Positions 1 to 64,000 of a stretch of 64,000 nucleotides of DNA are shown one piece after another. The first letter of the stretch is position 1. Each line of letters starts with the position of its first letter. Under the pieces are notes generated by a model. The model did not search any database, had not been told where the DNA came from, and saw only the letters and a program-made list of their open reading frames with translations. The stretch lies in the NCBI GenBank assembly GCA_000004985.1, contig GG738876.1. One strand, written 5' to 3'. This DNA is from Naegleria gruberi. Lineage: Eukaryota. The translations under genes and the position numbers were made by a program.

Positions 1-1
1 T

Positions 2-190
2 GAACCATTCACCCCAGACTTTAATGAGGTAGCAGGAGGAGGATGGCAATACGTTCTTTTTAAAAAGAATGAAACAACCAAATCTTTGAATTATTTCCTG
101 AGTAATTTGAAGCAATTTGCAAGAGGAGAATCGAAACAAGGCAACAGTGGTGATGTTTTTTTTCAAGATTGTCAGTTAATCATTCAATAA
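2..190 (+). CDS. 3' end of an upstream gene running off the window. The frame is open from position 2 to TAA at 188-190 and translates ...EPFTPDFNEVAGGGWQYVLFKKNETTKSLNYFLSNLKQFARGESKQGNSGDVFFQDCQLIIQ*
   Basis: 63 stop-free codons in AT-rich sequence with coding-like codon usage. No homology recognised. Confidence 0.3.
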   Translation, partial: EPFTPDFNEVAGGGWQYVLFKKNETTKSLNYFLSNLKQFARGESKQGNSGDVFFQDCQLIIQ

Positions 191-294
191 TAATGGCGAT
201 TGATTTTTCTGCTAATTACCTAGAGTTTACAATTATTTTACAAATTAGTCAATTCGCCAAATTTTCCAATTTTGGTTTTCACAAGCAAAAAAAA

Positions 295-1332
295 ATGCAA
301 GAACACTTACTACCAAGATCCTCATCTTCCTCTTCATCGACTCCACATCCATCATGCAATTCTTCATCCTCTTCGACCGACAATCACCGAGGAAATAAAC
401 AATCCTTAGAACATTTGGCAAGAGTTTTCCTTGCCGCAGGTATTGCAGCAGCCACAGCAACTGCGATTGTTAATCCTATGGAATTAATTAAAACCAGAAT
501 GCAAACCATTGAAGGAGGAAATACTAAAATGCTTCAAGTAGCTTCAGATATTGTGAAAAAAGAAGGAGGAGTTCATAAATTGTGGACAATTGGATTGGGA
601 GTTTCATTCACAAGGAGTTTATTATATTCGAGTTTTAGAATTGGATTATATGATCCTATTAAGGATTCATTGGCTATGTTGAATGATGGAAATACAAAGC
701 AATTATCACTTGGAATGAAGGCATTTGCTGGTTTGATAAGTGGTGCAGTTGGAAGTGCATTAATGAATCCTTTAGATGTTGTGAAAATTAGATTTCAATC
801 ATCGGGAATAACAGGATCAGCAAGTACTGTTAAAAATAAGAATACAGTGGATGCATTGTGGAAAATTGCAAGGGATGAGGGATTTACAGCTCTTTACAAA
901 GGATCCATAGTCACAATGGTCAGAGCTTCGGTTTTGACAGCTGCACAATTGAGCTCTTACGATCATTCCAAATATTTATTATTGAAGAGTAATTTATTCG
1001 GCCACACCTTCTCAGATAACCATGTTACACATCTTTGGAGTGCCCTTATCTCTAGTCTCTGTACAGCTGTGACTATTTCACCAGTTGATGTCATCAAGAC
1101 CAAGTATATGAATGATGCCAAATTGAAAACCATTTCCCCAACAGGAGAAGTGCTAAAGGGAGGAAAATATAATGGTATTATCGATTGTGTAGTTAAGAGT
1201 GTTAAGACTGAGGGTTACAGAGTTTTGTTCAGAGGATTCCTTCCTTCATATGCCAGATTATGTCCTCACTTTTTGTTGAGCTTGCCTCTTTACGAACAGT
1301 TCAGAAAGTTATTTGGTGTTCCACCTGTGTAA
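295..1332 (+). CDS. Mitochondrial carrier family protein (solute carrier, three-repeat). The track start 169 is TTG; the likely start is ATG 295 (MQEHLL...) in the context caagcaaaaaaaaATG.
   Basis: Three P-x-[DE]-x-x-[KR] carrier signatures (PMELIKTRMQ, PLDVVKIRFQ, PVDVIKTKYM) and six hydrophobic segments. TAA at 1330-1332. Confidence 0.8.
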   Translation: MQEHLLPRSSSSSSSTPHPSCNSSSSSTDNHRGNKQSLEHLARVFLAAGIAAATATAIVNPMELIKTRMQTIEGGNTKMLQVASDIVKKEGGVHKLWTIGLGVSFTRSLLYSSFRIGLYDPIKDSLAMLNDGNTKQLSLGMKAFAGLISGAVGSALMNPLDVVKIRFQSSGITGSASTVKNKNTVDALWKIARDEGFTALYKGSIVTMVRASVLTAAQLSSYDHSKYLLLKSNLFGHTFSDNHVTHLWSALISSLCTAVTISPVDVIKTKYMNDAKLKTISPTGEVLKGGKYNGIIDCVVKSVKTEGYRVLFRGFLPSYARLCPHFLLSLPLYEQFRKLFGVPPV

Positions 1333-1363
1333 ATATTCTTAGTAAAAAGACGGATTAAATTTA

Positions 1364-4300
1364 TTACATATTTGAAAAATTTAAAGATCTTTTTACACTG
1401 CCTGTACTTATAGAACTTCTGGCCGAATTATTCAAAGACTTTCTGAGATATTCATTGTATTCCTTAATGTTCAACTCTTTGAGAGCTTGAGTTGATGAGC
1501 TGAATGAAAAATCAATAGATGTTGATAGCTGTTGAAAGTTGGTAAGAGAATGACCAATAGGACTCATTATTAAACTGTTGTGAGAGAATGGACCAGGACG
1601 TACTGGACTTGGTGATCCCAATGAGCTGCCATCACTGTTAAAGCTTGTTGCTCCGTCGAATGGGCTCATTATACCACTTGTGGTTGGAGTGACTGGGTAA
1701 TTGTTCTTTCTTGGTGAAAATCTTGAAGTATCCTCAGGCTCGCCAACAGGTGTGAACAATTGTTCTTGTAATAGAGTGTCCCAATCGATAGGCTTTAAAA
1801 ATGGGTGTTCCTTAATGATTTCTCCTCCTAATCTGGTTTTTGGGTTTTGATCAAGTAGTTTCTTGACAAAGTCTTCAACACCTGAAGTTTGGAACTCTTC
1901 TGGCAATTCTTCTGGCCATTCGTAACTACCTGACAGGATATTATTGAAAATGTCCTCGACAGTGTCAGCATTGAAAGGAGGAACACCAAACAATAGCTCA
2001 TATGTGATACATCCCAAAGACCAATAGTCGACAGCATAGCTATGTTCTTCACCAAATAAAATTTCAGGTGCAATGTAATCTGGAGTTCCAGGGACCTGAA
2101 CCATATCATCTGAATCTGACTCGCTTTCAATGCTTGCATTAGGACTGGTAACAAAACTGGCAGGATGAGGTGGAGATGATGGATTAGGAGTTCTTGGTTT
2201 GCTACTGGTTACTGCCTTTTCTTCTCTGTCCATAATACCAATTTCACTTAAACCAAAATCAGTAAGTTTCAATCTTCCCATGCTATCTACAAGCATATTG
2301 TCAGGTTTCAAATCACGATGAACAATCTTGGCAGCATGTAATTCCAAGAGAGCCAATACAATTTCAGCAACAATCTTTCTAACCTTATCAATATCAAATG
2401 CTGCCTGATGTTTGTTAATCTGATCTTCAAGTAGGCAATCCAAACTTCCTCCAGAACAATACTCCATAACAATGAAGAAGTATTTCTTACCAGCAAATGA
2501 GTAATAAAAATTGACAATGCACTTGGAGTCATGATTACTTCTCATCAATTGTTGCAGGACAGCACGTTCGGAGAGAATCTTATCCTTATTCTTCAAATAG
2601 GCAATGTTCTTGTGGTTGAAAATGTATTGTTTCTCAATGACCTTGATTGCATAAATGTCTGGTGTTGAAGTTTTCCTAGCAAGGTAAACCTTTCCATAGG
2701 CACCTTTAGAGATTGGTTTGATTAGAGTGAAATCCAAAATTGAAACCTTCTTAAAGTCTTCAGTATATTCGTGAAGTGTTTTGATTTTCTCTTCAGCAAG
2801 TTCAATAGAGGAGATGACTGTTTGTGTCTCCGTGCTTTGGTAACCCTTTAGTTCATCTTTGAGAGATAATTTTTCTTTGAGAGACTTTAAGTGATCTATT
2901 GCATGCTGTAAGTCGGCTTTTGTTTTGGAGTGATAAGATTCCTTGATGTATGAATACAATTCTCCAAATGTCTCCTCTCTTCTTCTCTTTCTAATCTCAT
3001 GAAGAAGTTGTTTAAACTTTTGATCACAACTAATTCTTCTCATGTTCATTTCGTGAGACTTTGCACAAGTTTGTGTGTGAGCTGTAAAGTTACTAACCTC
3101 AATAGCCTTTTCACAAATTCTACAGAATAAAGTATCTTGAGGTGATTGAGGAGTAGAATCAATTGTAACAACAGAATCTGAGGGTGTACTAATGCTACTT
3201 TGGTCAGATCGAGGAGTAATGACAGTTGTACTTTCCTCAGCCCACTTTTTAAGGAGTTTGTTAATTTTCAAATTTTGCTTATCTGTAACTGTAGATTCAC
3301 GAATCAAATCTGAGGAGGAGCCTGACTTTTTAGTCAGAGTTGACTCGAGGAAAGATAGCTTGGAAAATTGATTCAATCCAACTGGTGGTGTATTCACTCT
3401 AGGTATACCTCCCTTTGTTCTTGCCTCACTTGCGCTTCTCTTTCTTCCATCAATGCTAAGCACTTTGAGCTTTTCTGGAATTCTATTGTAAACTGCAATA
3501 ATTCTGTTCACTCTACTATAAATAAATATGAGCTTTTTCAATTCTTTCATAATAAAGCTTGTTTGAATAGATTCAATAATAGATTCTTCCTTCCTTCCTC
3601 TCAATTGAGACAACATGTCATTGAGCTCTTTCATATAAACCTGTTGAATAAGTTTAGAAACCTCTGCTTCAATAATTTGATGAGCCAATCGTTTCATTTC
3701 TGCTACGTGCCAATCATCACTCATTATTGGTTCATGATTTTCAGCAGCCTCTTCCAGTTCATGAATAAAGGCCTTTAAATCGGTATGTAATTGTTCAATA
3801 GATACTATCATTTTTCTCCAAAGGAACCTAGCAATCTTCTCATCTGTTCTTTTTCCTAAAAAGAACATTTGATTAGGATTTACTGTTTCAGTTTCTTCCT
3901 CGGAACTATAAGGATTCTTGTCGAATTGCTCGGTATGAATCATTTCTGAAAATGACATTTCATCCAATTTCTTTGTTCTCTTCATAATATTATTTCCTTC
4001 AATAAAATCTTCTCGTAAAGAGTTAAATTCGTCCTCCATAATTGATGATTCCTTTTCCACTGCCATCATTAAATACTTTTTCTTTCTTCTAGCATAATAT
4101 TTCATATGACTGTAAGACGCTGAGAAGGTTTCTGCATGCATTTTGCTTTTAAAAACTACAGGTGTTTGACATTTCATCATTAAAGATCCCATTGGAGATG
4201 GTAAATCTTGAAAAGTAGGAACATATCCACGAATTCTATAACCTTTAACTTCCGTCTGTGGCTCCATTTTATGATCACCAGATGAAGGTGGAGTCACGTA

Positions 4301-5914
4301 TCGTTCTTCACTACTAAATTCTCCATCCTCATTAGAAAAACTTTTCCTATTAGGTGGCGTTGTATAATTTGAATCCAAGTCATCATCCTTTGTTGTTGTC
4401 AGAGGTGTTTGATGATTGTCTGATTTTTCCGAATTGGTTGGTGTTTTTTTAAAGCTGAAACTGCTTCTTCTCGTTGAAGGAGGAGAAACAGATCGACTCC
4501 TAACTGGATAATCTGCTAACATGGCATAATCATCATCATCAAAATCATTTTTAAAAACACTCGGAAATGTCTTTTTAGCGCTACTATTTTTCTGTGATGA
4601 ATTATTCTTGATATATGCATCAACTTGTTCCAAATTGATTATGTTTTTCTGTGGTGTAATTTGTTCATTTCTTGGTGAAACTTTAGGAGAAGAGGTTGTG
4701 ATTGGTTGAAGAGGTATTGTTTTTCCATTCGACTTGGTATCAATCCTGAGATTGGGTCTCTTTTTCTGTGATGATGAAGCTGAAGATCTTGGAGTAGAAG
4801 AAGTTGATGATGTTGGGCTTGATGTATCATCTGTTGAATAATCATAATCGGAATGAGGAGAATGATGTGTTACCTTCTCACTGCTATTAGGTCTCAGTAG
4901 TTGGGATGTTTCTAAAATACAATTTGGTGTTTCTGGCATTTGAGAATTATTTTTGGTTGGATTAGGGATGAATGAGTTATTTGAGTGGATAGGAAGGTGA
5001 TTGTTTCGAAAACTCTGGTGATGATCCATCACAGAACCAACATCGAGTGAGGAACTTCTTTGATGTCCTACTGTATTTAGTTGGGATCCTCGCTTATTGA
5101 TAAGAGAAGCATTTCTACCAGAAAGTCGAAAGGGTTGATTTGAGGTTGACTTGAATGATGGAAGTGGTGGGTGCATTGATGTGGCACTATTATTGCTACT
5201 ATTGTTACTAGTATTATTATTATTACAAGAATTATCAGTTCTATCTGAATCAATAATTGGTGGAGGTGATCGAGGAGGTGAAAGAATTCTTGGTGTGGCA
5301 TGAATAATATGGTGATGATTAGGTGGGGAACACAAATATTGAGAACTGTATCCATATGCACCACTTTTCATACCCATTGGATAATTAATACTTTGAATTT
5401 CATTGTAAGTCAAATCATCAGAATCATCAGTATCATGAGATCCACATTCATCTTCCTCAACCAACATATCATTAATAGAGAATGGTACTTTTATGGGAAT
5501 ACTTGGAGATATTGATCTTAAAAGAGGTGATGTTGCTGCTGGATTAAGTATTGGTGAAATTTGAGGTTTTAAAATTGGGGATACAGACGGTAAATTCAAT
5601 GAAGATGATGAATCCATATTTTCAATAGTTCCACTCATCAAATTATGGAGATGTTGAAGCAATCCAGGGCTCTTCTTACCTCCATGATGATTATTATTAT
5701 TACTATCACTTGCATATGATGAAGATGAATTGTTATTCATACCCGAATTATTCATATTTTGATGATTTCTTTGAAGTGAAGATGGTGTTGCAGGACTAAT
5801 ATGAATGGGCTGATTCACACTAAACGGTGTCGTTATTCCGGATGGTGATGAGCCCACTATTTGTTGACTCTCTCGTTGGTGGTGATGGTGTTGGCTTCCT
5901 CGAGGCGTGGGCAT
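1364..5914 (-). CDS. Rim15/Greatwall-like AGC-family Ser/Thr protein kinase, 1516 aa. It has a ~1000-aa N-terminal S/N/H/P-rich low-complexity region, a C2HC-type zinc motif (CRICEKAIEVSNFTAHTQTC), and a kinase domain with a ~60-aa insert between DFG and APE.
   Basis: Kinase motifs GAYGKVYLARK, AIKVIEK, HRDLKPDNML, LTDFGLS...GTPDYIAPE, followed by an AGC C-terminal tail. ATG at 5914-5912 in the context aaaaaaATG (minus strand); TAA at 1366-1364. Confidence 0.85.
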   Translation of the reverse strand: MPTPRGSQHHHHQRESQQIVGSSPSGITTPFSVNQPIHISPATPSSLQRNHQNMNNSGMNNNSSSSYASDSNNNNHHGGKKSPGLLQHLHNLMSGTIENMDSSSSLNLPSVSPILKPQISPILNPAATSPLLRSISPSIPIKVPFSINDMLVEEDECGSHDTDDSDDLTYNEIQSINYPMGMKSGAYGYSSQYLCSPPNHHHIIHATPRILSPPRSPPPIIDSDRTDNSCNNNNTSNNSSNNSATSMHPPLPSFKSTSNQPFRLSGRNASLINKRGSQLNTVGHQRSSSLDVGSVMDHHQSFRNNHLPIHSNNSFIPNPTKNNSQMPETPNCILETSQLLRPNSSEKVTHHSPHSDYDYSTDDTSSPTSSTSSTPRSSASSSQKKRPNLRIDTKSNGKTIPLQPITTSSPKVSPRNEQITPQKNIINLEQVDAYIKNNSSQKNSSAKKTFPSVFKNDFDDDDYAMLADYPVRSRSVSPPSTRRSSFSFKKTPTNSEKSDNHQTPLTTTKDDDLDSNYTTPPNRKSFSNEDGEFSSEERYVTPPSSGDHKMEPQTEVKGYRIRGYVPTFQDLPSPMGSLMMKCQTPVVFKSKMHAETFSASYSHMKYYARRKKKYLMMAVEKESSIMEDEFNSLREDFIEGNNIMKRTKKLDEMSFSEMIHTEQFDKNPYSSEEETETVNPNQMFFLGKRTDEKIARFLWRKMIVSIEQLHTDLKAFIHELEEAAENHEPIMSDDWHVAEMKRLAHQIIEAEVSKLIQQVYMKELNDMLSQLRGRKEESIIESIQTSFIMKELKKLIFIYSRVNRIIAVYNRIPEKLKVLSIDGRKRSASEARTKGGIPRVNTPPVGLNQFSKLSFLESTLTKKSGSSSDLIRESTVTDKQNLKINKLLKKWAEESTTVITPRSDQSSISTPSDSVVTIDSTPQSPQDTLFCRICEKAIEVSNFTAHTQTCAKSHEMNMRRISCDQKFKQLLHEIRKRRREETFGELYSYIKESYHSKTKADLQHAIDHLKSLKEKLSLKDELKGYQSTETQTVISSIELAEEKIKTLHEYTEDFKKVSILDFTLIKPISKGAYGKVYLARKTSTPDIYAIKVIEKQYIFNHKNIAYLKNKDKILSERAVLQQLMRSNHDSKCIVNFYYSFAGKKYFFIVMEYCSGGSLDCLLEDQINKHQAAFDIDKVRKIVAEIVLALLELHAAKIVHRDLKPDNMLVDSMGRLKLTDFGLSEIGIMDREEKAVTSSKPRTPNPSSPPHPASFVTSPNASIESESDSDDMVQVPGTPDYIAPEILFGEEHSYAVDYWSLGCITYELLFGVPPFNADTVEDIFNNILSGSYEWPEELPEEFQTSGVEDFVKKLLDQNPKTRLGGEIIKEHPFLKPIDWDTLLQEQLFTPVGEPEDTSRFSPRKNNYPVTPTTSGIMSPFDGATSFNSDGSSLGSPSPVRPGPFSHNSLIMSPIGHSLTNFQQLSTSIDFSFSSSTQALKELNIKEYNEYLRKSLNNSARSSISTGSVKRSLNFSNM

Positions 5915-6198
5915 TTTTTAACTGGTGAAAAAAGACATTGTTGAGTGGAATAATGTTGTGTTATGTACGGATAAGTTCTAAGCATTTGATCAAGATACTT
6001 TGTGAAAATGATTATTTTACTCACAGTCAAAGATGAAGAGAAAATAGGATAAACAGTAAAAGGAAGTGGGACCATTGAAAATACGGTAGTGAGGAGTTGT
6101 TGGATGTCTGTTAGCCATATCGTATTACAGTAGTCAAAAAGATTTGGTAATGTCATCAATTTATATTGTGGGAAGATTTCAAGTTGTTCATCAAAAAA

Positions 6199-6753
6199 AT
6201 GTCAAAGTTTTTCAATGCTGATTTGTTAAGCAAGAAGAAGATTAAACCTCTCACACTCGTATTTATTCAACAACAAGAGAAGAGGAAGCTCTTGCTCGGA
6301 TTGAAAAAAAGAGGATTTGGAATGAATAAATTTAATGGATTCGGAGGAAAGGTTGAAGCTCAAGATTTATCCATAAAACATGCCGCAGAGAGAGAATTAA
6401 TGGAGGAAGCAGGAATTTGTGCTACTAATTTAATCAAGAGAGGTTTAATTATTTTCGAATTTGATCCACACATAGAATCATCAGTCTTGGAAGTTCATGT
6501 TTATTCATCACCAGATTATACTGGTGAAATTACGGAGAGTGAAGAGATGAAACCAGAATGGTTCGATTTTCAAGGTATTCCCTATGAGAAAATGTGGGTA
6601 GATGATGCTATTTGGTTTCCTTTACTTTTGGAGAATCCTACTCAATTATTTAAAGGGCATTTCATCTTTAGTGATTTCTCGAACATTCAAGAGTATGAAC
6701 TGGTAAAAGTGGAATCTCTCGACGAAATTGGTTCTTTTGTATTGAAAGAGTAA
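6199..6753 (+). CDS. NUDT1: NUDT1/MTH1-type Nudix hydrolase (8-oxo-dGTPase-like), 184 aa. The track start 6166 is TTG; the real ATG is at 6199.
   Basis: Nudix box GGKVEAQDLSIKHAAERELMEEAGI. Co-linear similarity to human MTH1 throughout (LGLKKRGFG..NGFGGKV; WF(D/Q)...IPY/F.KMW.DD.(I/Y)WFPLLL). Confidence 0.85.
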   Translation: MSKFFNADLLSKKKIKPLTLVFIQQQEKRKLLLGLKKRGFGMNKFNGFGGKVEAQDLSIKHAAERELMEEAGICATNLIKRGLIIFEFDPHIESSVLEVHVYSSPDYTGEITESEEMKPEWFDFQGIPYEKMWVDDAIWFPLLLENPTQLFKGHFIFSDFSNIQEYELVKVESLDEIGSFVLKE

Positions 6754-7016
6754 CTGTTAACTGAGCTATTACTGTACATTATTCTTACAGTAATTTTGTT
6801 GAATACTGTAACTAGTTTGGTGGTCAACATTAATGTTATGGCCATTTATCATTCTCTTTATTTATTAAATATTGGTCAAACCAATGAATTGAAATGCAAT
6901 ACAACTATTCTAATTCAACTCAAAGAGAGATGCCCAATACTACCATTTAAAACTTCTCAATGATATAATAAGGCAAGTAAGAACATGCATCAGAAGTTTT
7001 CAGAGAGAGAAAAAAA

Positions 7017-8804
7017 ATGAAAAGACCCACAACCAGCAAAGTCATTCGACCTCCATCATCATCAAGCATATTGGGAAAGAAATCATACATGACAATTCAT
7101 GTTGGAGAACGAGATTATTACGACTCGTCATCAGATGATTCTCTGATGGTGGTCAAAAAACTTGTTCCCAGTTTAAAGACAAGCCACTCGGCTTCCAATC
7201 TCAGAACCAACAAGTCATCATCCTCAATAGAGGGAAGGCAACTCAATAATATATCCACTCTAAATTCTTCAAGTCCTACCAATACGGGTAAGGATTTAAG
7301 TAGGTCCTCATCTGCATCTGCTCTTTTAAAAATCCCTACATTATCCCTCACTTCTTCTTCTGCCAATAAGATGGTAAAACCTTCTTTTAAAATGTTAACA
7401 CCCGACAATATTATTCATATATTGGGGTATTTTGGGGGAGAATTTCAATCATGTGTATCAAAAGGAAAAATTATTTGGAGTAAATTCTTTAAAACTTGGT
7501 ATGGAAGATTATCGGATGAAACTGTACGTTTATTGTATGTCTATGGAGACTTGACAGAGGCAAAAAATAGCATTGTTGATGAAATTTCATTCCTTTGTGC
7601 TGCCCAACTGCCTTTTGGATCTCACAATTTAGAGATTCCACTCATTAAAAAGTTGTGCTTTTGTCCTTACAAGTTTACAGATACTGAGAAGAAGGTGGCA
7701 ACCATAGTGAGGGAAGCTGATGTTGAATTAAAAAAGAAACTTTTGAGGAGATTGGATAATTTTAAGGTAAAAAATAGATACATTTGTGATAGTCTAAAAA
7801 TTCTAAAATTTAGTCAATTGGAAACATTTTGGGAAGCAATTGAAAAGTGCTTTGAAGTATTTCCAAATTTTGAGGAATTGAGAATTGGCTTTATTCACTG
7901 GGAAACTCCTGATTTTGTAAAATTTATCCCTCGATCATACAATTATAGAGATACGCTAGCGAGTGCACTAGCTAAAAGTAATAGAAAATGCAAAAAAATC
8001 GAGAGTAGAGGTCTAGATCATTTCCTGACACCAAAACTAGCTCAATATTTGCCTCTATTAGAGGAGTACAAAACAGTATATTCTTACTCATCTAAGCACT
8101 TGAAGGATATTGGGATGTGGAAAAATTTGAAAATACTGGATTGTGACTTGAGAGGTTTACAAGGAAGTCAAAAACCATGTAATCACTCCGTTCCAGAATT
8201 TTTCAAATCCCTAGCTCACTGTAAAAAGTTAGAGTGCTTTAGAATGCAAGATGACTGTCTATATGCTGATGAATTCAAACATCTAGCTAATGCTCTCCCC
8301 AATTTAAAATACCTCAACTTGTATAGTACAAAAACAGAACCTGATATTATAGAAACGATTGAAACGTTTACAAGTCTCAAAACTTTGATATTGAGTGAAA
8401 GCTTTGATGATGAGATTGTTTGGTTAGATCGGTTAAACAACATTGATAGTTTGGAATATTTGGAAATAAGTGGTAGTTTGAATTTTTCAAACTTTGTGGA
8501 AGTGTGTAAATTAACATCTCTCAAAACTCTGAGCGTACAAGTAGATATAGGAGATGAAGCTGGCAAACAATTGGCGAACTTGACTAATCTTGAACAATTG
8601 GAATTACAATCCTGCAGAAACTGTAAAAATCCTTTCACCTACGCATTATGTTTATTCTTACAAGACAATTTGAAAAATGTAAAGAGATTTAACATTCAAC
8701 CTCATTATTCAGTCCATGCCTATAACCATATTCCGATTGAAACACTGAAAACTCTGCAGTCCTATATTGTTAAGAAACATATTCTCCCCGATGCTATTCT
8801 ATAA
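7017..8804 (+). CDS. Leucine-rich-repeat protein (F-box/LRR-like), 595 aa
   Basis: C-terminal half is built of LxxLxLxxC/N leucine-rich repeats (LKILDCDLRGL, LKYLNLYST, LKTLILSES, LEYLEISGS, LKTLSVQVD, LEQLELQSC). ATG 7017 in A-rich context. Confidence 0.6.
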   Translation: MKRPTTSKVIRPPSSSSILGKKSYMTIHVGERDYYDSSSDDSLMVVKKLVPSLKTSHSASNLRTNKSSSSIEGRQLNNISTLNSSSPTNTGKDLSRSSSASALLKIPTLSLTSSSANKMVKPSFKMLTPDNIIHILGYFGGEFQSCVSKGKIIWSKFFKTWYGRLSDETVRLLYVYGDLTEAKNSIVDEISFLCAAQLPFGSHNLEIPLIKKLCFCPYKFTDTEKKVATIVREADVELKKKLLRRLDNFKVKNRYICDSLKILKFSQLETFWEAIEKCFEVFPNFEELRIGFIHWETPDFVKFIPRSYNYRDTLASALAKSNRKCKKIESRGLDHFLTPKLAQYLPLLEEYKTVYSYSSKHLKDIGMWKNLKILDCDLRGLQGSQKPCNHSVPEFFKSLAHCKKLECFRMQDDCLYADEFKHLANALPNLKYLNLYSTKTEPDIIETIETFTSLKTLILSESFDDEIVWLDRLNNIDSLEYLEISGSLNFSNFVEVCKLTSLKTLSVQVDIGDEAGKQLANLTNLEQLELQSCRNCKNPFTYALCLFLQDNLKNVKRFNIQPHYSVHAYNHIPIETLKTLQSYIVKKHILPDAIL

Positions 8805-9150
8805 GATGAACACAATAGAATAGCTGCAGTAGGATAAGAGAGACTTTACCTCCAGCTATTAAAATGTGAAGATAATGCGAGCACAACAGACTTACATCAG
8901 TGATCGAATATGTGGTAACAATAAAACAAACGTGGAGATGAACATTACTCAGATTACAACTTTACAATTTCACATCAATTTTGATGTAACACTTAACTTC
9001 TGTGATGTTTGAACTCTGCTAAAAACTAATGGTTTTTGTAACCCTCCCACCAATTAAAATCATCGCTAAAATTACGCTGGTGAAGGAAGCCGTCTATCTT
9101 TAACCATCTCGACGGTACAACTGGAGGTGAACTAACAACACACAAAAAAA

Positions 9151-9391
9151 ATGTCTGACGCCCCAGTAAGTATCTCTCACTAGCCATCACGTTCTGATCA
9201 AAAATAATCATCAATAATATTTAAAAATTGTATGATGACGATGATGAATTTATTTAAATTAGAAAACTGAAACTCAACAAGAAATCCAAGGTTCTGACGA
9301 TAAGACCACCCACGGTCACAGAGTCATTCTTGCTGCTCAATCATTGTTCTTCAGAAAGTTGATCTTGGAAGATCTCGAAAAGAAGCAATAA
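9151..9391 (+). CDS. Small two-exon gene absent from the ORF track: join(9151..9165, 9263..9391). It encodes the 47-aa protein MSDAPKTETQQEIQGSDDKTTHGHRVILAAQSLFFRKLILEDLEKKQ.
   Basis: Start context aaaaaaaATG. Exon 1 (15 nt) ends at a perfect GTAAGT donor at 9166. The 97-nt AT-rich intron ends ...aaattag at 9262. Exon 2 is 129 nt in phase and ends TAA 9389-9391. Function unknown. Confidence 0.35.
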
Positions 9392-9766
9392 TTGTACCAT
9401 TATCCGAGCCCTAAGAAAAATAAAAGTCTTTTTGTAAATATATAATCCGTAGAGTACGAGAAAACTATTCAATTTTAGACGTTTCGTAAAAATAGTATTG
9501 AAAGGCAGAGAGTTTGCCTCTATTAATTTCTTCACGACCAACAAAATCCTGATTCAAGGAAAATAGAATATTGAACCAATTCCAATATATTTATTCATCC
9601 ATTCAACGTTCAACAGTAGTCTGTCTACTAATATCCTCATCATCAAATTCTCTTTGTGTGTGAAGAACACTCAGTGAAAAAAGGGACACATTCTATGGAC
9701 AGGTTCCAATCAGAAGGATAGATGAAAAAATCACTGTAATTGCAAGAAAAAGTTAAATTTTAAAAA

Positions 9767-11372
9767 ATGGAAACAACAGCCTTGAACGTTATTCTCATAA
9801 TATTTGGAGTACTGGGAGGAGTTTTCAGTATTGTTTCAGCTATTATTTATCTGTGCTACTTTATGAGTAGTGATGATAGAGGAAAAGCTTGGTGTCCAAA
9901 ATTAGTTGTTATTTTCGCTTTTGCTCTTGCTGTTTGTTCAGTGTTTTTACTTCCGTTGGATGTGGCTAATGCAAGACTAGAGGGAGATCTTACCTACGCT
10001 TTCCAAATCACATGGCAAGTTTTCTATGGATTTGTTGCTGTATTTGTGGTTTTGATCCTCCCATTCTTCATCTTTTATTATGAATCCGAAGACCCAGAAA
10101 AGAGGTAGGTGAAAATTATTTTCAATTAATGATGATGAAATTCTGAAACTCTATCTAGCTTTTTACATCAAATCAAATGGGGAATTTGTGCTACAGTTGT
10201 AACTTTCATTGTTGTTGCTACACTCACTTTGGTCAGTTACTGGTTTTTGGGTTATGCTGATATTCCATTTAAACAATATACAGCCACACAACCAGCCGAT
10301 ACTTTATATGATGCCTACTATAGAGCAACGCCAACCTTTGTATGTTATTATTTTGATATTATTCTTCTTCTAACATTTTAATTAGGCTGTTAACAAGACT
10401 TTATCCATCTTTGTCTCGATTGTTATTTACATTATTGCCGTAATTCTCTTCCTCGGATATTTTGTCTTTATTACTTGCAGTGGTTGTGGTATGACAGCTC
10501 TTCCAGTTACTCTCATTAAGGCTTTCATCTTTAAACCAAAGAGAATTAAGAGTTCTGAATTTATTGAGGCTAAGGCTAGACTTATGAAACAATCTAGAAG
10601 ATTGATCGACATCGGAACCAAACTTCAAGAAGCTCAAGATGAAGGAAAGATTACTCTTAAGGATCGTAGAGTTTTGAACGATTTCAAGATTGCTGCCTAC
10701 AGACTTGAAGAGGAATGGAAGGTTATACACACTAGTTTCTTCCATGCTGGTGGTTCTGTTATTTTACCAATTATTTATCTCATTTTGGGTATTATTTGTT
10801 GTTTGGTCTCACTCACTTGGATTATTCACTTGATTGTTTATTGGGCCATCATCTATCCACCAAATGGTATGCTCAATGTTGTTTTCAACTGGTTGGATGA
10901 TTTGACAATAGGTTTCCCAATTTTGGGAGGTTTGAGTTTCTGGTTCTTTACAGTTTATCTTATTTTCACTGTTTTGGCTGGTAATGCTGCCATCACAAGT
11001 AGAATTCCATTGTTTGCTATTCACCCAATGAAGAAGGGTGATACCATGATGAACTCACTCATGTTTAACACTGGTTTAATTTTGCTTTCCTCTGTAGTTG
11101 TTAACCAATTTTCTCAAAGAGCATTTAATTCTTATTCTAGGTCAACTGCCATGGATATTATTTTCAGTGGTGCTATTACCAATCTCAGATATATCCAATA
11201 CTTCTTTTTTTATCTGATTTATGCTTATTTAGGTTGTTGTGTTATTGGTTTCTTCTTGGCTCTTATTTGTTGTAGAGAAAAGACAAAGAATGAGAAACAA
11301 TTGGAAGAAGTCCTTTCAAGAATTACTGACTATGCTCCTGCTAGTGATGATGCAATGATGGACCAACAATAA
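9767..11372 (+). CDS. LMBRD1: LMBR1-domain protein, an LMBD1 (lysosomal cobalamin transporter)-like multi-pass membrane protein. Three exons: join(9767..10104, 10159..10339, 10386..11372).
   Basis: Exon 1 ends FYYESEDPEKR, matching human LMBD1 FYYEEKDDD. Intron 1 is 54 nt (GTAGGT...ctatctag). Intron 2 is 46 nt (GTATGT..ttctaac..taattag). Exon 3 matches the LMBD1 C-terminal half. Track ORFs 9767..10108 and 10491..11372 are the two outer exons. Confidence 0.8.
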
Positions 11373-11519
11373 TTGGCCATTTTCTTCTGAAGAAACGATA
11401 ACCAAAAGATTGCAATTTTTAACTTCCACATTTGTAAATTGTACAAAACAGTTTTGTTTTAAAAATAATAAATTCTAATTTGTAAATATTTATATAAAGT
11501 TACTGGTATAGTTTAAAAT

Positions 11520-12617
11520 TTAAACTTGAGAAGTTCCGTAACGGTGTTCAGTAGTTTCAGCCAAGTGAGCTGCTGATGGAGAGGCACCAGTATTATCATT
11601 GTTTGTCACATCAAGCACAATAAAGTTATTTCTTACAATACCTCCTCCTCTTCTAATTTGTAAAATATATACAATAATTCTGAATGCATTTACGCAACAA
11701 TGCAAACCAATGACGGCTTCCTGAGCGAAAGCAACGTTATTCCAAAAGTAATTCTCCTCCTTCTCAATGAAACAATAAAGAAGCAATGAGAAAATTACAA
11801 TTGCTGATATGGAAACGAATAAATTGCACCAAACAATGAGTTTCTTGTAAAATTGTCTCTTATATAAAAATATGCTCAAAACACATTCATAACAAATTGC
11901 AAAAGTACAAAAACCTTCCAAAGCTAAAAACCAAATTTCTTCAATTTTTCCTCTCTTGTAAATTGACCATCCAAATAAAAAGGCAGCAAGTGCACTCATA
12001 AATAATAAATATAAAGAATACACAATTGAGTATCTCCATTTCACAATAATGTCTCTTATCGAAAAGTTCTTCAATCTTTGTTTTAGACTTTGTTTTCTTT
12101 CATATCGTTTTGTTACATCAACTGCTTGAACTTCATCCTCTCCGTCCTTATTGTAGAGTTTTGCAGATTCATCCTCATCCTCATCATCAATAATATCCTC
12201 ATCGCCACCAACATAATAAACATGAGGTGGATCTTGAGAAGTGACAAATTCATGATGTTCCTTCACGTGATGATGGTGATGAAGGTGTGGAGCATAATCC
12301 GGATCAACTTTCTAAAGTACCTGAATATATATTCAAAAAACTTTAAATCAACCTACATTAATAGTATCTAGTAATTTACTTTCATGTTGTTCCTTAACAT
12401 GATGATGACTCGATTCTTCACTAAAAGCTTCATTTATATCAGGAGCCGAACTTGATTGTAATAAATTATTCTGATGAATTGCAACAAATGGTGTTATTTT
12501 GTCTGTTGATTGAAGAAGAATGTCATCGGAGTAGTCTAGTGAATCTAACGGTTGTTCTTGTTGAGAGTTTGTAGTAGTGGTTGTTGACTTTTTGGTGGAC
12601 TTTTTACGTTTGGCCAT
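11520..12617 (-). CDS. Multi-pass membrane protein with His-rich acidic N-terminus, two exons: join(12617..12357, 12311..11520). Unknown function.
   Basis: Track ORF 11520..12266 starts on GTG and has no upstream ATG, so exon 1 must be track ORF 12348..12617 (MAKRKK..., ATG in context aaaaaaaATG). A 45-nt GTAGGT...ctttag intron joins ...LLDTIN to KVDPDYAPHLHHHHH... in frame. At least four hydrophobic helices in exon 2. Confidence 0.55.
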
Positions 12618-12830
12618 TTTTTTTCAATTTCTTCAAGTCCGGACAAAGTCCACTTGGGACGCCCCAAAAGAGTGTGTAAAAAGGGATCAAAAATGTTATT
12701 GGAAGGGTTATTGGAAAGTTCCAATTCTTCTTCATTCTCACAAATAAAACCTTAATGGCAATGATGTTGAGGAAGAAGAAGCAACAGGTTAAGGATTGTT
12801 TTTTTTTTGAAATTTTTACATTTTGTACAT

Positions 12831-14501
12831 TTATTTAGTTTGAATGACACCACTGGCAATCAACTTTTGAATCTTACCAAAAATGTCTGGGTTCTTCAAA
12901 TGCTTTTGAGCACTAGCTGGGTCAGTTTGGAAATCTCTCAATACAGTTTGCATGACTGGGTCTTGAAGAATGCCAGCAATTTCTGGATCCTTCATGGCAT
13001 TTTGAATTCTTTGTTCGTCTCTTTCACCAGAACCATGTTGAATAATATCCATGACGTGAGCAACTCCATTCTTGATTTCTTCATTGTTTGGATCAATCTT
13101 GCTGGCTTGATCATAGGTAGCAAGGGCCTTGTGATATTCCTTACAGGCAACATGGCATTGAGCCTTTCTAATGTATGCCTTGACAAAGTTTGGATCAATT
13201 TCAATAGCCTTTTCAGCGTCTTTCAAACCATAGGCAAATTCACCCAACTTGATATAACAGGCAGCTCTATTGCTGAAAATGGTGGCATCCTTTGGATTTC
13301 TCTTGGCAGCTTCATTGTATTCCTTCATGGCTTCTGGGAATCTTTTTTCCTTAAAGTGTTGATTACCAGCATTCTTATGTTGGGTGGCAATTTCCGGATT
13401 AATGTATGCTTCTTCTTCTAATTTCTTCATAATCTTTTCACATTCTTGCTTCTTCTTTATAACTTCTGGGTTTCTATGTTCAGTCAAAGATTCGGTATAA
13501 AAATGAAGAGCTTGAGTATAGTTTTGTTGTCTGAAATAAGCATTACCAATTCTGGCATATCCCTTAGCAATTTCGTTGAAATCGGCATGATTTGTCTTAC
13601 CAACTTGGATAGCTTCTTCAGCTTGTTTAATACAAGTTTCAAAATCACCTTGTTCCATATATACGGCAGCCTTATTTAAATAGAGAATCATATTTGTTGG
13701 ATCCAATGTAATAGCCTTGTCATAGTGGAACAAAGCCTTTTCGAAATCCTTCTTCTTATAATATTCGTTACCAAGATTCTTTTCAATCATGGCTGGCTGT
13801 TGATTAATTTCTTCGAGTTTCTTTTGTTCATCTTCCTTCTTTTTACGTTCCTCTTCCTTACGTCTTTGTCTTTCTTCTTCTTCCTTTCTGCCTCTATCAG
13901 CTCTTATCTTTTCTTCCATTTCAGGATTGACTTGCATCAAGAAAATAATTGTGGACATAATTCTAGGATCGGAAATGTGTTTTTGCAAATTTTCTGGACT
14001 TGCTTGAATTTCTTTCAATGCATCAACGTAATCCTTTTCTTGAAGATGTTTAGAAAGTTCAGGATGGTTTTCAATCTTTCCGAACATATTTGGATCATTG
14101 AATACTTTGAGGAATGGTAAAGCAGCGTCACTTGGTGCTTGTTGCATCAAGAGATTTTCAACTTCGGTCATCACACTCTTGATTTGTGCATTATTTGGTT
14201 CAACTCTTAATCCTTCTTGTAATGTATCCAAAGCTTCTTCATATCTTTTAAGAGCATATAAAGCTTGTCCTTTTCTCAGGAATCCTTTAGAGAATGCTGG
14301 TTGTTGTTCAACACACAAGGAAGCATCCTTCAAAGCTTGTTCAAATCTGCTCAACTTTAAATAAACAGCAGCTCTATTAGATAATAAAACGTGATGATTT
14401 GGATCAACTTGAAGACCCAAAGTATAGAGTTTGATGGCTTCTTCGTCCTTTCCTTCCTTCAAAGCTTGATTTCCTTGGTTTTTGTAGTCTTCAGCGCTCA
14501 T
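12831..14501 (-). CDS. STI1: Hsp70/Hsp90-organising protein (STI1/Hop), TPR co-chaperone, 555 aa. The track start 14531 is TTG; the real ATG is at 14501 (MSAEDYKNQGN...).
   Basis: Three TPR clusters plus DP/STI1 motifs. N-terminus MSAEDYKNQGNQALKEGKDEEAIKLYT..LSNRAAVYLKL is canonical for Hop/Sti1. Confidence 0.9.
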   Translation of the reverse strand: MSAEDYKNQGNQALKEGKDEEAIKLYTLGLQVDPNHHVLLSNRAAVYLKLSRFEQALKDASLCVEQQPAFSKGFLRKGQALYALKRYEEALDTLQEGLRVEPNNAQIKSVMTEVENLLMQQAPSDAALPFLKVFNDPNMFGKIENHPELSKHLQEKDYVDALKEIQASPENLQKHISDPRIMSTIIFLMQVNPEMEEKIRADRGRKEEEERQRRKEEERKKKEDEQKKLEEINQQPAMIEKNLGNEYYKKKDFEKALFHYDKAITLDPTNMILYLNKAAVYMEQGDFETCIKQAEEAIQVGKTNHADFNEIAKGYARIGNAYFRQQNYTQALHFYTESLTEHRNPEVIKKKQECEKIMKKLEEEAYINPEIATQHKNAGNQHFKEKRFPEAMKEYNEAAKRNPKDATIFSNRAACYIKLGEFAYGLKDAEKAIEIDPNFVKAYIRKAQCHVACKEYHKALATYDQASKIDPNNEEIKNGVAHVMDIIQHGSGERDEQRIQNAMKDPEIAGILQDPVMQTVLRDFQTDPASAQKHLKNPDIFGKIQKLIASGVIQTK

Positions 14502-15051
14502 TGTTTTCCAATTTTTTTTTAATTTAATCAAATTCCGAAAGCTTTTGTTTATTTATTAGAGACGGAAGTTGATTCCTTTAGGCTGGTTCCGAAATATTTT
14601 GATCAAATAATAGATTGTTATTTTTATTAATTGAAATATTCAATTAATAATTAATTTTGTAAACATTAATTACTCTGTTAACGAACGAATTAAAGAAAAA
14701 TGTCAAAGGAAAGAGATGATCATATTGGCAATTAAACAACTCTTTTGATAATCTTCTTCCTGCATAATACAGTTAAAATTACAGAGTCTCAATTATAGTC
14801 GTGAAATGTAAAAGAGAACAGAGAGATGAAAATAACTGTTGACTACCATCACCCTCAATCATATTAATGAAGGCATTAAGCCGAACTGAAGCATTTTAAG
14901 ATCCTCCACCAATGCACAACAGTTTTATTAAAAAAACAAACTCACAATAACCCTTTTCGCAAATTTACAGTATTTCTTCTTCTTGCTTTATCAAAAAGAT
15001 TAAATTATAATTTAGAGAGGATTTTGGATTTTGTAAATCTTCACTCTGAAT

Positions 15052-16716
15052 ATGTATCCTCCAAATGAAAATGGGACAGAGTATTCGGGTCCTTTCTTAA
15101 CGATAAATGATAATGGCAGTAGTAACACTCTTCATCAATTAATAGAAAATAATAATTCAAAAAGGAAGGGATTAAATCAGTTGGATATATCATCATCAAC
15201 TCCTTCATCAAGAAAAGGCTCCATCCTCTCTGGAGGAAATAAATCATCACCCAGTTCTCCTCTCCTTACTGCCTCTCAACAACATCATCCAATGAGGAAT
15301 TCCATTCTTGAGGATACCGAAATTAAGAAGGTAATAACACTCTCTCTTCAACTGACAGAGGAAGTAAAGAGACAAAAAAACCGAGTCTCCGAAAAGGAAT
15401 TGGAAAATCAAGCCCTTGAGAGAGAAAATCAATTTCTTCATGATGAAATGGCAAATATTAAGGAACAAGTATCAGCCTTAAAGGCAAAGAAAAATCAATA
15501 CAAGTACGAAAGAGATACTTTAAAATTGGAATTGAACAATTCGAGAGAAAAATTATTACACATCACTAAGGAAAAGGATCTACAAAAGGAAGAGAGTGAG
15601 CCATCGGAATCAATTGGAGATAAGGAGAGTAGTAATAGAATTGCATTATTGAAGAAGGCGGAATCTTCTAAAAAATTAATTTTAGACAATGGTTGGATGG
15701 CCTCAGCAGAACTTAGAAATAAGTATCAAACTGTATGTGACAACCTAGATGAAATGACAGAAAAAATAGAAAAGAGTGATCAACAAATGAAAGAGTTGAC
15801 AGAACAAAACAAACTACTCGAGCTCAAGCTTGCGAATGCAAGAGAAAATGAAAATGCTCTCCTCAATCACGTGGAATATACAGAACAGCTCTATTACGAG
15901 GCTAGAGAAAATGTAGAAAATCTCACCGATACTGTAAACAAAATGAAACGAGAATATGATAGAGTTGTTCATGGAATTGGTTGGAGAGCTCCAATGGAAA
16001 TTAGTGATGATAGTATCTCATCGAGCAATGATTCTACACCAAGAGAATATCTAGATTTGGAACCGGCAGATGAGCTTCTTCAAGTAGCGGACGGAGATGA
16101 AACATCACAACTTAGAATTGAGAATGCCAAGCTAAGGCATGATTTGGAGGAACTTCAACGAATTCTTGACCAAACTCGAGAGGATTTACAAATACTAAGA
16201 ATTCAAAGTATGGAATCTCCACGAACACCTAGGGTTGGTACTCCAAGAAACACTGAAAAATTGGTGCCTCAACAACCTTCTCCTGTTTCCAATACATCGA
16301 GTGCTGATGTTATAGATAGTAAGATATTTGAGGAGTGGAATAAGCTTTTATCGGATAAATTTGAACATAATTTAGAAATCTTAAAGGAACAAGTGGTTGG
16401 ATACGAGAGAAAATCCTTTAATAATAATTTGAAAAATAAGCAACAATCACAGAGTTTCTTAGAAGATTACTTTAGACTAATGTTACTCTCTGTAAAGATT
16501 TTACTTTCTAAAGAGCCTAGGTATCAGAACACTGTATGGTATAAGATATGGTGTGATGTCAATTCCGAAGAAATTTATTCAGCAATCCTTAATAACCAGG
16601 TTCCTATTGAGGAATGGTGGCTATTCCTATATACTACCATTCAGACACGTCTCGAATATGCCAAACTAGAGTATGAAGATGAAGAATCAGGAGCATTAGC
16701 CTTTGATCTTTCGTAA
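15052..16716 (+). CDS. Coiled-coil protein, 554 aa, unknown function
   Basis: Long heptad-rich K/E/L/Q segments between a Ser-rich N-terminus and a conserved-looking C-terminus. ATG 15052; TAA 16714-16716. Confidence 0.55.
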   Translation: MYPPNENGTEYSGPFLTINDNGSSNTLHQLIENNNSKRKGLNQLDISSSTPSSRKGSILSGGNKSSPSSPLLTASQQHHPMRNSILEDTEIKKVITLSLQLTEEVKRQKNRVSEKELENQALERENQFLHDEMANIKEQVSALKAKKNQYKYERDTLKLELNNSREKLLHITKEKDLQKEESEPSESIGDKESSNRIALLKKAESSKKLILDNGWMASAELRNKYQTVCDNLDEMTEKIEKSDQQMKELTEQNKLLELKLANARENENALLNHVEYTEQLYYEARENVENLTDTVNKMKREYDRVVHGIGWRAPMEISDDSISSSNDSTPREYLDLEPADELLQVADGDETSQLRIENAKLRHDLEELQRILDQTREDLQILRIQSMESPRTPRVGTPRNTEKLVPQQPSPVSNTSSADVIDSKIFEEWNKLLSDKFEHNLEILKEQVVGYERKSFNNNLKNKQQSQSFLEDYFRLMLLSVKILLSKEPRYQNTVWYKIWCDVNSEEIYSAILNNQVPIEEWWLFLYTTIQTRLEYAKLEYEDEESGALAFDLS

Positions 16717-16736
16717 TCTATTCGTATTCTAACAGC

Positions 16737-17291
16737 CTACTTATTTCTATTTATTTCGTCCATTGTATATATAGCCTCAATAATTACATTCGCAATAGCT
16801 AAGTCTCCCTCATGTGACAATGATAAATGTGTCACATAATCATTTGCATGTTTCTCTTCTAATGCAATTTTAATAATTTTGTTAATTTCACTCCCTTCCA
16901 ACTTTAATAAAGGTGGATACAGTTTTGTGATACTATTATTCAAAATTTGTAAATTAGCTTGATGATTTTTGTAGACAAACATTTGTTTACTTCCAATTCC
17001 ACTAACTCCTAGCGCTTTAATTGTTGCTTCCTTTGCAGCCCATCTAGAGGCATAATATTGAGATATCCGTAATTGTTGTTTTTTCAAAAGTTCCAAATCT
17101 GATGTGGTATTATTATTCACTATTGAACATGTTGCAAAAGCCTCTGAAAAAACGAGAGGACATTGTTGAATTTCGGAAGGATGAAATATTCTCTTTACAA
17201 ATTTTTCTCCGTGCTTGGCAAGCAATTGATGCATTCTACTTATTGAAGCCATATCAACTCCGATCCCAATAATTCTACCAAAGCTTGTCAT
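16737..17291 (-). CDS. PPT2: 4'-phosphopantetheinyl transferase / holo-[acyl-carrier-protein] synthase (Ppt2-like), 184 aa
   Basis: N-terminal IIGIGVDMASISRM matches the ACPS GIGxD motif, and the size fits the ACPS family. Its stop lies 20 bp from the stop of the convergent gene ending at 16716. Confidence 0.7.
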   Translation of the reverse strand: MTSFGRIIGIGVDMASISRMHQLLAKHGEKFVKRIFHPSEIQQCPLVFSEAFATCSIVNNNTTSDLELLKKQQLRISQYYASRWAAKEATIKALGVSGIGSKQMFVYKNHQANLQILNNSITKLYPPLLKLEGSEINKIIKIALEEKHANDYVTHLSLSHEGDLAIANVIIEAIYTMDEINRNK

Positions 17292-17705
17292 TGATCCAAT
17301 AAATTAAATCTAATTTTATGAAATTTAACTTTCAAAATATTAAAAAGTATTATTAATAATTGATGATAATGGCCGAATCAGATTCCACTTGGAGTTGCTG
17401 ATAATGATTGGTCTGTAATTTACAGCTTTTTTTTTAGATTTTCCGCTCCAACAATGGACGACATGTTCTTCAGCGTCACCATTTAATTGAATTTGTGAAA
17501 AAAAGAAAAAATATTTTTTGAACACGCTGTTGTTTGTTGTGCGAGGTTTTTCAAAACAAGTCGAAGGCTAATTGTTGATATTTGAAGTTGAAATATTTTA
17601 CATTCTTCTTCTAAAATTATTGAATATACAACGGTATATTTGCAAATCTGAGAGTTTCTCTCATCATCACAATAATTAAAATTTCAAAGCCTTTCTTCTA
17701 TTATT

Positions 17706-20700
17706 ATGAACATTAGTAACAATTCTATTCCCAATTCATCATCTAATAATATTAATATTATGAATAACAATACGATTATTACCGATACTAGTAATTCTAA
17801 TAGTAGCAACAATGGTATCAATAATTTCACTATGGAAACTTCTATGAACCAACAAGGTAGTACTACGATGGTGGGTATTGTTGATAATTCATTCTATTCC
17901 AAACCTTCTCCTTCCTCTTCCACTACCACCACCAGAGAATCTACTTCAGCTAACAATATACATCCCTCTAGTTTTATTCATCACCAACAACAACAAGGAT
18001 TCGCTCAACAACATAATTCTCAGAATAATAATAGTAGAATGGAATCAATATCATCATCAAATGCATTCTCTACTTATAACCAACAATCTTCACATCACAA
18101 TGTTCTTCCATCACTTCCTTCACTATCTCAAATGACAACCAGCTCCCCTAACCAAATTTATCCACAGAATACTAATAATAGTAATTTGGGAAATTCTGCT
18201 GTCTATCCAAATAATAATCCTTACTTGCTGGGAAATAGTATGGCTAACAATAATACAATGATGAGCCCATCGATGGTATCAAATGATAGTAACAATCGAG
18301 AACATCTTCCACCACCTCCACCTTCTGATTTTTCATACTCATCTAAGCAACAACCAATGTTTAATCAAAATCCTCCTACTAATAATGGTAATATCCAAAT
18401 GATGCATTCACAAATGAATCAACAACATGTGCGTCTTTCAAACATGCCCCAGAATTACAATCAACAACAACGTGCCCAAAATGAAGACAATTTACCATCT
18501 CTACAACAGTTTGGATTGTTATTTTCTCAATCCTTGAACATTTATCCAAGTAGTTCAAACGCTCAATTCCAACAAAATTCTAAACCTCCAACTACTGAAA
18601 AACCAATACATCAAGTATATAATGATAACAGACAACCAAAAGTTGCAATGAGTTTGAATACTAACAAGGCTAAACCTCTGAGTGTGGCCCCACAAAATAA
18701 TCAACAAGTTCATACCAGCTCTATTTTGAATCAACTGCATCAATCTCAAGACCAAAATAATTCTATGAAGAATAGATCATCTAAACTCATTTCACCACAA
18801 TCCTACATGGGTCCATATCCAAATAATCCTCCAACTTCCTTTGTGAACCAACCTAAATACTCGAATCAACGACCTGTTGTTCTTCCACAAGAAGAATCAA
18901 GAAATATCTCACCAACTGAAAAGTCTAGTATGATAGTACTTCCGTCAAACATGGTTGTCTGTGAAGGACTATTAAAATTAATTTCTCACAGAATAATGGA
19001 AACTATGCTTGCCTTTGATGAAAAAACTATGAAGAACGAAGAAACAAAATTAAGATTGCAAGATGAATGGAATAAGCTTGTAAATGAGTATTTCATCAAT
19101 GGAAGAAGACTTGAGGGAATGACACAAGTATTGCATACCTTGTTTGGAATGTTAACTTCAGAACCAGATATTGAAATTATCAAGGAAGGTATTTCTCCAA
19201 ATTTCAACAAGAAGGGAGATCATATGTTATCTATCAAATTTAGAGCAAACTTGAGAATAGTAAGACTTAAGATTTGTATATTTTTCCTTTTATTCAAATT
19301 AAGTGTTGGTACTTGTTTCCAACCAGAAAATGGAATGGAAGAATTTTTAGAAACAAATTCTTTGGTAGTTGACGAAAAATTGTTTTCAGCCATGACTTGG
19401 GAGCAATTTATCCTTGAAATGGACGCTATTGAAAGTAAATTAAGATTTAAGATTGATATGATTACTCACGAGGATAATGAAAACTCCATGGAGGATGCCT
19501 ACCCTTATCAACTCAATGTAAAAAATAATACTATGAATTCATTGGTATTGGAATCAGTCTCAGAAGAAAAGCTTCAGGCTTCTTTCAATCAGTTATTAAT
19601 TGATAGGTCCAACATTGAGAGATTCAAACAAAGTAGCTCACGATCTAATACTTTTAGACTTAGATTATCTATACAAATGTCAAATTATCTTACCATAACC
19701 AAGTTCAGTAATAATGTTTTGAGTATTGATAATAATTATGGGCTTATAGAATCTAGAAGCATTTCTACAATGTTTCCACTCCATATTGAAAGAGCCGAAA
19801 GAAAGAACAAGGTTGTTGTACTTGAGTTTAACCGTGATTTCTTTGTTACTCCAACAAGAGACAAATCAGATATTGATTTTATTGTCGAATTGACAAAGGG
19901 AGATGAAAGAAAAAGAGTATCAATCAAGAATATTTATATTGACAAGATAATCGTTGAATACATAAGTGGAGCACAGTATGTCACTGTCACCAGAGGGCAA
20001 GATGTCTTGTGTGAAAATTTAGAAATAGTTACAGTCAGAATTCATAATAACCTGAAAAAGCTTACTATTGGAACACCAAAGTCTATTGAAAGTGATTCTC
20101 CTTTTTCCTCAAATTCAACTACTCCTTCACCTCTATGTGAAGAATCACCTTCAAGAAGTACCAAGAGAGCACTATCAAATGAAGACGAAAGCTCAAATGC
20201 AGCATCTAGCACAACAAGTCCAACTGGACCAAAGAGGGTCAAGAGTAACCACTCCCAAAATATGGGCTTGGCTAATATTCAACAATATGTAAAGGGGCTA
20301 CGTGATAAGTGTGGATTTTCCTTGTTGCATATTGCTGCAATGAATGGATTCGATTTAGCAATAGAATTCTTCAATGAAACAATATCAATGCCTATCGATA
20401 TGACAGATAACTACCAATATTCACCATATCATTGGTCTTGTTTTTCAGGAAGAGTTTCAACATCAAAATTACTCATCTCAAAAGGAGCCAGTACCACCAG
20501 AAGAAACGTTCACTCAGCCACAGGTATTCAAATAGCAGAAGCTAAAAAACACAAAACCCTTATTACTGAATTAGAACAGGAATTGGCTCAACATGCTTGT
20601 TCAGTTCTATCTGATTTATACTCCAACTTGTCAGAATCAGATATTCCATTTACATCTCAAAATCGTTCTTCAGGCTTTGACCACTTACCTCATAATTTGA

Positions 20701-21788
20701 AAATTCCTCAACACAAAGCCACTAAAAGCTTTCCCAATTCCTCACCAAGACAACAAGGAAGTTCATCAGGTGAAAGTAACTCACCCAGACCAAAATTAAT
20801 CCCAGCAAAGAAGAAGAAGGATAAATCAAGCCCAACAAGCTCACCATTTGGGAGTTCAAAAAAAAGTGTAAAGAGTAATGAAGCATCTCCTGTTATAACA
20901 AGCTCACCAACAGTAGTAGCTAATTCCCTCTCTCAGAAGATGGAGCTCTTTATCAAACCAAGCAGAAAAAAGAGAACGTACATTTCCTTCTTCCCAAAGG
21001 AACTTTGCTCCAGCCCATACAAGTATGACATTTTGTTGAGAATTCCTTTGAATTTTACCAATCAATTCAATGAAAGTCATTTCACTTTCCACTTGATGAT
21101 TCAAGGTTCAGATAGACAATGGATGGCCGTGCCTGAACAGGCTGTTGAAATTGTAAAGTATTTGAGAACCATGTTCCCACTTAATTTTAGAGAAATTGAA
21201 TGGAGACTCATGTATAAGGTTTGCTCATTCCACTATGGAAGAAAACCTTTTAAACTCAGAGTTATTTACAATACCAATCTCAATCCAGAAAGTGCTGTTC
21301 CAGTTCCTGAGAACTTTGCTACAAATAGTGAAGGAAAGGCAACCCTTTCAGATAATTCTATAGTTTATGAATCTGAAGAATTTTATATTGTTGCTAGAAA
21401 GAAGAAGGAAAATGATTATTTCCATAATGATCTTTCTAATGGTGATGATATTTCATCTGTTACAGACCAATCTCCACTCACTCTTGACCAATCTCTTAAT
21501 GGTGATGGTCTTTCACCAACATCTCCAGATTCTCCTGATTGTGGACCTAATAGTGTTTTCCCACGTAGTTCATCTCCACCACAACCTTATTCCTACATTC
21601 CTCCAAATGACAACTTTTCACAATTCCCATCCTCCTTGGTAGGTCAAAATTCAGGCAATCAAATGCCACTTCCTCCCCAAAACCTAATTAATCCAATGAG
21701 TCATAATATGATTCCTCAAACAATTTTGTCTCACCAACAAACTCCTCAACCACCTCGACCAGTTACACAAAGTTTTAATAAACAATAA
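17706..21788 (+). CDS. Large N/Q/S/T-rich low-complexity protein with ankyrin repeats, 1360 aa
   Basis: Ankyrin-like block (GFSLLHIAAMNGFDLAIEFF ... SPYHWSCFSGRVSTSKLLISKGAS), followed by a Ser/Pro-rich basic region and a conserved C-terminal domain. ATG 17706. Confidence 0.6.
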   Translation: MNISNNSIPNSSSNNINIMNNNTIITDTSNSNSSNNGINNFTMETSMNQQGSTTMVGIVDNSFYSKPSPSSSTTTTRESTSANNIHPSSFIHHQQQQGFAQQHNSQNNNSRMESISSSNAFSTYNQQSSHHNVLPSLPSLSQMTTSSPNQIYPQNTNNSNLGNSAVYPNNNPYLLGNSMANNNTMMSPSMVSNDSNNREHLPPPPPSDFSYSSKQQPMFNQNPPTNNGNIQMMHSQMNQQHVRLSNMPQNYNQQQRAQNEDNLPSLQQFGLLFSQSLNIYPSSSNAQFQQNSKPPTTEKPIHQVYNDNRQPKVAMSLNTNKAKPLSVAPQNNQQVHTSSILNQLHQSQDQNNSMKNRSSKLISPQSYMGPYPNNPPTSFVNQPKYSNQRPVVLPQEESRNISPTEKSSMIVLPSNMVVCEGLLKLISHRIMETMLAFDEKTMKNEETKLRLQDEWNKLVNEYFINGRRLEGMTQVLHTLFGMLTSEPDIEIIKEGISPNFNKKGDHMLSIKFRANLRIVRLKICIFFLLFKLSVGTCFQPENGMEEFLETNSLVVDEKLFSAMTWEQFILEMDAIESKLRFKIDMITHEDNENSMEDAYPYQLNVKNNTMNSLVLESVSEEKLQASFNQLLIDRSNIERFKQSSSRSNTFRLRLSIQMSNYLTITKFSNNVLSIDNNYGLIESRSISTMFPLHIERAERKNKVVVLEFNRDFFVTPTRDKSDIDFIVELTKGDERKRVSIKNIYIDKIIVEYISGAQYVTVTRGQDVLCENLEIVTVRIHNNLKKLTIGTPKSIESDSPFSSNSTTPSPLCEESPSRSTKRALSNEDESSNAASSTTSPTGPKRVKSNHSQNMGLANIQQYVKGLRDKCGFSLLHIAAMNGFDLAIEFFNETISMPIDMTDNYQYSPYHWSCFSGRVSTSKLLISKGASTTRRNVHSATGIQIAEAKKHKTLITELEQELAQHACSVLSDLYSNLSESDIPFTSQNRSSGFDHLPHNLKIPQHKATKSFPNSSPRQQGSSSGESNSPRPKLIPAKKKKDKSSPTSSPFGSSKKSVKSNEASPVITSSPTVVANSLSQKMELFIKPSRKKRTYISFFPKELCSSPYKYDILLRIPLNFTNQFNESHFTFHLMIQGSDRQWMAVPEQAVEIVKYLRTMFPLNFREIEWRLMYKVCSFHYGRKPFKLRVIYNTNLNPESAVPVPENFATNSEGKATLSDNSIVYESEEFYIVARKKKENDYFHNDLSNGDDISSVTDQSPLTLDQSLNGDGLSPTSPDSPDCGPNSVFPRSSSPPQPYSYIPPNDNFSQFPSSLVGQNSGNQMPLPPQNLINPMSHNMIPQTILSHQQTPQPPRPVTQSFNKQ

Positions 21789-21841
21789 AAAACAACGCCA
21801 CATTTTCCCGCCAAAATTGAATTCAAAACCACTACAAAAAA

Positions 21842-22507
21842 ATGACTGAACAAGCAACAAAACAAACCCGTTTCAATGAGGTTGAAGAACATTTTGAGGA
21901 TGGAGATGAGAATGAAGAGGGATTGAAGGAAGGTGATTTGGAACACTTGGATAAATTCAGTGATCAAGTATCTTTCATGACAGGGTCAACAGGAAAATCC
22001 TCTTTCAATATGAACAAGTTTTTCATCAGCCCGATTGAACAGAGAGAATTGAGCATGGCTCGGGCTAAAATTCAAAGGTTTGATGAGAGAATTGGTACTG
22101 AATATCAAAAGATTCAAGACCTTAAAAATCAAATTGTTCAAATAACTCAACAAATAGCAGAGAGCCAAGCTCATACTGCTTATCTTCAACTTGATGAGGA
22201 GGCCCTCAAACTTGAATTCATTCAAGCCAAACTAATTTATGAAATGGAATGTAGAAAAAAGCAAATGCAAGAAAGAGAAATGAAGAATTTGAGAAAAGTG
22301 AGAGAGGCTAAGGAAAATGAATTCTTAAGGAAAGGTTGGCGATTACAAAAAGCAGAAGCAATCAGAAGAAAACAAGAAACCAAAACTACTGACATTGTTT
22401 CTCAAGTGTCACGAATCCAAAGTACAGTCGAAGAACTCACGGAAGATGTACATCACTATAAGGCTTTAGATAAGAAACTCAAATCTTCTATTCAAAACAA
22501 CTTTTAA
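21842..22507 (+). CDS. Small coiled-coil protein, 221 aa
   Basis: ATG at 21842; heptad-rich sequence throughout. Confidence 0.5.
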   Translation: MTEQATKQTRFNEVEEHFEDGDENEEGLKEGDLEHLDKFSDQVSFMTGSTGKSSFNMNKFFISPIEQRELSMARAKIQRFDERIGTEYQKIQDLKNQIVQITQQIAESQAHTAYLQLDEEALKLEFIQAKLIYEMECRKKQMQEREMKNLRKVREAKENEFLRKGWRLQKAEAIRRKQETKTTDIVSQVSRIQSTVEELTEDVHHYKALDKKLKSSIQNNF

Positions 22508-22774
22508 ATGTGTCACAGGTTCACAAAATAGAAGAGTATTTGAAATATGTTGACAAGATAAGATTATTGAAGCTCGGAGAATGGCACAAAGGGTTGATTG
22601 ATCCCTTTACTGTAACAACAAACTAAAGTTCCTAATAAGTGAGATTGAAAAACTACAGTAATTTCAAGAGAGAAAAACAAAAGATTTTTCAAAATAAAAT
22701 ACAACGACTTTGTCCACCGGTAAATTGAATATTAAGGTCGGATCGTAATTTCTATCAACATCAGCAACAACACC

Positions 22775-25378
22775 ATGTCGCTCAACTTGGATACCTCCCA
22801 ATTATCGGAGCTAGAAAGTTATCAACCTCCTCACTCACCAATGAGGAAGAAGCAACAAATTCTTGAGAAGAGTAAAAAGGGACATGAACGATGTGTTGAT
22901 CGTTTACAGCGTAAAATAATTTGTGATAAAATTGCCAATGAGGAAGCTAAAAAACAAGAACTACAAGAAAAGGCAAGGAAATTAAAAGAATGGAATAATT
23001 TAATGGAGACAGTCAAGTCCTATCAAATTCCTCTAATTGCCTCAATATCTACAAGTGCCGATGATGACACTCCATTTCCATTGTCACCAACAAAAAAAGT
23101 ATTGGCCAATGACAGTCTTCTATCTGCCCTTGAAAAGGAGGCTTATCAAAACGCTAGAGACGATAAAAAGGCTGAACTCGCAAAATTAGCAAATTTAGAG
23201 TAAGTTATTAATACCACTACCTGTCAGTTCATATTCTTGATTTATTTAATCGTCCTTATATTGATATTTATAGAGCCAAGGAGAGATGCACAACAAGAAA
23301 GAGATGGTATGAAGGAAAGACATCTTTCGAAAGCTTTAACAAATTGCTAAAATTCCAAAATGAAAGACGAAATGCTTACAATGAAGGACGATTTAAGATA
23401 ATGACATTGGATGAGGAATTCGATGAATTTGAGGACAATTTAGCAAAAAGCCAGCACCAAGTGGGTTTGAATCAATCAATTATTTCAGAAAAGACATCAA
23501 CAGGAACTGTTGTGGAAGATATTCAACCTCAAAAACAACCTTTAACACCTTTGGAAATTTCATCAGGAAGTATCGGAAATGTTAGAGGTGTTATCACACC
23601 AAAAGTATCATGTAAGTAATGGTTGATTTTCATTTTGTAACATTTCGGAAGTGGTTAAAAAGAGACTTGATTTTGTTGTTCAATATTTGGATAAGGAGGA
23701 GTTAGTAAGCACCCAAGAAATAAGGAAGATGGTTTATTTGATTTGTAGAAATGTGATAGAGAATCAAGAAGATTTACACAGAAAGAGAGTTAGGGTGTAC
23801 ATTTCCAAGGAGATGGATCAAATTGTTAAAAGAGTAATTTTTGCATGCAATACTAGACAAGCAATTCAAGGCTTCGTTCGCAATATTTGTGATGCAGTAA
23901 TTAGAAATCAAAATGAAATTGAAAGAAAAAAGAGGAATGCTAAGTTTATTTCCCAAGAGGTGGATCAAATTTTGAAGAGCATAATCCATTACAATGAGAC
24001 AAGACAAGAAATTGAGAGAGTGGTTTCTCTCACACTTAAAAATGTTATTGCAACACAAATTGATAAGCAAAATAGGGAATATGTTTCAAGGCAAGTTCAA
24101 TCAATTTTGGACAGAGTCATCCTTCACCAAACAACAAAGCAACAAATTGAAAAAACAGCTTTTGAAATTTGTCAAAACGTTCTTCACACCCAAGAAACAA
24201 GACAATATATTGAAAGAGTAGTCAGCAATGTATTTGAAAATGTTGTTAATCATCAAAATACTCTGTGCATCAAGAATGAAGTTGACCAAATATTTTCAAA
24301 TGTAATTCATACTCAAGAAACTAAACAAAATATTGAAAAGACAGTAGAAGAGATTTTGATGAAAGTAGTTGTCACTCAGGGAACAATACTGGAAGAAAAG
24401 AAGATACGATTGTTTATTGAAAAGGAAGTGACTCAAATTCTTAAAACCGTAGTTCAAACTCAAACAATCAACTCATTAGTCTCCAATATTATCTATAATG
24501 TAATAAGAACTCAAGAAGACAAACAAGATATTGAAATAGTGACCAGAGACATTATTTTCAATGTTATTAATCACCAAAATACCAAATTACAACAAGAAAG
24601 AAACCAAGCTGAAATATCAAAGGTGGTAGAGTCAATTGTATCCAATGTCATTCAATTCCAAGAGACAAAGAAATCCATTGAAACTTACGTCTCTCAAATT
24701 ATTGAAAATGTTATTTACTCTCAAAGCAACAAGCTCGAAGTTCAAAAAGTTGTTTGTGACATTATTCAAAATGTAATTTCACACCAAGTCAAAAAGAAAG
24801 ATTGCTTACTTATTTCTGCAGAAGTCAATTCTATAATTCAAAGAGTTATAGATTTCCAATTGTTTAAAAAAGAGGAAAATGTTGATTCTCCATTGAATTC
24901 AGAAAAGACAAGTGAAGGTGAAGCAGAAGTAGAAACAAGAGTTATTATTGAGCAAGAAGTTGAAAGAATTTTCAAGAATGTAATCTCCAACTGGGAGTAC
25001 CATAACAAGATTGCTAAAGATGAAAGCAACAAATTAATAATTCAGAAAGAAGTTGAAGAAATTGTAAAGATTGTAATTTCAAAATGGCAAACTGAAAGTA
25101 TGGAAATCAAACAGAAAACAATCGAGACCGAAGAAATTCAACAAGAATCTCAAGTTATTATCAAGCAATTTGTTGAGGAAGCGCTTGGAAATGTTGTGAA
25201 CCTCCAAAACTCTCTTTTTATCAAAAATGAAGTAGAGTCTATAATTTTAAGAGTTATTGGAAATTGGAAAGATGAAATCTTGTCAAATGACCAAAGTATC
25301 AAAACTTGCACTGTTGAACAAGTAATTTCTCAAGAAGTTCAAAAAATCATTCAAAATGTCATTTCAAGAAACCAATAA
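22775..25378 (+). CDS. Three-exon gene for a novel tandem-repeat protein: join(22775..23199, 23274..23611, 23652..25378). About 830 aa, with a C-terminal array of ~29-residue repeats.
   Basis: Exon 1 ends at a GTAAGT donor (23200) overlapping the in-frame TAA. A 74-nt intron ends ...tatttatag at 23273. Exon 2 restores the frame of track ORF 23344..23619 (TTG-started) and ends at a second GTAAGT (23612). A 40-nt intron ends ...ttcggaag at 23651. Exon 3 is track ORF 23651..25378 (GTG-started), made of repeats of the form [IV]xNQ..K..IE..V..I..NVI.TQET. Confidence 0.6.
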
Positions 25379-25534
25379 TAAATGTATTTACAATTTTATA
25401 AGAGATTATCCTTGGCATTCCAAAAGGTTACAATTCCAATAAACTGTGTTTGCATTGGACTTTTAAATTTTTAAACCACTAAGTACAACAAATATTGTAA
25501 TTTATTCTTCTTCATAAAAGTTTTTGATTAAAAA

Positions 25535-27862
25535 ATGAATCCACTAGAAAGTGAATTACTCTCCAAAGCGATTGAATGCCTTCGGAGCAAGGTAATCACG
25601 TTAAACAATGAGGAATTTATCAAATGTTTAGAGAATACAGCTGAAGTTGTTGCTGATTATCAAATATTTGCAAAGACGAAACAAGAGTTAAATAATTTTG
25701 ATATTATATTTTCTATCAAGGACGATGATGATACTATTTGGAAAAAATTAATTAAATTCATGATGGCTTTTCATTTGACTTTAACTGTGAATAATATTGA
25801 TAACTTTTTGGAAGTGGAAGAAGCATTAAAAATTGTTGAAAAGTATTTGAAAATTCAAGATATGGATATGGTTTCTAATGAGATGATTTGTGTAGCTAAC
25901 TTGCTGATGTGGGTATTAGGGGATTTGAAAGACAAATCTTTGCAAGTTTCTAAGGGTGGATACTGTGAAAAATTCATTCAATTAGTGTTGGACTATTTCA
26001 AATATATTCACCACCAAATGAGAAAATCCAACCAAAATAATCAAGAATGGAAGCCAAGAGAAGATATTATAGAGTTATTCGCAGGAATTTATGAAAATTT
26101 ACCATTCAATCAATGGTATTGGCATGAATGGGATCATACAAAAGAATTAGGATTTGAATTTTTGGAACTTGTATATGAACTTGGAGAATATCCTCTATTT
26201 TCTGATAGTGACAATAGAATGCATCACTTATGCACATTTCTTGGCGAGGAAGCCATTAAAAAATTGGAATTATTAACTAATCGAGATGTAAAACAGATTG
26301 AGAATTTGAAACCAACAGATATTGTTCCTTTGGGAGAGATTTCACAGGGAACACCTGTTTGGAAGATTATCTTGAAAATAGCAAATGCAGTATTTGTTAT
26401 CTCATCAAAGCCACTCTTATCACCATCTATTCTTTTTGGATCCCAATATATCCAGTTATTTTTTGATACATTGAAAGTTTGTCCAGCTGAAATTGAGGAA
26501 ACTAAACTGGCGATTCATTTAATTGATGCATTAATCAGAATTTCAACAGTTATTACTCCAAGCCGTATGGACGATGAAGTGGAAGAGGAACATTTTACGA
26601 GATTGGAAGAGTCAAAAATTATTGCAACATTTATTGATTTCTATCATCTTGCACAAATCTCTTTGAAGGAACCAATTGTTAAAGCCATAACTATTTTAGT
26701 GCGTAAAATGCGTTCAATACGTGCCGATAATTTGGAGAAAACCTTAAATATATGTATTAACGAAGAAAAGATAACAAAAATGGATGAGCTACTTCTAGTC
26801 TGCTTTTCCATGTACGACTCTGATATAGCGAATCGGACAATACTGTCTAAACATATACACAAAATGATAGATAAGATTTTTGAATTTACTGTGACAGATA
26901 GAAATTTTTTTTACCAGTTTACCAAGTTTGATTTATTCAGAAATGCTGTAGATGACCCCTTATATGATCCATTCTTTAATCTGGACACAGAACGAATTAT
27001 TTCACAAATGAAAGGCACATTCAAAGATATGAGATCACTTGATAATTCACAATATTTGACAATCATGCGATGGTATAGTGGATTGATAGTAGCACTAAAA
27101 GTTGATCCCAAACACTTTGTTCAGGAGGTTTATGATGAATATTTCTACCTTGTGGAAAATCTACCGAAATATCTAATGTACCAAACTATACCGACTGAAA
27201 TATTCAGAGTAGTGCTTGGGCTCTGTATGGGCAATAGAGAATTTACTGAAAAAGTTAGCCATATAATATTTGAATTATTCTTTGATACTAACAAGATCGG
27301 AAAGGAGGAAATAGTACCCCTTATTGAATATTTACTAGTTAATGAGATTCTAACAAAACCAAATACACCAATTATCAAAAAAATCGAACAGAGAATTCCA
27401 CTTTTTATTAAGGAAATACGAGAAGGCAAAATATCATATTTAGTATTGCTCTGTATTGTTTATCCATACTTTCCAAACAAGATTTTTGACCTATTTAATG
27501 ATGTTTTTTTCTTACAGGCTATGATTTCATTCATTGACGAGTTTATAGATGATGAAGGAAAGATGAGCGTATTAAGAATTATCACAACCTCATTATTCCA
27601 AATTATGGAAGAATTGCTTGACCAAGAGAAGTATAAAGTCAGTGTGTTTAGTCCACCCGAAATGTTATACTCAATTGAGGAGTTCCTCACTCAGAGTGGT
27701 AATATAATAATTGACTGTCATAACAACCGAGTACGTCAGAAGTTAGAAATAGCAAAAGTGGAGCTTGTTGGCATGTATTCTGTCAACAGTGAAGAAGATG
27801 AAGAAGATGAAGAATATGACTATGATGACGAAGACGATGAAGAAGGTGAAGAAGATGATTAG
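25535..27862 (+). CDS. Large helical (ARM/HEAT-like?) protein with poly-acidic C-terminal tail, 775 aa, unknown function
   Basis: ATG 25535 in the context aaaaaATG. C-terminus EEDEEDEEYDYDDEDDEEGEEDD. Confidence 0.55.
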   Translation: MNPLESELLSKAIECLRSKVITLNNEEFIKCLENTAEVVADYQIFAKTKQELNNFDIIFSIKDDDDTIWKKLIKFMMAFHLTLTVNNIDNFLEVEEALKIVEKYLKIQDMDMVSNEMICVANLLMWVLGDLKDKSLQVSKGGYCEKFIQLVLDYFKYIHHQMRKSNQNNQEWKPREDIIELFAGIYENLPFNQWYWHEWDHTKELGFEFLELVYELGEYPLFSDSDNRMHHLCTFLGEEAIKKLELLTNRDVKQIENLKPTDIVPLGEISQGTPVWKIILKIANAVFVISSKPLLSPSILFGSQYIQLFFDTLKVCPAEIEETKLAIHLIDALIRISTVITPSRMDDEVEEEHFTRLEESKIIATFIDFYHLAQISLKEPIVKAITILVRKMRSIRADNLEKTLNICINEEKITKMDELLLVCFSMYDSDIANRTILSKHIHKMIDKIFEFTVTDRNFFYQFTKFDLFRNAVDDPLYDPFFNLDTERIISQMKGTFKDMRSLDNSQYLTIMRWYSGLIVALKVDPKHFVQEVYDEYFYLVENLPKYLMYQTIPTEIFRVVLGLCMGNREFTEKVSHIIFELFFDTNKIGKEEIVPLIEYLLVNEILTKPNTPIIKKIEQRIPLFIKEIREGKISYLVLLCIVYPYFPNKIFDLFNDVFFLQAMISFIDEFIDDEGKMSVLRIITTSLFQIMEELLDQEKYKVSVFSPPEMLYSIEEFLTQSGNIIIDCHNNRVRQKLEIAKVELVGMYSVNSEEDEEDEEYDYDDEDDEEGEEDD

Positions 27863-28124
27863 AAAGCCAATTTTGGCTAAAGTTTCCGTTTCAATTTCAA
27901 TTAAATTCAAAAGGTTTCAAACAGAACATTGTCTTCAATAGACTGATTCAATCGTTTACAATGTTTGCAAATGATTTCAAAAATTCAAACCGATCTTAGA
28001 AATATCGACATTCTTCTGTTCAATTGAAAAGGTAATTTTAACGACAGGTCAATAAATCTATCACTAGCATATGTTTTATTGAATATTAGTGATGTTCTTG
28101 ACTGAAAAACAATCAACCCAAGGG

Positions 28125-28234
28125 TTGAAAAGGAGCTTACCAAAACGATAAAAAGGCTGAACTCTTTTCATGAAATCAATAAATTTATTTACAATTTTAT
28201 AAGATATTATCCTTGGCATTCCAAAAGGTTACAA
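28125..28234. repeat. Composite duplicated segment: a copy of 23131..23179 (end of exon 1 of the repeat-protein gene, with a 9-nt in-frame deletion) fused to a copy of 25352..25433 (last CDS codons plus 3' flank of the same gene).
   Basis: Direct matches: gaaaaggag(g)cttayCaaaacg + ataaaaaggctgaactc; then tcat..gaaa.caataa..at.tatttacaattttataaga[g/t]attatccttggcattccaaaaggttacaa (57 bp with 2 mismatches between 25377..25433 and 28178..28234). Confidence 0.6.
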
Positions 28235-29942
28235 GATTCTGTCTTGTTTGATCAAAGTCAATGACTCTTCTCATTGTCTTGATTTCTTGCCCAACAATCA
28301 TGTAGGCAACTGGAAGTTCTAAATTCTCGCAGGCAATCAGTAATTGTTCATTATTGCAATTAATGACATAATTCTCTGTGATTCCCACTAATTTACAAAA
28401 TTCGTCTCTGCACTTTCCAAAATACTGCTTCACTCCAGTCTTGAAAGTTCTCTTCTCTTCCAATTTCCATCTGACTGTAATGTCCAAGAATTTAATCTTC
28501 TTAATCTTGGCATTTTCAACTAGAGTTGCAAGTTTTGCAAAGTTTTCATCATCTTTAATTTTGATTGCCTTGATCCTTTCTTCGTAGTCTTTGACATCTT
28601 CCTCTGGAGCACAATTTTCAACATAGATTTTCAGTAAAGTTTCAACGGCTCTGTTTGGAGCTGAAGATTGGCTCAACTTCTTTCTGCACAAAGGACAGGA
28701 CTTATTCTTGGCCAACCAATCATGCAGACATTTTCTGCAAAAGTTGTGCCCACATTCCAAGACAGTTGGTTCATACATTAAATTACAACAAATTGTGCAG
28801 CTGAATTCATTACAACAATCTTGAGCGAATTTGTTGAACTTTTCTTCCTTCAGCTTCTTTGAACCTGATTCAAAGTCAACTGATTCTTCTTTCTCTTCTC
28901 TCACCCTCTTGCCGGTTAATGGCTGTGGTTGGGTAGATTTTGGAGTGACTACAACTGGTGGCTCTGTAAACTCTTCATCAACCTTGAGATTAATTGCTGA
29001 TTTGGTTGGGTTCAAGTTTTTTGGAATGAATTGATTTTGGAGCATTTCAAATTTGTACATGAATGCATTCTTGACATTTCCAATCAGGGCACATTTCCAT
29101 TCTTGCTCAGTTGAGAAATCACTTCTTCTCTTTCCATTCTCAAGAATTATATAATCTCCAACCAAAGCTTTCACTCCTCCCGTAATAATTATCAAATCAC
29201 CATGTTTCAAATCAGTATCCTTGCCAATCTTTTTACCATTCAATAAAGTTCCATTGGTGCTTCCCAAATCTGAAATCAAAAAGGTGTAATCATTCATCTT
29301 GACAATATCTGCATGGTTTCTTGAAACAAATTTTGATAAAGTATTCGACACAATCTTGACATGGCTGTTCAAACCTCTTCCAATATTAATTTTGGTGTCA
29401 GAAAGGAGAAATTCAGGTGGAGCATCACTACATGCTTCACCAACAAGTCTCAATCTTCCCCAACAAGGACCCTTTGGTGCTATTGTTGATGATGCAGAAA
29501 TACAATTATTGGAAACTGAACTTGTCTTGCTCACAGTAGTGGATTGGTTTGCTTTCTGTTGCATATTTGCAAACTTTGGAGGTGGCATGCTTGTAAATGG
29601 AGATATCAATGTTGTAGAGGAACCATTCACACTCGTATTATACTGAAATCCCTGATTGAACATATTCATAATCATTGGTGGTGGTGGGGGAGGAAGAGAA
29701 TTCCTCATCAAATTGCCAGATATGTTTTTATTACCTTGCTGCATGTTAGTAGTACTACTTGTAGGAGTAGTGGAAATGATCAAGTTTGGAGTGGTAAATT
29801 CTTCCATGCTATTCATTTCCTCAAATAATCCCTTTGGAATGGTTGAGGAGGATGAGGAGGCTGGCGAGCAATTGGAATTTCTGTTCATCATTAGAGAATT
29901 AACGGTTGTGGTGCTTGAAGTGGTGGTAGTGGTGGTGGACAT
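28197..29942 (-). CDS. DMA1: FHA-RING E3 ubiquitin ligase (Dma1/Dma2 / CHFR family), 581 aa
   Basis: FHA domain (NIGRGLNSHVKIVSN..SRNHADIV...LISDLGSTNGTLLNGKKI) followed by a C3HC4 RING (CTICCNLMYEPTVLECGHNFCRKCLHDWLAKNKSCPLCR). ATG 29942-29940; TAA 28199-28197. Confidence 0.85.
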   Translation of the reverse strand: MSTTTTTTSSTTTVNSLMMNRNSNCSPASSSSSTIPKGLFEEMNSMEEFTTPNLIISTTPTSSTTNMQQGNKNISGNLMRNSLPPPPPPMIMNMFNQGFQYNTSVNGSSTTLISPFTSMPPPKFANMQQKANQSTTVSKTSSVSNNCISASSTIAPKGPCWGRLRLVGEACSDAPPEFLLSDTKINIGRGLNSHVKIVSNTLSKFVSRNHADIVKMNDYTFLISDLGSTNGTLLNGKKIGKDTDLKHGDLIIITGGVKALVGDYIILENGKRRSDFSTEQEWKCALIGNVKNAFMYKFEMLQNQFIPKNLNPTKSAINLKVDEEFTEPPVVVTPKSTQPQPLTGKRVREEKEESVDFESGSKKLKEEKFNKFAQDCCNEFSCTICCNLMYEPTVLECGHNFCRKCLHDWLAKNKSCPLCRKKLSQSSAPNRAVETLLKIYVENCAPEEDVKDYEERIKAIKIKDDENFAKLATLVENAKIKKIKFLDITVRWKLEEKRTFKTGVKQYFGKCRDEFCKLVGITENYVINCNNEQLLIACENLELPVAYMIVGQEIKTMRRVIDFDQTRQNLVTFWNAKDNIL

Positions 29943-30663
29943 GATTTTTTTGTGATGTTTTTTTGAGGAGAGTGGAAAGCCTTGTTTTTAAATGTTATTT
30001 TCCAACACAAGAAAGTTTGATTCGTTTAACCGTCCCATTTTTATGGTAAATATAGATTTTTGACGGTCACTTGCAGGGTGGGAACAAGAATTTTTGCTTG
30101 CTCAAAATTACGAACTTGTCAACAAAATATTTTACAATTCTTCTTTGGTTGATGATTATTGGATGAGAACGAATGTTTTGGAATTGGATTGTACTTCAAC
30201 CAATCAGCAAACATTGGAATTGTAAAATAGATTGCCAAATTAGTTTGTCTAATACCAATAAAGACTTTATGTTTCATCCAATCATCTTTAAGGGGTTTGA
30301 AAGAAATCACAAACACTTTCGATGAGCAGCAAATGATCCAAATTCTTTAAATATTCACTTTTTGGAATCCAATGAGGACTGAAAGATGTCATTGACTCAA
30401 AATCGATTCTCCAATCCTTGCAGAAAAGCTTCTTCTTGGTGAAGCATGCAGTCAATCCATGAAATTATTCACCGATCAATAGATTAATGTGAACTTGAAA
30501 TCAGAAAGCAGATGTAGTACAACATATCATTTCATAACCTATCAAAATCAAAAGCAATCTCACTATCCTCTTAAATACTTCCTCTTCTCCAATTTACTGA
30601 CCTTTCAATACACTGTCCTTAACCAAAGCGAATGTCAAGTACATATTTAGTTATTGATTATAA

Positions 30664-30737
30664 GCGCCGTTAGATCAGTTGGTTAGATCGTCAGCTTTAC
30701 ACGCTGAAGGTCAAGGGTTCGACTCCCTTACGGCGTA
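30664..30737 (+). tRNA. tRNA-Val (anticodon UAC), 74 nt, no intron
   Basis: Cloverleaf read by hand. Acceptor GCGCCGU/ACGGCGU with a G1-U72 wobble. D-arm GAUC-AGUUGGUUA-GAUC. Anticodon stem UCAGC/GCUGA with loop UUUACAC. Variable loop AGGUC. T-arm AAGGG-UUCGACU-CCCUU. Discriminator A. Confidence 0.85.
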
Positions 30738-31190
30738 ACTTTTTTACTGGTTTAAATCTATCCAAGTAATATCATTATTATTTTATGGTCCTTTTCCATG
30801 TATTCTTTTTTAATGTCAACCTATGAACATCTAGTAATTAAAAATCGGATTTCAACAATTAATTTATTGGTTGGCGATTTTGTTGAACCTAATTTTTTTT
30901 TAACCGTGCACCAACAAGAGCCAAAACCAGAGATTCATATCAGAAAACAAATAAATTCAAATTTTCACTCCAAACTAAACTTGCACTGAAACACAACTAT
31001 CATCCACTCTGTGTCACTCTCACGTGTACCCAAACATACAGTTCAAAGAAAATGATTTTTTATAGCTGTCTTTTTGTAAAACGCATTCATTTTCGTTTTG
31101 AAAAAAATATTTTCTCACGCTATCCTCTCGGTTTTTCACAACAAGCCTCTTTAAAAAACCAAAAAGTTTTTCAACAGCAACAACAACAAC

Positions 31191-32909
31191 ATGGCTCATT
31201 TAGAAAAGGCTGTCGTCATCGAAGATGATGTAAATCACGAACAACAACAAACCGAAGAAGAATTCGACTCTGCTGACTGGGCTGTTAGTACCAAGAAACA
31301 AAGAGGAGGTAGAAAACAAAAAGGTGTAGCACCAACATCAGTTCAAAATACAGTTTTTGGTTCTTCTATGACTAAGAAGAAACCAACAACCACTACCACT
31401 ACCTCTACTACTTCATCATTTAGCGGAAATTTGAAGAAGAAGACACCAACCGATAAGAAATCAACATTCTCTACCGATAAAACCATTCATCCACCTCACT
31501 ACACACACGAAAGAAGCGTTGAAATACCAGCTAGAGTTGATCCACGTTTCCTTGTCGGAGAAAAGGGTTCTTTCTCTAATGAGGTCAAAAAACAAACTGG
31601 TATTACTTGGTATAGCGTCAAGAATATGAAAGTTGTCATTGGTGGTGCTTCCGAGGAAAGTGTTGCCAAGGCTGAAGAATTAGTTATTGGTAGATTGAAC
31701 ACTTTCTCCATGACTCACTTCTCTGAAACTTTCAGTACTTTGGTCATTCCAGAACTTAAAGAACAATTAGATTCTGAAGATTCTGAAATTGAAAATATTG
31801 GTACTGAATATGATATTGTCTTGAAGCCATTCACTTCATTGGCTGTTTACTCAAGTCAACCAAACCACACTTTCAAGAGAATGGTTTTGAAGAAGGAAGG
31901 TGATGCCGAAGAAGTTACTGAGGATAAACAAAGCACTGCCACTGATCTCCAAGCATCCGTCATGAATGATGCTCATGATGTTGAAGCTAATGCCAGTGGT
32001 GAACACAACACACATCACAAGGAAATGACTTTGATGAATGAACATACAAAGGCTGACATGTTAGAAAAAATCGCTCACAAACTTGTTGATATTGAAATGA
32101 GAAAGAATGATTCTGAAATTTTGAGTGTTAAAGCTTTATACGGACAATTATTGGCTTTCAAATCTACTAAGGATTCTTTGAAGATTTTTGAATTGTTGGA
32201 ATTGAAGCACGGAAGAGATGTTAAATATCATTTTAACAGAATTGTTGAAGGTTCATTCTATGAAAAGTTGAAGAGTAATCTTAAATACATTCCTGATGAA
32301 GATGCTACCATTGTTGCTATTTACTTTGGAAAGCAAGTTGAAAAGGAAGAAGATGGTCAACAAGTTATGGCTGAAAAGAATGAAACTATCACCTTTGAAG
32401 TTAACAAGTCAACAGGAAAGTTGGAACAAATCAAGAAGAACGAACACACTAGGAATTATTACACTTTGAACTATGTTACTCCAATAACCAAGGGACGAAC
32501 AGAATTGAACGATTTCAAGATTACCATTGCTAGTTATGTTCCAAATGAAGTTGAACAAGACGAAAAGAAGGCAGAAATTGATTCATTCTTGAGTGGATGT
32601 ATTAATACTTGGGATAACCAAAATAATACTCTCAATACTGAATTGTTGAAGAACCCACCAAGCCCTTACAGATTCAAGGGAACTATTGTCAAGTTCAAGA
32701 AACACTACCACTCTGAAGATGGTGCTATCAAGGTTACTCTCCACGAAATTCACGATCTTGATACTAAGGCTATCAACTATGAAGTTGTTGTTGTCAGTGA
32801 AGAACTTTACAGATACTTGGATGACAAGGAACTGAAGCCAGCTGACAAGAAGAAGAAGTATAAGGAAAGTCTCGAAAAGTTGACTGACTGGTTGTTCACA
32901 AACCAATAA
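31191..32909 (+). CDS. Hypothetical 572-aa protein with possible KH-like RNA-binding segment
   Basis: ATG 31191 after caacaacaacaacATGG. The segment IPARVDPRFLVGEKGSFSNEVKKQTGITW resembles a KH core. Confidence 0.5.
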   Translation: MAHLEKAVVIEDDVNHEQQQTEEEFDSADWAVSTKKQRGGRKQKGVAPTSVQNTVFGSSMTKKKPTTTTTTSTTSSFSGNLKKKTPTDKKSTFSTDKTIHPPHYTHERSVEIPARVDPRFLVGEKGSFSNEVKKQTGITWYSVKNMKVVIGGASEESVAKAEELVIGRLNTFSMTHFSETFSTLVIPELKEQLDSEDSEIENIGTEYDIVLKPFTSLAVYSSQPNHTFKRMVLKKEGDAEEVTEDKQSTATDLQASVMNDAHDVEANASGEHNTHHKEMTLMNEHTKADMLEKIAHKLVDIEMRKNDSEILSVKALYGQLLAFKSTKDSLKIFELLELKHGRDVKYHFNRIVEGSFYEKLKSNLKYIPDEDATIVAIYFGKQVEKEEDGQQVMAEKNETITFEVNKSTGKLEQIKKNEHTRNYYTLNYVTPITKGRTELNDFKITIASYVPNEVEQDEKKAEIDSFLSGCINTWDNQNNTLNTELLKNPPSPYRFKGTIVKFKKHYHSEDGAIKVTLHEIHDLDTKAINYEVVVVSEELYRYLDDKELKPADKKKKYKESLEKLTDWLFTNQ

Positions 32910-33038
32910 ATTTACACAACTGCTTGAGTGTTTAATTTATTATCATTTCAATTATCCATTTTTTGTTATCCTATTTCAATTCAGTTTTCAAGTGTGGAGA
33001 ACTTGTGTTCATAGTACTCTGAACTTTAAATCAAAAAA

Positions 33039-33320
33039 ATGACTAACAAGTATAGCCTGCATAGTGACATGAAGATCTTTAGAACTCGTTTATTATTTGT
33101 TGGATGGGTGTTTGTCTTTCTATTCCCACCTGCTGTTCCTTGTCTATTGATGTATTATGAGAAGAGAAAGGTTGAGGCTGAGCACACTGAGACTGGAATT
33201 GGATGTTGTACGAATTATTATTTTGTTTGTGGAATGGTGGATGTTTGTACCATACTGTTGACAATACTAGGTTGGCTTCCTGGTTCAATATTCACAGCAG
33301 TACTATTATCTGGAATATAA
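33039..33320 (+). CDS. Pmp3/UPF0057 (Lti6/RCI2) family small membrane proteolipid with internal insertion, 93 aa
   Basis: Family signature FPPAVP ... ILLTILGWLPGSIFTAVLL. ATG 33039 in the context aaaaaaATG. Confidence 0.55.
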   Translation: MTNKYSLHSDMKIFRTRLLFVGWVFVFLFPPAVPCLLMYYEKRKVEAEHTETGIGCCTNYYFVCGMVDVCTILLTILGWLPGSIFTAVLLSGI

Positions 33321-33553
33321 TCATCTCCAACACAAAATTATACACTCACCCTATGAAAATAATTTGAAGAAAGAATAACAATTTTGAAGAGAATATTTAG
33401 AAAAGAAAATATTGCCATGGAGAACAATTCATAGCAATCATGAAAAAGTACCTTCCGATACCATTTGATCAAGTAATTAATTTGATAATAATAAATATCA
33501 TACGGCAATGATAATTTTAAAAATGATCAAGTATTGGAGATGAACTTAAAAAA

Positions 33554-34867
33554 ATGGAAAAGCAAGAAGAAATAGAAATTACAAACAATAACTTTGATTC
33601 GGAGGAGAGAATGGATCAACGAATGGATCAAGGGAAGGAAGGAATGGCTGATCATTATGGTTCTAGTGAAGATGAAGATACATTGTCTGATCAGTTGGTT
33701 GTTGAAGATGAAGAAGAATATGCTTATTATGATTGGGAAACGGTTGGATCTTCCTTACAAAATCAAGAAGAGGAACTAATTGATTTGTGGATGAGAATTA
33801 ATGATGCCTTTTCCGATAGGAAGAAATCCCTTGTCAACAAGTTTCAAGGAATTTCTAATAATTTGAAAAGAGAATTGGAAAATCAAAAGTTACAACTCAA
33901 ACAAAAGAAGGAAACATTAGTAAGGGAAATGAATCAGCCAGAGAATGTCAAGACCAAGGACAAGTATGCATTTACAATTGGTGTTTTGATTATGGTTTCT
34001 TCAACTTTCCTCTTGGCAAAATATCCCTACCTATTACCAGATTATTACATTGTAATGAGTGTAATTCTGATGGTGATTAGATTCTTTCACTATCATGGAA
34101 TGGGATTCCACTACTTTATGTTAGATTTTTGCTATTTGGCCAACTTTATCTTGATCTTTTATTTGGGATTTTATACAAACAGTCCTCACCTGTTTTTACT
34201 GAACTTTGTAAACAGCAGTGGACCTCTTGCAATTGCCATTGTAATGTGGAGAAATTCATTGGTATTTCATTCGATTGAAAAGGTAACTTCAGTCTTTATA
34301 CACATCTTCCCAGCCATTGTAACATTTGCGTTGAGGTGGTTAATGTTTAATGACAACACTCAAACACCAAAAATTATAACACCAATTGGGGAGAGCTACT
34401 CTATTTGTGTCAATGAAGATTGTTATGTATCATTGGTTGACATTTACGTACCTCACATTTGCTTATTCATATTTTGGCAATTAAGCTATACAATCAAGAC
34501 ACATTTCCTTGACAGAGAATATCTACAAAAACAAAATAATATTCAAACCAGCTACAATTACCTTATCAAGTCTAAAGCGTTCATTCAAACATTGAGTGAC
34601 AAGTTGTATGGAAAGGAACATAGACTTTTAGGATTCATTTCTTTACAATTTTTATTTCATATGTGTACTTTGATTCCTATAAAATTTATGTTTGACCATT
34701 TTTGGGTTCATGTGGCTGTGTTGACAAGTGTATTCTTGGTTTCTGTTTGGAATGGAGCCAACTTTTACTTTGAGAGATTTGCAAAGGTTTATCTTCATGA
34801 CTTGAGAAAGATGGCAGAAAAATTGGAGATGGAAAACAAAGAACAAACTTCAGCAATCACTCAATGA
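33554..34867 (+). CDS. Multi-pass (~8 TM) membrane protein, 437 aa, acidic N-terminus. Possibly a DUF2838/GPC1-like acyltransferase; family uncertain.
   Basis: ATG 33554; hydrophobic helices from residue ~140 onward; coiled-coil linker. Confidence 0.5.
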   Translation: MEKQEEIEITNNNFDSEERMDQRMDQGKEGMADHYGSSEDEDTLSDQLVVEDEEEYAYYDWETVGSSLQNQEEELIDLWMRINDAFSDRKKSLVNKFQGISNNLKRELENQKLQLKQKKETLVREMNQPENVKTKDKYAFTIGVLIMVSSTFLLAKYPYLLPDYYIVMSVILMVIRFFHYHGMGFHYFMLDFCYLANFILIFYLGFYTNSPHLFLLNFVNSSGPLAIAIVMWRNSLVFHSIEKVTSVFIHIFPAIVTFALRWLMFNDNTQTPKIITPIGESYSICVNEDCYVSLVDIYVPHICLFIFWQLSYTIKTHFLDREYLQKQNNIQTSYNYLIKSKAFIQTLSDKLYGKEHRLLGFISLQFLFHMCTLIPIKFMFDHFWVHVAVLTSVFLVSVWNGANFYFERFAKVYLHDLRKMAEKLEMENKEQTSAITQ

Positions 34868-35106
34868 TAGCGACAAGCAATTTGTAGAGATGACATAATT
34901 TTTTCCAATATTATACTTTTCTAGATAGTACGGTTAAAAAAGCCCTTACAATTTGGAGCTGAAGAACTGATTTTTCTTACTAATTCGTCTAATATTTGCC
35001 ATGGCAGGATTTTTCAGTGATTCTCAGGATGATGCGGTGAGGACACTCTGTAAACTTTTATGAATGTACTCAGGAGTTTGACAGATATTAATAATTCAAA
35101 AAGAAC

Positions 35107-36006
35107 ATGTCGACAAGGGTGACTGAAAGTATTCACAGGTTGCTCTCCTCCTTCAGATCTCTTGACTCTCTGTTGGAATCTTCAGGAGTGGAACACAAAC
35201 ACGAATCACTCAATGTTCTCAAAGGTTATCTTGTAAATAGAAGGAATAGCGAATTGATGGAGTGTATTCTCTTCATCAGAAATTGTAATAATAATGTATA
35301 TACTGTAGATAGTTTCATAGAATTTTATAGAGAGTTTATCAATGTAAATAGTAACAAGTCCTTGAATTTACCAAGCCAAGCAATTCAACAAGCTTTTGAT
35401 CTCTATCAACAATTAACCTGTACAAAAGTCATTTCAAATCATCAATTAATTTCACTCAAGATTGAATCAATTATAAAGAATATTTTCAATCTTATTGAGT
35501 ATCAGATAGATATTGAAATATTACCACAATTCAGAAAGTCAACTGAATACAAGACATATATTTTAGAGAAAGTCATCGAGTTGGGAAGTGATAATCCGCA
35601 ACAACCATCTGGTTTATCTTCTTCACAGAGGGGAAGTTGCCATGACTTGACAGCACATTTAGATGATGCACTTTCGGATTCTGATCAAGATCAGCTCGAT
35701 AAGTCAACAACTATCGAACATATGTTAAAGGAGGGTAACATGTTGGAACATCTCAAAGCATTCCAAAAGAAAAAATTAATTCATCTCTATCAGATTAAAG
35801 ACTTTACAACGCAAGATCTAAAAGACAAGATTGGTATTAAAAAGATTGGACATTTGAAAAGAATTGTACGTCTAGTTAATCAACATTTCAATAATAAACC
35901 CAACGATCTTTCATTGTATTGGTTTGGCTCATTCTCTTTTCACATTTTGTTCCTAACATTTCTCATTGAGAAAGAATGTATTCAGTCTCAATTAGATTCT
36001 GATTGA
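35107..36006 (+). CDS. SAM (sterile alpha motif) domain protein, 299 aa
   Basis: C-terminal LKAFQKKKLIHLYQIKDFTTQDLKDKIGIKKIGHLKRIVRLVNQHF resembles a SAM domain. Confidence 0.5.
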   Translation: MSTRVTESIHRLLSSFRSLDSLLESSGVEHKHESLNVLKGYLVNRRNSELMECILFIRNCNNNVYTVDSFIEFYREFINVNSNKSLNLPSQAIQQAFDLYQQLTCTKVISNHQLISLKIESIIKNIFNLIEYQIDIEILPQFRKSTEYKTYILEKVIELGSDNPQQPSGLSSSQRGSCHDLTAHLDDALSDSDQDQLDKSTTIEHMLKEGNMLEHLKAFQKKKLIHLYQIKDFTTQDLKDKIGIKKIGHLKRIVRLVNQHFNNKPNDLSLYWFGSFSFHILFLTFLIEKECIQSQLDSD

Positions 36007-36332
36007 TTCTCAAGGTTTTACGATAATTCCTTCCCATTGAACGTTGATATATATTTAAGTAAATAATTCAATTCAAAACTCTCCAAATATTTCATTGTAA
36101 TGGCCAGCTCATTCCAAATCTCAAATGTCTTTCCTTATAAAGGGAGATTTCTGGATGCCCCTAATTACCTTTCTCTACAAATTCAATAAAACGGTAAAAT
36201 CTATTTATTAATACATTATAGAAACTAGATGTATTTACTATTTCACTCCAAAGACCAAATACAAATTGATTCAATTCTGCCTTAAATAGTTCGATTTCCA
36301 GCAAACTATTAGAAAACAACAAAAAAAACAAA

Positions 36333-37310
36333 ATGAAAACAAGTTTAATTATTGCAGCAATTGCAATTCTACTCTTCATTGCAGTTGTACAAGCAACTGA
36401 CAGCTATGCTCCAAAGCCTGACAGTTATGCTCCAAAGCCAGACAGTTACAAGCCACCTGTTAAGAGAGTGTGCAAGAAGAAATGTGTTGCTCACAAGTAT
36501 GTCAATGGAAAGTGTTTGAAACATAAGATTGTTGGTCAAAAGAAGGTCTGTGATAAGTATGCTATTGTTGGTGCTGGAAAATGCTTGAAATACAAAAAGT
36601 TCTCCAAGTGTGACAAGTACAGTAAGCCAATTAAGAAGTGTGTTAAGCATGCATACAAGAAGACTACTTGTGCTAAGAAGAAGTACTGGAAGGTTTGCGA
36701 TTCTTATGGAAGTAAGAAGGTCTGTGCTAAGAAGGCAAGCAAGAAGTATTGTGCCAAGTATGAAAATGTCACCAAGTGTGTCAAACATGCTACCAAGAAG
36801 GTCTGTAAGAAATTCAAGAAGGTTCCAATTAAGAAGTGTGAAAAGAAGAAGGTCTGTGACAAGTACACCACTGATTCATATGCTCCAGCCAAGTGCAAAT
36901 ATGTTAAGAAGTGTAAGGTTGTCTCCTATGCTAAGAAGTGTTGTCAATATAAGAAGATTAAGTATTGTAAGCAAAAGAAGACTTTCAAGAAGTGTTGTCA
37001 ATATAAGACTAAGCATTATTGTGCCAAGCATAAGACTATCAAATTCTGTAAGCACAAGAAGACTTTGAGCAAGTGTATCAAGTACAATAAGAAGAAGTAC
37101 TGTTGTCAATATAAGACCATTCCTTCCAAGTGTATCCATAAGAAGCATTGGAAGAAGTGTGTTAAAAAGTCAAAGGGAAAGAGAATTTGTAAGAAGCACA
37201 AGTTGACTGGTGGAAAGAAGGTCTGTAAGAAGTATGCTCAAAAGAAGGTCTGTGCTAAGAGAAAGAAGGTCTGTAAGAAGGTTGACTCTTATTTTGGTAA
37301 GAAGTGGTAA
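36333..37310 (+). CDS. Secreted, extremely basic Lys/Cys-rich repeat protein, 325 aa, novel
   Basis: Signal peptide MKTSLIIAAIAILLFIAVVQA. Then three TDSYAPKPDSYAPKPDSYKPP repeats (18-bp DNA repeats at 36398..36457). Then ~280 aa of K(K)VC/KKC/CCQYK motifs (~45 Cys, ~90 Lys). The DNA motif aagaaggtctgt recurs at least 7 times. Confidence 0.7.
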   Translation: MKTSLIIAAIAILLFIAVVQATDSYAPKPDSYAPKPDSYKPPVKRVCKKKCVAHKYVNGKCLKHKIVGQKKVCDKYAIVGAGKCLKYKKFSKCDKYSKPIKKCVKHAYKKTTCAKKKYWKVCDSYGSKKVCAKKASKKYCAKYENVTKCVKHATKKVCKKFKKVPIKKCEKKKVCDKYTTDSYAPAKCKYVKKCKVVSYAKKCCQYKKIKYCKQKKTFKKCCQYKTKHYCAKHKTIKFCKHKKTLSKCIKYNKKKYCCQYKTIPSKCIHKKHWKKCVKKSKGKRICKKHKLTGGKKVCKKYAQKKVCAKRKKVCKKVDSYFGKKW

Positions 37311-37417
37311 GGTGAAGGAGATGAAACAATTTTGAAAATTTTGTAATTTTGAAATGAAATAGTGAGAATAAATGTGTTCACCTTAATATATATTCGAAAT
37401 GATCATATCATGCTTCT

Positions 37418-37913
37418 CTAATCAATAATTGATTGTAAACTTTGTAAATGAGCCTCAATTCGAGAAGATTTCTTTTTCATATCTTCAATTTCCTTATTAA
37501 ATTGTTCAGTGAGAGGTTCCACTAGCATCATTTGTGATTTTTCAAATCGGAGTCGTATTGTTTTTTTCTCATTCTCTAGTGAACTAATTACTTTTTGAAT
37601 GGTGGCATGATTTTTTTTGGATTTGATGATTTCCTCTTGTTTTAATTCGAATAGTTCGAGAAGGTTCATTTTGGCGACTGTGTAATTCTCTGCTCGAATG
37701 ATCGTGAATGATTTTAAGTGGTACTTTCACAATAATTACAATTAATTTCGAATAACCTTCCAGCAGATTCCTCCAAAATATTTCGGAATTAATTAATTGA
37801 TCGTGAGTTGATTTGTCGATAGAGAGAATACTTCCAAGATGTTTCACGGAGAGGAATGTAAATATTTCTATTAGAATTTCTGTTGGTAAAGAGATTGACA
37901 TTTTTTTAAACAT
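37418..37913 (-). CDS. F-box protein, two exons: join(37913..37740, 37687..37418), ~147 aa
   Basis: Exon 1 contains the F-box LPTEILIEIFTFLSVKHL. A GTAATT donor at 37739 and a 52-nt intron ending ...gagcagag place exon 2 (track ORF 37418..37669, coiled-coil) in frame. Without splicing, exon 1 reads into a stop. Confidence 0.5.
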
Positions 37914-38076
37914 GAAAACTAACCTAACACGTTCGAAACTTTAATTTTGAAGGTTTGGATGGCTTCATATCATTTTCTTGTCATGGTGATAGAACATGTA
38001 CCAATTTCTTCAAACACATAATAAACATTTCGTTTTTGTTTCATTGAAATCATAAAGATCTCAAGTACTTAGTTTT

Positions 38077-40014
38077 TTAAAGCTCCTTTTTAATGAAAAC
38101 TGAATGATAGGAACGAAATGGATTTCTAATATCTTGATTTCTTCTATAAGAAGATGATGAGGATGTTTGTTGTGATATCTGATCTACATCTTCACTATAG
38201 TCCACTTCAAATCCATATAATTTTTCACCATCTTGATATTTGAGAGAGCTAATGAGATTGGACCACTCTTCTCTAGATCTATATTCTGCATAGTATTCAG
38301 TGCAAAAATTTGGCATTTCTCTAGGAGAAGACCAAACCATAGAGTACAGTCCGTGCATAATGTCCAACACGAGTGAAATCTCTGTGGGTGTGCAATCGTG
38401 TTCTCTAATAATGAATACACCACCAGGTTCTAAAACTCTGTGAATTTCCTTGATGGTCTCCTCTACATTCTTAATGTGATGAAGAGACATAAGGGCTACC
38501 ACAAGAGAAAACGAATTAGACTCATAGGGAAGCTTATTATTATCCTCACTGATGAGTGTAAAGGTAAATCCTGTTGTGTAACTCTTTCCAATATCTCTGA
38601 CATCGCAGCCGTGAATGTTTTCCTTACTTAATCCCAATTCAGTACCAACTACAGCAGTAATGGATCCTTCTGAACATCCAATGTCTAACATGTTTCTTAT
38701 TTTTGCATTGCTTGGAAGAATTTCCTTAATCTTACTCGATCTATTGTTTGCTCTATATGACGTATCAACAGATGAATCAGATGTCATTTTGGTTAAATTC
38801 ACAGGATTTTCTTGAAGATATTCACGTGATTTGAATATTTCGTTCTGAAACAAGTTGTAAAGTTGATCATAAATTTCCTGATCCTTCTCGTATTGTTCTA
38901 TAATTTTTCCAATCTTGTTTTGTACAATTTCTTGTTGCTTGAAACATTTCCTGAGCATTTGTTTTGAAAGAATTTGAATAAATCTCTTCTTGATATCTCC
39001 AGCAGAATTGAACCAAACATAACTGAATTGTTTTTGGGAGAGTACAGTTGGAAGACCATTCTTATCCAAATCCGTTTCCTTATCTGTATCTGATTCGAGA
39101 ATTGGCAATATAGCTACCATTGTATGGCCATCTTGAATGTTTCTATTTTCAATGATTTTTCTCGTTTTGCATTTTCCCTCTATTTGTTTCACCAGAGCTT
39201 CTGATTCTTCGTCTCTACCTCTGAAAATAAGTAAGGGACATTCTAAATCTTCCAAAATCTCTCTACTCATTTCACAAAGTGAATTAGTTTTGTCCTCAGC
39301 AGATTCGAATAATTTTGTCTTTGAAAAGAGGTCAATGTCAACATATATTATAGATTTGAAATATTCTACTTTTGAGTAGGATTCCCTCATCCAATCCATG
39401 AAATCCTGATTTACACAATTTACCAAATCATTAAATTTGAAGGATTTCAAATTATCTTTCAAACATTCAAATATTTCTCTATTATTTTCTACAGCCACAA
39501 TATTATCAAAGGATCCACTCTTTCTAATTAATAATAAACTTGTAGCTCCAACTCCAGCAAAACCATCTATAAGAGTATTCTTACTTCTACTCTTCTTTGA
39601 ATAGCTGAGTAATGGACAATTTTCATCTCTTACATCCAAAATCCAATTCATCATTAAAAGTTGTGATTCTTCTGGAACGAAACTCTTATAATCCAAACCA
39701 GCCAACTTGGCTAATTTATAATCACGGAATGGAAAGGCATCCTCCAAGTCTCTACATTTACTTGCTCCAATTTTATTCCTCTTATTGTAACTTCCTCTAT
39801 CATTGTGATGAGAAGATGATGAAGAAGAGTAATTCTGTTTCTTTCCATCATGATTATATTCATCTTTATTGTATTTTCCATAATCATCATAATTTCTCTT
39901 CTTATTGTAGGAACCATATGATGATGTCGAGTAATTATTCTTGTTATTACTTCGTCCCGAGGAATTATTGTATGAAGAATTGGATGATGAATTGTGATGA
40001 TAATTTCTTCTCAT
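38077..40014 (-). CDS. Bifunctional-looking SAM-dependent methyltransferase, 645 aa. It has a Tgs1/Trm-like N-terminal MTase domain plus a second C-terminal class-I MTase domain.
   Basis: N-terminal domain: IDGFAGVGATSLLLI...IVAVENN...NCVNQDFMDWM (motifs I, post-I and IV). C-terminal domain: LDIGCSEGSIT...HGCDV...LEPGGVFIIREHD (motif I and post-II). N-terminus is an S/N/Y-rich tail. Confidence 0.65.
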   Translation of the reverse strand: MRRNYHHNSSSNSSYNNSSGRSNNKNNYSTSSYGSYNKKRNYDDYGKYNKDEYNHDGKKQNYSSSSSSHHNDRGSYNKRNKIGASKCRDLEDAFPFRDYKLAKLAGLDYKSFVPEESQLLMMNWILDVRDENCPLLSYSKKSRSKNTLIDGFAGVGATSLLLIRKSGSFDNIVAVENNREIFECLKDNLKSFKFNDLVNCVNQDFMDWMRESYSKVEYFKSIIYVDIDLFSKTKLFESAEDKTNSLCEMSREILEDLECPLLIFRGRDEESEALVKQIEGKCKTRKIIENRNIQDGHTMVAILPILESDTDKETDLDKNGLPTVLSQKQFSYVWFNSAGDIKKRFIQILSKQMLRKCFKQQEIVQNKIGKIIEQYEKDQEIYDQLYNLFQNEIFKSREYLQENPVNLTKMTSDSSVDTSYRANNRSSKIKEILPSNAKIRNMLDIGCSEGSITAVVGTELGLSKENIHGCDVRDIGKSYTTGFTFTLISEDNNKLPYESNSFSLVVALMSLHHIKNVEETIKEIHRVLEPGGVFIIREHDCTPTEISLVLDIMHGLYSMVWSSPREMPNFCTEYYAEYRSREEWSNLISSLKYQDGEKLYGFEVDYSEDVDQISQQTSSSSSYRRNQDIRNPFRSYHSVFIKKEL

Positions 40015-40089
40015 TTTTTTTAATAATTAAAAATAGAAATTATTTACAAAATTAAATAATTAAAAGTAAAATAAATATTATAAAATGTA

Positions 40090-41754
40090 TTATATCAAAT
40101 TAACGTAGGATTTCTTTCTATAAATTCTACAATAAATAGTGGTCACTGAAATGATTAGTCCAGCCACCAGTAAAGCTCCAATTATACTAAACGAAACTGA
40201 AAGAGGAACAACTAGATCATTCACTGGACTTGGAGTATAAACTTGGAATGAGAATGAACACTGCTCAGATGGATCAGTACTTGAACATTGCAAAAGGAAT
40301 GCGATATTTTTGGTGGTTTCTGAAATTGGTAAGTTGAATTTTCTCTTTTCTTGTTTTGGTAATAAGGTAAACTTTTCTGAAAAGCTAACAGGAGATGGCA
40401 ATGGAATGCTATCATAAACATCATCTTGGATATAAATTTCCAGTTTTGTTTCATCAGATTTTGAGAGGGTATTGAAATTACCTTCCATAACGAGCTTTCT
40501 TGAATTTGAGATTGGAATTGCAAAGTAAATATTTTCTCCCACCTTGATAGTACCATTGATTTGTTCGTAAACTTTGTGGATGACCGGGGATGGTTTGAAT
40601 TCTGTTTGACCCATGATTGATAGGACAGTTTGATTCTTAATTGGATTCAATTCGAATTGCAAAATTTCAGATGTGTTGGAGGCAAGTTTAGTATAGCTAG
40701 ATTCGTAAAAGACTCCTTCGAATTGTGTAGCTACCAATAAACTATCATCTAGTAAATTCACTTGTTTTCCATTAATATCTGTTCTTGTGTTGTTAATCGA
40801 TTCAAAAGTATACTTGATGGTAAGTCTTGAAATATAATCTGGAATATTTGCTGTTCCATTATCTGTTTTGAAAGTGAATGAAAATGCATCCAGGAAGATA
40901 TACTCTCGATTTCTAAAACGGTGGAATTTCATATCTTTGGAATTGTAAGGGTTAAGATTAAATTGAATTGGAATGCTTGGTTGTGAAAATAATAATCTCA
41001 TTCTTCTATCAGGAAATTGAGTGAGTGGCAATGAGAAGGAAGAATGATAGGATAAATCAACATTCTCTCCCATTTGAATTTCCTTCTCAATTGGCTTACT
41101 ATTAGACACAATTTGAATAGTAATATTTTCAATGTTCCATTTTTCAAGTGCACCCAAATCAAATTGCAAACCATCTTTGAAACTGGAAGAATCTATTATT
41201 TCCTCCTTGTTTCTTACTAGAATTCTCATAGATTTTGGATCCACATTCAATACACCAATTTTATCCCAAACAATAAAACCCATTGTCACATTGTGTGAAT
41301 TATTGAAAGATTCCCTCGGGAAGTAAAATTCATACGAATCCATCAAGTAATAAGTCGAGTTATCAATCATTGAAAAGCATCTCCCTTCACAATTCTTTGT
41401 CGCCTCAAATTCAATGATTGGTTCGGAACTGTTTCCTTCAGGAATTGGAGCTGCAAAGATCAAATTGACACCAGCCAACTCTGACAAGGCAGATGGTAAG
41501 AAGAATAATTCACTCAGTGCCGTTTCATTATTAACACGAAACCATTTTGAAACTCTGCCCAACTCGCCAATATTACACGAATCAGCCTTCACCATATTAT
41601 CCATTCCATTCACTATCATCATCAGCAGCACTATTGCAATCATCAACATGCTTGAAATCACAGAATGCTTTCCCAATCGGTGATAATCAACTAGAGCACG
41701 ATTATTTCCTCTTCTTCTTGTTACAGCAGCTGCTCCGTTAAAATCTTGAATCAT
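40090..41754 (-). CDS. N-glycosylated single-ectodomain membrane protein with N-terminal signal-anchor and C-terminal TM, ~554 aa. The track start 41760 is TTG; the real ATG is at 41754.
   Basis: Hydrophobic segment ISSMLMIAIVLLMMIV; more than 15 NxS/T sequons; C-terminal LVVPLSVSFSIIGALLVAGLIISV followed by a basic tail. Confidence 0.55.
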   Translation of the reverse strand: MIQDFNGAAAVTRRRGNNRALVDYHRLGKHSVISSMLMIAIVLLMMIVNGMDNMVKADSCNIGELGRVSKWFRVNNETALSELFFLPSALSELAGVNLIFAAPIPEGNSSEPIIEFEATKNCEGRCFSMIDNSTYYLMDSYEFYFPRESFNNSHNVTMGFIVWDKIGVLNVDPKSMRILVRNKEEIIDSSSFKDGLQFDLGALEKWNIENITIQIVSNSKPIEKEIQMGENVDLSYHSSFSLPLTQFPDRRMRLLFSQPSIPIQFNLNPYNSKDMKFHRFRNREYIFLDAFSFTFKTDNGTANIPDYISRLTIKYTFESINNTRTDINGKQVNLLDDSLLVATQFEGVFYESSYTKLASNTSEILQFELNPIKNQTVLSIMGQTEFKPSPVIHKVYEQINGTIKVGENIYFAIPISNSRKLVMEGNFNTLSKSDETKLEIYIQDDVYDSIPLPSPVSFSEKFTLLPKQEKRKFNLPISETTKNIAFLLQCSSTDPSEQCSFSFQVYTPSPVNDLVVPLSVSFSIIGALLVAGLIISVTTIYCRIYRKKSYVNLI

Positions 41755-42053
41755 TTTCAAAGATTTGGTGTGGGACTTTTTTTTTTGGTTTGAGATTTTT
41801 CAAAAATCGTTTTTCTAGAATGCTTCCAATTTGTTTTGACTGAATTTTGATGAGCCAAGCAAAGCGCGTAAAATAGTATTGTAACACAACAAAATTGTTC
41901 CATTGCACAATGAGAAGATATTGAGGGTAACCATCTAAAAGATAGGTTAGGACCTAGATATATGGTATAAGGCAGGTTGACTTGTATTGAAAATAAATAT
42001 TATTTAAATATTTACAATTTAATAAAATTTAAATTAAATATTCCTTTAAAAAA

Positions 42054-43635
42054 ATGAATCAAGATGAAACTCTAGAAAATTCATCACCATCATCATCCGC
42101 TCTACCCAATTCAACTTCCGATATTAATCCTTCAGCTCCTATTATTAACAATGGTAATAAGAGTTTCTTTGCATTTGAAAAGAGTCCCATCGACATTGAT
42201 AGAGTAAAATTAATTCCAACCCAACATGTTCTCCAATCTCAAGTTTATGAAGCCATTTCCATGATGAATGATAAGAATGATTTAAATAATAACAATAATA
42301 ATAAGGAAATATTATCATCATCATTAATGTTGAAGAATTTTCCATTGTTAGAATGTATTCCACGTGTTCCGATGACAACTTCCTCTCATCAGATGGTCTA
42401 CGTTCCGAATATGAGAAGTATTTTAGTATGGGGAGGAGCAAAGGTTGAAATTAGACCTTTGGATTATAATTTATTGAGTGGAAGATATGTTAATGATGAG
42501 AATAGTGAGAAGGAGATTGGATTGAATCATTGGATTGATTCGGATGGATTGAAGATTGATGTTTCTGAAGTGAATGATAATGTCTTGTCGAGTTATTTGG
42601 ATACTTCATTCTCATGTTTGGATTTGAAGAGTGAGAAATGGGAAACTAGGATACATTGCTCTTTTAAAGAGTTTGAATCATCTATTCAAATGGAAAGTGG
42701 AAAATGATGAAAATGTGGAGACTATTTTCAATTGTTCACCAACTTCTTCAAAGACAAGTCATTCATGTATTTACAATGATAAGGATAATTTAATTTATAT
42801 TTTGGGAGGTGTTTCACATGATGTGGAACAAACATTGAAAATATTTACTTTTTCATTACAAAATAGACAGTGGACTTGTTATAATTTCAAAGATACACTC
42901 AATCCTAATATCCCTTCTCCACATTTGAAAGGTCAAGTTGCCACCTATAGACCACAAACAAACACTATCCATGTCTATGGAGGTCAATATATAGATGACT
43001 ATGAATTAATATCAAACGATTGTATTTATGTTTACAATTGCACCACTAGTAAATGGGAAAATAGGTTGGTACCAGACTTACCTATTCTAGGTCGTTCCTT
43101 TTCCACCTGTGCATATTGCAAGAAGGCAGATTCCATGTTTGTATTTGGTGGTGTTCTAAATGTTATTGGAGAATTGACCAATGAATTGTGTCAGTACAGT
43201 TTTTCAGAAAACCAATGGACTGTCTACAAATACGCCTCCTCTAAGCCAATTAAACCAGTTTATGGACATTGTATGTGCTTAATTGACGATCGTTACATGT
43301 TCATTTATGGAGGTTGTGAACAAGCATTGACACCAATTCCTTCCTCTCAGTGTATTGTTTTTGACATTCTTGCTCAGAGATGGTACGATTTGAGTGAAGT
43401 TTTACAATTATTCAATTCAGTAGAAAATCCAGCTCAGATGCCACCTCTCAATTCTTCATCAATAATTTTCGATGAAAATAGTAGAAGAATTATCATTTAC
43501 GGAGGAAATGAAATTGAAAATGGAAACAAGACTTCCAATACCAGATTTTTATTCTTACTCAAAGATGGAAATAACAATTTAGAAAATATGATTGGAAAAC
43601 CAAAACTTTCAGATGTTCTAGTGGAGACCTTATAA
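42054..43635 (+). CDS. Kelch-repeat (beta-propeller) protein encoded in two overlapping frames (42054..42707 and 42628..43635). Either a frameshift/pseudogene or an unresolved splice.
   Basis: Kelch blades ILGGVSHD, VYGGQYIDDYE, FVFGGVLN, IYGGCEQ, IIYGGNE. The second ORF starts on GTG. No canonical intron reconciles the frames. Confidence 0.45.
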
Positions 43636-43712
43636 AATGTCTATTTTCTATGTGAAATTCTTGATACTTCCAGTATCCACTCGAACTTCGTTCTCATACA
43701 CAAACCAAAAAA

Positions 43713-44213
43713 ATGCCAAAACCTGCACCGAGCAGAACTAAATTAACAACATCAATCGTATCCCATCCCTATGCAAAAAAGAAGGAAGAAATTAATCAAA
43801 TCAATTCAAAAATTCAAAAACTCACCACTTTTCAGAAAAGAGTGTATGTTGCATTAACTAGAATTCCTTCGGGTCGGGTTACAACTTATGCCGGGTTGGC
43901 CAATTACTTGGATTGTAAATCGTCACAAGCAGTTGGTCAGGCATTGAAGAGAAATCCATTTGCTCCTGAAATTCCTTGTCATCGTGTTATAAAATCCAAT
44001 ACGTTTCATATTGGAGGATTTATGGGGAAAACCGAGGGAGATGAAATTGTAAAAAAGACAAGGTTATTGAAAGAGGAAGGAGTTGAATTTGATTCTAGTG
44101 GTGTGTTGATTGATAGAAAATTGATTCATTCCTTTGCAGATGATTCTGAATTGGAGAAGGATGACAAGGAGCTTGATTCACTTCTTTGTGATTTGTTAAA
44201 TTTCAAAAAATAA
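43713..44213 (+). CDS. MGMT: O6-methylguanine-DNA methyltransferase (MGMT/Ogt/Mgt1), 166 aa
   Basis: Active-site motif IPCHRVI and flanking helix-turn-helix (RVTTYAGLANYLDCKSSQAVGQALKRNP). Confidence 0.85.
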   Translation: MPKPAPSRTKLTTSIVSHPYAKKKEEINQINSKIQKLTTFQKRVYVALTRIPSGRVTTYAGLANYLDCKSSQAVGQALKRNPFAPEIPCHRVIKSNTFHIGGFMGKTEGDEIVKKTRLLKEEGVEFDSSGVLIDRKLIHSFADDSELEKDDKELDSLLCDLLNFKK

Positions 44214-44250
44214 TATTGTAAATAGATTCCAATATTTGTAAATAATTACA

Positions 44251-45326
44251 TTATTTCATTTCCATCTTTTCTTCATACTTTTTATATTCTATAATTTCGT
44301 AGAGCTCGCTTCTAGTTTGCATTGTAGAAAGTACAGGTTCAACAGTTCCATTCTTGGAAATTGATTCGTACACATTCTTTGCAGCTTTAGCCATAGCTCT
44401 AAATGCACTCAATGGGTGGAGAACCATTGAAACACCAACACTAGCCAATTCTTCTCCAGTAAACAGAGGTGTTTTACCTAAAATTTAGATATTGAAATAT
44501 TGAAATTCAAATCTTTGAAATATTCGAAATAATACTTACCAAATTCTGTAATATTGGCCAAAATTGGAACATTTACTTGCTCTACAAAGGCTTTATACTC
44601 TTCCAGAGTTGTGCATGCTTCAGGGAACAACATATCTGCACCAGCATTCACATACTGTTTTGCTCTTTCAATTGCCTTTTCCAATCCTTCAACTGCCAAC
44701 GCATCAGTTCTAGCAATAATGACAAAATCCGAATCCACCCTAGCTTCACAAGCTGCCTTAATTTTCTCCACCATTTCCTCCGTACTAACTATTTGCTTAT
44801 TAGGTAAATGTCCACAACGTTTCACACTTTGAATTTGATCCTCAATATGAATAGCTGCTACTCCAACTCGTTCCATCTCTCTTACACACCTCATCACATT
44901 CAAAACTCCTCCAAATCCTTTTTCAAAATTAATATTTATTTCCATTCAATATAAATATAATATTAAATATAATATAATAAATATAATAATTAAAATATCA
45001 ATTCCATAAAAACACATACCAGTATCCACATCCACAAGTAATGGCAAATTAGTACATGATGTAATTCTCCTTGCATCCTCCAAAACATCACTCAAATTAG
45101 TCATTCCCATGTCTGGTAATCCAAAACTAGCTGTGGCCACACCACTTCCACTCAAATAAATTGCCTGATGACCACATTCTTCTGCTAACAAGGCTGTAAA
45201 TGCATTGATGGTTCCGACAATGTGGAGTGGTTGTTTATTGTTTTGGTTTTGGTTTTGGAGGGAAAGTTTGAATTTCTTCCCTGGAGAGAGTTTGGTAGAG
45301 GGTGATTGGCAAATTGTGTTGAGCAT
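44251..45326 (-). CDS. Isocitrate-lyase/PEP-mutase superfamily enzyme (2-methylisocitrate lyase / oxaloacetase-like), three exons: join(45326..45020, 44917..44540, 44477..44251), ~304 aa
   Basis: Motifs LLVDVDTG|GFGG and [13 protein letters not shown]|[11 protein letters not shown]...[11 protein letters not shown] aligns with bacterial PrpB. Intron 1 is 102 nt (GTATGT...ttgaaaaag). Intron 2 is 62 nt (GTAAGT...aaattttag). Track ORFs 44946..45326, 44478..44945 and 44251..44448 are the exons plus read-through. Confidence 0.8.
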
Positions 45327-45854
45327 TTTTTTTTTGGTTTTGGAAATTTGGAATTGTTTTGAATTTCGAATAGAGGAATCGCTTAATATTTGGAGGATTA
45401 TTTGGTCAATATTCTTGAGGTTAATGAGAAGTGTTGAATTAATAAAGTTAGCTCTTAAAATTTATTCTATTTGTTTCAAGTTCTTGTTTGAACTATGTGA
45501 GGATTAGGATACGAATTTGATGTGGTGCTGTTTTAAACATAAATTCTTATTGGAAAGTTGTTTGATTTAATCAGAAAGGTCAATTGCTAAATTTTGGGTT
45601 TCCGATAGCCAAATTGTGGATTCGAATAGACTTCCTAGACCTGTAAGAACATGGCGACGAACTCTATAGAATTCCATTCCCTCTCCAAGCTCAAGTTCTG
45701 TGCGCTACATGACAACATGTGAAAGAAACTTACTGCAATAAAAACCTTCATATCTGCGTACATTTCGTACCAATAGAAAGAAAACTAAACCAATTTCCAA
45801 ACACCCAAAAAAAAACGAAACAAACTCTCAAGAACCCAACAACAAATTCTCAAA

Positions 45855-47183
45855 ATGAATCATCTTAAACGATTGATTGTTTTGGCTCTTGTAGTTGTAC
45901 TCATGTTTGTCGTCTCACTTTCACATGCTCAAGACGAACAACAGGAAAACAACAATAAGAGACCACCAAGACCTTTACCTTCAGGTAGACCACCAAGACC
46001 ACATCCAGATCATTCTGGAGGGCGACCACCTCGCCCATTCCCATCTGGAGGAAGACCACCACGTCCAGATCATTCAGGAAGAAGACCAAGACCAGATCAT
46101 TCTGGTGAGAGACCACATCCACCAGGTCCACAACCAGATCATTCAGGAAGAAGACCACCAAGACCTGGTCCACATCCTGGTCAATCAGGATTACCACCAC
46201 GTTCTGATGAACAAGATGGTCAAAGTGAAAATAGACCTCGTCCACCAAGACCTCATCCAGAACGTTCAGGTGAAAGACCACATCCAAGACCTTTCCCATC
46301 TGGAGGTAGACCACCAAGACCAGACCACTCAGGAAGAAGACCAGGTCCACATCCAGATCATTCTGGAAGACCACCTCGTCCACATCCAAGACCAGAACCA
46401 TCTTCTGAAGATGACGAACACTCTGATAGACTTGAACAAGGAAACAGACCTCGTCCACCAAGACCAGATCGTTCAGGTTTGCCACCTCGTCCATTCCCAT
46501 CTGGAGGAAGACCACCAAGACCAGATCATTCAGGAAGAAGACCACATCCAAGACCTGAACACTCTGGTGAGAGACCACATCCAAGACCAGCTCACTCTGG
46601 TGAAAGACCACCAAGACCAGATCATTCAGGAAGAAGACCAAGACCAGGTCCACAACCAGACCAATCGGGAAGACCACCTCGTCCTTATCCAGAACATTCT
46701 GGTGAAAGACCAGGCCCACGTCCTCAACCACAAGAATCAACTTCATCCTTAATAGGTGAAAGACCACCAAGACCTGATAGATCTGGAAGACCACCTCGTC
46801 CATTCCCATCTGGAGGCAGACCACCAAGACCAGGCCCATCTGGAGGAAGACCAGGTCCTGGACCAGGTCCACAACCTGATGTTTCATCTGTTGAAGATCC
46901 ACTCATTGATGCTCAAAATAATACCAAGAATGAAATTCCAAATGGACCATCCAATGGTTCTGATGCTTTGGCCATTGTCTTTGGTGTTATTGGTGCAATT
47001 GTTGTCATGGCTGCTATTGCTCTTGTCATTGGAAGTGGAATTGCTGTTTTTGTTTTGAAGAAGAAGGGTTATTCACTCTCATTGAAGAAACATCAAATGT
47101 TGAGAGATGAAGACGAATTTGAATATCCACAACAAGACCAAACTCCAATTTACTCTGTCAATCAACCAGTTGCTCAAAATTAG
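45855..47183 (+). CDS. Type-I membrane-anchored Pro/Arg-rich tandem-repeat protein, 442 aa: signal peptide, ~30 repeats of RPPRP(D/H)HSG(G/E/R), and a C-terminal TM plus short cytoplasmic tail
   Basis: Signal peptide MNHLKRLIVLALVVVLMFVVSLSHA. 27-nt DNA periodicity across 45960..46870. C-terminal TM ALAIVFGVIGAIVVMAAIALVIGSGIAVFVL followed by KKKGY. Overlapping ORFs in other frames and antisense are repeat artefacts. Confidence 0.7.
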   Translation: MNHLKRLIVLALVVVLMFVVSLSHAQDEQQENNNKRPPRPLPSGRPPRPHPDHSGGRPPRPFPSGGRPPRPDHSGRRPRPDHSGERPHPPGPQPDHSGRRPPRPGPHPGQSGLPPRSDEQDGQSENRPRPPRPHPERSGERPHPRPFPSGGRPPRPDHSGRRPGPHPDHSGRPPRPHPRPEPSSEDDEHSDRLEQGNRPRPPRPDRSGLPPRPFPSGGRPPRPDHSGRRPHPRPEHSGERPHPRPAHSGERPPRPDHSGRRPRPGPQPDQSGRPPRPYPEHSGERPGPRPQPQESTSSLIGERPPRPDRSGRPPRPFPSGGRPPRPGPSGGRPGPGPGPQPDVSSVEDPLIDAQNNTKNEIPNGPSNGSDALAIVFGVIGAIVVMAAIALVIGSGIAVFVLKKKGYSLSLKKHQMLRDEDEFEYPQQDQTPIYSVNQPVAQN

Positions 47184-47579
47184 GTTCAATTTAAGTTTTT
47201 CAAAGATTATCGAGCGATAATAACACATTAATTTGCACTACTCTAAAGTGTGCATTCTCTCCTTGTGAGTACAAATTTACAAAATAAATACATTATTTCA
47301 TTGGTAAATTGATTGGTCTGAAAACTTAATTGTAATCTTTCCTTTATTAAAATCTCAAAGTAAAATTCCAACATCATCAATTTAAAAAATTGTCGTTAGA
47401 GCTCCTTCTCTTTGTTCATCATCATCAGTAATAATAATACTTGTGCGTTGAGAAGAATTGTTCTTTTGGTGGATCATCACAATTTGACTTGAGGAATTTA
47501 AATTATCTTTCACAAACAATTCAACGTTTTGATTAAACCTATTGCTTTTTTGTATATTTGTGGAACATTAGGTATTAGG

Positions 47580-49409
47580 ATGAAGAATAGTTATTCCACA
47601 TCAACGAGTGGTGGAATTTTATATAGTTCCGAATTTATTCAAGTTAATTTAGCTGCTGATGCAAAGGGTGATGAAGAAAATGGTTTTCAACCCAAGGCTG
47701 CATGTGTCTCTTGTAGAAAGCTACATCGTCGATGCTCAAAGGAATTTCCGAAATGCTCTGAATGTGTTACTCATCACAGAAAGTGTATTTACATGGATAC
47801 AAAAACAAAAGAAAGAAATCTAGCCTCATCATCATCAACAGATCGCACTACTAGTAGAGATAGTAGGGGTAATAACCAGAATAATAATAACAGCAAACGA
47901 TCAATGAGGAGAGCAGCGTCTACAATTGAAGAACCTCAAATTGCAATCACAGAGGGACTAATTAAGAAAAGTATCAAGAGACAAACGTTCAATGTCTATA
48001 TGGACTTGGTTTGTATGGGACTACCATTCATTACCCCTCAAAATTTTGAAAACATGCTCTTTTCTGAGAATATTCTGAATCAAAACACTAATGCAACCAG
48101 TATTAAGGCATTATTTCTATCAATACAGTCATTGTGTGATCAACGGTTTGGAAGAAGGGATGCTGCTATTGCTGCCTTCAATGAAGCAAAAAGTGAGCTA
48201 CATCAAGTTTTTGAAGATTACGATAACTATCTAAATATTTGTACATATAATAATTTAGCTTACTTTTCTGGTGCTGAGGGAGAGGATCAAATGTCACAAT
48301 GGTTCATGTCACCAGTAGAGTATTACCTATCAAAATATTCTGAATTGAATTTTAATTCCCATAACGAGCTGATAGGACTTGCCTTTGAAAATTTGAACAA
48401 AGGGAGTGGAATAACTAAATTATTTTATTTTGATAATAGATACAAATGGACAAGTCTCACTTTTGGAGATTATATAGGAATACCTTTCAAGTTATCTACT
48501 GGGAAAAGATTACCTCCTGAATTGAAGCAATTGGTGGATCGTGATTTGAATGAAAACACAGCACAAGCTGAGTCAGCAGTTCTTCAATGCATTCTTCAAT
48601 TTATGAAACAACACCATCAAAAGCTTGTGCATTCACCTGGTTTTCTCAACTTGTCTCGCATAGTGGATGTATCTAGTTTTACCAAAACAAGAATAGAATC
48701 ACTCCGAGTACTCTATTCAAAAGCAAATAGCCAAGAAAAGAGAGAGTTATTTTTCAAAGAAATGCTCAATCTTGCAAATACGACTACTGAACTAAGCAAG
48801 GATGATCTATTCCCATACATTTTACCTACCAATATTTTTGGTTTTGCTCTAGCTGCAGAAATTCATTTGGAAGCATTGTCTAATTTTTCTCATTTAGTAT
48901 CTGTTAGCGAAATTTTAGGGCATCTCAAACAAGATTTCCTAGCCCTTACTGTCCTTGCAAGGAAATATGGAAGAGTGCAGAAAGTTTATGGGTACATCTA
49001 TGATGAAATTCAGTCGGTATTGTTAAATAATGGAGTTCCTGCTGAAGAGTTATTGAACCTCATTTCTAATAATTCATTCAAAACACCATCTACCCCTAAA
49101 TTATATCCCCCTATTACTGTAAATAATCAAACCCATACAATTTCTCCCACCAACAACTCAACAGATCAAGTTATAACTTCTGAAAACTCTTCGCCCACTT
49201 CTGAAAATGTATCAAAGAAGAAGGATTTTCCATCGGCAGCTTTTCTTAATAATACGCTTCGTAATTTCAAGAAAACAATTTCCAACCAAGAAATTTGCAC
49301 GATAACTCCTCGAAGTTCTACAACATCAGATAGCCCAATTAATGAGGAAGAAATATCCTGCTTGAAAAATCAAACACTCTCAATACTGCAACAAACATTT
49401 TCAAAATAA
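47580..49409 (+). CDS. Gal4-type Zn(II)2Cys6 binuclear-cluster transcription factor, 609 aa. The track start 47529 is TTG; the first ATG is at 47580.
   Basis: ACVSCRKLHRRCSKEFPKCSECVTHHRKC has exact CX2CX6CX6CX2CX6C spacing near the N-terminus. Confidence 0.75.
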   Translation: MKNSYSTSTSGGILYSSEFIQVNLAADAKGDEENGFQPKAACVSCRKLHRRCSKEFPKCSECVTHHRKCIYMDTKTKERNLASSSSTDRTTSRDSRGNNQNNNNSKRSMRRAASTIEEPQIAITEGLIKKSIKRQTFNVYMDLVCMGLPFITPQNFENMLFSENILNQNTNATSIKALFLSIQSLCDQRFGRRDAAIAAFNEAKSELHQVFEDYDNYLNICTYNNLAYFSGAEGEDQMSQWFMSPVEYYLSKYSELNFNSHNELIGLAFENLNKGSGITKLFYFDNRYKWTSLTFGDYIGIPFKLSTGKRLPPELKQLVDRDLNENTAQAESAVLQCILQFMKQHHQKLVHSPGFLNLSRIVDVSSFTKTRIESLRVLYSKANSQEKRELFFKEMLNLANTTTELSKDDLFPYILPTNIFGFALAAEIHLEALSNFSHLVSVSEILGHLKQDFLALTVLARKYGRVQKVYGYIYDEIQSVLLNNGVPAEELLNLISNNSFKTPSTPKLYPPITVNNQTHTISPTNNSTDQVITSENSSPTSENVSKKKDFPSAAFLNNTLRNFKKTISNQEICTITPRSSTTSDSPINEEEISCLKNQTLSILQQTFSK

Positions 49410-50062
49410 TTCATGAAATAATACACCAAGTGACTTGATACATGATTGGTTTCAAGTTGGAGATTTGGAAAAGGAAAGAGAATATGATATTTAAAATAAT
49501 TCTTCCAACAAAATTCTCAGCAACTCATCCCTTCCCTTCTTGTCCAATATAACAAGAGAAAAAGTTTTTGCTGATTTCAGCAAGGAATTGAATTGGAACG
49601 CACGTTTAAAGCTAAAGAAAATTCTATTCCATAGATTATTGTAAAATGTTTTCAATTATACTCTTAATAAAACAAAACTCAAACTGGACCACCCTTTACA
49701 AAATCTTCACAACCTGTACAAAGATTCTCTCTCCTGAATTTCCCGTTGATGTCCTTCAAGCAATTTTTCAGCGATTGGCGACGGAAAATTAAAATCTAAA
49801 CATCGAAAAAAAAAATTCTCTCTCGTTGATTCTGTGTTTTCATCAATCATCACATTATCATTTTGTGCGGAGAGGATATCATCAAGAACAATAACAACAA
49901 CATCATTTCTCTCTCTGTGTGTGTAGACAAAGTAGAACAGGAGAAGATTTTATAGTAACAAAACCCGACGAGTGATTTTGATATCATCACGAAAGATTGT
50001 ATTTTCGATATTATACATCATCAATATAATTTATATAGTAGTACTACATTATTTAAATAAGA

Positions 50063-52207
50063 ATGCCTGCAACACACTCAAAAGTAGAATTGCCAACCAA
50101 GAGTGATTATTGGCTTGAACAAATGATTCTTGATATGATTCATTCGTTTGATGGACTCACCGCTAGGAAAGTACTCACAAGTAAATATACATACATTGCA
50201 ATTGCACTTGCTGTTGCTGTCAAGTTTGGTTCATCCTACTTGTTAAAAAAGAAGAAGAAGAATTTACCAGCACACAACAAACCACGTTCCTCAAATACAT
50301 CAAAAGATTCCACTTTGAAAAAGTTCTGGAGTTTGGTTAAAATTGGTCTTTTTAATCCAAATGGAGCAGGAAATTCTAGTGCAATGAAATATAAAACAGA
50401 TCCTGCCAATGGAAGAGAAATATGGATTATGGTTGGCCTTGCTTCCCTTGTTATCTTCCAAACATATATTGTTAATAGAAACAACAGTGTCAGTGGTGAC
50501 TTGATGGCTAGTTTAGTTGCCAGAGATTCTGCAACTTGTATTTATAGATTACTCCAAATTACAGGTATTTTAATCTTACAATCTCTGGTCAATCCATCCG
50601 TTACATCACTTATTGAAACACTTGCTTTGAGAATGAGAAAGAATTTGACTATGGATATTCATGATCGTTATTATACAGATATGGTTTACTATAAGATTTT
50701 GAATTTGGATAAGAGAGTTGGTGCTCCAGATCAAAGAATTACTCAAGATGTTGAAGTTTTCTGCAAACAATTCTCTGAATTATTTATGGATCTCTTGAAT
50801 CCAATTGTAGAAGTTTTATTGTATACTTACGAGCTTACTAGATTGATTGGTTCTGGTGGTCCACTCAGTATTATTTCATATGTCGTCATTGCCTTTGGTG
50901 TTTTGGGTATGGTCACACCAAACTTTACAAAGATGTCATCTGAAGTTCAAAATAAGGAAGGTAAATTCAGATCCATTCACAATAGATGTAAGAATAATGC
51001 CGAACTTGTTGCCTTCTATGCTGGTGAAGAAACTGAACGTTTGAAGATTGAAAAACAATTCGAAGAATTGACATCATACAGTGACTATGTCATTAACAAG
51101 AATTTCTTATTCGGTGTTGTTAATGATTACTTTACCAAATATTCTCCTCATGCTGTTACCTCAGTCATTGTTGGTATTCCAGTCTTCTTTGGTAGATTAC
51201 GTCCATTGCCAAAGGACAAACTTATGGGTCAATTGAGATATTTAATCTCTGTTGTTGCATTTGAATTCTTTGCTTTGGGTAAAATCATTGAACTTTTCAG
51301 AAAGATTTTGAAATTGTCAGGTATGACACAACGTGTCCACTTGTTGTATCAAGTCATGGATGAACTCAAGCATGGTAACTCTGATAATGTTAACTTTAAG
51401 TTAAAGTCTGCCAAGGCTGGTGGTTCAGGAGGTGAAATTCTTGAAAGTGATGAAATCAAATTTGACAATGTCATTATCAGAACACCAGATAATATTACAT
51501 TGGCTCGTAATTTATCTTTCAATGTTGGTAAGAATCAACACATTGTTATTACTGGTCCAAATGGAGCTGGTAAATCATCATTGTTTAGAATTTTGGGTTC
51601 TTTGTGGCCTCTTCACAGTGGTATTGTCTACAAACCACAAGCTAAGGGTTCAAATGCTCAAGGTTTGCACAAGGAAATCTTCTACTTACCTCAAAAGCCA
51701 TACAATGTTATTGGATCTCTTCGTAGTCAAATTATCTATCCTGATACGCAATTGAAGGATGGATGGAAAGATTCTAATTTGAAGGAACTTTTGGATGACT
51801 TTAGTATTGGTTATTTGGCAGGACGTCACTCAGATGGATTTGATGGTAAACAAGATTGGGACACCTTGTCAAGAGGTGAACAACAAAAATTGGCCATGGT
51901 TCGTCTTTTCTACCACAAGCCAAAGTATGCCATTTTGGACGAATGTACCTCATGTATTTCTGCCGACTCTGAACAAGAATTATACGGAAGATGTGCCAAG
52001 AATGGTATTACTTGTATCACTATTTCACACAGACCAGCCCTCGAAAAGTATCACACTCAAAGACTTGTTTTCAATGGTATGGGTGGTTGGAAATGGGAAG
52101 CCATTAAGGAATGGACTGAAGAAAGTTCTAGTTATGAAGTTAAGGGTGAAGATAATACATTCCGTGACGATAAGGAAGAGGAAGCTGTTGAAGCAACCAA
52201 AGAATAA
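50063..52207 (+). CDS. Peroxisomal ABC half-transporter, ABCD family (ALDP/PXA-like), 714 aa
   Basis: TMD followed by NBD with Walker A GPNGAGKSS, signature LSRGEQQKLAMVRL, and Walker B AILDECTS. ABCD-typical EAA-like loop. Confidence 0.9.
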   Translation: MPATHSKVELPTKSDYWLEQMILDMIHSFDGLTARKVLTSKYTYIAIALAVAVKFGSSYLLKKKKKNLPAHNKPRSSNTSKDSTLKKFWSLVKIGLFNPNGAGNSSAMKYKTDPANGREIWIMVGLASLVIFQTYIVNRNNSVSGDLMASLVARDSATCIYRLLQITGILILQSLVNPSVTSLIETLALRMRKNLTMDIHDRYYTDMVYYKILNLDKRVGAPDQRITQDVEVFCKQFSELFMDLLNPIVEVLLYTYELTRLIGSGGPLSIISYVVIAFGVLGMVTPNFTKMSSEVQNKEGKFRSIHNRCKNNAELVAFYAGEETERLKIEKQFEELTSYSDYVINKNFLFGVVNDYFTKYSPHAVTSVIVGIPVFFGRLRPLPKDKLMGQLRYLISVVAFEFFALGKIIELFRKILKLSGMTQRVHLLYQVMDELKHGNSDNVNFKLKSAKAGGSGGEILESDEIKFDNVIIRTPDNITLARNLSFNVGKNQHIVITGPNGAGKSSLFRILGSLWPLHSGIVYKPQAKGSNAQGLHKEIFYLPQKPYNVIGSLRSQIIYPDTQLKDGWKDSNLKELLDDFSIGYLAGRHSDGFDGKQDWDTLSRGEQQKLAMVRLFYHKPKYAILDECTSCISADSEQELYGRCAKNGITCITISHRPALEKYHTQRLVFNGMGGWKWEAIKEWTEESSSYEVKGEDNTFRDDKEEEAVEATKE

Positions 52208-52235
52208 CTCGATTCAAAAAATACAATTAAATTAT

Positions 52236-54667
52236 TTATTTCAAATTCTCCAATTCATCGAGTGGGATATCCTCCTCATAAATATCTCGATTTCTCTTCT
52301 TTCCAGTTTCTTCGATTTCCAATGAAAAATCAGCATCAAGAGCAGCATTAGGTGAAGTCAATTGAGCAATTTCATCCTCATCATTTTGTTTTGGAATTGT
52401 CTTAATCTCGAGTAATTTGGTCTTTGGAGCTGCTTGTTGCTTCTTAGGTTTGTGGGTTCTATTATTGAGCTTTGTTTCAACAATCGAAAGCTTGTTTGCA
52501 GTTTCATTCATATGAGAAACAACTCCATTCTTCAAATTTTGTAAATCAGTAACACTAACATTTCTACCAAACGTTTCCTCGCAAGATTTTAACAATGCCT
52601 CTTCTGCTTCCAGACCAGAAGAAGCATTTGTTGATAAAATATTTCCAAATGAGCAAATATATGATTCTAAAACATCTGTCAGCACATTGAGGGCACCTGC
52701 TTTAGCTCCTTCAAATCCTTCATGACATAAAATCATTGATGTAATGCAACTGAGAGCAGAATGTGCATTCTCTTTGGAAAGATTTTGCTCTAACATTTCA
52801 TCTGGGCTCGAACTACTAGCTGAACCTTCAGAGCTTGCACTTACTGCTTTAAGGGGAATGAGAAGGTTCTTTTTCTTTTCTCTTAATTGAATAATCTTAT
52901 CTACATTTTGTTTAACTAGAGTATTGCTTGGCGAATAAATAAATGTGTCATCTTCATTGGAAATGGATGAGATTTGTTTCTTTCCTGGTGGTGGTGGACT
53001 TGTTGGCTCTCTACTCATTTGCAATGTTTGCAATAAATTATTACTTCCACTATTGCAAGAATTTTTGAGAATAGTTTGGGCCAAGTTCTGAAGTTTTGGT
53101 TCCTGTTGAGCTTTGTGAGATTGGCTATATATTTTCTTAATGGTTGACACATCTCGTAATCCCAATTTATATCCTAGATTGGAAATTATACTTAATTGTT
53201 GTTTTGCAAAATCTTTTGAGTTGTTTCGTGTTGCTATCGATGTTAAATGTGAATTTGAGAGACTTTCACCATAATCTGGCAATGTCTCATCATATGTATA
53301 TTCTGGGAAAATACATCTACTATTACTACTTAGGTTTTCAAAATAGAATGAGCTTAGAGAGTTCTCGTGGATACATTTTTGAGTTGATTTTTCTCCTCTT
53401 AGTTTCTTTTTAAATTATTGTTAAAATTCAAATAAGCTATATTCAAACTTACTAATTTTGGAAGTCTAACTTGTGCTGTTGATAAATTCCATCTTTCTTC
53501 CCTGTCGAAAATATCTACATTTTTAATTTCTTTTTGATTCTCTTGTTGAATTTTTTCCTTCAAATCTAAATAAATATCCAAATCCTTTGATGGAAGTATT
53601 TCTACAGTATTTACCTTTTGAGCCATCTCTGTATCAATTATATTCCAAGAATCTGGATCTGAATCCTTATCCTGTAAAGTGCTGAGTTTTATCTTTTTTC
53701 TTGGCTTTGATGTTGATGGCACAGTTGGTGTTTGTTCAGATTCAGAATCAGACATTGGTAATACCATAGAGCTGGCATCTTGCATTTTGGAGAGAGCATC
53801 CAATTTTTCCTCGTCATAGATAGCATTTATAGATGTTGTAGGATTATATAAATTAGAAATGATCATTTGATCAATTTGATTATACTTGTAGAGATCCACA
53901 ATATTTGTATTTTCATCATTTTGCAAATGCATATTTTCTAATAAATCCCTATCTTTTTCCAATGTGTGAAATTCACTCATTTGGAAATATGGCAATAAAG
54001 AAATGTCATCATCGTACAATACATGATTTGTTACAAATGAATCGTATAAAATTGATCTCAATCTCAAAGATAATTCCATAATTAAATTATGTGACACTTC
54101 TCCAGAGGCTTGATTATTGTTCCAGAAATTACCAAATGTATCCTTATTCACAGTAACTTGTTGATACAATTTATACAATTTATCATTGCTAGCTTGTTGA
54201 AAAATGTTGGAAATCTTCTTTTTAGGAGATCGATCCAATTCTTGAACAAGTGAAAACCACTGATCAGATGATGATGTTTGTAGCATACAAGGAGAACAAC
54301 AAGAAGACGAAGTAGGTGAATAATCAGATGGTGATACAACAGCTCTCCTTCCTCCAACAACAATACCTCCCGACGATGATAACAGTGGTGTATTATTATT
54401 ACCAGGCTTTCTCTTTCTTCGTGTATTTGGTGTTTTCAATTGTGTATTATTATTATTACTAATGCTGCTACTACCACAACTCGTTGAAGATGGTGGAGTA
54501 TTATTTCCACCTCCTTGTTGTTGTTGCAATGTTGTAGTACCATGAATACCACTTGTATTGACCGTCAGTTGATGCTGTTGCTGTTGTTGCTGAAGTAAAG
54601 AAGAAGCTTCGCCAACTTCTTTGCCCGTTATTATTGTTGGTGTTGCTTCATGTAAATGGTTGGGCAT
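52236..54667 (-). CDS. Q-rich nuclear protein with C-terminal BTP/histone-fold (TAF8/TAF3-like) domain, two exons: join(54667..53453, 53405..52236)
   Basis: Track ORF 53399..54694 starts on TTG and 52236..53282 also starts on TTG. The downstream frame is open for 133 codons upstream of its first ATG, so it is exon sequence. A perfect GTAAGT donor lies at 53452 after ...RLPKL. The acceptor aaaaag at 53406 gives a 47-nt intron; an 89-nt alternative ends ...ccacgag at 53364. Histone-fold ALSCITSMILCHEGFEGAKAGALNVLTDVLESYICSFG. Confidence 0.5.
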
Positions 54668-54989
54668 TTTTTGGAAATGATAGGTTGGCGCCAAATAATA
54701 TTTTCCTTTTCTCTTCTTGCTTCTTGTGATGGTGATGATGAATTAATTGTCATCATATTGAACAAGAGGATAGATATAATTTGATATGTATGTTAGGAAG
54801 ATGGTTGCTGAAGAAGAATTTTAATGTGAGGATTTGAATTTTGAGTTTTTTGCTTCACCTTCAAGAGAGAAGGTTCTTCATTGAAAAATTAAAGTTAAAA
54901 AAATGTATTGCAATAGTATGTAGGAGATGTTTTTGAAGATTGTTCTAATGTGTTGTGTTATTAATCCTTGTTGTTGTTTGTATTGTGTG

Positions 54990-56499
54990 ATGCGGATTCT
55001 AGTTAGTGAAACAGCACCACTTCATCCTGTAATTTCTAAAAAGACTGGACACTTGTTTGAAAAGAGTTTGATCTTAAAGTATATTGAAGAACACGGAAAG
55101 TGTCCAATTACTGGACAAGATTTAACTCCTAATGATTTAATTGATGTAATTTGTAGGTATCGGATCTTTAATTTCTCTCATCATTGATCATCTTGTATTA
55201 TTGTTCATCTGAATAATTGTTTTAATAGATAAGAAAGGCACTGAATCATCGGTGAAGCCTAGTCAAGCTATTGCCAGTATTCCAAGCATGTTACAAACAT
55301 TCCAAAATGAATGGGACTCTGTAATGTTGGAAACTTTTACTTTGAGACAACAATTGGATAAATCAAGAAAGGAACTTTCACACTCACTTTATCAACATGA
55401 TGCTGCTTGCAGAGTTATTGCAAGATTAATGAAGGATAATGATGACACAAAGAGTATTCTCAGAAAAAATCAAAATAATATGGAAGATGAAACTTCTAAT
55501 ACTCTCTCAGAGACTGTTTCAGAAAGACTTACAAATACTGCAGAAATTCTCTCATCAAATAGAAAACAAAGAACTATTTCACCATCTCTTAAATCACCAG
55601 AGGAAATGTCAAATTCCAACACTCGTTTGTTAAATAGTGAATACAGACTCCATCAAGGAAAGGGTATTCAATCCATTGACGTTTTAAATTCATTGATTTT
55701 AACTGGAGGTAGAGATGGATCAATTTCAGTTTTTGATAAGCAATATAATACTTGTATTGGAGAGTTGAATTCTAATTCTGGACCTGTAAATTGTGCCATT
55801 TTCCACAATACTCCTGAATTTGCCTTTTCAAGTCACAATAGAGATGTTAAAATATGGTCTCTTAAGGATTCTACCTGTCTTCACACTATGGAAAAACTTC
55901 ATTTGGAACGTGTTACTGGACTTGCCTTGCATCAATCTGGTCACTACTTCTTGACATCATCTCTCGATCAGACATGGTCTTTCTGTGAAATTGAAACTGG
56001 AACTAGTTTGTTAAAGAGTAGCAATGATGAATCAGGATATACTTGTATTCAATTCCATCCAGATGGTTTATTATTTGGTACTGGTCTTCAAAATAATGCT
56101 GTAAAGATTTGGGACGTCAAGTCTCAACAAGTAGCTGCTACATTACAAGGACACTCTGGAGAAGTTACCTCACTTTCATTCTCTGAAAATGGTTACTATC
56201 TCGCTTCTTCATCAAAGGATAAGACTGTTCGTATTTGGGATTTAAGAAAAGTGGTACCTCTGCACACATTGCAATTCAATTCACCAGTTAGCAATGCTTC
56301 CTTCGACTATTCTGGTATTTATCTAGGTGCAACCTGTACTGATGGTACTGTTGGAGTTTATCAAGCTAAGGTTTGGACTGAACTCATTAATACAACAGTT
56401 CCAAACACCTGTTCTCCATCAAGCATTCGCTTTGGACCTAATGCTAGTTTTATTGCTGTTTCCGGATTGGAGGACAGCACTTTGCGATTCATTGAATAA
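54990..56499 (+). CDS. PRP19: Pre-mRNA-processing factor 19 (U-box + WD40 E3 ligase), two exons: join(54990..55145, 55234..56499)
   Basis: Exon 1 carries the U-box (PVISKKTGHLFEKSLILKYIEEHGKCPITGQDLTPNDLID). An 88-nt intron runs GTAATT...ttttaatagataag. Exon 2 carries SIPSMLQTFQNEWDSVMLETFTLRQQL...LSHSLYQHDAACRVIARL, almost identical to the human PRP19 coiled-coil start, followed by seven WD repeats. Alternative donor GTAGGT at 55153 with acceptor at 55228. Confidence 0.8.
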
Positions 56500-56559
56500 A
56501 AAGAAATTGTAAAGTAAACGAATTTAACACGAACTTCGAGATCAAAAAACAAGAAAAAA

Positions 56560-57478
56560 ATGGGTGTAGACGTTACCGTGCTAATGGTCAATCTGGACCA
56601 ATTTGAAGATTTGGGTATGCATCTACTTTTTTACTTTATTATTTAATACTTTGTAAATAGCTGAGAAACTTGTCTCCGATGAAACAGAAGATCCATCTTC
56701 CTACAAACAAGATTTGTTAGAATTAGATAGCAGATTTTATATTAACAGTTTCCGCTTGAGAGCTGCCGGTGAATTAGCAAAATTTGCAGCTAAATTCGGA
56801 TTATCAGAAACTTGGTCTGATTCAACCCAATTAGATGAATTGTTGTGTAGTATTGGCACATTTAGACAAGACAGTACAATCATACTAACTCAGGAAAACT
56901 CTGATGAAGTGGAGGAATATGTTGAATTTCCTAACTTGATTGAGTTGGGAGAAGCTTACCAATCAGTTGCAGAGTACACTTTCACATTCATTCATCCACT
57001 TTTGATTGCAGAATTGAGTGCTCATTTCGAACATCAAAATAGCATTCCTATTGAATTATTGGAAAAAGTATTCGAAAATGAATATGAAGAATATGTTCGT
57101 CCAAAGAAATTGAGAAAACCAAATTCCAATGAAGAAAGCATCGATGGAATAAGAGAATGGTTAAGCCATAATGATGAATATGTATTCTTCACCAATATCC
57201 TATTGTATTACAATACACCTGAACGTGTCTTTTCTCTTTTGGAAAAACCAAAAATTGGAAAGGAAAAAGTGAAAAATATTTTACAACCACTGCTGATGAA
57301 ATTTGAAGATATTGCAGATGAATATTGGATTTTAATTATGGAATTTATTGAAGATCCATTTTCATTGACAAGATTTGGAATGGCTCATTCGAAATTCTAC
57401 AATATTCTTTGTAAGAATCGAAAAGAATGGTATGCAGAATTCAAAAGAAATATTGGATTATTCTCATACCTGAGCTAA
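56560..57478 (+). CDS. Hypothetical protein, two exons: join(56560..56614, 56661..57478), ~290 aa
   Basis: ATG 56560 in the context aagaaaaaaATG. A 46-nt intron (GTATGC...tttgtaaatag) joins MGVDVTVLMVNLDQFEDL to AEKLVSDETEDPSSYKQDLLELDSRFYINSFRL... The long frame is open upstream of its first ATG (56714), which supports the join. Confidence 0.4.
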
Positions 57479-57593
57479 TTACCCTTCAAATGTTCTTCAC
57501 ATTGTACGAATTAGTTCTTGTTTTGCTAGATCATTAAATTTATTAAAGCATTCTCTAATAATTTGTAAGAAAGTATTCAATTAATTTAAAAAG

Positions 57594-58338
57594 AGTTCCA
57601 GCAATGTATGTTGCTAATCAAGCTGTATTGGCATTGTATTCATCTGGAAAGACTAATGGAATGGTTATGGATTCAAGAGATGGAATTACACATGCTGTTC
57701 CAATTAATGATGGATTTGCCGTTTCAGATGCAATTGTGAGTTTAGAATTGGCAGGCAGTGACATTACTGATTGTTTAATGGAAATGTTGAAGGGGAAAGG
57801 GTTTCCTCAACTCCAATCCTTAACAAACGAAAGAAGAATCTTTAGAGATATTAAGGAGAAGCACTGTTATATTTCTCTTGATTTCAATACTGAAATGGTA
57901 AATGAAACATCTTTATCTATTCAAAGAGAATATGAACTACCAGATGGGTCTATCATTCCAATTGATAAAGAACGATTCAAATGCACAGAAGTTCTTTTCC
58001 AACCAAATTTGATGGAATTAGAATGTGCCTCCATTCATGAAACTATTCTCAGCTCAATTGGTAAATGTAATATTGAAATGAGAAAGAATTTGTTCAGTAA
58101 CATTCATATATCAGGTGGAAATACAATGTTTGAGGGAATTTCTGAACTATTGACCAAGGAACTGACTGCACTAGCTCCATCTGCAATGAATGTTAAGATT
58201 ATTGCTCCTCCTAAGAGGAAATATTCTGTTTGGATTGGTGGTTCGATTCTTGCGAGTTTTATTGAACATGATATGTGGCTTTCGAAAGAGAATTATGAAG
58301 AATTTGGATATGAAGTTGTTCATAGAAAGTGTTATTGA
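57594..58338 (+). pseudogene. Actin/actin-related protein, C-terminal two-thirds only, equivalent to actin residues ~130-375. The N-terminal exons are missing or unresolved.
   Basis: MYVANQAVLALYSSGKTNGMVMDSRDGITHAVPI...KYSVWIGGSILASF...HRKCY is ~55-60% identical to actin by inspection. Conservation continues 4 codons upstream of the ATG (RVPAMYVA vs actin NVPAMYVA), ending at an AG (57592-93). The upstream gene ends only 115 bp away, leaving no room for ~130 N-terminal codons. Confidence 0.55.
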
Positions 58339-58720
58339 GTTCAGTATTCTTCTTGCTGGAATACTATTGATCACCATTCAGAGATGTCAGATGCGAAGAA
58401 CGCAGAAGTGTTTGTTGTTTGTAAAAATTATTACGGAAATATTTACTGAAATTTGTTTTAGTTATTCGAAAGAAATGCATTTACGAATCCACAAAGATGC
58501 ATCATCATATCTTAAAGGATAATAATGCCGATCCAGTAGGGCGGCAATCCTCTTATTTCTAACAATTTGTACGAAACCAAGTTGAAATTGTAGAATCTTG
58601 TTTGTAAATGGAAAGAGATGGTATTTTACAAATTAATTTAAACTGTCCCTAGTACGTACATTTTGTTTGAAATGATTGAAAGAAAGTAAGAGTAAAGGGT
58701 TTATTAATCATTCAAAAAGA

Positions 58721-60520
58721 ATGTCAACAATACTTTCGAATAGTTTATTCATCATTACTTTACTCTTGCTTGTTGTTTCGAATAGTTACCAATCAACCAA
58801 CAACAGCAACTTGACAACCGTTACTTCATTCTACTACCCACAATACGAATGTCTCAAACACACTCCAGTCAACCAATTCTACTATCCTTTCATGTTCACT
58901 CTCGATACTCCCTTCTATGATTATTGTAAATTGCCAACGATTGGAAATGCACCACAAGATTTCTATAAGGACTCTCAATTGATCAGTTCATTATTGGATG
59001 GTTCATTCTCTTGTGTTGATTTCCTGTGTTCCAATGACAAGGAATGGAACCTTTCGAATAAGACTCAGCTCACTACACTTGGAGTCATGTGGAATTATTG
59101 TTTTTATTGTAATACTGAGGGAAGAAATTCATCATCAATTAATTCGACAAGTGAAATATTTAGAGAAAAACTAATGTTGGGTCAATGTGATGCATTTTCA
59201 ATTGCAAATTCATCGTTGAATTTCTTGGAGAATTTCAATCGAGTTTCGAATAGGCATTGTAATGGAGATAGCTATGTGGAGAGACGTCATTTACCATTCC
59301 TTGAATATTACTTTTTCCAAACAGATTACTTTATCAATTCGTTTGCTAGATATAGAAAGAATAATTTCAATGAAGTTTATTCTGATGCAAAGACTTACAT
59401 TTCCAAAGTTAAACTTCAATCCATTCTCACCTTTTATTTTAAAGATTTATTCGAAAGGTCAACACTTGATTCAGCCCCTCTCAACATTCCAGTTTCATGT
59501 TGGTGTGATTATGGATCTAGCTCCAAAACCATTGGTTTTCAATGCTACGATTATTATCAGGGATGGCAATTATTATGTACCTATAGAATATGTGTTGTGA
59601 TATTTACTCTATTATATGGCAGTTGTTCATTGTTTTATTCATTGGTTTTGGTGGTACCGAGAATTGTGGAGAGAATTTCCTCATTCAAACAGAGAAATGA
59701 TATTAGATTAATGGAAACTAATTGTAAGAAACCTCTCTATTTCATTAGACATTTTTTAGATATTGTAACACAACCTCCAATTTTCTTTACATTATCTGCA
59801 TTCTTTGGAATGTTGGAAAACTGTTTCAGATTTCTATTTAATTTTAGTGTTTTTAATGGATTTTTCAATTCTTTCTATTCGGGAATTTTTAGATCGATTT
59901 CAATTGGTTTGGCATGTTGTGGATATTCTGCATTGGTTATTTCATGGGCTCATGTGATTGATTTGGCAAAGAGAAAGACATCCTCTGCTCCCTTTTCAAG
60001 TCAATTGTCAAAATTGAATGTTGTAATCTTGACAATTTGTTACATTGGCATGTTAATATCAGGAATTGTGAGTGCAATCATTTTGATTGTTGTGAAGAAC
60101 TCATCTACTGGTTATATCTTCTTGACAGTTGCTGTACTGATCTATCTCTTTACATTTGTAGTTGGCTTTGCATTTTATGGAATCAAGATTTTACTTTCCC
60201 TCAGAAAAACCTCAGATACTAGCTCAATTATTGAGTATCGTTTCACCAAATTCATTCTATTAGAAACGGTCTTCTTCCTTATTGGTTGGATTGTTTCACT
60301 CTTCATGTTAGTTTCGTACGTGTTTGGTTTCGATTCGATGGGACTTTTCTGGGGACTCAATAGAAATATTTTCATGGATACCATGTTGAATGCAGTTTCC
60401 ATTCTCTCATGTTACATTACTTTCAATAGGAATGCATTCGAAATGGTGTATGGAAAGAAGTTTCTTTCATTGTGTTCATGTGAAAAGAATAATGATACTA
60501 CAAGTGATAATAAACAATAA
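58721..60520 (+). CDS. Orphan seven-transmembrane receptor with ~290-aa Cys-rich N-glycosylated ectodomain, 599 aa. The track start 58676 is TTG; the real ATG is at 58721.
   Basis: Signal peptide MSTILSNSLFIITLLLLVVSNS. About 16 ectodomain Cys with NxS/T sites. Seven hydrophobic helices between residues ~300 and 585. Short C-terminal tail. Confidence 0.6.
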   Translation: MSTILSNSLFIITLLLLVVSNSYQSTNNSNLTTVTSFYYPQYECLKHTPVNQFYYPFMFTLDTPFYDYCKLPTIGNAPQDFYKDSQLISSLLDGSFSCVDFLCSNDKEWNLSNKTQLTTLGVMWNYCFYCNTEGRNSSSINSTSEIFREKLMLGQCDAFSIANSSLNFLENFNRVSNRHCNGDSYVERRHLPFLEYYFFQTDYFINSFARYRKNNFNEVYSDAKTYISKVKLQSILTFYFKDLFERSTLDSAPLNIPVSCWCDYGSSSKTIGFQCYDYYQGWQLLCTYRICVVIFTLLYGSCSLFYSLVLVVPRIVERISSFKQRNDIRLMETNCKKPLYFIRHFLDIVTQPPIFFTLSAFFGMLENCFRFLFNFSVFNGFFNSFYSGIFRSISIGLACCGYSALVISWAHVIDLAKRKTSSAPFSSQLSKLNVVILTICYIGMLISGIVSAIILIVVKNSSTGYIFLTVAVLIYLFTFVVGFAFYGIKILLSLRKTSDTSSIIEYRFTKFILLETVFFLIGWIVSLFMLVSYVFGFDSMGLFWGLNRNIFMDTMLNAVSILSCYITFNRNAFEMVYGKKFLSLCSCEKNNDTTSDNKQ

Positions 60521-61011
60521 TGTGATTGGTAAAGGATTGAATATTCTTGATCTCTGTTTCAATTTTCGTTCAAACTTGCACCTCATCTCCCATTTTCCTT
60601 GAAATTCAATTGTTCGGAGATGAGTGGGAGTTATTAATTGAAAATTCCGCAGTAGTAAGCACAATCTGTTCACAAGTCCATTACTTCTCCTCATGAAATC
60701 ATCAATTAATATTGAAAATTATTTGGATGTAGATATTGCAATTTCCTTCGTGTTCTCCATCTTTATTTCTCTGTGCATTATCAAAAACTACACACAGGTG
60801 CGCCCAATGATTGATCAATATTGAACCTTTTTTCATTCCTCCCACACGTGTGTGCTCCCTATCAATCATTAAGAGCATCAACATGATCCATTCAACAAAT
60901 GCAAGAGAGGCTCTCTTGAAAATTTTGGCGCGCAACTAAAATCTATGTGATTGTGTATTTGAGACTGATGGGAAGATGCTTTGAAAAAATATCTTTTTAA
61001 AATAATTTTAA

Positions 61012-64000
61012 ATAAATTATTGTTGAAGAAAATTGATTCTAGAAAAAATGTCTTCGTACGGAACGCACGGCGATGGTGGAGATGGGTTGGAATCGAGTAA
61101 ACAACTCAATGTGCTCCAAAAGATTGCTAGAAATAGAGTGGTGAATATTGTTGGTGCGATAATATTATCAATTATTTTATTATTGAGTATTGGATGTTGT
61201 GTTGTTGTTGGTGTGCTTCATTCACATTTGCTTTTCCAATGTGGATTTGCTGAATTTATATTTATGTTACTTCTTGAAGGCGCTACATTCTTCTTCTGTA
61301 TTTATCACTTGTACAATATTTACAAGTTTTTCAAGACTAGAGCACGACACTCTGGTAAGAAGGGAATTTCCGCTATTGTTGCTGCTTTATGTTCATCAGA
61401 AGTAAATCAATACAATGCATATTCTGATTCCAGACAAGGAAATGAAGAAGATGATTTTGATGATGAAGAAGATGATGAAGATGACGAAGAAGAGGAGGAA
61501 GAAGAAAGCAAATTTTCCAAGTTTGTTGTCGGCTTTTTGAAGATTGCTGCCAATGCTATTGCTGTTTTATGTTTCATCATTTTGGTACTTTTCACAGTTG
61601 TTGTCGTTCCATTGCAACAACAAACCTACCCAACTTATAACGGTACTCTTAAACTTCCAAAGTTTACACCAAAGGGATCTTCTGCTCCTACAATTTCACG
61701 TGAAAGTAATGGTGTTGTTCACATCAAGGCTTCACACGATTATGATTTATATTTCGCACAAGGTGTAGCTGTTGCTCAAGATCGTTTGTGGCAATTGGAA
61801 TTTAATCGTAGATTGTCAAATGGTATTTTGGCTGAAGTTGCTGGTGCTGATGCTGTCAATGTTGACAGTTGGTTCAGAACTCTCGGATTTGCTCGTTCTG
61901 CTGCCAACATTTTACCAACCATTGATGCTGAAACTCTTTCATTCATTCAAGCATATTGTGATGGTATTAACTCTTATATTAATAGTAATCCACCACTTCA
62001 ACCTGAATTTGTTCTCCTCAACACTAAACCAGTTGAATGGACTCCAAGTGATGTTATTGCTTATATGAAGTTTGTTTCATTCTCTCTTTCTGATAATATG
62101 GAAAAGGAAGTTTGGAGATTCAAGATGATGCAAAGAAATATCACAAAGGACAGAGTTAACGAATTGGTTCCTTTCTACCCAACTGATATGCCAACTATTT
62201 TGAGTTTGGAAGAAATGAATTTGCAAAACGTTCCAGTTGAAGAAAGAGAAAAGATTGAAAAGGCTCAACAAGATGATTCTGCTGCTTTTATTCCAAAGGC
62301 TATTCACAATTTGACCATGTCTGTCATGGAAGAAATGTTCGCTTCATTGGAAGAATCTGGTGAATGGGGTAAACAAGCTGTCAGATCAGTTTTGAAGGGT
62401 ATGGTTGCTCCAGATATCACTGGTAACAAGGCCTCAAACAATTGGGTTCTCGGAACCAAGATTACAGCAAACAATGGATCATTGTTGGCTAACGATCCTC
62501 ATTTGGATTTGACTGCTCCAGGTATTTGGTATTTGGCTCATTTGGAAGGTCCAACTCACAATGTTATTGGTTCTACTTTTGTTGGTCTTCCAGGTATTGT
62601 TATTGGTAAGAATGATTTCATTTCATGGGGTGTTACTACTGGTCTTGTTGATGCTCAAGATTTGTACGTCATGTCCGAAGTTGAAGAAGGTAAAACTTAC
62701 AACTACAATGGTAAAGTTCTCCAATATGAAACTCGTACCGAAACTATTAATGTTAAGGGAGCTGCTGCCAAGACTATTACTGTTAAGGAATCTGTCTACG
62801 GTCCAGTTATTAATGACCACTACCAAGTTGATGGTAACGTTTTGTGTTTGAAGTCTTTGACTACCTACACTAATGATACCACACTCCAAGCTTTCCTCAA
62901 GTTGAACAGAGAAGCTAAGGATTGGAACTCATTTGTTGATGTTGTCTCCTTGTTCGTTTCCCCATCCCAAAACTTTGTCTTTGCTGACAAGAGTGGTAAC
63001 ATTGGTTACTATTTGGCTGGTTTGGTTCCAATTAGAAAGGAAGGTCACAATGGTAGATTCCCAGTTATTGGTGATGGTAGCTATGATTGGCAAGGATTTA
63101 TTCCAGCTGCTGAAAAGCCAAGCGTTTACAATCCAAAGAAGGATTACATTGCTTCTGCAAACAACAGAGTTACTCCTGTTGGTTACAAGTACAGTATTAC
63201 CCAAGATTGGTACTCTTTCTATAGAGCTAGCAGAATTGTCTCATTGATTGAAACTGCTATTGAAAAGGGAACTCCACTCAATTTTGAATACATGAAGAAG
63301 ATGCAACACGACGTTCACTCACCAGTCTTTGATCAATTCAAGTTTGTTTTTGAAGCTATTCCAAAGTTCAGAAATCTCACTGAAAATAAGGAAAAGTTGA
63401 GAGAAAAGTTGATTAATTGGGACGGTGATGAAATTTTGTACTCTCAATCTGCTTCCATCTTTGAAATGTGGTACAAGATTATGGGTAACCTCACCAAGGT
63501 TGAAACTGTCAATAGATGGTCTTTCGGTCCATATCTTTACAATGCCTTGAAGAATGGTGATAGTGCTTGTGAAAATTATCACAACACTACTTGTATGTTG
63601 TTCGCTATTGACAGCTTTGAAAATGCCATTGATGCTCTTGAAGCCACTTACGGTTCTATTCCATTGTGGGGTTCTGATATTCACGAATCTGAATTCCCTA
63701 ACCCGGTAATGGATAATACTGTTCTCAAATGTTTGGCTGGAGCTACTCGTACTACTGTTGGTGGTTCTTCAACCATTAATGTTGGTGAAACTCAATATCC
63801 TGCCCTCAATTCAAGATGGGGTGTTTCTTATAGACAAGTTGTTGATTGGCGAGGCAATCAAGCTTCATTCATCATTCCACTCGGTCAATCTGGTAACTTC
63901 TTATCTCCTCTTTACACCAACTTGTTAGAAATGTGGTCTGACCCAACTGGTCAATACTTGGACATGAAATCTGCTGGTTACACTGCAACCAATACCCTTT
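61012..64000 (+). CDS. Penicillin amidase / acyl-homoserine-lactone acylase family (Ntn-hydrolase, MEROPS S45-like) protein. It has N-terminal TM helices and a poly-acidic linker, is partial (runs off the 3' end of the window), and has an unresolved 5' end.
   Basis: Frame open from 61012 to the window end. Family motifs: DYDLYFAQGVAVAQDRLWQLEF, the nucleophile/processing site KASNNWVLG (cf. E. coli PGA beta-subunit SNMWVIG), and LANDPHLDL. Three hydrophobic helices and EEDDFDDEEDDEDDEEEEEEE precede the catalytic domain. ATG 61049 is in a different frame and hits a stop at ~61138. Confidence 0.75.

Follow-up and report, generated by a model that had tools for sequence, protein, structure and literature searches.

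Templated insertions and microhomeology are described for MMBIR in two reports (PMC8421209, PMC6902434). Besides FoSTeS/MMBIR and filler insertions, transposable elements and retrocopies, gene relics of segmental duplications and the orphan genes of Naegleria offer partial parallels to the locus described here. It was examined in a 64-kb window, i.e., the whole stretch of DNA analyzed, from the genome of Naegleria gruberi NEG-M, in which a repeat-protein gene (R) and an FHA-RING gene (F) converge on both sides of an orphan open reading frame (X). The original prediction had interpreted short matches between R and the 3′ end of F as an internally deleted pseudo-copy of R, re-used in antisense as the C-terminal coding end of F. 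In contrast, the two matches are most likely the two flanks of one insertion, which had not been recognized. That the locus bears the scar of an insertion between once-adjacent genes can be stated with high confidence, and the complete reading, in which one repair or template-switching insertion of the X segment duplicated the R/F junction, is considered probable.

Results

Gene Models at the Locus

The repeat-protein gene R (NAEGRDRAFT_69076) is encoded on the plus strand at 22775..25378, with exons at 22775..23199, 23274..23611 and 23652..25378, GT-AG introns at 23200..23273 and 23612..23651 and the true stop codon at 25376..25378. Translation of this three-exon model gives 829 residues exactly identical to the annotated XP_002675710, and an intron follows the same exon-1 end (...LATLE, then gtaagt) in the R orthologues of N. 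lovaniensis, N. fowleri and the relative L005. Together with its upstream intergenic spacer, R occupies 22508..25433.

On the minus strand, F (NAEGRDRAFT_50078, 28197..29942) encodes a CHFR/Dma1-like E3 ligase of 581 aa identical to XP_002675798 and D2VJL1, the latter named 'E3 ubiquitin-protein ligase CHFR' in UniProt. In line with a CHFR/Dma1-type protein, an N-terminal FHA domain (Pfam, residues 186-253, E 3e-16) is followed by a C3HC4 RING finger (residues 381-420, E about 1e-10). Comparison of F with strain L004 gives 18 synonymous and 5 nonsynonymous changes, a pattern indicating purifying selection. Tight convergent spacing is normal here, as another gene pair has about 20 nt between its stop codons.

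Duplication of the R/F Junction

The ends of R and F are present twice, contiguously in both copies, so the two gene ends were contiguous before the event. The left copy (J, 25359..25433, plus strand) comprises the true last six codons and stop of R and, after 17 nt of spacer, the F stop and last 12 codons as a dead antisense copy (25396..25433, reading ...VTFWNAKDNLL-stop), upstream of which the minus strand carries stop codons. The right copy (J′, 28163..28234, plus strand) comprises dead last codons of R with an in-frame TGA, a 3-nt deletion and the relic stop TAA at 28180..28182, a 14-nt spacer and the true stop and last codons of F (28197..28234, minus strand), reading ...VTFWNAKDNIL-stop at the end of the 581-aa frame. 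Both antisense readings had been given correctly in the original prediction, and its matches are equally real. Self-BLAST aligns 25374..25433 with 28174..28234 at 95% over 61 nt (E 8e-20), a more sensitive search aligns 25359..25433 with 28163..28234 at 67 of 75 positions (E 1e-18), and the exon-1 piece discussed below is recovered as well (E 8e-5). The 57-bp core with two mismatches from 25377 is confirmed, 55 of 57 positions being identical without gaps between 25377..25433 and 28178..28234. Homology stops sharply at 25433/28234, none being found when looked for past these positions, and the spacing from start to start of the copies is 2801 bp. When up to three mismatches are allowed, a 35-nt junction core has exactly two occurrences in the 64-kb window, compared to none in 100 shuffles.

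While proteins differ by 30-55% between species, J and J′ differ by only about 4-11%, and the event is thus much younger than the species split. An independent metagenome assembly of strain L004, which is 96-99% identical, already has the right-hand junction copy, which is therefore not an assembly artefact; the independent contigs cover this copy, and the left join (25433/25434) lies outside them. Within the junction copies, the half derived from F and the half derived from R do not differ significantly in their substitutions (Fisher p = 0.40). A search of JGI metagenomes with a 29-nt junction core gave no match and hence neither an empty site nor a second allele, and Rfam comparison of 25300..28300 returned nothing near threshold.

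Age of the F Terminus and Synteny in Relatives

In the orthologue alignment, N. lovaniensis, N. fowleri and two metagenome relatives share the F terminus D/TFWNA(E/K/A/G)DN(L/I)..., which is accordingly F's own old sequence. Whether FHA-RING orthologues share an FWNAKDN(I/L)L terminus had been the point to be checked, and all four have it in the form FWNAxDN(L/I). Where the live gene has Ile, the F relic at 25396..25433 has Leu, as have the sequences of all four other species. The R-derived bases at 28125..~28187 lie downstream of the F stop codon (28197..28199), outside the coding sequence, and the junction bases overlapping the last 12 codons of F correspond to the 3′ flank of R, not to its coding sequence.

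Three relatives have R and F as immediate tail-to-tail neighbours with no X in between. The stop codons are 122 nt apart in N. lovaniensis (L001) and 126 nt apart in N. fowleri (L010), and in L005 the two coding regions share about 15 nt. All three have the upstream neighbour cc221 in common, the first two also ank, and the R/F junction is single wherever the neighbourhood was read in these relatives. The syntenic comparison proposed for telling which copy is ancestral thus yields direct adjacency of R and F. In a fourth relative (L002), F sits in a different neighbourhood, and the F alignment used as query for related metagenome loci retrieved distant FHA proteins only. F-protein distances make N. 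gruberi a possible sister of all other sampled taxa, so that synteny alone cannot polarize gain versus loss of X; the polarity instead follows from how the duplicated junction is built and how young it is.

With the terminus conserved and X missing from the relatives' loci examined, re-use of a pseudo-copy as the C-terminus of F can be dismissed. Of the two derivations originally offered, the first is borne out, namely that the 3′ flank of R stems from a duplicated FHA-RING gene end, and short R-derived fragments do adjoin the 3′ end of F as predicted.

A Patch Derived From R Exon 1

The insert is bordered on its right, before the duplicated junction begins, by a 40-nt patch (28125..28164, plus strand) copied in the same orientation from codons of R exon 1 for LEKEAYQNARDDKKAEL (23130..23179, plus strand). 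The match has an E value of 8e-5 window-wide and a local alignment score of 59, compared to 21.8 ± 2.8 (maximum 36) for 2000 shuffles aligned to R, and 38 of the 39 aligned bases are identical, leaving one mismatch. While this match withstands scrutiny, the clean 9-nt in-frame indel ascribed to it does not, as the patch lacks 10 nt of its source, i.e., a single G from the GG run and a further 9 nt bounded by an ACG direct repeat. A further 4-nt deletion inside the patch of strain L004 shows it to be non-coding, and its position falls within the presumed F 3′ UTR, where the relics may act as untranslated sequence. At the one checkable of the four joins, between patch and J′, a 2-nt microhomology (TC) is present, and an imperfect AAAT(T/G)TA stretch is common to the exon-1 tail, the R 3′ end and the copy. 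Small deletions and base changes are concentrated around the joins.

The copied stretch stops at 23179, 20 nt before the exon-1 end at 23199. A processed pseudogene or retrocopy of R was consequently rejected, since the exon-1 piece falls short of the exon boundary and continues into exon 3 sequence only some 20 nt ahead of the stop codon, with exon 2 and nearly the whole of exon 3 absent; moreover, no A-run follows the copy, and the flanking duplication surrounds the X insert rather than the R fragments.

The Inserted Segment and ORF X

The inserted segment (25434..28124, plus strand) consists of ORF X, preceded by 101 nt and followed by a spacer of 262 nt; the whole stretch between the junction copies, patch included, is 25434..28162, about 2.7 kb. 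X (NAEGRDRAFT_50077, 25535..27862, plus strand) is an intronless frame of 775 codons with an acidic tail, its product being exactly XP_002675711. It is an orphan. As a word-index protein search missed even X's own cluster and hence was uninformative, an exhaustive phmmer search against 1.84e9 representative proteins was used instead and found only this cluster, which at 90% holds NEG-M and one strain variant. Pfam comparison gave no family above cut-off and no transposase, integrase, reverse transcriptase or endonuclease domain, and X has no similarity to R or to an extra 1013-aa gene of N. lovaniensis. A single-sequence AlphaFold2 model of low confidence (pLDDT 52) predicts an all-alpha protein, whose Foldseek matches in the PDB are generic karyopherin/ARM-like alpha-solenoids at TM 0.37 or lower without a specific assignment; against BFVD, nothing reached E <= 0.001. 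A literature search on the gene identifiers found no papers.

The segment has no second copy in the 64-kb window and no Rfam family above threshold, and neither terminal inverted repeats nor LTRs were found at its ends among the 25 longest of 83 inverted pairs and the direct families over 22500..28400. Compared to a 99% identical strain, X shows 13 nonsynonymous and 3 synonymous changes plus a frameshift, which differs significantly from the ratio of 5 to 18 in F (Fisher p = 3.5e-4). Constraint on X is relaxed; judged from these substitutions, it evolves about neutrally between strains, without sign of purifying selection, and may be decaying.

Discussion

Origin of the Duplicated Junction

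In the ancestral state, R on the plus strand and F on the minus strand were arranged tail to tail with stop codons only about 14-17 nt apart, so that the 3′ untranslated end of each gene would have run into the other. In the lineage of N. gruberi, a segment of about 2.7 kb with the orphan ORF X would then have been placed 12 codons inside the 3′ end of F, with the junction of about 72-75 bp ending up on both sides of the insert. The left copy would have stayed with R, which keeps its real end and 3′ flank while the last 12 codons of F there became a dead relic; conversely, the right copy would have stayed with F, which keeps its real C-terminus, the last codons of R becoming a dead relic in its 3′ flank. 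The 40-nt patch, whose exon-1 template in R is located 2.2 kb upstream of the break, would have been copied in between the insert and the right copy. As the duplicated junction left both essential-looking neighbours with intact coding ends and native 3′ flanks, the insertion could presumably survive. A direct flanking duplication together with a nearby patch templated from the same strand suggests repair synthesis with template switching rather than transposition or retroposition, either as a replication restart of the FoSTeS/MMBIR type or as synthesis-dependent end joining with filler DNA. Parsimony favours a single event, and we infer one, although this specific mechanism, template switching in one step, is put forward only tentatively.

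A stepwise origin is unlikely but the most substantial of the rivals. Here, a tandem duplication of R plus junction (about 2.8 kb) would have given the order R-J-R′-J′-F, with R′ subsequently being mostly deleted or overwritten by X, down to 40 nt of exon 1 and the last codons; the internally deleted pseudo-copy of the original prediction corresponds to this scenario. The J-J′ spacing of 2801 bp is indeed close to the combined length of R and the intergenic spacer preceding it (22508..25433), and the short imperfect homology between exon-1 tail and R 3′ end could have mediated the 2.2-kb internal deletion. However, at least three events are needed (a duplication, a deletion inside R′, and the arrival of X together with removal of the 5′ portion of R′), X has no similarity to R, and no further R sequence at the roughly 95% identity of the surviving fragments exists between the copies. 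The parts 27922..28116 and 25437..25533 of the spacers can be aligned weakly with the repeat array of R (each at p about 0.03), but at roughly 60% identity, not collinearly with R and within the range of shuffles: the spacers 25434..25534 and 27863..28124 score 21 and 26 against R, compared to shuffle means of 16.5 and 20.4, and these scores were reached by 5 of 200 and 6 of 200 shuffles, respectively. Collinear R remnants at the divergence of the fragments, as expected of a decayed whole-gene tandem duplicate, were thus not found. The same evidence bears on the originally predicted R copy devoid of introns, exon 2 and the repeat array, of which nothing else is present at this identity between the junction copies; an unrelated 775-codon ORF fills the stretch, absent from this position in three relatives. 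Less probable still is a mobile element or gene cassette with target-site duplications of about 75 bp and X as its cargo or mobility protein. Such an element would account for the direct duplication flanking the insert, for X being an orphan without recognizable relatives and for the absence of the insert from the same site in relatives. Against it stand the missing poly(A) tail, the lack of terminal inverted repeats or LTRs among the repeats listed, the Pfam result without a mobility domain for a protein that rather resembles a generic alpha-solenoid in its low-confidence model, the single copy in the 64-kb window together with the 90% cluster holding just one strain variant besides, and the exon-1 patch, which is not expected from transposition. 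The 72-75-bp duplication is placed as a target-site duplication would be, but is far longer than those of known element families, generally about 2-20 bp. Taken more broadly, an origin of the 2.7-kb segment as foreign or mobile DNA, i.e., a gene that some unsampled organism or virus contributed and template-switching repair integrated, or the first Naegleria element with target duplications of about 75 bp, is likewise improbable.

Two further explanations carry hardly any weight. An origin of the last 12 codons of F by overprinting, antisense to a copy of the R 3′ end, was suggested by the right-hand copy overlapping just these codons, but the orthologues of N. lovaniensis, N. fowleri and two metagenome relatives carry the same C-terminal motif, the R/F junction is single and without X where the relatives' neighbourhood was read, and F is under apparent purifying selection. 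Similarly, a common 3′-end or polyadenylation consensus, raised as an objection alongside the original prediction, a chance similarity of low-complexity sequence or an assembly artefact might be considered because the DNA is AT-rich and AATAAA-like strings occur in the shared stretch. E values of 1e-18 to 8e-20, a junction core found only twice in 64 kb with up to three mismatches and never in shuffles, the conserved protein-coding sequence of F within the shared stretch and the same right-hand junction in an independent assembly all speak against this. The repair insertion of the X segment into a once-direct R/F junction accordingly remains the preferred reading.

Implications

The event is of an ordinary kind but cleanly preserved; although a small structural scar in itself, it provides a clean worked example. 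At base resolution, it illustrates that in a compact genome with convergent genes sharing 3′ ends (stop codons 14-17 nt apart here, an overlap in a relative), added DNA can come to lie between them harmlessly only if the shared junction is duplicated. Furthermore, the point of arrival is fixed for a species-restricted ORF of 775 codons, which bears on how "orphan" genes enter gene lists. The locus also cautions that antisense overlap of a gene end with a nearby repeat should not be taken as evidence of a coding sequence built from a pseudogene. If the foreign or mobile origin were true, a dated and base-resolved record would be at hand of an orphan gene entering a compact protist genome while leaving overlapping convergent neighbours undamaged.

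Comparison With Known Systems

As with transposable elements and retrocopies, one directly oriented copy of the target sequence stands on either side of the inserted DNA, whereas the duplication of 72-75 bp, the lack of terminal repeats, poly(A) or a mobility gene and the additional templated patch set the locus apart. With gene relics of segmental duplications it shares short, non-coding and frame-broken remnants of R (exon-1 piece and last codons) and F (last 12 codons) adjoining the intact genes, but these are by-products of a 75-bp junction duplication and a templated patch rather than what a decaying whole gene copy left behind. X resembles other Naegleria orphan genes in having no detectable homologue outside N. 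gruberi, and differs in that its arrival at the locus is recorded by the flanking duplication and in showing no sign of purifying selection between strains. The closest likeness is to FoSTeS/MMBIR and filler insertions: a direct duplication flanks the insertion, the 40-nt patch has its template on the same strand at a distance of a few kb, the joins are marked by clustered small deletions and substitutions, and the one checkable join combines 2-nt microhomology with nearby imperfect homology, a signature described in PMC8421209 and PMC6902434. Unlike the somatic or disease alleles of that class, however, the insertion between R and F is a fixed germline event in a free-living protist, and its main inserted block amounts to 2.7 kb with a complete ORF.

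Duplicated gene ends between R and F

Looked up by exact sequence, the window lies within a 397-kb Naegleria gruberi NEG-M scaffold, and three of its genes were identified: the three-exon repeat-protein gene R (22775..25378, + strand, 829 aa; NAEGRDRAFT_69076, XP_002675710), whose exons 22775..23199, 23274..23611 and 23652..25378 give exactly the annotated protein when spliced, the ORF X of 775 aa (25535..27862, + strand; NAEGRDRAFT_50077, XP_002675711) and the 581-aa ORF F (28197..29942, – strand; NAEGRDRAFT_50078, XP_002675798, D2VJL1), in which Pfam finds FHA and RING domains. For R and X, no Pfam family scores above the cut-off. The size difference between R in N. gruberi and its 425-aa counterparts in N. 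fowleri and N. lovaniensis results from an expanded degenerate repeat array at 23800..25370, with units mostly 63–198 nt apart and a motif resembling E(V/I)xxIxxxVIxxQ that belongs to no Pfam family.

In a comparison of the window with itself, 25374..25433 and 28174..28234 are 95% identical (E 8e-20). A search with a shorter word length extends this match to 25359..25433 versus 28163..28234 (67/75, E 1e-18) and also pairs a 40-nt patch at 28125..28164 with 23130..23179 in exon 1 of R (E 8e-5). Against the R gene alone, the patch scores 59, compared to 21.8 ± 2.8 (maximum 36) for 2000 shuffles. Both matches of the original prediction are thus borne out by self-comparison, shuffles and an independent assembly, but the proposed clean 9-nt in-frame indel is not: relative to its source, the patch has lost 1 nt and 9 nt at two places (a net 10 nt, hence out of frame) and carries one mismatch. 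The duplication is the sole dispersed repeat in the window, the coding tandem array near 46 kb aside. Besides the duplication, only that degenerate array (45960..46860, 27–42-nt period, TRF consensus units rich in GGAAGAAGACCA/CCAGATCA) stands out as a strong internal repeat. The right-hand copy is also present in L004, a contig of metagenome ERZ929261 from a strain 96–99% identical, where the patch carries an additional 4-nt deletion and the spacer 3' of X a 66-nt tandem duplication (window 27956..27998). Hence, the feature is real, its patch and spacer part is non-coding, and the spacer downstream of X is prone to slippage.

On the + strand, the left junction copy J (25359..25433), adjoining R, is followed by the insert (25434..28124; 101 nt, X and 262 nt), the patch and the right junction copy J' (28163..28234), adjoining F. 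Likeness between J and J' breaks off abruptly at 25433/28234, and the stop codons of R and F lie 17 nt apart in J and 14 nt apart in J'. Patch and J' join at a 2-nt microhomology, TC. The exon-1 tail CAAATTTA, the R 3' end TAAATGTA and the copy TAAATTTA share imperfect homology, so that BLAST extends the exon-1 alignment to 23197. Among the repeats listed for 22500..28400 (direct families and the 25 longest of 83 inverted pairs), no terminal inverted or long terminal repeats fall at the insert ends; the insert also shows no poly(A) and no Rfam family above threshold. The spacers on either side of X align with R marginally and non-collinearly (p about 0.03) at about 60% identity versus about 95% for the recognised fragments, and are therefore not remains of a whole R copy made in the same event.

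Gene order and age of the junction

In N. lovaniensis, ank (1376 aa) and cc (215 aa) are followed by R and convergent F, with stops 122 nt apart. N. fowleri has the same order with 126 nt between R and F, and in L005, a metagenome relative at greater distance, cc precedes R and convergent F, which share about 15 nt of coding sequence. Accordingly, in the syntenic regions of all three, R and F stand tail to tail without X. In a fourth relative (L002), F is found in another context. Going by F-protein distances, all the other taxa may together form the sister group of N. gruberi, in which case synteny alone is unable to polarise gain versus loss. However, R end and F end lie side by side in both junction copies, so the two genes abutted when the duplication arose. 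Divergence between J and J' is about 4–11%, compared to 30–55% between orthologous proteins, placing the event far later than the species split; the duplication is older than the split between NEG-M and the metagenome strain. Tight convergent spacing with overlapping 3' ends seems common in this genome; in a convergent ORF pair at 16713..16740, the stops are about 20 nt apart.

Identity between NEG-M and the ERZ929261 contigs (L006, L007 and L004) is very uneven over 19280..30917, with 99.87% (19280..24457), 98.8% (25501..26712), 99.0% (27221..27998) and 96.2% (27956..30917), possibly due to mixed strains, haplotypes or recombination. Beyond F, the adjoining NAEGRDRAFT_80204 (572 aa, 31191..32909, + strand) is divergent from F in N. 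gruberi, whereas its counterparts in N. lovaniensis (L001:7999-9762) and N. fowleri (L010:5721-7499) are co-directional with F, which implies a second rearrangement breakpoint within 29943..31190. Between this gene and a DUF2838 gene (32910..33527), N. gruberi has no gene, whereas N. lovaniensis has one of 1013 aa lacking a recorded Pfam hit (L001:1989-5030) and N. fowleri an EGF-like one of 636 aa (L010:2815-4725), which suggests a local hotspot where lineage-specific genes turn over.

The orphan ORF X

Searching 1.84 billion representative proteins exhaustively with phmmer returned the cluster of X itself alone; two word-index searches missed even this cluster and were given no weight. No relation was found when considering X as a diverged R copy or as kin of the 1013-aa N. 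lovaniensis gene. Its base composition equals that of its neighbours. A single-sequence AlphaFold2 model is all-helical with low confidence (pLDDT 52), and fold searches with this low-confidence model gave generic alpha-solenoid matches alone (TM 0.37 or lower), with no match among viral models at E ≤ 0.001. Compared with the metagenome strain (about 99% identical; L007, L004:2953-3727), X shows 13 nonsynonymous and 3 synonymous substitutions, i.e., 81% nonsynonymous versus about 79% expected without selection, and the strain carries a frameshifting 1-nt deletion (at 26393) as well as a 3-nt deletion in X. In contrast, F differs from L004 by 18 synonymous and 5 nonsynonymous substitutions and is under purifying selection; in this ratio, X and F differ significantly (Fisher p = 3.5e-4). 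X thus looks unconstrained at present and, although annotated as a gene, may be decaying or without function. A long intact ORF in DNA of 31% GC implies selection until recently, here or in a donor.

Probable insertion between R and F

Very likely, the locus bears the scar of an insertion between the once-adjacent genes R and F. The simplest account would be one insertion into the shared 3' end of the convergent pair, duplicating a junction of about 75 bp. The original prediction is partly borne out, but it overlooked this insertion, and its leading claim, in which an internally deleted R pseudo-copy was re-used as the C-terminal coding end of F, is wrong. In N. lovaniensis, N. fowleri and two metagenome relatives, the F orthologue terminates in ...(D/N)F(W/Y)(N/S)A(E/A/G)DNLFF(Y/I/C), and F of N. 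gruberi in ...TFWNAKDNIL, so the last 12 codons are old F sequence and not built from R, refuting this origin. The antisense readings quoted for both copies are correct, and the dead F end at 25396..25433 (DNLL*) has the Leu of the four other species' sequences where live F has Ile. Hence, of the two origins initially offered, the derivation of the R 3' flank from a duplicated F end stands. Chance, a common 3'-end or polyadenylation consensus and assembly artefact are likewise refuted as sources of the matches, considering E values of 1e-18 to 8e-20, a 35-nt junction core occurring at just two sites in 64 kb with up to three mismatches permitted (none in 100 shuffles) and the right-hand copy in the independent assembly.

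A stepwise route, with tandem duplication of R plus junction, later deletion and then arrival of X, would fit the 2801-bp spacing of the junction copies but requires more events and has left no supporting remnants, and we regard it as unlikely. Still more improbable is a mobile element generating target duplications of about 75 bp, as the insert, present once in the 64-kb window, bears no element hallmarks. For the insertion between R and F, a single template-switching event is a moderately likely mechanism: synthesis of the nascent strand would have run along R as far as 25433, jumped to the donor of X and from there to exon 1 of R, and resumed at 25359. After the duplication, R and F each keep the coding end that is truly theirs, together with 50 nt or more of their native 3' flank, which is probably why the insertion was tolerated. 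Events of this kind are known and this one is of modest interest; the locus is valuable mainly because it records at base resolution the arrival of an orphan ORF between convergent genes whose ends overlap. As described in PMC8421209 and PMC6902434, repair synthesis with template switching, here meaning FoSTeS/MMBIR or synthesis-dependent end joining with filler DNA, has as its signature a direct flanking duplication plus a short templated patch. The R/X/F locus resembles this pattern, combining a direct duplication with a patch templated from same-strand sequence 2.2 kb upstream.

What the first reader, a model, noticed from the sequence alone, without database searches (positions are those of the whole stretch)
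45855..47183. Membrane-anchored protein built from ~30 tandem RPPRP-x-HSG nonapeptides: PrAMP-like polyprecursor or novel HRGP-like surface protein
After a signal peptide the ectodomain is almost purely (G)RPPRP(D/H/F)(H/P)SG(G/E/R), with 27-bp DNA periodicity. It ends in a single TM and a short KKKGY... tail. The repeat unit resembles proline-arginine-rich antimicrobial peptides (apidaecin, drosocin, Bac5/PR-39: RP/PRP motifs with His or Phe spacers). Apidaecin-type peptides are made from multi-copy precursors. Alternatively it is an extensin/mucin-like cell-surface glycoprotein. Either way I know of no characterised family with this repeat.
Basis: partly seen in the sequence, partly recalled or inferred. 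Interest (0 to 1): 0.6.

Follow-up and report, generated by a model that had tools for sequence, protein, structure and literature searches.

The report
Naegleria proline-arginine repeat membrane protein
This is a real but apparently unannotated gene of the amoeba Naegleria gruberi that encodes a membrane-anchored protein with a long, floppy, positively charged proline-arginine repeat on the outside; it belongs to a small uncharacterised Naegleria-only family and is more likely a surface stalk or adhesion protein than a precursor of antimicrobial peptides.

Summary
The ORF 45855..47183 (+) is real. It encodes 442 aa: a signal peptide, a Pro/Arg/His/Ser/Gly repeat ectodomain, one long TM helix and a 41-aa tail starting KKKGYS. 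There are about 23 degenerate units of 9-14 aa, not 30 nonapeptides. They form four cationic blocks (+7 to +12) separated by proline-free acidic linkers.

The window is Naegleria gruberi NEG-M, not an amoebozoan or fungus. The protein is absent from a 15-billion-protein collection, so it appears unannotated.

Exhaustive HMMER finds relatives only in Naegleria-type sequences: three N. gruberi paralogues, three metagenome proteins, and a Naegleria contaminant scaffold in the leech Helobdella assembly. The conserved part of the family is the TM helix plus tail. dN/dS is 0.056 against the contaminant orthologue. Repeat number varies from about 1 to 23.

No Pfam or PDB family matches. Extensin and AGP motifs are absent (zero Ser-Pro). 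The units are too short, too acidic and too poor in hydrophobic residues for PrAMPs, and the only dibasic sites are RR-Pro.

Best reading: a lineage-specific type I surface protein with a disordered, PPII-like polycationic stalk. Function is inferred. A phagosome-activated PrAMP-like pro-protein is not excluded (about 10%).

The parts
45855..47183 (+). Complete single-exon ORF, 442 codons plus stop. It is the largest member of a Naegleria-restricted family of RPPRP...SG-repeat type I membrane proteins.
   Evidence: dN/dS is 0.056 over the C-terminal 106 codons against L001. The exact sequence is not in the protein collection.
45855..45929 (+). Signal peptide, residues 1-25 (MNHLKRLIVLALVVVLMFVVSLSHA), with predicted cleavage before QDEQQ.
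   Evidence: The hydrophobicity windows for residues 1-27 have KD 1.9-2.75. AlphaFold2 predicts an N-terminal helix. The same ...A|Q(D/E) junction is present in the paralogues. The cleavage site is inferred from the -3/-1 rule, not from a predictor.
45930..45956 (+). Acidic, proline-free N-terminal cap, QDEQQENNN (net -3).
   Evidence: A similar cap is present in P0001, P0009 and P0010.
45957..46202 (+). Cationic Pro-Arg repeat block 1 (82 aa, net +12, 7 His, 35% Pro).
46203..46232 (+). Acidic linker 1, SDEQDGQSEN (net -4, no Pro).
46233..46397 (+). Cationic repeat block 2 (55 aa, net +8, 6 His).
46398..46445 (+). Acidic linker 2, PSSEDDEHSDRLEQGN (net -5).
46446..46727 (+). Cationic repeat block 3 (94 aa, net +12, 7 His).
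46728..46760 (+). Polar linker 3, PQESTSSLIGE (net -2).
46761..46877 (+). Cationic repeat block 4 (39 aa, net +7, no His, 41% Pro).
46878..46964 (+). Acidic membrane-proximal spacer (29 aa, net -5) carrying the only two N-x-S/T sequons (NNT at 355, NGS at 367).
   Evidence: It is 94% conserved in the L001 orthologue.
46965..47057 (+). Long (31-aa) transmembrane helix, ALAIVFGVIGAIVVMAAIALVIGSGIAVFVL, with conserved small-residue motifs (G-V-I-G-A and G-S-G-I).
   Evidence: KD reaches 3.07. AlphaFold2 predicts a helix at 369-403 with pLDDT 65-77. Gly positions are conserved across the paralogues.
47058..47183 (+). Cytoplasmic tail (41 aa) plus stop. It contains the KKKGYS[LI]S[LI].K juxtamembrane motif, the acidic cluster LRDEDE, and P-I-Y-S near the C-terminus.
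   Evidence: Invariant columns across the family are K402, K404, G405, Y406, S407, K412, Q414, L416, E419, P425 and P431. The orientation follows the positive-inside rule and is inferred.

Best explanation
This is a genuine, intronless gene of Naegleria gruberi NEG-M that appears to be unannotated. It encodes a type I membrane protein and is the largest member of a small family found only in Naegleria-type sequences.

Shown here:
- A signal peptide directs the N-terminal 345 residues out of the cytoplasm.
- That ectodomain has no predicted fold. It is built from about 23 degenerate units whose core is (R/G/E)-R-P-P-R-P-x(1-4)-[H/P/R/Q]-S-G.
- The units are arranged in four cationic blocks that alternate with proline-free acidic linkers.
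- A long TM helix rich in small residues and a 41-aa tail follow. These are the conserved part of the family and are under purifying selection.
- Across the family the repeat array has grown and shrunk from about 1 to about 23 units. This happened through duplication of 27-42-bp units and of 200-255-bp superunits.

Inferred:
- The protein sits in the plasma membrane or the endocytic membrane system. It projects a proline-stiffened (PPII-like) stalk tens of nanometres long.
- The stalk is polycationic, net about +21 at neutral pH and about +42 when its 21 His residues are protonated.
- The stalk acts as a non-enzymatic contact or spacer element. It would bind anionic surfaces such as bacterial prey envelopes, the substratum or the cell's own glycocalyx.
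- The conserved TM and tail mediate oligomerisation, sorting or coupling to cytoplasmic partners.
For: Real gene:
- Between the window and the orthologue on L001, the C-terminal 106 codons show 25.5 synonymous and 6.5 non-synonymous differences, giving dN/dS 0.056.
- The pentapeptide RPPRP occurs 15 times and is encoded by 8 different 15-mers, so the peptide is better conserved than the DNA.

Organism: four neighbouring ORFs are exact matches to N. gruberi proteins EFC42968, EFC42969, EFC42970 and EFC42975.

Unannotated: the exact-sequence look-ups fail. Neither the full-length nor the C-terminal search returns a self-hit.

Family:
- P0001 is 46% identical with the same architecture.
- The exhaustive profile search of 1.84 billion representatives returns 10 proteins at E<=1e-3. 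The strong hits are N. gruberi paralogues P0001 and P0009, Naegleria-like metagenome proteins P0010 and P0011, and the Helobdella contaminant P0002.
- P0027 and P0025 carry the same repeat on a different TM and tail.

Conserved core: the TM plus tail.

Disorder and topology.

Charge architecture.

Experimental analogue: Entamoeba nuttalli PTORS has a signal peptide, 42 octapeptide repeats and a C-terminal TM. It was localised to the cell surface by immunofluorescence (PMC6917348).
Against: - No expression, localisation or binding data were available for this gene or for any paralogue. No paper in the library mentions them.
- The tail has no canonical YxxO, NPxY or dileucine signal in the window protein. 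Plasma-membrane versus endolysosomal residence is therefore open.
- The alternation of cationic blocks with acidic spacers is also what an antimicrobial pro-protein looks like.
- The conserved His-Ser-Gly triplet (11 of 22 units) is not explained by a purely electrostatic stalk.
- No relatives named as N. fowleri or N. lovaniensis were recovered. That could reflect absence, divergence, or the same under-annotation.
Confidence: 0.5

Rival explanations
1. It is a membrane-tethered antimicrobial pro-protein. The TM and tail route it to phagosomes or lysosomes. There, proteases cut at the acidic linkers or at the Asn before each block. This releases 39-94-aa Pro-Arg polycations whose charge doubles on His protonation, and these act on ingested bacteria in the manner of Bac7 or PR-39.
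For: - Four cationic blocks (+7 to +12) alternate with acidic linkers, as in many AMP precursors.
- Block 4 is 39 aa with net +7, which is the size of PR-39. This comparison rests on my own knowledge of PR-39.
- The hexamer RPRPPR is shared with the oncocin and Bac7 sequences I recalled.
- Blocks 1-3 are each preceded by Asn: NNNK|RPPRP, SEN|RPRPPRP, QGN|RPRPPRP.
- N. gruberi feeds on bacteria (established knowledge).
Against: - The ectodomain has 3.7% hydrophobic residues against 16-30% in PrAMPs, and 11% acidic residues. Net charge per residue is 0.075 overall and 0.13-0.18 within the blocks.
- There are no regular dibasic or dipeptidyl processing sites. All five RR sites are followed by Pro.
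- The repeat sequence and copy number are the least conserved part of the family.
- No cathelicidin or other pro-domain is present.
- No peptide or activity data exist.
Confidence: 0.1
2. It is a glycoprotein scaffold of the mucin or HRGP type. The Ser of the ...SG motif, or hydroxylated Pro, would carry glycans, and the function would be a hydrated protective coat or a cyst-wall link.
For: - There are 22 regularly spaced Ser-Gly dipeptides, often flanked by D or E, in a Pro-rich extended chain.
- Five units read S-G-E.
- Two N-glycosylation sequons lie near the membrane.
- PTORS-type amoebal surface repeats are predicted to be O-glycosylated.
Against: - There are zero Ser-Pro dipeptides and zero SPPP or [AST]P[AST]P motifs.
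- The whole protein contains only 3 Thr residues, and Ser makes up about 9% of it, far from a PTS mucin domain.
- A TM plus a cytoplasmic tail is unusual for wall proteins.
- The N-glycosylation sequons are not conserved in P0001.
Confidence: 0.15
3. It is a metal- or pH-sensing repeat protein. The P-x-H-S-G units would coordinate Cu(II), Zn(II) or Ni(II), or titrate with pH, like the PHGGGWGQ octarepeats of the prion protein or the GHHPH repeats of histidine-rich glycoprotein. The TM and tail would transmit or internalise the signal or cargo.
For: - His-Ser-Gly closes 11 of the 22 units and recurs in every paralogue, including the subfamily with a different tail.
- The ectodomain holds 21 His residues.
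- His preceded by Pro or Asp and followed by small residues is the geometry used by the PrP octarepeat (own knowledge, not tested).
Against: - Half of the units carry P, R or Q in place of H.
- Block 4 has no His at all.
- There is no Cys or Trp, and there are no multi-His clusters.
- No binding data exist.
Confidence: 0.1
4. It is not a functional gene. The long ORF would be a by-product of a stop-free DNA repeat.
For: - Two other long ORFs overlap it in other frames: 285 aa on the + strand and 333 aa on the - strand.
- The gene is missing from the reference protein set.
Against: - Only this frame has a signal peptide, a TM helix and a tail.
- dN/dS is 0.056 against the orthologue.
- Three N. 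gruberi paralogues share the architecture.
- The motif enrichment is specific to the peptide level.
Confidence: 0.03

Closest known systems
Naegleria gruberi predicted proteins NAEGRDRAFT_71308 (EFC40987, P0001) and NAEGRDRAFT_62673 (EFC49360, P0009). Both are uncharacterised.
   Same: These are true homologues. They share the signal peptide, the acidic cap, PPRP...SG units, an acidic spacer, a TM helix with the same Gly positions, and the tail [IL]LKKKGYS[IL]SL.K..HQ.LREEE...P..Y[SN].
   Different: They carry only about 4-10 units in a single cationic block, against about 23 units in four blocks here. They have a C-terminal extension, VHYP[NIT][LI], that fits a YxxO sorting motif and that the window protein lacks. 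No function is known for any of them.
[quoted passage not shown]
   Same: Both are lineage-specific amoebal proteins with a signal peptide, a long disordered Pro-containing tandem array and a C-terminal TM helix. PTORS has been shown experimentally to sit on the cell surface.
   Different: There is no sequence relationship and the host supergroup is different. The PTORS unit, [G,E]KPTDTPS, is Thr/Ser-rich, near-perfect and close to neutral or acidic. The Naegleria units are Arg/His-rich, degenerate and cationic. PTORS has no conserved cytoplasmic tail of this kind.
Trypanosoma brucei procyclins (EP/GPEET; Pfam Trypan_PARP)
   Same: Both work as a rod-like Pro-repeat surface coat in a discobid protist. 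The Willaertia relative P0016 gives a compositional sub-threshold hit to PF05887 (14 bits against a cutoff of 100).
   Different: Procyclins are acidic Glu-Pro repeats and are GPI-anchored (own knowledge). The protein here is cationic and has a TM helix plus a tail. It is not a member.
Proline-rich antimicrobial peptides (apidaecin, oncocin, pyrrhocoricin, drosocin, Bac5, Bac7, PR-39) and the apidaecin multi-copy precursor
   Same: Both have RP, PRP and PPRP motifs with His or Phe nearby. Stretches of up to six residues are shared (RPRPPR).
   Different: The units are 9-14 aa and contain D or E. There are almost no hydrophobic residues and no regular processing sites. The protein is membrane-anchored and has no PrAMP pro-domain.
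Plant and algal hydroxyproline-rich glycoproteins (extensins, AGPs, PRPs) and animal basic salivary proline-rich proteins
   Same: All are secretory-pathway proteins with extended Pro-rich tandem repeats.
   Different: There is no Ser-Pro(n) motif, no [AST]P glycomotif and no Tyr cross-link motif. HRGPs are wall or secreted proteins, not type I proteins with a conserved tail.

Membership tests
Apidaecin-type PrAMP polyprecursor | Many near-identical mature-peptide copies, each flanked by regular processing sites (a dibasic site plus an acidic or dipeptidyl spacer). | tested here: not met
   The units are 9-14 aa and variable, with only 4 exact RPPRPDHSG copies. Only five RR sites lie in the array, and all are RR-Pro. 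There is no regular spacer between units.
Apidaecin-type PrAMP polyprecursor | The mature peptide is at least about 15-20 aa, strongly cationic, nearly free of acidic residues, and carries hydrophobic or aromatic residues. | tested here: not met
   The ectodomain has net charge per residue of 0.075, 11% acidic residues and 3.7% hydrophobic residues. Nine reference PrAMPs show 0.13-0.31, 0-13% and 16-30% (the reference sequences were recalled from memory). At the level of whole blocks (0.13-0.18 net per residue) the test is inconclusive.
Apidaecin-type PrAMP polyprecursor | A soluble secreted precursor. | tested here: not met
   A 31-aa TM helix and a 41-aa conserved tail are present.
Apidaecin-type PrAMP polyprecursor | Released peptides that kill bacteria or inhibit the ribosome or DnaK. 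| not testable with these tools
   This needs peptide synthesis and assays.
HRGP (extensin/AGP/PRP) | Ser-Pro(3-5), [AST]-Pro or PPVYK glycomotifs. | tested here: not met
   The ectodomain contains 0 SP, 0 SPP, 0 SPPP, 0 [AST]P[AST]P and 0 PPVYK.
HRGP (extensin/AGP/PRP) | Prolyl hydroxylation and O-glycosylation. | not testable with these tools
   This needs amino-acid analysis or glycoproteomics.
Mucin-like or procyclin-like protist surface coat protein | A signal peptide, a long low-complexity tandem-repeat ectodomain and a membrane anchor. | tested here: met
Mucin-like or procyclin-like protist surface coat protein | A Ser/Thr-rich (PTS) domain for mucins, or a GPI anchor for procyclins. 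| tested here: not met
   Ser is 9% and there are 3 Thr residues in the whole protein. The hydrophobic segment is followed by a 41-aa hydrophilic tail, so it is not a GPI signal.
Naegleria RPPRP...SG type I membrane protein family (defined here) | A signal peptide with an ...A|Q(D/E) junction, PPRP-x(0-5)-SG units and an acidic membrane-proximal spacer. | tested here: met
   There are 14 motif matches against a shuffle mean of 0.41. The paralogues have 1-6 matches against 0.00-0.04.
Naegleria RPPRP...SG type I membrane protein family (defined here) | A TM helix with conserved Gly or small residues, followed by a KKKGYS[IL]S tail (subfamily 1). | tested here: met
   The invariant columns are I396, K402, K404, G405, Y406, S407, K412, Q414, L416 and E419. 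Profile hits are E 1.2e-109, 1.7e-32, 9.7e-32, 1.3e-23 and 3.0e-11.
SARAF (PF06682) | A Pfam match at or above the gathering score. | tested here: not met
   The window protein has no hit. The paralogues score 13-21 bits against a cutoff of 30.8. The match aligns their signal peptide plus Pro-rich region to the TM plus low-complexity part of the profile, so it is compositional.
His-containing metal-binding tandem repeats (PrP octarepeat or HRG type) | One His per unit in a Pro/Gly context, with measured metal binding. | tested here: inconclusive
   HSG is present in 11 of 22 units and recurs in all paralogues. The other units lack His. Metal binding cannot be tested here.

The most novel reading that the evidence does not exclude
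The protein is a membrane-tethered, pH-switchable antimicrobial pro-protein of a bacterivorous amoeba. The conserved TM and tail would deliver it to phagosomes. Lysosomal proteases, possibly legumain-type cleavage at the Asn before each block, would remove the acidic spacers. The freed 39-94-aa Pro-Arg-His polycations would be fully charged only at acidic pH and would attack ingested bacteria. This would be a protist origin or convergence of the PrAMP strategy outside animals.
Probability: 0.1. Interest if true: 0.75.

Novelty: new variant of a known kind. Interest (0 to 1): 0.3.

Why it matters
- It adds a gene that appears to be missing from the reference annotation of a model heterolobosean, Naegleria gruberi NEG-M.
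- It defines a small, previously undescribed Naegleria family. N. gruberi has at least four paralogues, and there are two tail types. The family consists of type I membrane proteins with a cationic Pro-Arg-His repeat ectodomain.
- Surface molecules of Naegleria that contact prey, substratum or host are poorly known. A tens-of-nanometres polycationic stalk with a conserved tail is a concrete candidate for studies of adhesion or phagocytosis.
- If the minority reading were right, it would extend proline-rich antimicrobial peptides to protists.
- As it stands, this is an orphan low-complexity surface protein. That kind of protein is common in protists, so general interest is modest.

Tried and rejected
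- **Pfam.** The target has no family. The SARAF and Trypan_PARP hits in relatives are sub-threshold and compositional.
- **PDB sequence search.** It returned only a 12-bit chance hit.
- **AlphaFold2.** The model has mean pLDDT 50.5 and no fold, so I ran no fold search.
- **Exact-sequence contig look-ups.** The target, P0001 and P0027 are not on record. I could therefore not examine the paralogue loci in N. gruberi.
- **JGI metagenome scan with the family profile.** There were 431 pattern matches and none was confirmed.
- **Literature.** No paper names the paralogues and none prints the repeat. The searches on Naegleria surface or proline-rich proteins gave nothing specific.
- **Mp2CL5 lead.** Mp2CL5 is an N. 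fowleri membrane protein of 19.9 kDa. Its sequence was not obtainable, because PMC10353451 is not held and the LAMP paper targets another gene. It stays an untested lead.
- **P0013 and P0014.** P0014 is a Chlamydomonas eustigma protein with PHPQPTTSGLV repeats. I rejected both as convergent low complexity.
- **P0012.** This Tara transcript carries ERPPRPDFSG six times and has no TM helix. Its relationship is undecided.
- **Bradykinin (RPPGFSPFR) and snake bradykinin-potentiating peptides.** I considered the resemblance and dropped it as compositional only.
Full report
**Observation**

The + strand ORF 45855..47183 is present exactly as stated and encodes 442 residues. Hydrophobicity analysis finds two hydrophobic segments. 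One is an N-terminal signal-peptide-like segment (residues 1-27...SLSHA|QDE). The other is a 31-residue core at 371-401, followed by KKKGY. AlphaFold2, run with the two-sequence alignment, predicts helices only at 2-34 and 369-403. Everything else has pLDDT of about 40-55, so the ectodomain has no predicted fold.

The composition is P 23.5%, R 13.8%, G 10.8%, S 9.0%, H 5.4%. The repetition is far beyond chance:
- The motif PPRP-x(0-5)-S[GS] occurs 14 times, against a shuffle mean of 0.41 and a maximum of 3 in 300 shuffles.
- Residue autocorrelation peaks at lags 9, 10 and 11.
- Tandem Repeats Finder reports arrays of period 27, 30, 33 and 42 bp.

- There are about 23 units (22 end in Ser-Gly) of 9-14 residues.
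- Only four copies are exactly RPPRPDHSG, and there are fifteen RPPRP cores.
- The array is not uniform. Four cationic blocks (net +12, +8, +12, +7) alternate with proline-free acidic or polar linkers (SDEQDGQSEN, PSSEDDEHSDRLEQGN, PQESTSSLIGE).
- An acidic cap (QDEQQENNN) sits at the N-terminus, and a 29-residue acidic spacer lies next to the membrane.
- At the DNA level a 101-nt higher-order unit recurs five times at 65-81% identity, and 50-nt units recur 17 times at 60-76%. The array therefore arose by old duplications of both single units and superunits. It is not a recent microsatellite-like expansion.

**Where it comes from**

Four neighbouring ORFs in the window are exact matches to Naegleria gruberi NEG-M proteins EFC42968, EFC42969, EFC42970 and EFC42975, on a 396,977-bp scaffold. 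The organism is therefore a heterolobosean amoeboflagellate, not an amoebozoan or a fungus.

The target protein itself is not in the 15-billion-sequence collection by exact look-up. Neither a full-length search nor a search with the last 105 residues returns a self-hit. The gene thus appears to be missing from the deposited N. gruberi protein sets.

**It is a real, selected gene**

The C-terminal query found a 94%-identical protein annotated as Helobdella robusta HELRODRAFT_184566. Its 6,077-bp scaffold, KB095922.1 (L001), is syntenic with window 41362-47299 at 72-92% nucleotide identity. It contains a 4.4-kb run of N where the repeats should be. It is evidently a Naegleria-type contaminant of the leech assembly, and the leech gene model is a chimera.

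Over the 106 alignable C-terminal codons there are 25.5 synonymous and 6.5 non-synonymous differences (dS 0.48, dN 0.027, dN/dS 0.056). That is strong purifying selection in this reading frame.

Within the gene, the fifteen RPPRP cores are written with eight different 15-mers, so the peptide is better conserved than the DNA. The 285-aa and 333-aa ORFs in other frames lack any of these properties. They are by-products of a stop-free repeat.

**The family**

I built a profile from the target and its first hit and searched it against every one of 1.84 billion representative proteins. It returned ten proteins at E<=1e-3. The credible ones are:
- N. gruberi NAEGRDRAFT_71308 (P0001, 260 aa, E 1e-109).
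- N. gruberi NAEGRDRAFT_62673 (P0009, 206 aa, E 1e-31).
- The Helobdella contaminant, P0002.
- Two metagenome proteins, P0010 and P0011.

A second search added N. gruberi P0027 and metagenome P0025. These carry the same RPPRP-x-HSG units on a different TM and tail. The P0025 locus shows a signal peptide and further units in an adjacent frame.

A Willaertia magna protein (P0016) has RPRP-x-PS repeats after its signal peptide but is otherwise different. No hit was named as coming from any other taxon, except for convergent low-complexity sequences (P0013, P0014). One unexplained Tara Oceans transcript (P0012) has six (E/G)RPPRPDFSG decapeptides and no TM helix.

In the family alignment the invariant positions lie overwhelmingly in the TM helix and tail. 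The pattern is G.IG[GA]IV...G[AS]GI...[IL][LI]KKKGYS[IL]S[LI].K..HQ.LREEE...P..Y[SN]. The number of repeat units ranges from about one (P0010) to about 23 in the window protein. The window protein looks like three to four tandem copies of the 'acidic linker plus cationic block' module that occurs once in each paralogue.

**Comparison with known families**

- Pfam gives nothing for the target.
- The paralogues give only sub-threshold SARAF hits (13-21 bits against a cutoff of 30.8). Those hits align a hydrophobic helix plus Pro-rich stretch to the equivalent low-complexity part of the profile, so they are compositional.
- PDB sequences give nothing.
- No paper in the library names the paralogues or prints the repeat.

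- The units are shorter than any active PrAMP I know of, and they are variable.
- There is no regular processing spacer.
- The only dibasic sites in the array are five HSG-RR-P, with Pro at P1'.
- The ectodomain has 3.7% hydrophobic residues, 11% acidic residues and net charge of 0.075 per residue. Nine reference PrAMPs, whose sequences I recalled from memory, show 16-30%, 0-13% and 0.13-0.31.
- Shared strings are at most six residues, RPRPPR.
- The precursor is membrane-anchored, and the anchor is the most conserved part.

The apidaecin-type model therefore fails its defining features. A weaker version survives. Whole blocks are 39-94 aa with 0.13-0.18 net charge per residue. I estimate about 0.23 per residue for block 1 if its His residues are protonated. 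The blocks alternate with acidic spacers, and three of them follow an Asn. That is compatible with a pro-protein activated in an acidic, protease-rich compartment. I give this about 10%.

There is not a single Ser-Pro dipeptide, and there are no SPPP, [AST]P[AST]P or PPVYK motifs. Membership is not met. Glycosylation of the regularly spaced Ser-Gly remains possible but cannot be tested here.

**Most likely mechanism**

Shown: a signal peptide, a disordered Pro-stiffened cationic ectodomain in block-polyampholyte arrangement, an unusually long TM helix rich in small residues, and a conserved tail.

Inferred:
- The protein is type I, by the positive-inside rule (KKK after the helix).
- It probably resides in the plasma membrane or the endocytic membrane system. 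The long TM helix is typical of late secretory and plasma membranes (established knowledge).
- It presents a stalk tens of nanometres long. The stalk's net charge is about +21 and would roughly double in acid, because it carries 21 His residues.
- The simplest function is non-enzymatic contact with anionic surfaces or spacing from them. Candidates are bacterial prey, the substratum and the cell's own coat.
- The conserved TM helix (small-xxx-small motifs) and tail would provide oligomerisation, sorting or cytoskeletal coupling.

The closest experimentally characterised analogue, not a homologue, is Entamoeba nuttalli PTORS. It has a signal peptide, 42 octapeptide repeats and a C-terminal TM helix, and it has been shown to sit on the cell surface (PMC6917348). 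T. brucei procyclins are a functional analogue within Discoba, but they are acidic and GPI-anchored (own knowledge).

The conserved His-Ser-Gly triplet (11 of 22 units, and present in all paralogues) is not explained by charge alone. It keeps a metal- or pH-sensing variant alive.

**Verdict**

The two specific readings, an apidaecin-like polyprecursor and an HRGP, both fail their defining features.

This is a new variant of a familiar kind of thing, a lineage-specific tandem-repeat surface protein of a protist. It carries two small bonuses: an apparently unannotated gene, and a newly delineated Naegleria family. Interest is modest (0.3). The most novel surviving reading, a phagosome-activated PrAMP-like pro-protein, would be interesting (0.75) but has a probability of only about 0.1.

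Noticed in passing
L001 1-6077 (Helobdella robusta scaffold KB095922.1), matching window 41362-47299: This leech-assembly scaffold is Naegleria-type DNA. It is syntenic with the window at 72-92% nucleotide identity. Its only gene model, HELRODRAFT_184566, is a chimera spliced across a 4.4-kb run of N. It is contamination in a public animal genome.
   Followed up: partly
window 36333-37310 (+): A 325-aa ORF has a signal peptide, three DSYAPKP repeats and then about 290 residues of extremely Lys/Cys-rich sequence (KKVCxK-like). The exact sequence is not in the protein collection. It is a possible secreted or wall protein of unknown kind.
   Followed up: no
window 47529-49409 (+): The downstream neighbour carries a Zn(2)-Cys(6) 'fungal' binuclear cluster domain (PF00172, E 5.8e-8). 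That is an unusual transcription-factor type to see in a heterolobosean.
   Followed up: no
window 45895-46752 (+) and 45901-46902 (-): Long ORFs of 285 and 333 aa overlap the target in other frames. They have no signal peptide, TM helix or homologues. They are stop-free by-products of the repeat composition.
   Followed up: yes
P0012 (Tara Oceans/MERC transcript ERR1711976_395981): A secreted protein without a TM helix, from an unidentified marine eukaryote, carries six (E/G)RPPRPDFSG decapeptides. These are nearly the same unit as in Naegleria. Whether this is convergence or distant homology is undecided.
   Followed up: partly
window 45948-45971, 46224-46253, 46437-46466: Cationic blocks 1-3 each begin right after an Asn: NNNK|RPPRP, SEN|RPRPPRP, QGN|RPRPPRP. 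These could be legumain-type cleavage sites. This was not tested.
   Followed up: no
window 36333-47183: Four of the eight window ORFs tested by exact look-up are absent from the protein collection: 36333-37307, 38080-40014, 42054-42704 and the target. Only four accession numbers (EFC42971-42974) lie between the flanking matched genes, for about eight ORF-defined genes. The region may be under-annotated or modelled differently.
   Followed up: partly
L002 4354-4941 and L003 3472-4151 (metagenome ERZ929261, PRJEB11402): One metagenome holds both tail subfamilies of the repeat family, so it contains a Naegleria-like organism. In L003 the signal peptide and first units lie in a different frame from the called gene, which points to a frameshift or a small intron.
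   Followed up: partly

Follow-up and report, generated by a model that had tools for sequence, protein, structure and literature searches.

A conserved penicillin-acylase-family hydrolase with a predicted three-helix membrane anchor in Naegleria gruberi

At the end of a 64,000-nucleotide stretch of Naegleria gruberi DNA (the window) lies a gene that, as read from its sequence, is an intact Ntn hydrolase of the penicillin-acylase family (peptidase S45), with its nucleophile and oxyanion residues kept. Family membership, intact catalytic residues, fold, a conserved N-terminal module, the phylogenetic placement and the absence of conserved adjacency to the upstream gene are demonstrated in this analysis; the gene at 61048-64000 would represent a conserved protist form of this bacterial amidase. 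Both it and the 7TM gene upstream of it are real.

An intact Ntn hydrolase gene

An earlier note on this DNA had placed the acylase at 61012-64000. The gene was found, but not with that start, which is precluded by an in-frame TGA at 61024-61026; a single open frame of 984 codons instead runs from the ATG at 61048 to the end of the window. Comparison with the NCBI protein showed that the window misses only 5 final codons and the stop codon. The translation is 100% identical to the NCBI entry 'penicillin amidase [Naegleria gruberi]', so the gene is already annotated there, minus its N-terminal 72 residues (aa 1-72). From its N-terminus MSSYGTH onward the protein is collinear with its orthologues, and this N-terminus is conserved in the N. 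fowleri, Willaertia and metagenomic proteins. Rfam and tRNA searches of 56000-64000 returned no RNA genes and no tRNAs, and the minus-strand ORFs of the region are short and nested within coding frames.

60521-61047, no strand: intergenic spacer of 527 bp separating two same-strand genes (sequence read; no Rfam or tRNA matches)
61048-64000, + strand: acylase coding sequence, intronless, cut by the window end at 984/989 codons (open frame, Pfam, NCBI protein, collinear orthologues)
61660-62202, + strand: alpha-subunit-like region, ~aa 205-385, including AQDRLWQLE (match to PGA and cephalosporin-acylase alpha chains; pLDDT >90; boundary with the spacer approximate)
62203-62433, + strand: linker or spacer, ~aa 386-462, ending at the predicted Ala462-Ser463 scissile bond (low pLDDT, ~51-59, over aa ~421-460)
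62434-64000, + strand: beta-subunit region, from the nucleophile Ser463 (62434-62436), by alignment to E. coli PGA beta; it holds His485, Asp535/Asp538 (Ca2+ site), Asn705 (oxyanion hole), Arg726/Arg729, the Cys841-Cys849 pair and the clade-specific Cys895 (63730-63732)

The open frame matches Pfam PF01804 (Penicil_amidase) over aa 215-974 with E=8.4e-180 and 600 bits, against a cut-off of 21.3 bits. The motifs quoted in the earlier note are present (DRLWQ at aa 245-249, ASNNWVLG at 462-469, NDPHL at 482-486), and the Ser nucleophile of E. coli PGA, beta-chain residue 1, aligns with Ser463, which bears out its call of an intact penicillin-acylase-type enzyme. Conservation of that serine had been set as a test: across 127 aligned homologues S463 is invariant, as are N464, H485, N705, R726 and R729, and D535 and D538 are nearly so. 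The Cys841/Cys849 pair is conserved; 97% of eukaryote-type clade members have Cys895, against 0% of bacteria.

The AF2 model (pLDDT 87.6) gave a Foldseek TM-score of 0.86 to a class III cephalosporin acylase beta chain. The best match to a solved structure is the D-succinylase of Cupriavidus sp. P4-10-C (PDB 7EBY; sequence 4e-57, Foldseek E 4e-45, TM-score 0.78). That bacterial protein is soluble and 23-24% identical to the acylase, and its N-succinyl-D-amino-acid specificity is not transferable. E. coli/Kluyvera PGA (PDB 1PNK, 1GK9, 1E3A) has the same fold (TM-score ~0.73, about 22% identity, ~1e-37 for the beta chain), and its Ser-beta1, Asn-beta241 and Ca2+-binding Asp-beta73/Asp-beta76 are positionally conserved in the Naegleria protein. 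PGA differs in being a soluble periplasmic enzyme whose signal peptide is removed, and in having Gln-beta23, Phe-beta24 and Phe-beta57 where the Naegleria protein has His485, Leu486 and Ile519.

Self-cleavage of the precursor most likely occurs at Ala462|Ser463. The freed N-terminal Ser463 would act as nucleophile, assisted by His485, Asn705 and Arg726/729 and by Asp535/Asp538 as a structural Ca2+ site, and the enzyme would hydrolyse the amide bond in N-acylated small molecules.

Predicted membrane anchor and topology

The segment ahead of the catalytic domain was resolved into the following parts.

61048-61146, + strand: N-terminal segment, aa 1-33, predicted cytosolic (conserved N-terminus; net charge +3 just ahead of TM1)
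61147-61314, + strand: two-helix hairpin of TM1 (aa 34-58), the turn SHLLFQCG and TM2 (aa 67-89) (hydropathy; AF2 helices 30-62 and 67-101)
61315-61524, + strand: TM2-TM3 loop, aa 90-159, predicted cytosolic, with the basic stretch KFFKTRARHSGKK and the poly-Asp/Glu tract (net charge +5 past TM2)
61441-61506, + strand: poly-Asp/Glu tract, aa 132-153, conserved among close orthologues
61525-61617, + strand: TM3, aa 160-190, putative signal-anchor (alignment to a bacterial hydrophobic segment; AF2 helix 155-191)

The earlier note had described a triple-TM anchor followed by an acidic linker. The three hydrophobic helices, the 22-residue tract and the anchoring are upheld; the order is not, as it reads TM1-TM2-acidic loop-TM3-catalytic domain. 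The tract lies between TM2 and TM3, probably on the cytosolic side, a position that would leave no extracellular stalk. The loop that carries it is disordered in the AF2 model (pLDDT <50). Such a three-helix anchor is unusual. The hairpin turn holds Cys65 (codon 61240-61242) and TM2 a buried Glu (LLLEG); among 13 homologues C65 is invariant and H60, L61 and L62 nearly so, and almost every full-length member of the eukaryote-type clade has an 'L-C' turn Cys.

Topology was assigned from hydropathy and charge rules. Net charge is +3 ahead of TM1, 0 at the turn and +5 past TM2, and the lone N-terminal hydrophobic segment of bacterial homologues aligns with TM3. The protein would thus be made as a polytopic membrane precursor with its N-terminus in the cytosol, the TM1/TM2 hairpin exposing a short turn toward the lumen or outside, the basic and acidic loop returning to the cytosol, and the TM3 signal-anchor placing the ~800-residue catalytic domain in the secretory/endolysosomal lumen or at the cell surface. 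This charge pattern, the TM3 alignment, the experimentally shown anchoring of the Thermus enzyme by its matching segment, and the eight N-x-S/T sequons and conserved Cys841/Cys849 pair of the catalytic domain make a membrane-anchored, exoplasmic catalytic domain most likely, in agreement with the surface or luminal placement proposed earlier.

Nearest bacterial relatives and candidate substrates

In neighbour-joining trees built on identity-based distances rather than by maximum likelihood, the eukaryote-type clade joins a Thermus/Meiothermus/Oceanithermus, Rubrobacter and cyanobacterial group (joint bootstrap 100%). Of the bacterial clades sampled this is the nearest, with ~41% identity across the aligned columns, and it would include the penicillin acylase of Thermus thermophilus HB27 (TthPAC), which was absent from the alignment and which we place there through a 62%-identical Thermus sp. 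homologue. Experimentally, TthPAC has an uncleaved N-terminal signal-anchor that keeps it on the membrane's outer face; it is Ca2+-dependent and self-processing, prefers octanoyl-penicillin and leaves C4- and C8-homoserine lactones uncleaved (PMC3461476). The Naegleria protein resembles this type in its Ala-Ser scissile site (most other sampled bacterial groups have G|S at the predicted bond), in the hydrophobic segment matching TM3 and in an aliphatic acyl pocket. It differs by ~160 extra N-terminal residues, comprising the hairpin with its turn Cys and the basic/acidic loop, and by Cys895, the N-glycosylation sequons and a longer linker.

Leu486 and Ile519 occupy the positions of PGA beta-Phe24 and beta-Phe57; these residues are common to most of the aligned bacterial homologues and exclude little beyond a PGA-like aromatic pocket. 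Given this aliphatic pocket and a nearest bacterial clade of the Thermus type, the most likely substrate class appears to be medium-chain aliphatic N-acyl amides.

Two narrower functions were weighed. The acylase alone might degrade long-chain N-acyl-homoserine lactones (AHLs) of prey bacteria, inside phagosomes or on the cell surface: promiscuity toward AHLs is seen in many S45 enzymes, including PGA-type and 'group B' members such as Smlt1522, the aliphatic pocket residues fit acyl chains, and an exoplasmic location suits bacterial contact. The AHL acylases (PvdQ, MacQ, QuiP, HacB, Smlt1522) share its superfamily, fold (TM-score ~0.70-0.72 to MacQ and PvdQ) and broad acyl-amide chemistry but are distant in sequence. 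The PvdQ equivalog model scored 47.7 bits against a cut-off of 950, the PvdQ match in the PDB (2e-8) is far weaker than those of PGA or D-succinylase, and TthPAC, sister by placement, was inactive on the AHLs tested, which were only short. The PvdQ/AHL-acylase affiliation put forward earlier is weak, and we consider this function unlikely.

Similarly doubtful is a defensive deacylase directed at acylated toxins that bacteria or fungi aim at grazing amoebae, such as cyclic lipopeptides and aliphatic penicillins. Family relatives deacylate penicillins, cephalosporins and lipopeptides (PDB and literature matches), TthPAC prefers penicillin K, and the gene is kept in bacterivorous amoebae; however, beta-lactams have no target in amoebae, and the lipopeptide-acylase branch (aculeacin/PvdQ type) is more distant from this protein.

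The neighbouring gene and the origin of the acylase

The upstream gene agrees with its earlier description as a Cys-rich 7TM orphan, down to the exact coordinates.

58721-60520, + strand: orphan 7TM gene, 599 aa plus TAA (exact from ATG to TAA; identical to NCBI 'predicted protein')
58721-58780, + strand: signal peptide, aa 1-20
58781-59551, + strand: Cys-rich, N-glycosylatable ectodomain, aa 21-277
59552-60421, + strand: seven-helix domain, aa 278-567
60422-60517, + strand: C-terminal tail

Its ~257-aa ectodomain has 10 invariant Cys and 7 N-x-S/T sites. Apart from about 79 unnamed cluster representatives, homologues come solely from Naegleria and Willaertia. The product, an orphan restricted to this lineage, is predicted to adopt a GPCR-like fold of seven helices (AF2 pLDDT 56.6, low confidence); its likeness to G-protein-coupled receptors is one of fold, with no sequence match to Pfam GPCR families, and coupling is putative.

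The two genes had been proposed as a prey-sensing or quorum-quenching pair, in which the ecto-acylase cleaves AHLs or beta-lactam-like amides and the receptor senses substrate or product. They share a strand and are separated by 527 bp, each product has a large domain predicted to be exoplasmic, and the 7TM fold is GPCR-like. Among the species compared, however, the adjacency is confined to N. gruberi. In N. fowleri the flanking synteny is intact (ABC, bromodomain, Prp19, then acylase) but an unrelated LRR gene fills the 7TM slot; in Willaertia and one metagenomic relative different genes adjoin the acylase; N. fowleri and Willaertia carry their 7TM homologues on other contigs, none with an acylase nearby; and the acylase clade spans many contigs without a 7TM-type neighbour. 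The Naegleria genome is gene-dense, and tandem neighbours are therefore expected by chance. Since the genes are not neighbours in these relatives, the sensing pair is not supported and seems very improbable; the 7TM gene would be unrelated to the acylase and next to it in N. gruberi by chance.

The penicillin-acylase family is overwhelmingly bacterial and rare among named eukaryotes, as noted earlier. A bacterial contaminant, or a very recent and possibly non-functional horizontal acquisition, is nevertheless refuted by synteny and conservation and has a negligible chance of being correct: the gene has eukaryotic neighbours on both sides, within a block whose synteny N. fowleri shares, its GC3 (0.31) falls within the range of its neighbours (0.24-0.33) with an RSCU correlation of 0.86, orthologues at 73%, 55% and 41-45% identity retain all catalytic residues, and the N-terminal module was not found in the bacterial homologues examined. 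The long homologues, 33 in number, fall into a single clade (NJ bootstrap 90-99%) across which the three-helix module and turn Cys are found; contigs were inspected for four metagenomic members, and in all four the gene lies amid eukaryotic genes such as STAG, synaptobrevin, CENP-C, IFT57 and Snf7. The sister position of the Thermaceae, Rubrobacter and cyanobacterial sequences supports a bacterial ancestry; the transfer suggested earlier would be old rather than recent or Naegleria-specific, because this clade has its own N-terminal module and the gene has native codon usage.

A Willaertia transcript was detected, and mass spectrometry identified a penicillin amidase homologue of N. fowleri among the proteins of extracellular vesicles and of an immunogenic fraction of ~100 kDa. 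The N. fowleri proteomic lists also hold many cytosolic proteins, and the detections may concern a paralogue.

Taken as a whole, the observations are best explained, with somewhat better than even confidence, by an anchored, self-processing protist acylase for N-acyl amides beside a chance 7TM neighbour. Its substrates would most likely be medium-chain aliphatic N-acyl amides met in bacterivory, with lipopeptides, acyl-penicillin-like compounds and possibly long-chain AHLs as candidates.

Gene model, catalytic residues and fold of the acylase

The window is nuclear DNA. The two genes singled out by the earlier note are both present, and each predicted protein matches an N. gruberi entry at NCBI with 100% identity:

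58721-60520, plus strand: 7TM gene, encoding 599 aa
61048-64000, plus strand: penicillin-acylase-family ORF (the acylase), residues numbered from the ATG at 61048
61048-61263, plus strand: 72-residue segment absent from the NCBI acylase model and supported by orthologue N-termini

The acylase start is the one coordinate that had to be moved, as an in-frame TGA (61024-61026) precedes the frame. From the ATG at 61048, the frame runs uninterrupted to the window end (984 codons); because the NCBI protein extends five residues further (to …TNTLSLSSQ), the full-length enzyme is 989 aa. The NCBI model (917 aa) begins at an internal methionine, Met73, within the second N-terminal helix (TM2). The longer N-terminus (MSSYGTH / MSGYGTH / MTTYGT…) is kept in N. 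fowleri, Willaertia magna and five metagenomic orthologues, so we place the true start at 61048. Orthologues are collinear throughout, and therefore no intron is needed. The public model needs a 72-residue extension; its current version hides TM1 and half of the TM1-TM2 hairpin, that is, the membrane anchor. Rfam and tRNA scans of positions 56000-64000 returned no matches.

The claim of an intact penicillin-acylase-type Ntn hydrolase held up well. The protein matches Pfam PF01804 (Penicil_amidase) with E=8.4e-180 and 600.5 bits, against a curated cut-off of 21.3 bits, over aa 215-974 and profile positions 3-667 of 675. D-succinylase is the best solved relative by sequence (4e-57), followed by penicillin G acylases (PGA; ~1e-37, beta chain) and cephalosporin acylases. 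The PvdQ match is far weaker (2e-8 versus ~1e-37 for PGA in the PDB sequence search), and a score of 47.7 bits against a cut-off of 950 for NCBIfam NF051460 places the acylase outside the PvdQ equivalog. In a gap-free alignment, Ser463 corresponds to residue 1 of the E. coli PGA beta chain, and the other active-site positions follow.

Catalytic and ligand positions (E. coli PGA beta chain; role; N. gruberi acylase)
Gln23; catalytic helper; His485
Asp73, Asp76; Ca2+ ligands; Asp535, Asp538
Asn241; oxyanion hole; Asn705

Arg726 and Arg729 are the two family-wide arginines. Among 127 aligned homologues no variation is seen at S463, N464, H485, N705, R726 or R729, and almost none at D535 and D538.

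An AF2 model built on 120 homologues has a mean pLDDT of 87.6, with values >90 across most of the catalytic domain, and, as expected of a spacer peptide, only the ~40 residues preceding Ser463 are poorly defined. Foldseek comparison of this model recovered the Ntn-hydrolase fold of the alpha/beta heterodimer, with TM-scores of 0.86 to a class III cephalosporin acylase beta chain (4HSR_B), 0.78 to D-succinylase (7EBY) and ~0.73 to PGA; for MacQ and PvdQ, both AHL acylases, the scores are ~0.70-0.72. Membership of the S45 Ntn-hydrolase family is secure. The conserved Ala-Ser site and the low-confidence linker ahead of S463 both point indirectly to self-cleavage, and we infer from sequence and model that the precursor would process itself into alpha and beta chains with loss of the spacer. 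At this level the acylase is an ordinary representative, already annotated, of a familiar enzyme family, so that the basic finding contributes little.

Bacterial ancestry and an old transfer

Full-length orthologues recovered by a first homologue search came from N. fowleri (73% identity), Willaertia (55%) and metagenomes (41-45%); the same search brought up a EukProt transcript, a divergent paralogue in N. fowleri and, after these, bacterial proteins at ~30-33%. A second search, with a profile built from more divergent eukaryote-type long sequences, added ~20 more homologues of 950-1190 aa and a set of bacterial sequences nearer to the acylase, at ~41% identity (from Meiothermus, Oceanithermus, Rubrobacter and cyanobacteria), which superseded Xanthomonas-type proteins (~33%) as the nearest bacteria. 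The N. fowleri paralogue (P0013, 1236 aa) carries a ~280-residue low-complexity extension ahead of the same hairpin (…KHNHLLFVCG…), and the homologue searches returned no N. gruberi counterpart of it.

All four metagenomic clade members whose contigs were inspected lie among eukaryotic genes.

Neighbours on metagenomic acylase contigs
STAG cohesin, synaptobrevin
CENP-C, IFT57-kinase, Ras
Snf7, phosphodiesterase, ankyrin proteins

In one metagenomic cluster (P0012, members P0208-P0221) one acylase is present as fragments of 116-232 aa on ~410-kb contigs, some of them labelled 'PvdQ'. These look like exons of an intron-rich eukaryotic gene cut apart by a prokaryotic gene caller.

Neighbour-joining (distance-based) trees nested the eukaryote-type sequences within bacterial diversity, next to a specific bacterial sister (90-99% for the clade, 100% for the joint grouping).

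Neighbour-joining bootstrap support
First data set, single clade of 16 long sequences: 99/100
Second data set, single clade of 33 long sequences: 57/60
33 long sequences, with 18 bacterial sequences from named phyla added: 36/40
Clade plus Thermus/Meiothermus/Oceanithermus, Rubrobacter and cyanobacterial group: 60/60 and 40/40

The bacterial sister group that the earlier note had proposed looking for is thus the Thermaceae/Rubrobacter/cyanobacterial one. Smlt1522, HacB and QuiP were left out of this placement. The penicillin acylase of Thermus thermophilus HB27 (TthPAC) is assigned to the sister clade by inference, a Thermus sp. sequence falling in that group. An Ala-Ser scissile site is common to the eukaryote-type clade and its sister, versus Gly-Ser in most other sampled bacterial groups.

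Of the suggestion that the gene was horizontally acquired, the bacterial ancestry stood and a recent date did not. We looked for a compositional anomaly or restriction to one species, and found neither: GC3 is 0.31 versus 0.24-0.33 in neighbouring genes, relative codon usage (RSCU) correlates with that of the neighbours at 0.86, and orthologues are present across Heterolobosea as well as on other contigs of eukaryotic origin. Contamination is excluded by the conservation of the gene and by its location in a block syntenic with N. fowleri. Taken together, the phylogeny, codon usage and synteny make bacterial ancestry well supported and the transfer old; it predates the Naegleria/Willaertia divergence, and probably that of a wider protist set too. 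The donor can be resolved to a "Thermaceae-like group in the present sampling", and no finer. Penicillin amidase genes have been noted earlier in the protists Acanthamoeba and N. fowleri and in a diplonemid, horizontal transfer being proposed for the last (bioRxiv 10.64898/2026.01.29.702485). Our analyses indicate that the protist enzymes are one old clade with a common three-helix anchor and a clade-specific conserved cysteine pair.

The 7TM neighbour and gene order

The description of the upstream gene as an orphan encoding a putatively GPCR-like protein was borne out. A signal peptide is followed by a ~257-aa ectodomain with 10 invariant cysteines and 7 sequons, and then by seven helices (aa 278-567; hydropathy and AF2), with the N-terminus predicted to be extracellular. 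The likeness to a GPCR helix bundle is a prediction from an AF2 model of low confidence (pLDDT 56.6). Word-based searching found homologues in Naegleria species and Willaertia only, and an exhaustive profile search yielded 79 cluster representatives at E≤1e-3. Pfam and NCBIfam searches with the protein, 6 homologues (E up to 10) and 10 distant profile relatives gave nothing meaningful and matched no described GPCR family. The protein may fairly be called an orphan 7TM protein, GPCR-like and with a Cys-rich ectodomain, and is a putative receptor. Both N. fowleri and N. lovaniensis carry several paralogues of this family; two from N. fowleri (P0125 and P0126) bear consecutive tags (FDP41_010320/FDP41_010319) on one 988,549-bp contig and are probably adjacent.

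The earlier note had further proposed that acylase and receptor form a functional pair. We compared the gene order around the acylase among relatives, and N. fowleri conserves a series consisting of an ABC transporter, a bromodomain gene, Prp19, a variable slot and the acylase.

Conserved order upstream of the acylase
Window 50063-56499 and N. fowleri locus L001 351-7558: ABC_membrane_2 transporter, bromodomain gene (minus strand), Prp19

The slot in N. fowleri holds a 621-aa LRR protein, and homology between it and the N. gruberi 7TM protein was rejected (BLASTP E>1). The segment from Prp19 to the acylase has been replaced between the two species. In Willaertia the acylase is flanked by a ubiquitin-conjugating enzyme gene upstream and an MFS/hemerythrin gene downstream, and in a metagenomic relative by cohesin and synaptobrevin genes. 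In N. fowleri and Willaertia the 7TM homologues map elsewhere, to different contigs that carry no acylase within 8 kb of them. Because the adjacency is specific to N. gruberi, absent from these relatives, and the N. gruberi genome is compact, it is best read as chance; an acylase-receptor signalling module is not worth pursuing on genomic grounds.

Two further ORFs occupy the replaced segment. For one (57604-58338) the match to the Pfam Actin profile (E=8e-69) is confined to positions 126-409, so that it lacks the N-terminal third of actin, and directly upstream of it lies an ORF of 254 aa (56714-57478) with no Pfam match. Possible readings of 56714-58338, the slot that holds the LRR gene in N. 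fowleri, are an actin-related gene split by an intron or fused, and a truncated copy. Elsewhere, the composition profile has a local peak, with a G+C of 0.41 at 46001-48000, compared with 0.30-0.39 in all other 2-kb blocks of the window.

Membrane anchor, candidate tether and likely substrates

Hydropathy and the AF2 model agree on three N-terminal helices in the acylase (TM1, aa ~34-58; TM2, ~67-89; TM3, ~160-190). TM1 and TM2 form a hairpin connected by the turn SHLLFQCG; past TM2 lie 15 residues of strongly basic character (net +5), then a disordered loop and TM3. The "triple-TM anchor plus poly-Glu/Asp linker" of the earlier note was right in its parts and wrong in their order, as the 22-residue poly-Asp/Glu tract (aa 132-153) sits within the TM2-TM3 loop and is not a stalk. 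By the positive-inside rule, the N-terminus and loop are predicted to be cytosolic, and the turn and catalytic domain exoplasmic. In support of this orientation, and with it of the membrane-anchored, exoplasmic catalytic domain originally proposed, the domain carries 8 N-x-S/T sequons, its Cys841/Cys849 pair is kept in bacteria too, and TM3 lines up with the sole N-terminal hydrophobic segment of bacterial homologues. For the T. thermophilus enzyme, experiments identified that segment as a signal-anchor that stays uncleaved and keeps the protein at the outer face of the cytoplasmic membrane (PMC3461476); membrane anchoring as such was therefore probably inherited. The hairpin and cytosolic loop are features new to the eukaryote-type clade. 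Nearly all full-length members share this N-terminal plan: a hairpin with a cysteine in its turn (an "L-C" motif), a long low-complexity loop and a signal-anchor.

Conserved cysteine columns in the catalytic domain number only three, two of which (Cys841 and Cys849) are common to clade and bacteria. The third, and the turn cysteine, are clade-specific:

61240-61242, plus strand: Cys65, in the exoplasmic hairpin turn, conserved only in the eukaryote-type clade
63730-63732, plus strand: Cys895, in the beta chain, present in 97% of the eukaryote-type clade and in 0 bacterial sequences, which usually have Arg

Because both residues are specific to the clade and Cys895 is otherwise unpaired, their conservation suggests, as a hypothesis, an inter-domain disulfide. 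With such a bond in place, the beta chain would stay attached to the membrane once self-cleavage had occurred. A fuller scenario, which we regard as rather unlikely as a whole, is that a bacterial signal-anchored acylase became in protists a covalently tethered two-chain enzyme, both chains held at the membrane by the Cys65-Cys895 bond, with its active site lying at the membrane of the phagosome or of the cell surface, stripping acyl chains from bacterial membrane-partitioning amides (lipopeptide toxins, long-chain AHLs). None of the papers retrieved describes this architecture, a three-helix anchor with the clade-specific cysteine pair, for Ntn hydrolases; taken with the candidate disulfide, the conserved anchor amounts to a modest novelty.

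The acyl-pocket positions of E. coli PGA, Phe24 and Phe57, are Leu486 and Ile519 in the acylase, the same residues occupying these sites in most members of the clade and of the bacterial sister group. TthPAC prefers octanoyl-penicillin and has an acidic pH optimum (PMC3461476), and promiscuity towards AHLs and penicillins is known from other members of the family. Based on this pocket, the TthPAC substrate profile and the family's promiscuity, the favoured reading is an exoplasmic amidase whose substrates would be aliphatic N-acyl compounds encountered in bacterivory; the enzyme may serve phagosomal digestion or detoxification, or act at the cell surface. AHL cleavage is a possible but unproven sub-case of this amidase activity; TthPAC, the comparison from the presumed sister clade, leaves C4- and C8-homoserine lactones uncleaved (PMC3461476), which counts against an AHL reading of the Naegleria enzyme.

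Expression evidence comes from relatives only. Mass spectrometry has identified a N. fowleri homologue both in extracellular vesicles and in an immunogenic fraction of ~100 kDa (PMC7350353, PMC9312180), with a "penicillin amidase homolog" fragment, Q25548, listed in proteomic tables; a Willaertia transcript was detected at a low level (PMC7285305). Given its occurrence in the vesicles and the immunogenic fraction, the exposed catalytic domain may interest research on that pathogen. The membrane-anchored nearest bacterial clade, with the aliphatic acyl preference known from Thermus, narrows the set of substrates worth assaying, and the clade-wide three-helix anchor and conserved cysteine pair together provide a simple, testable prediction of a disulfide tether.
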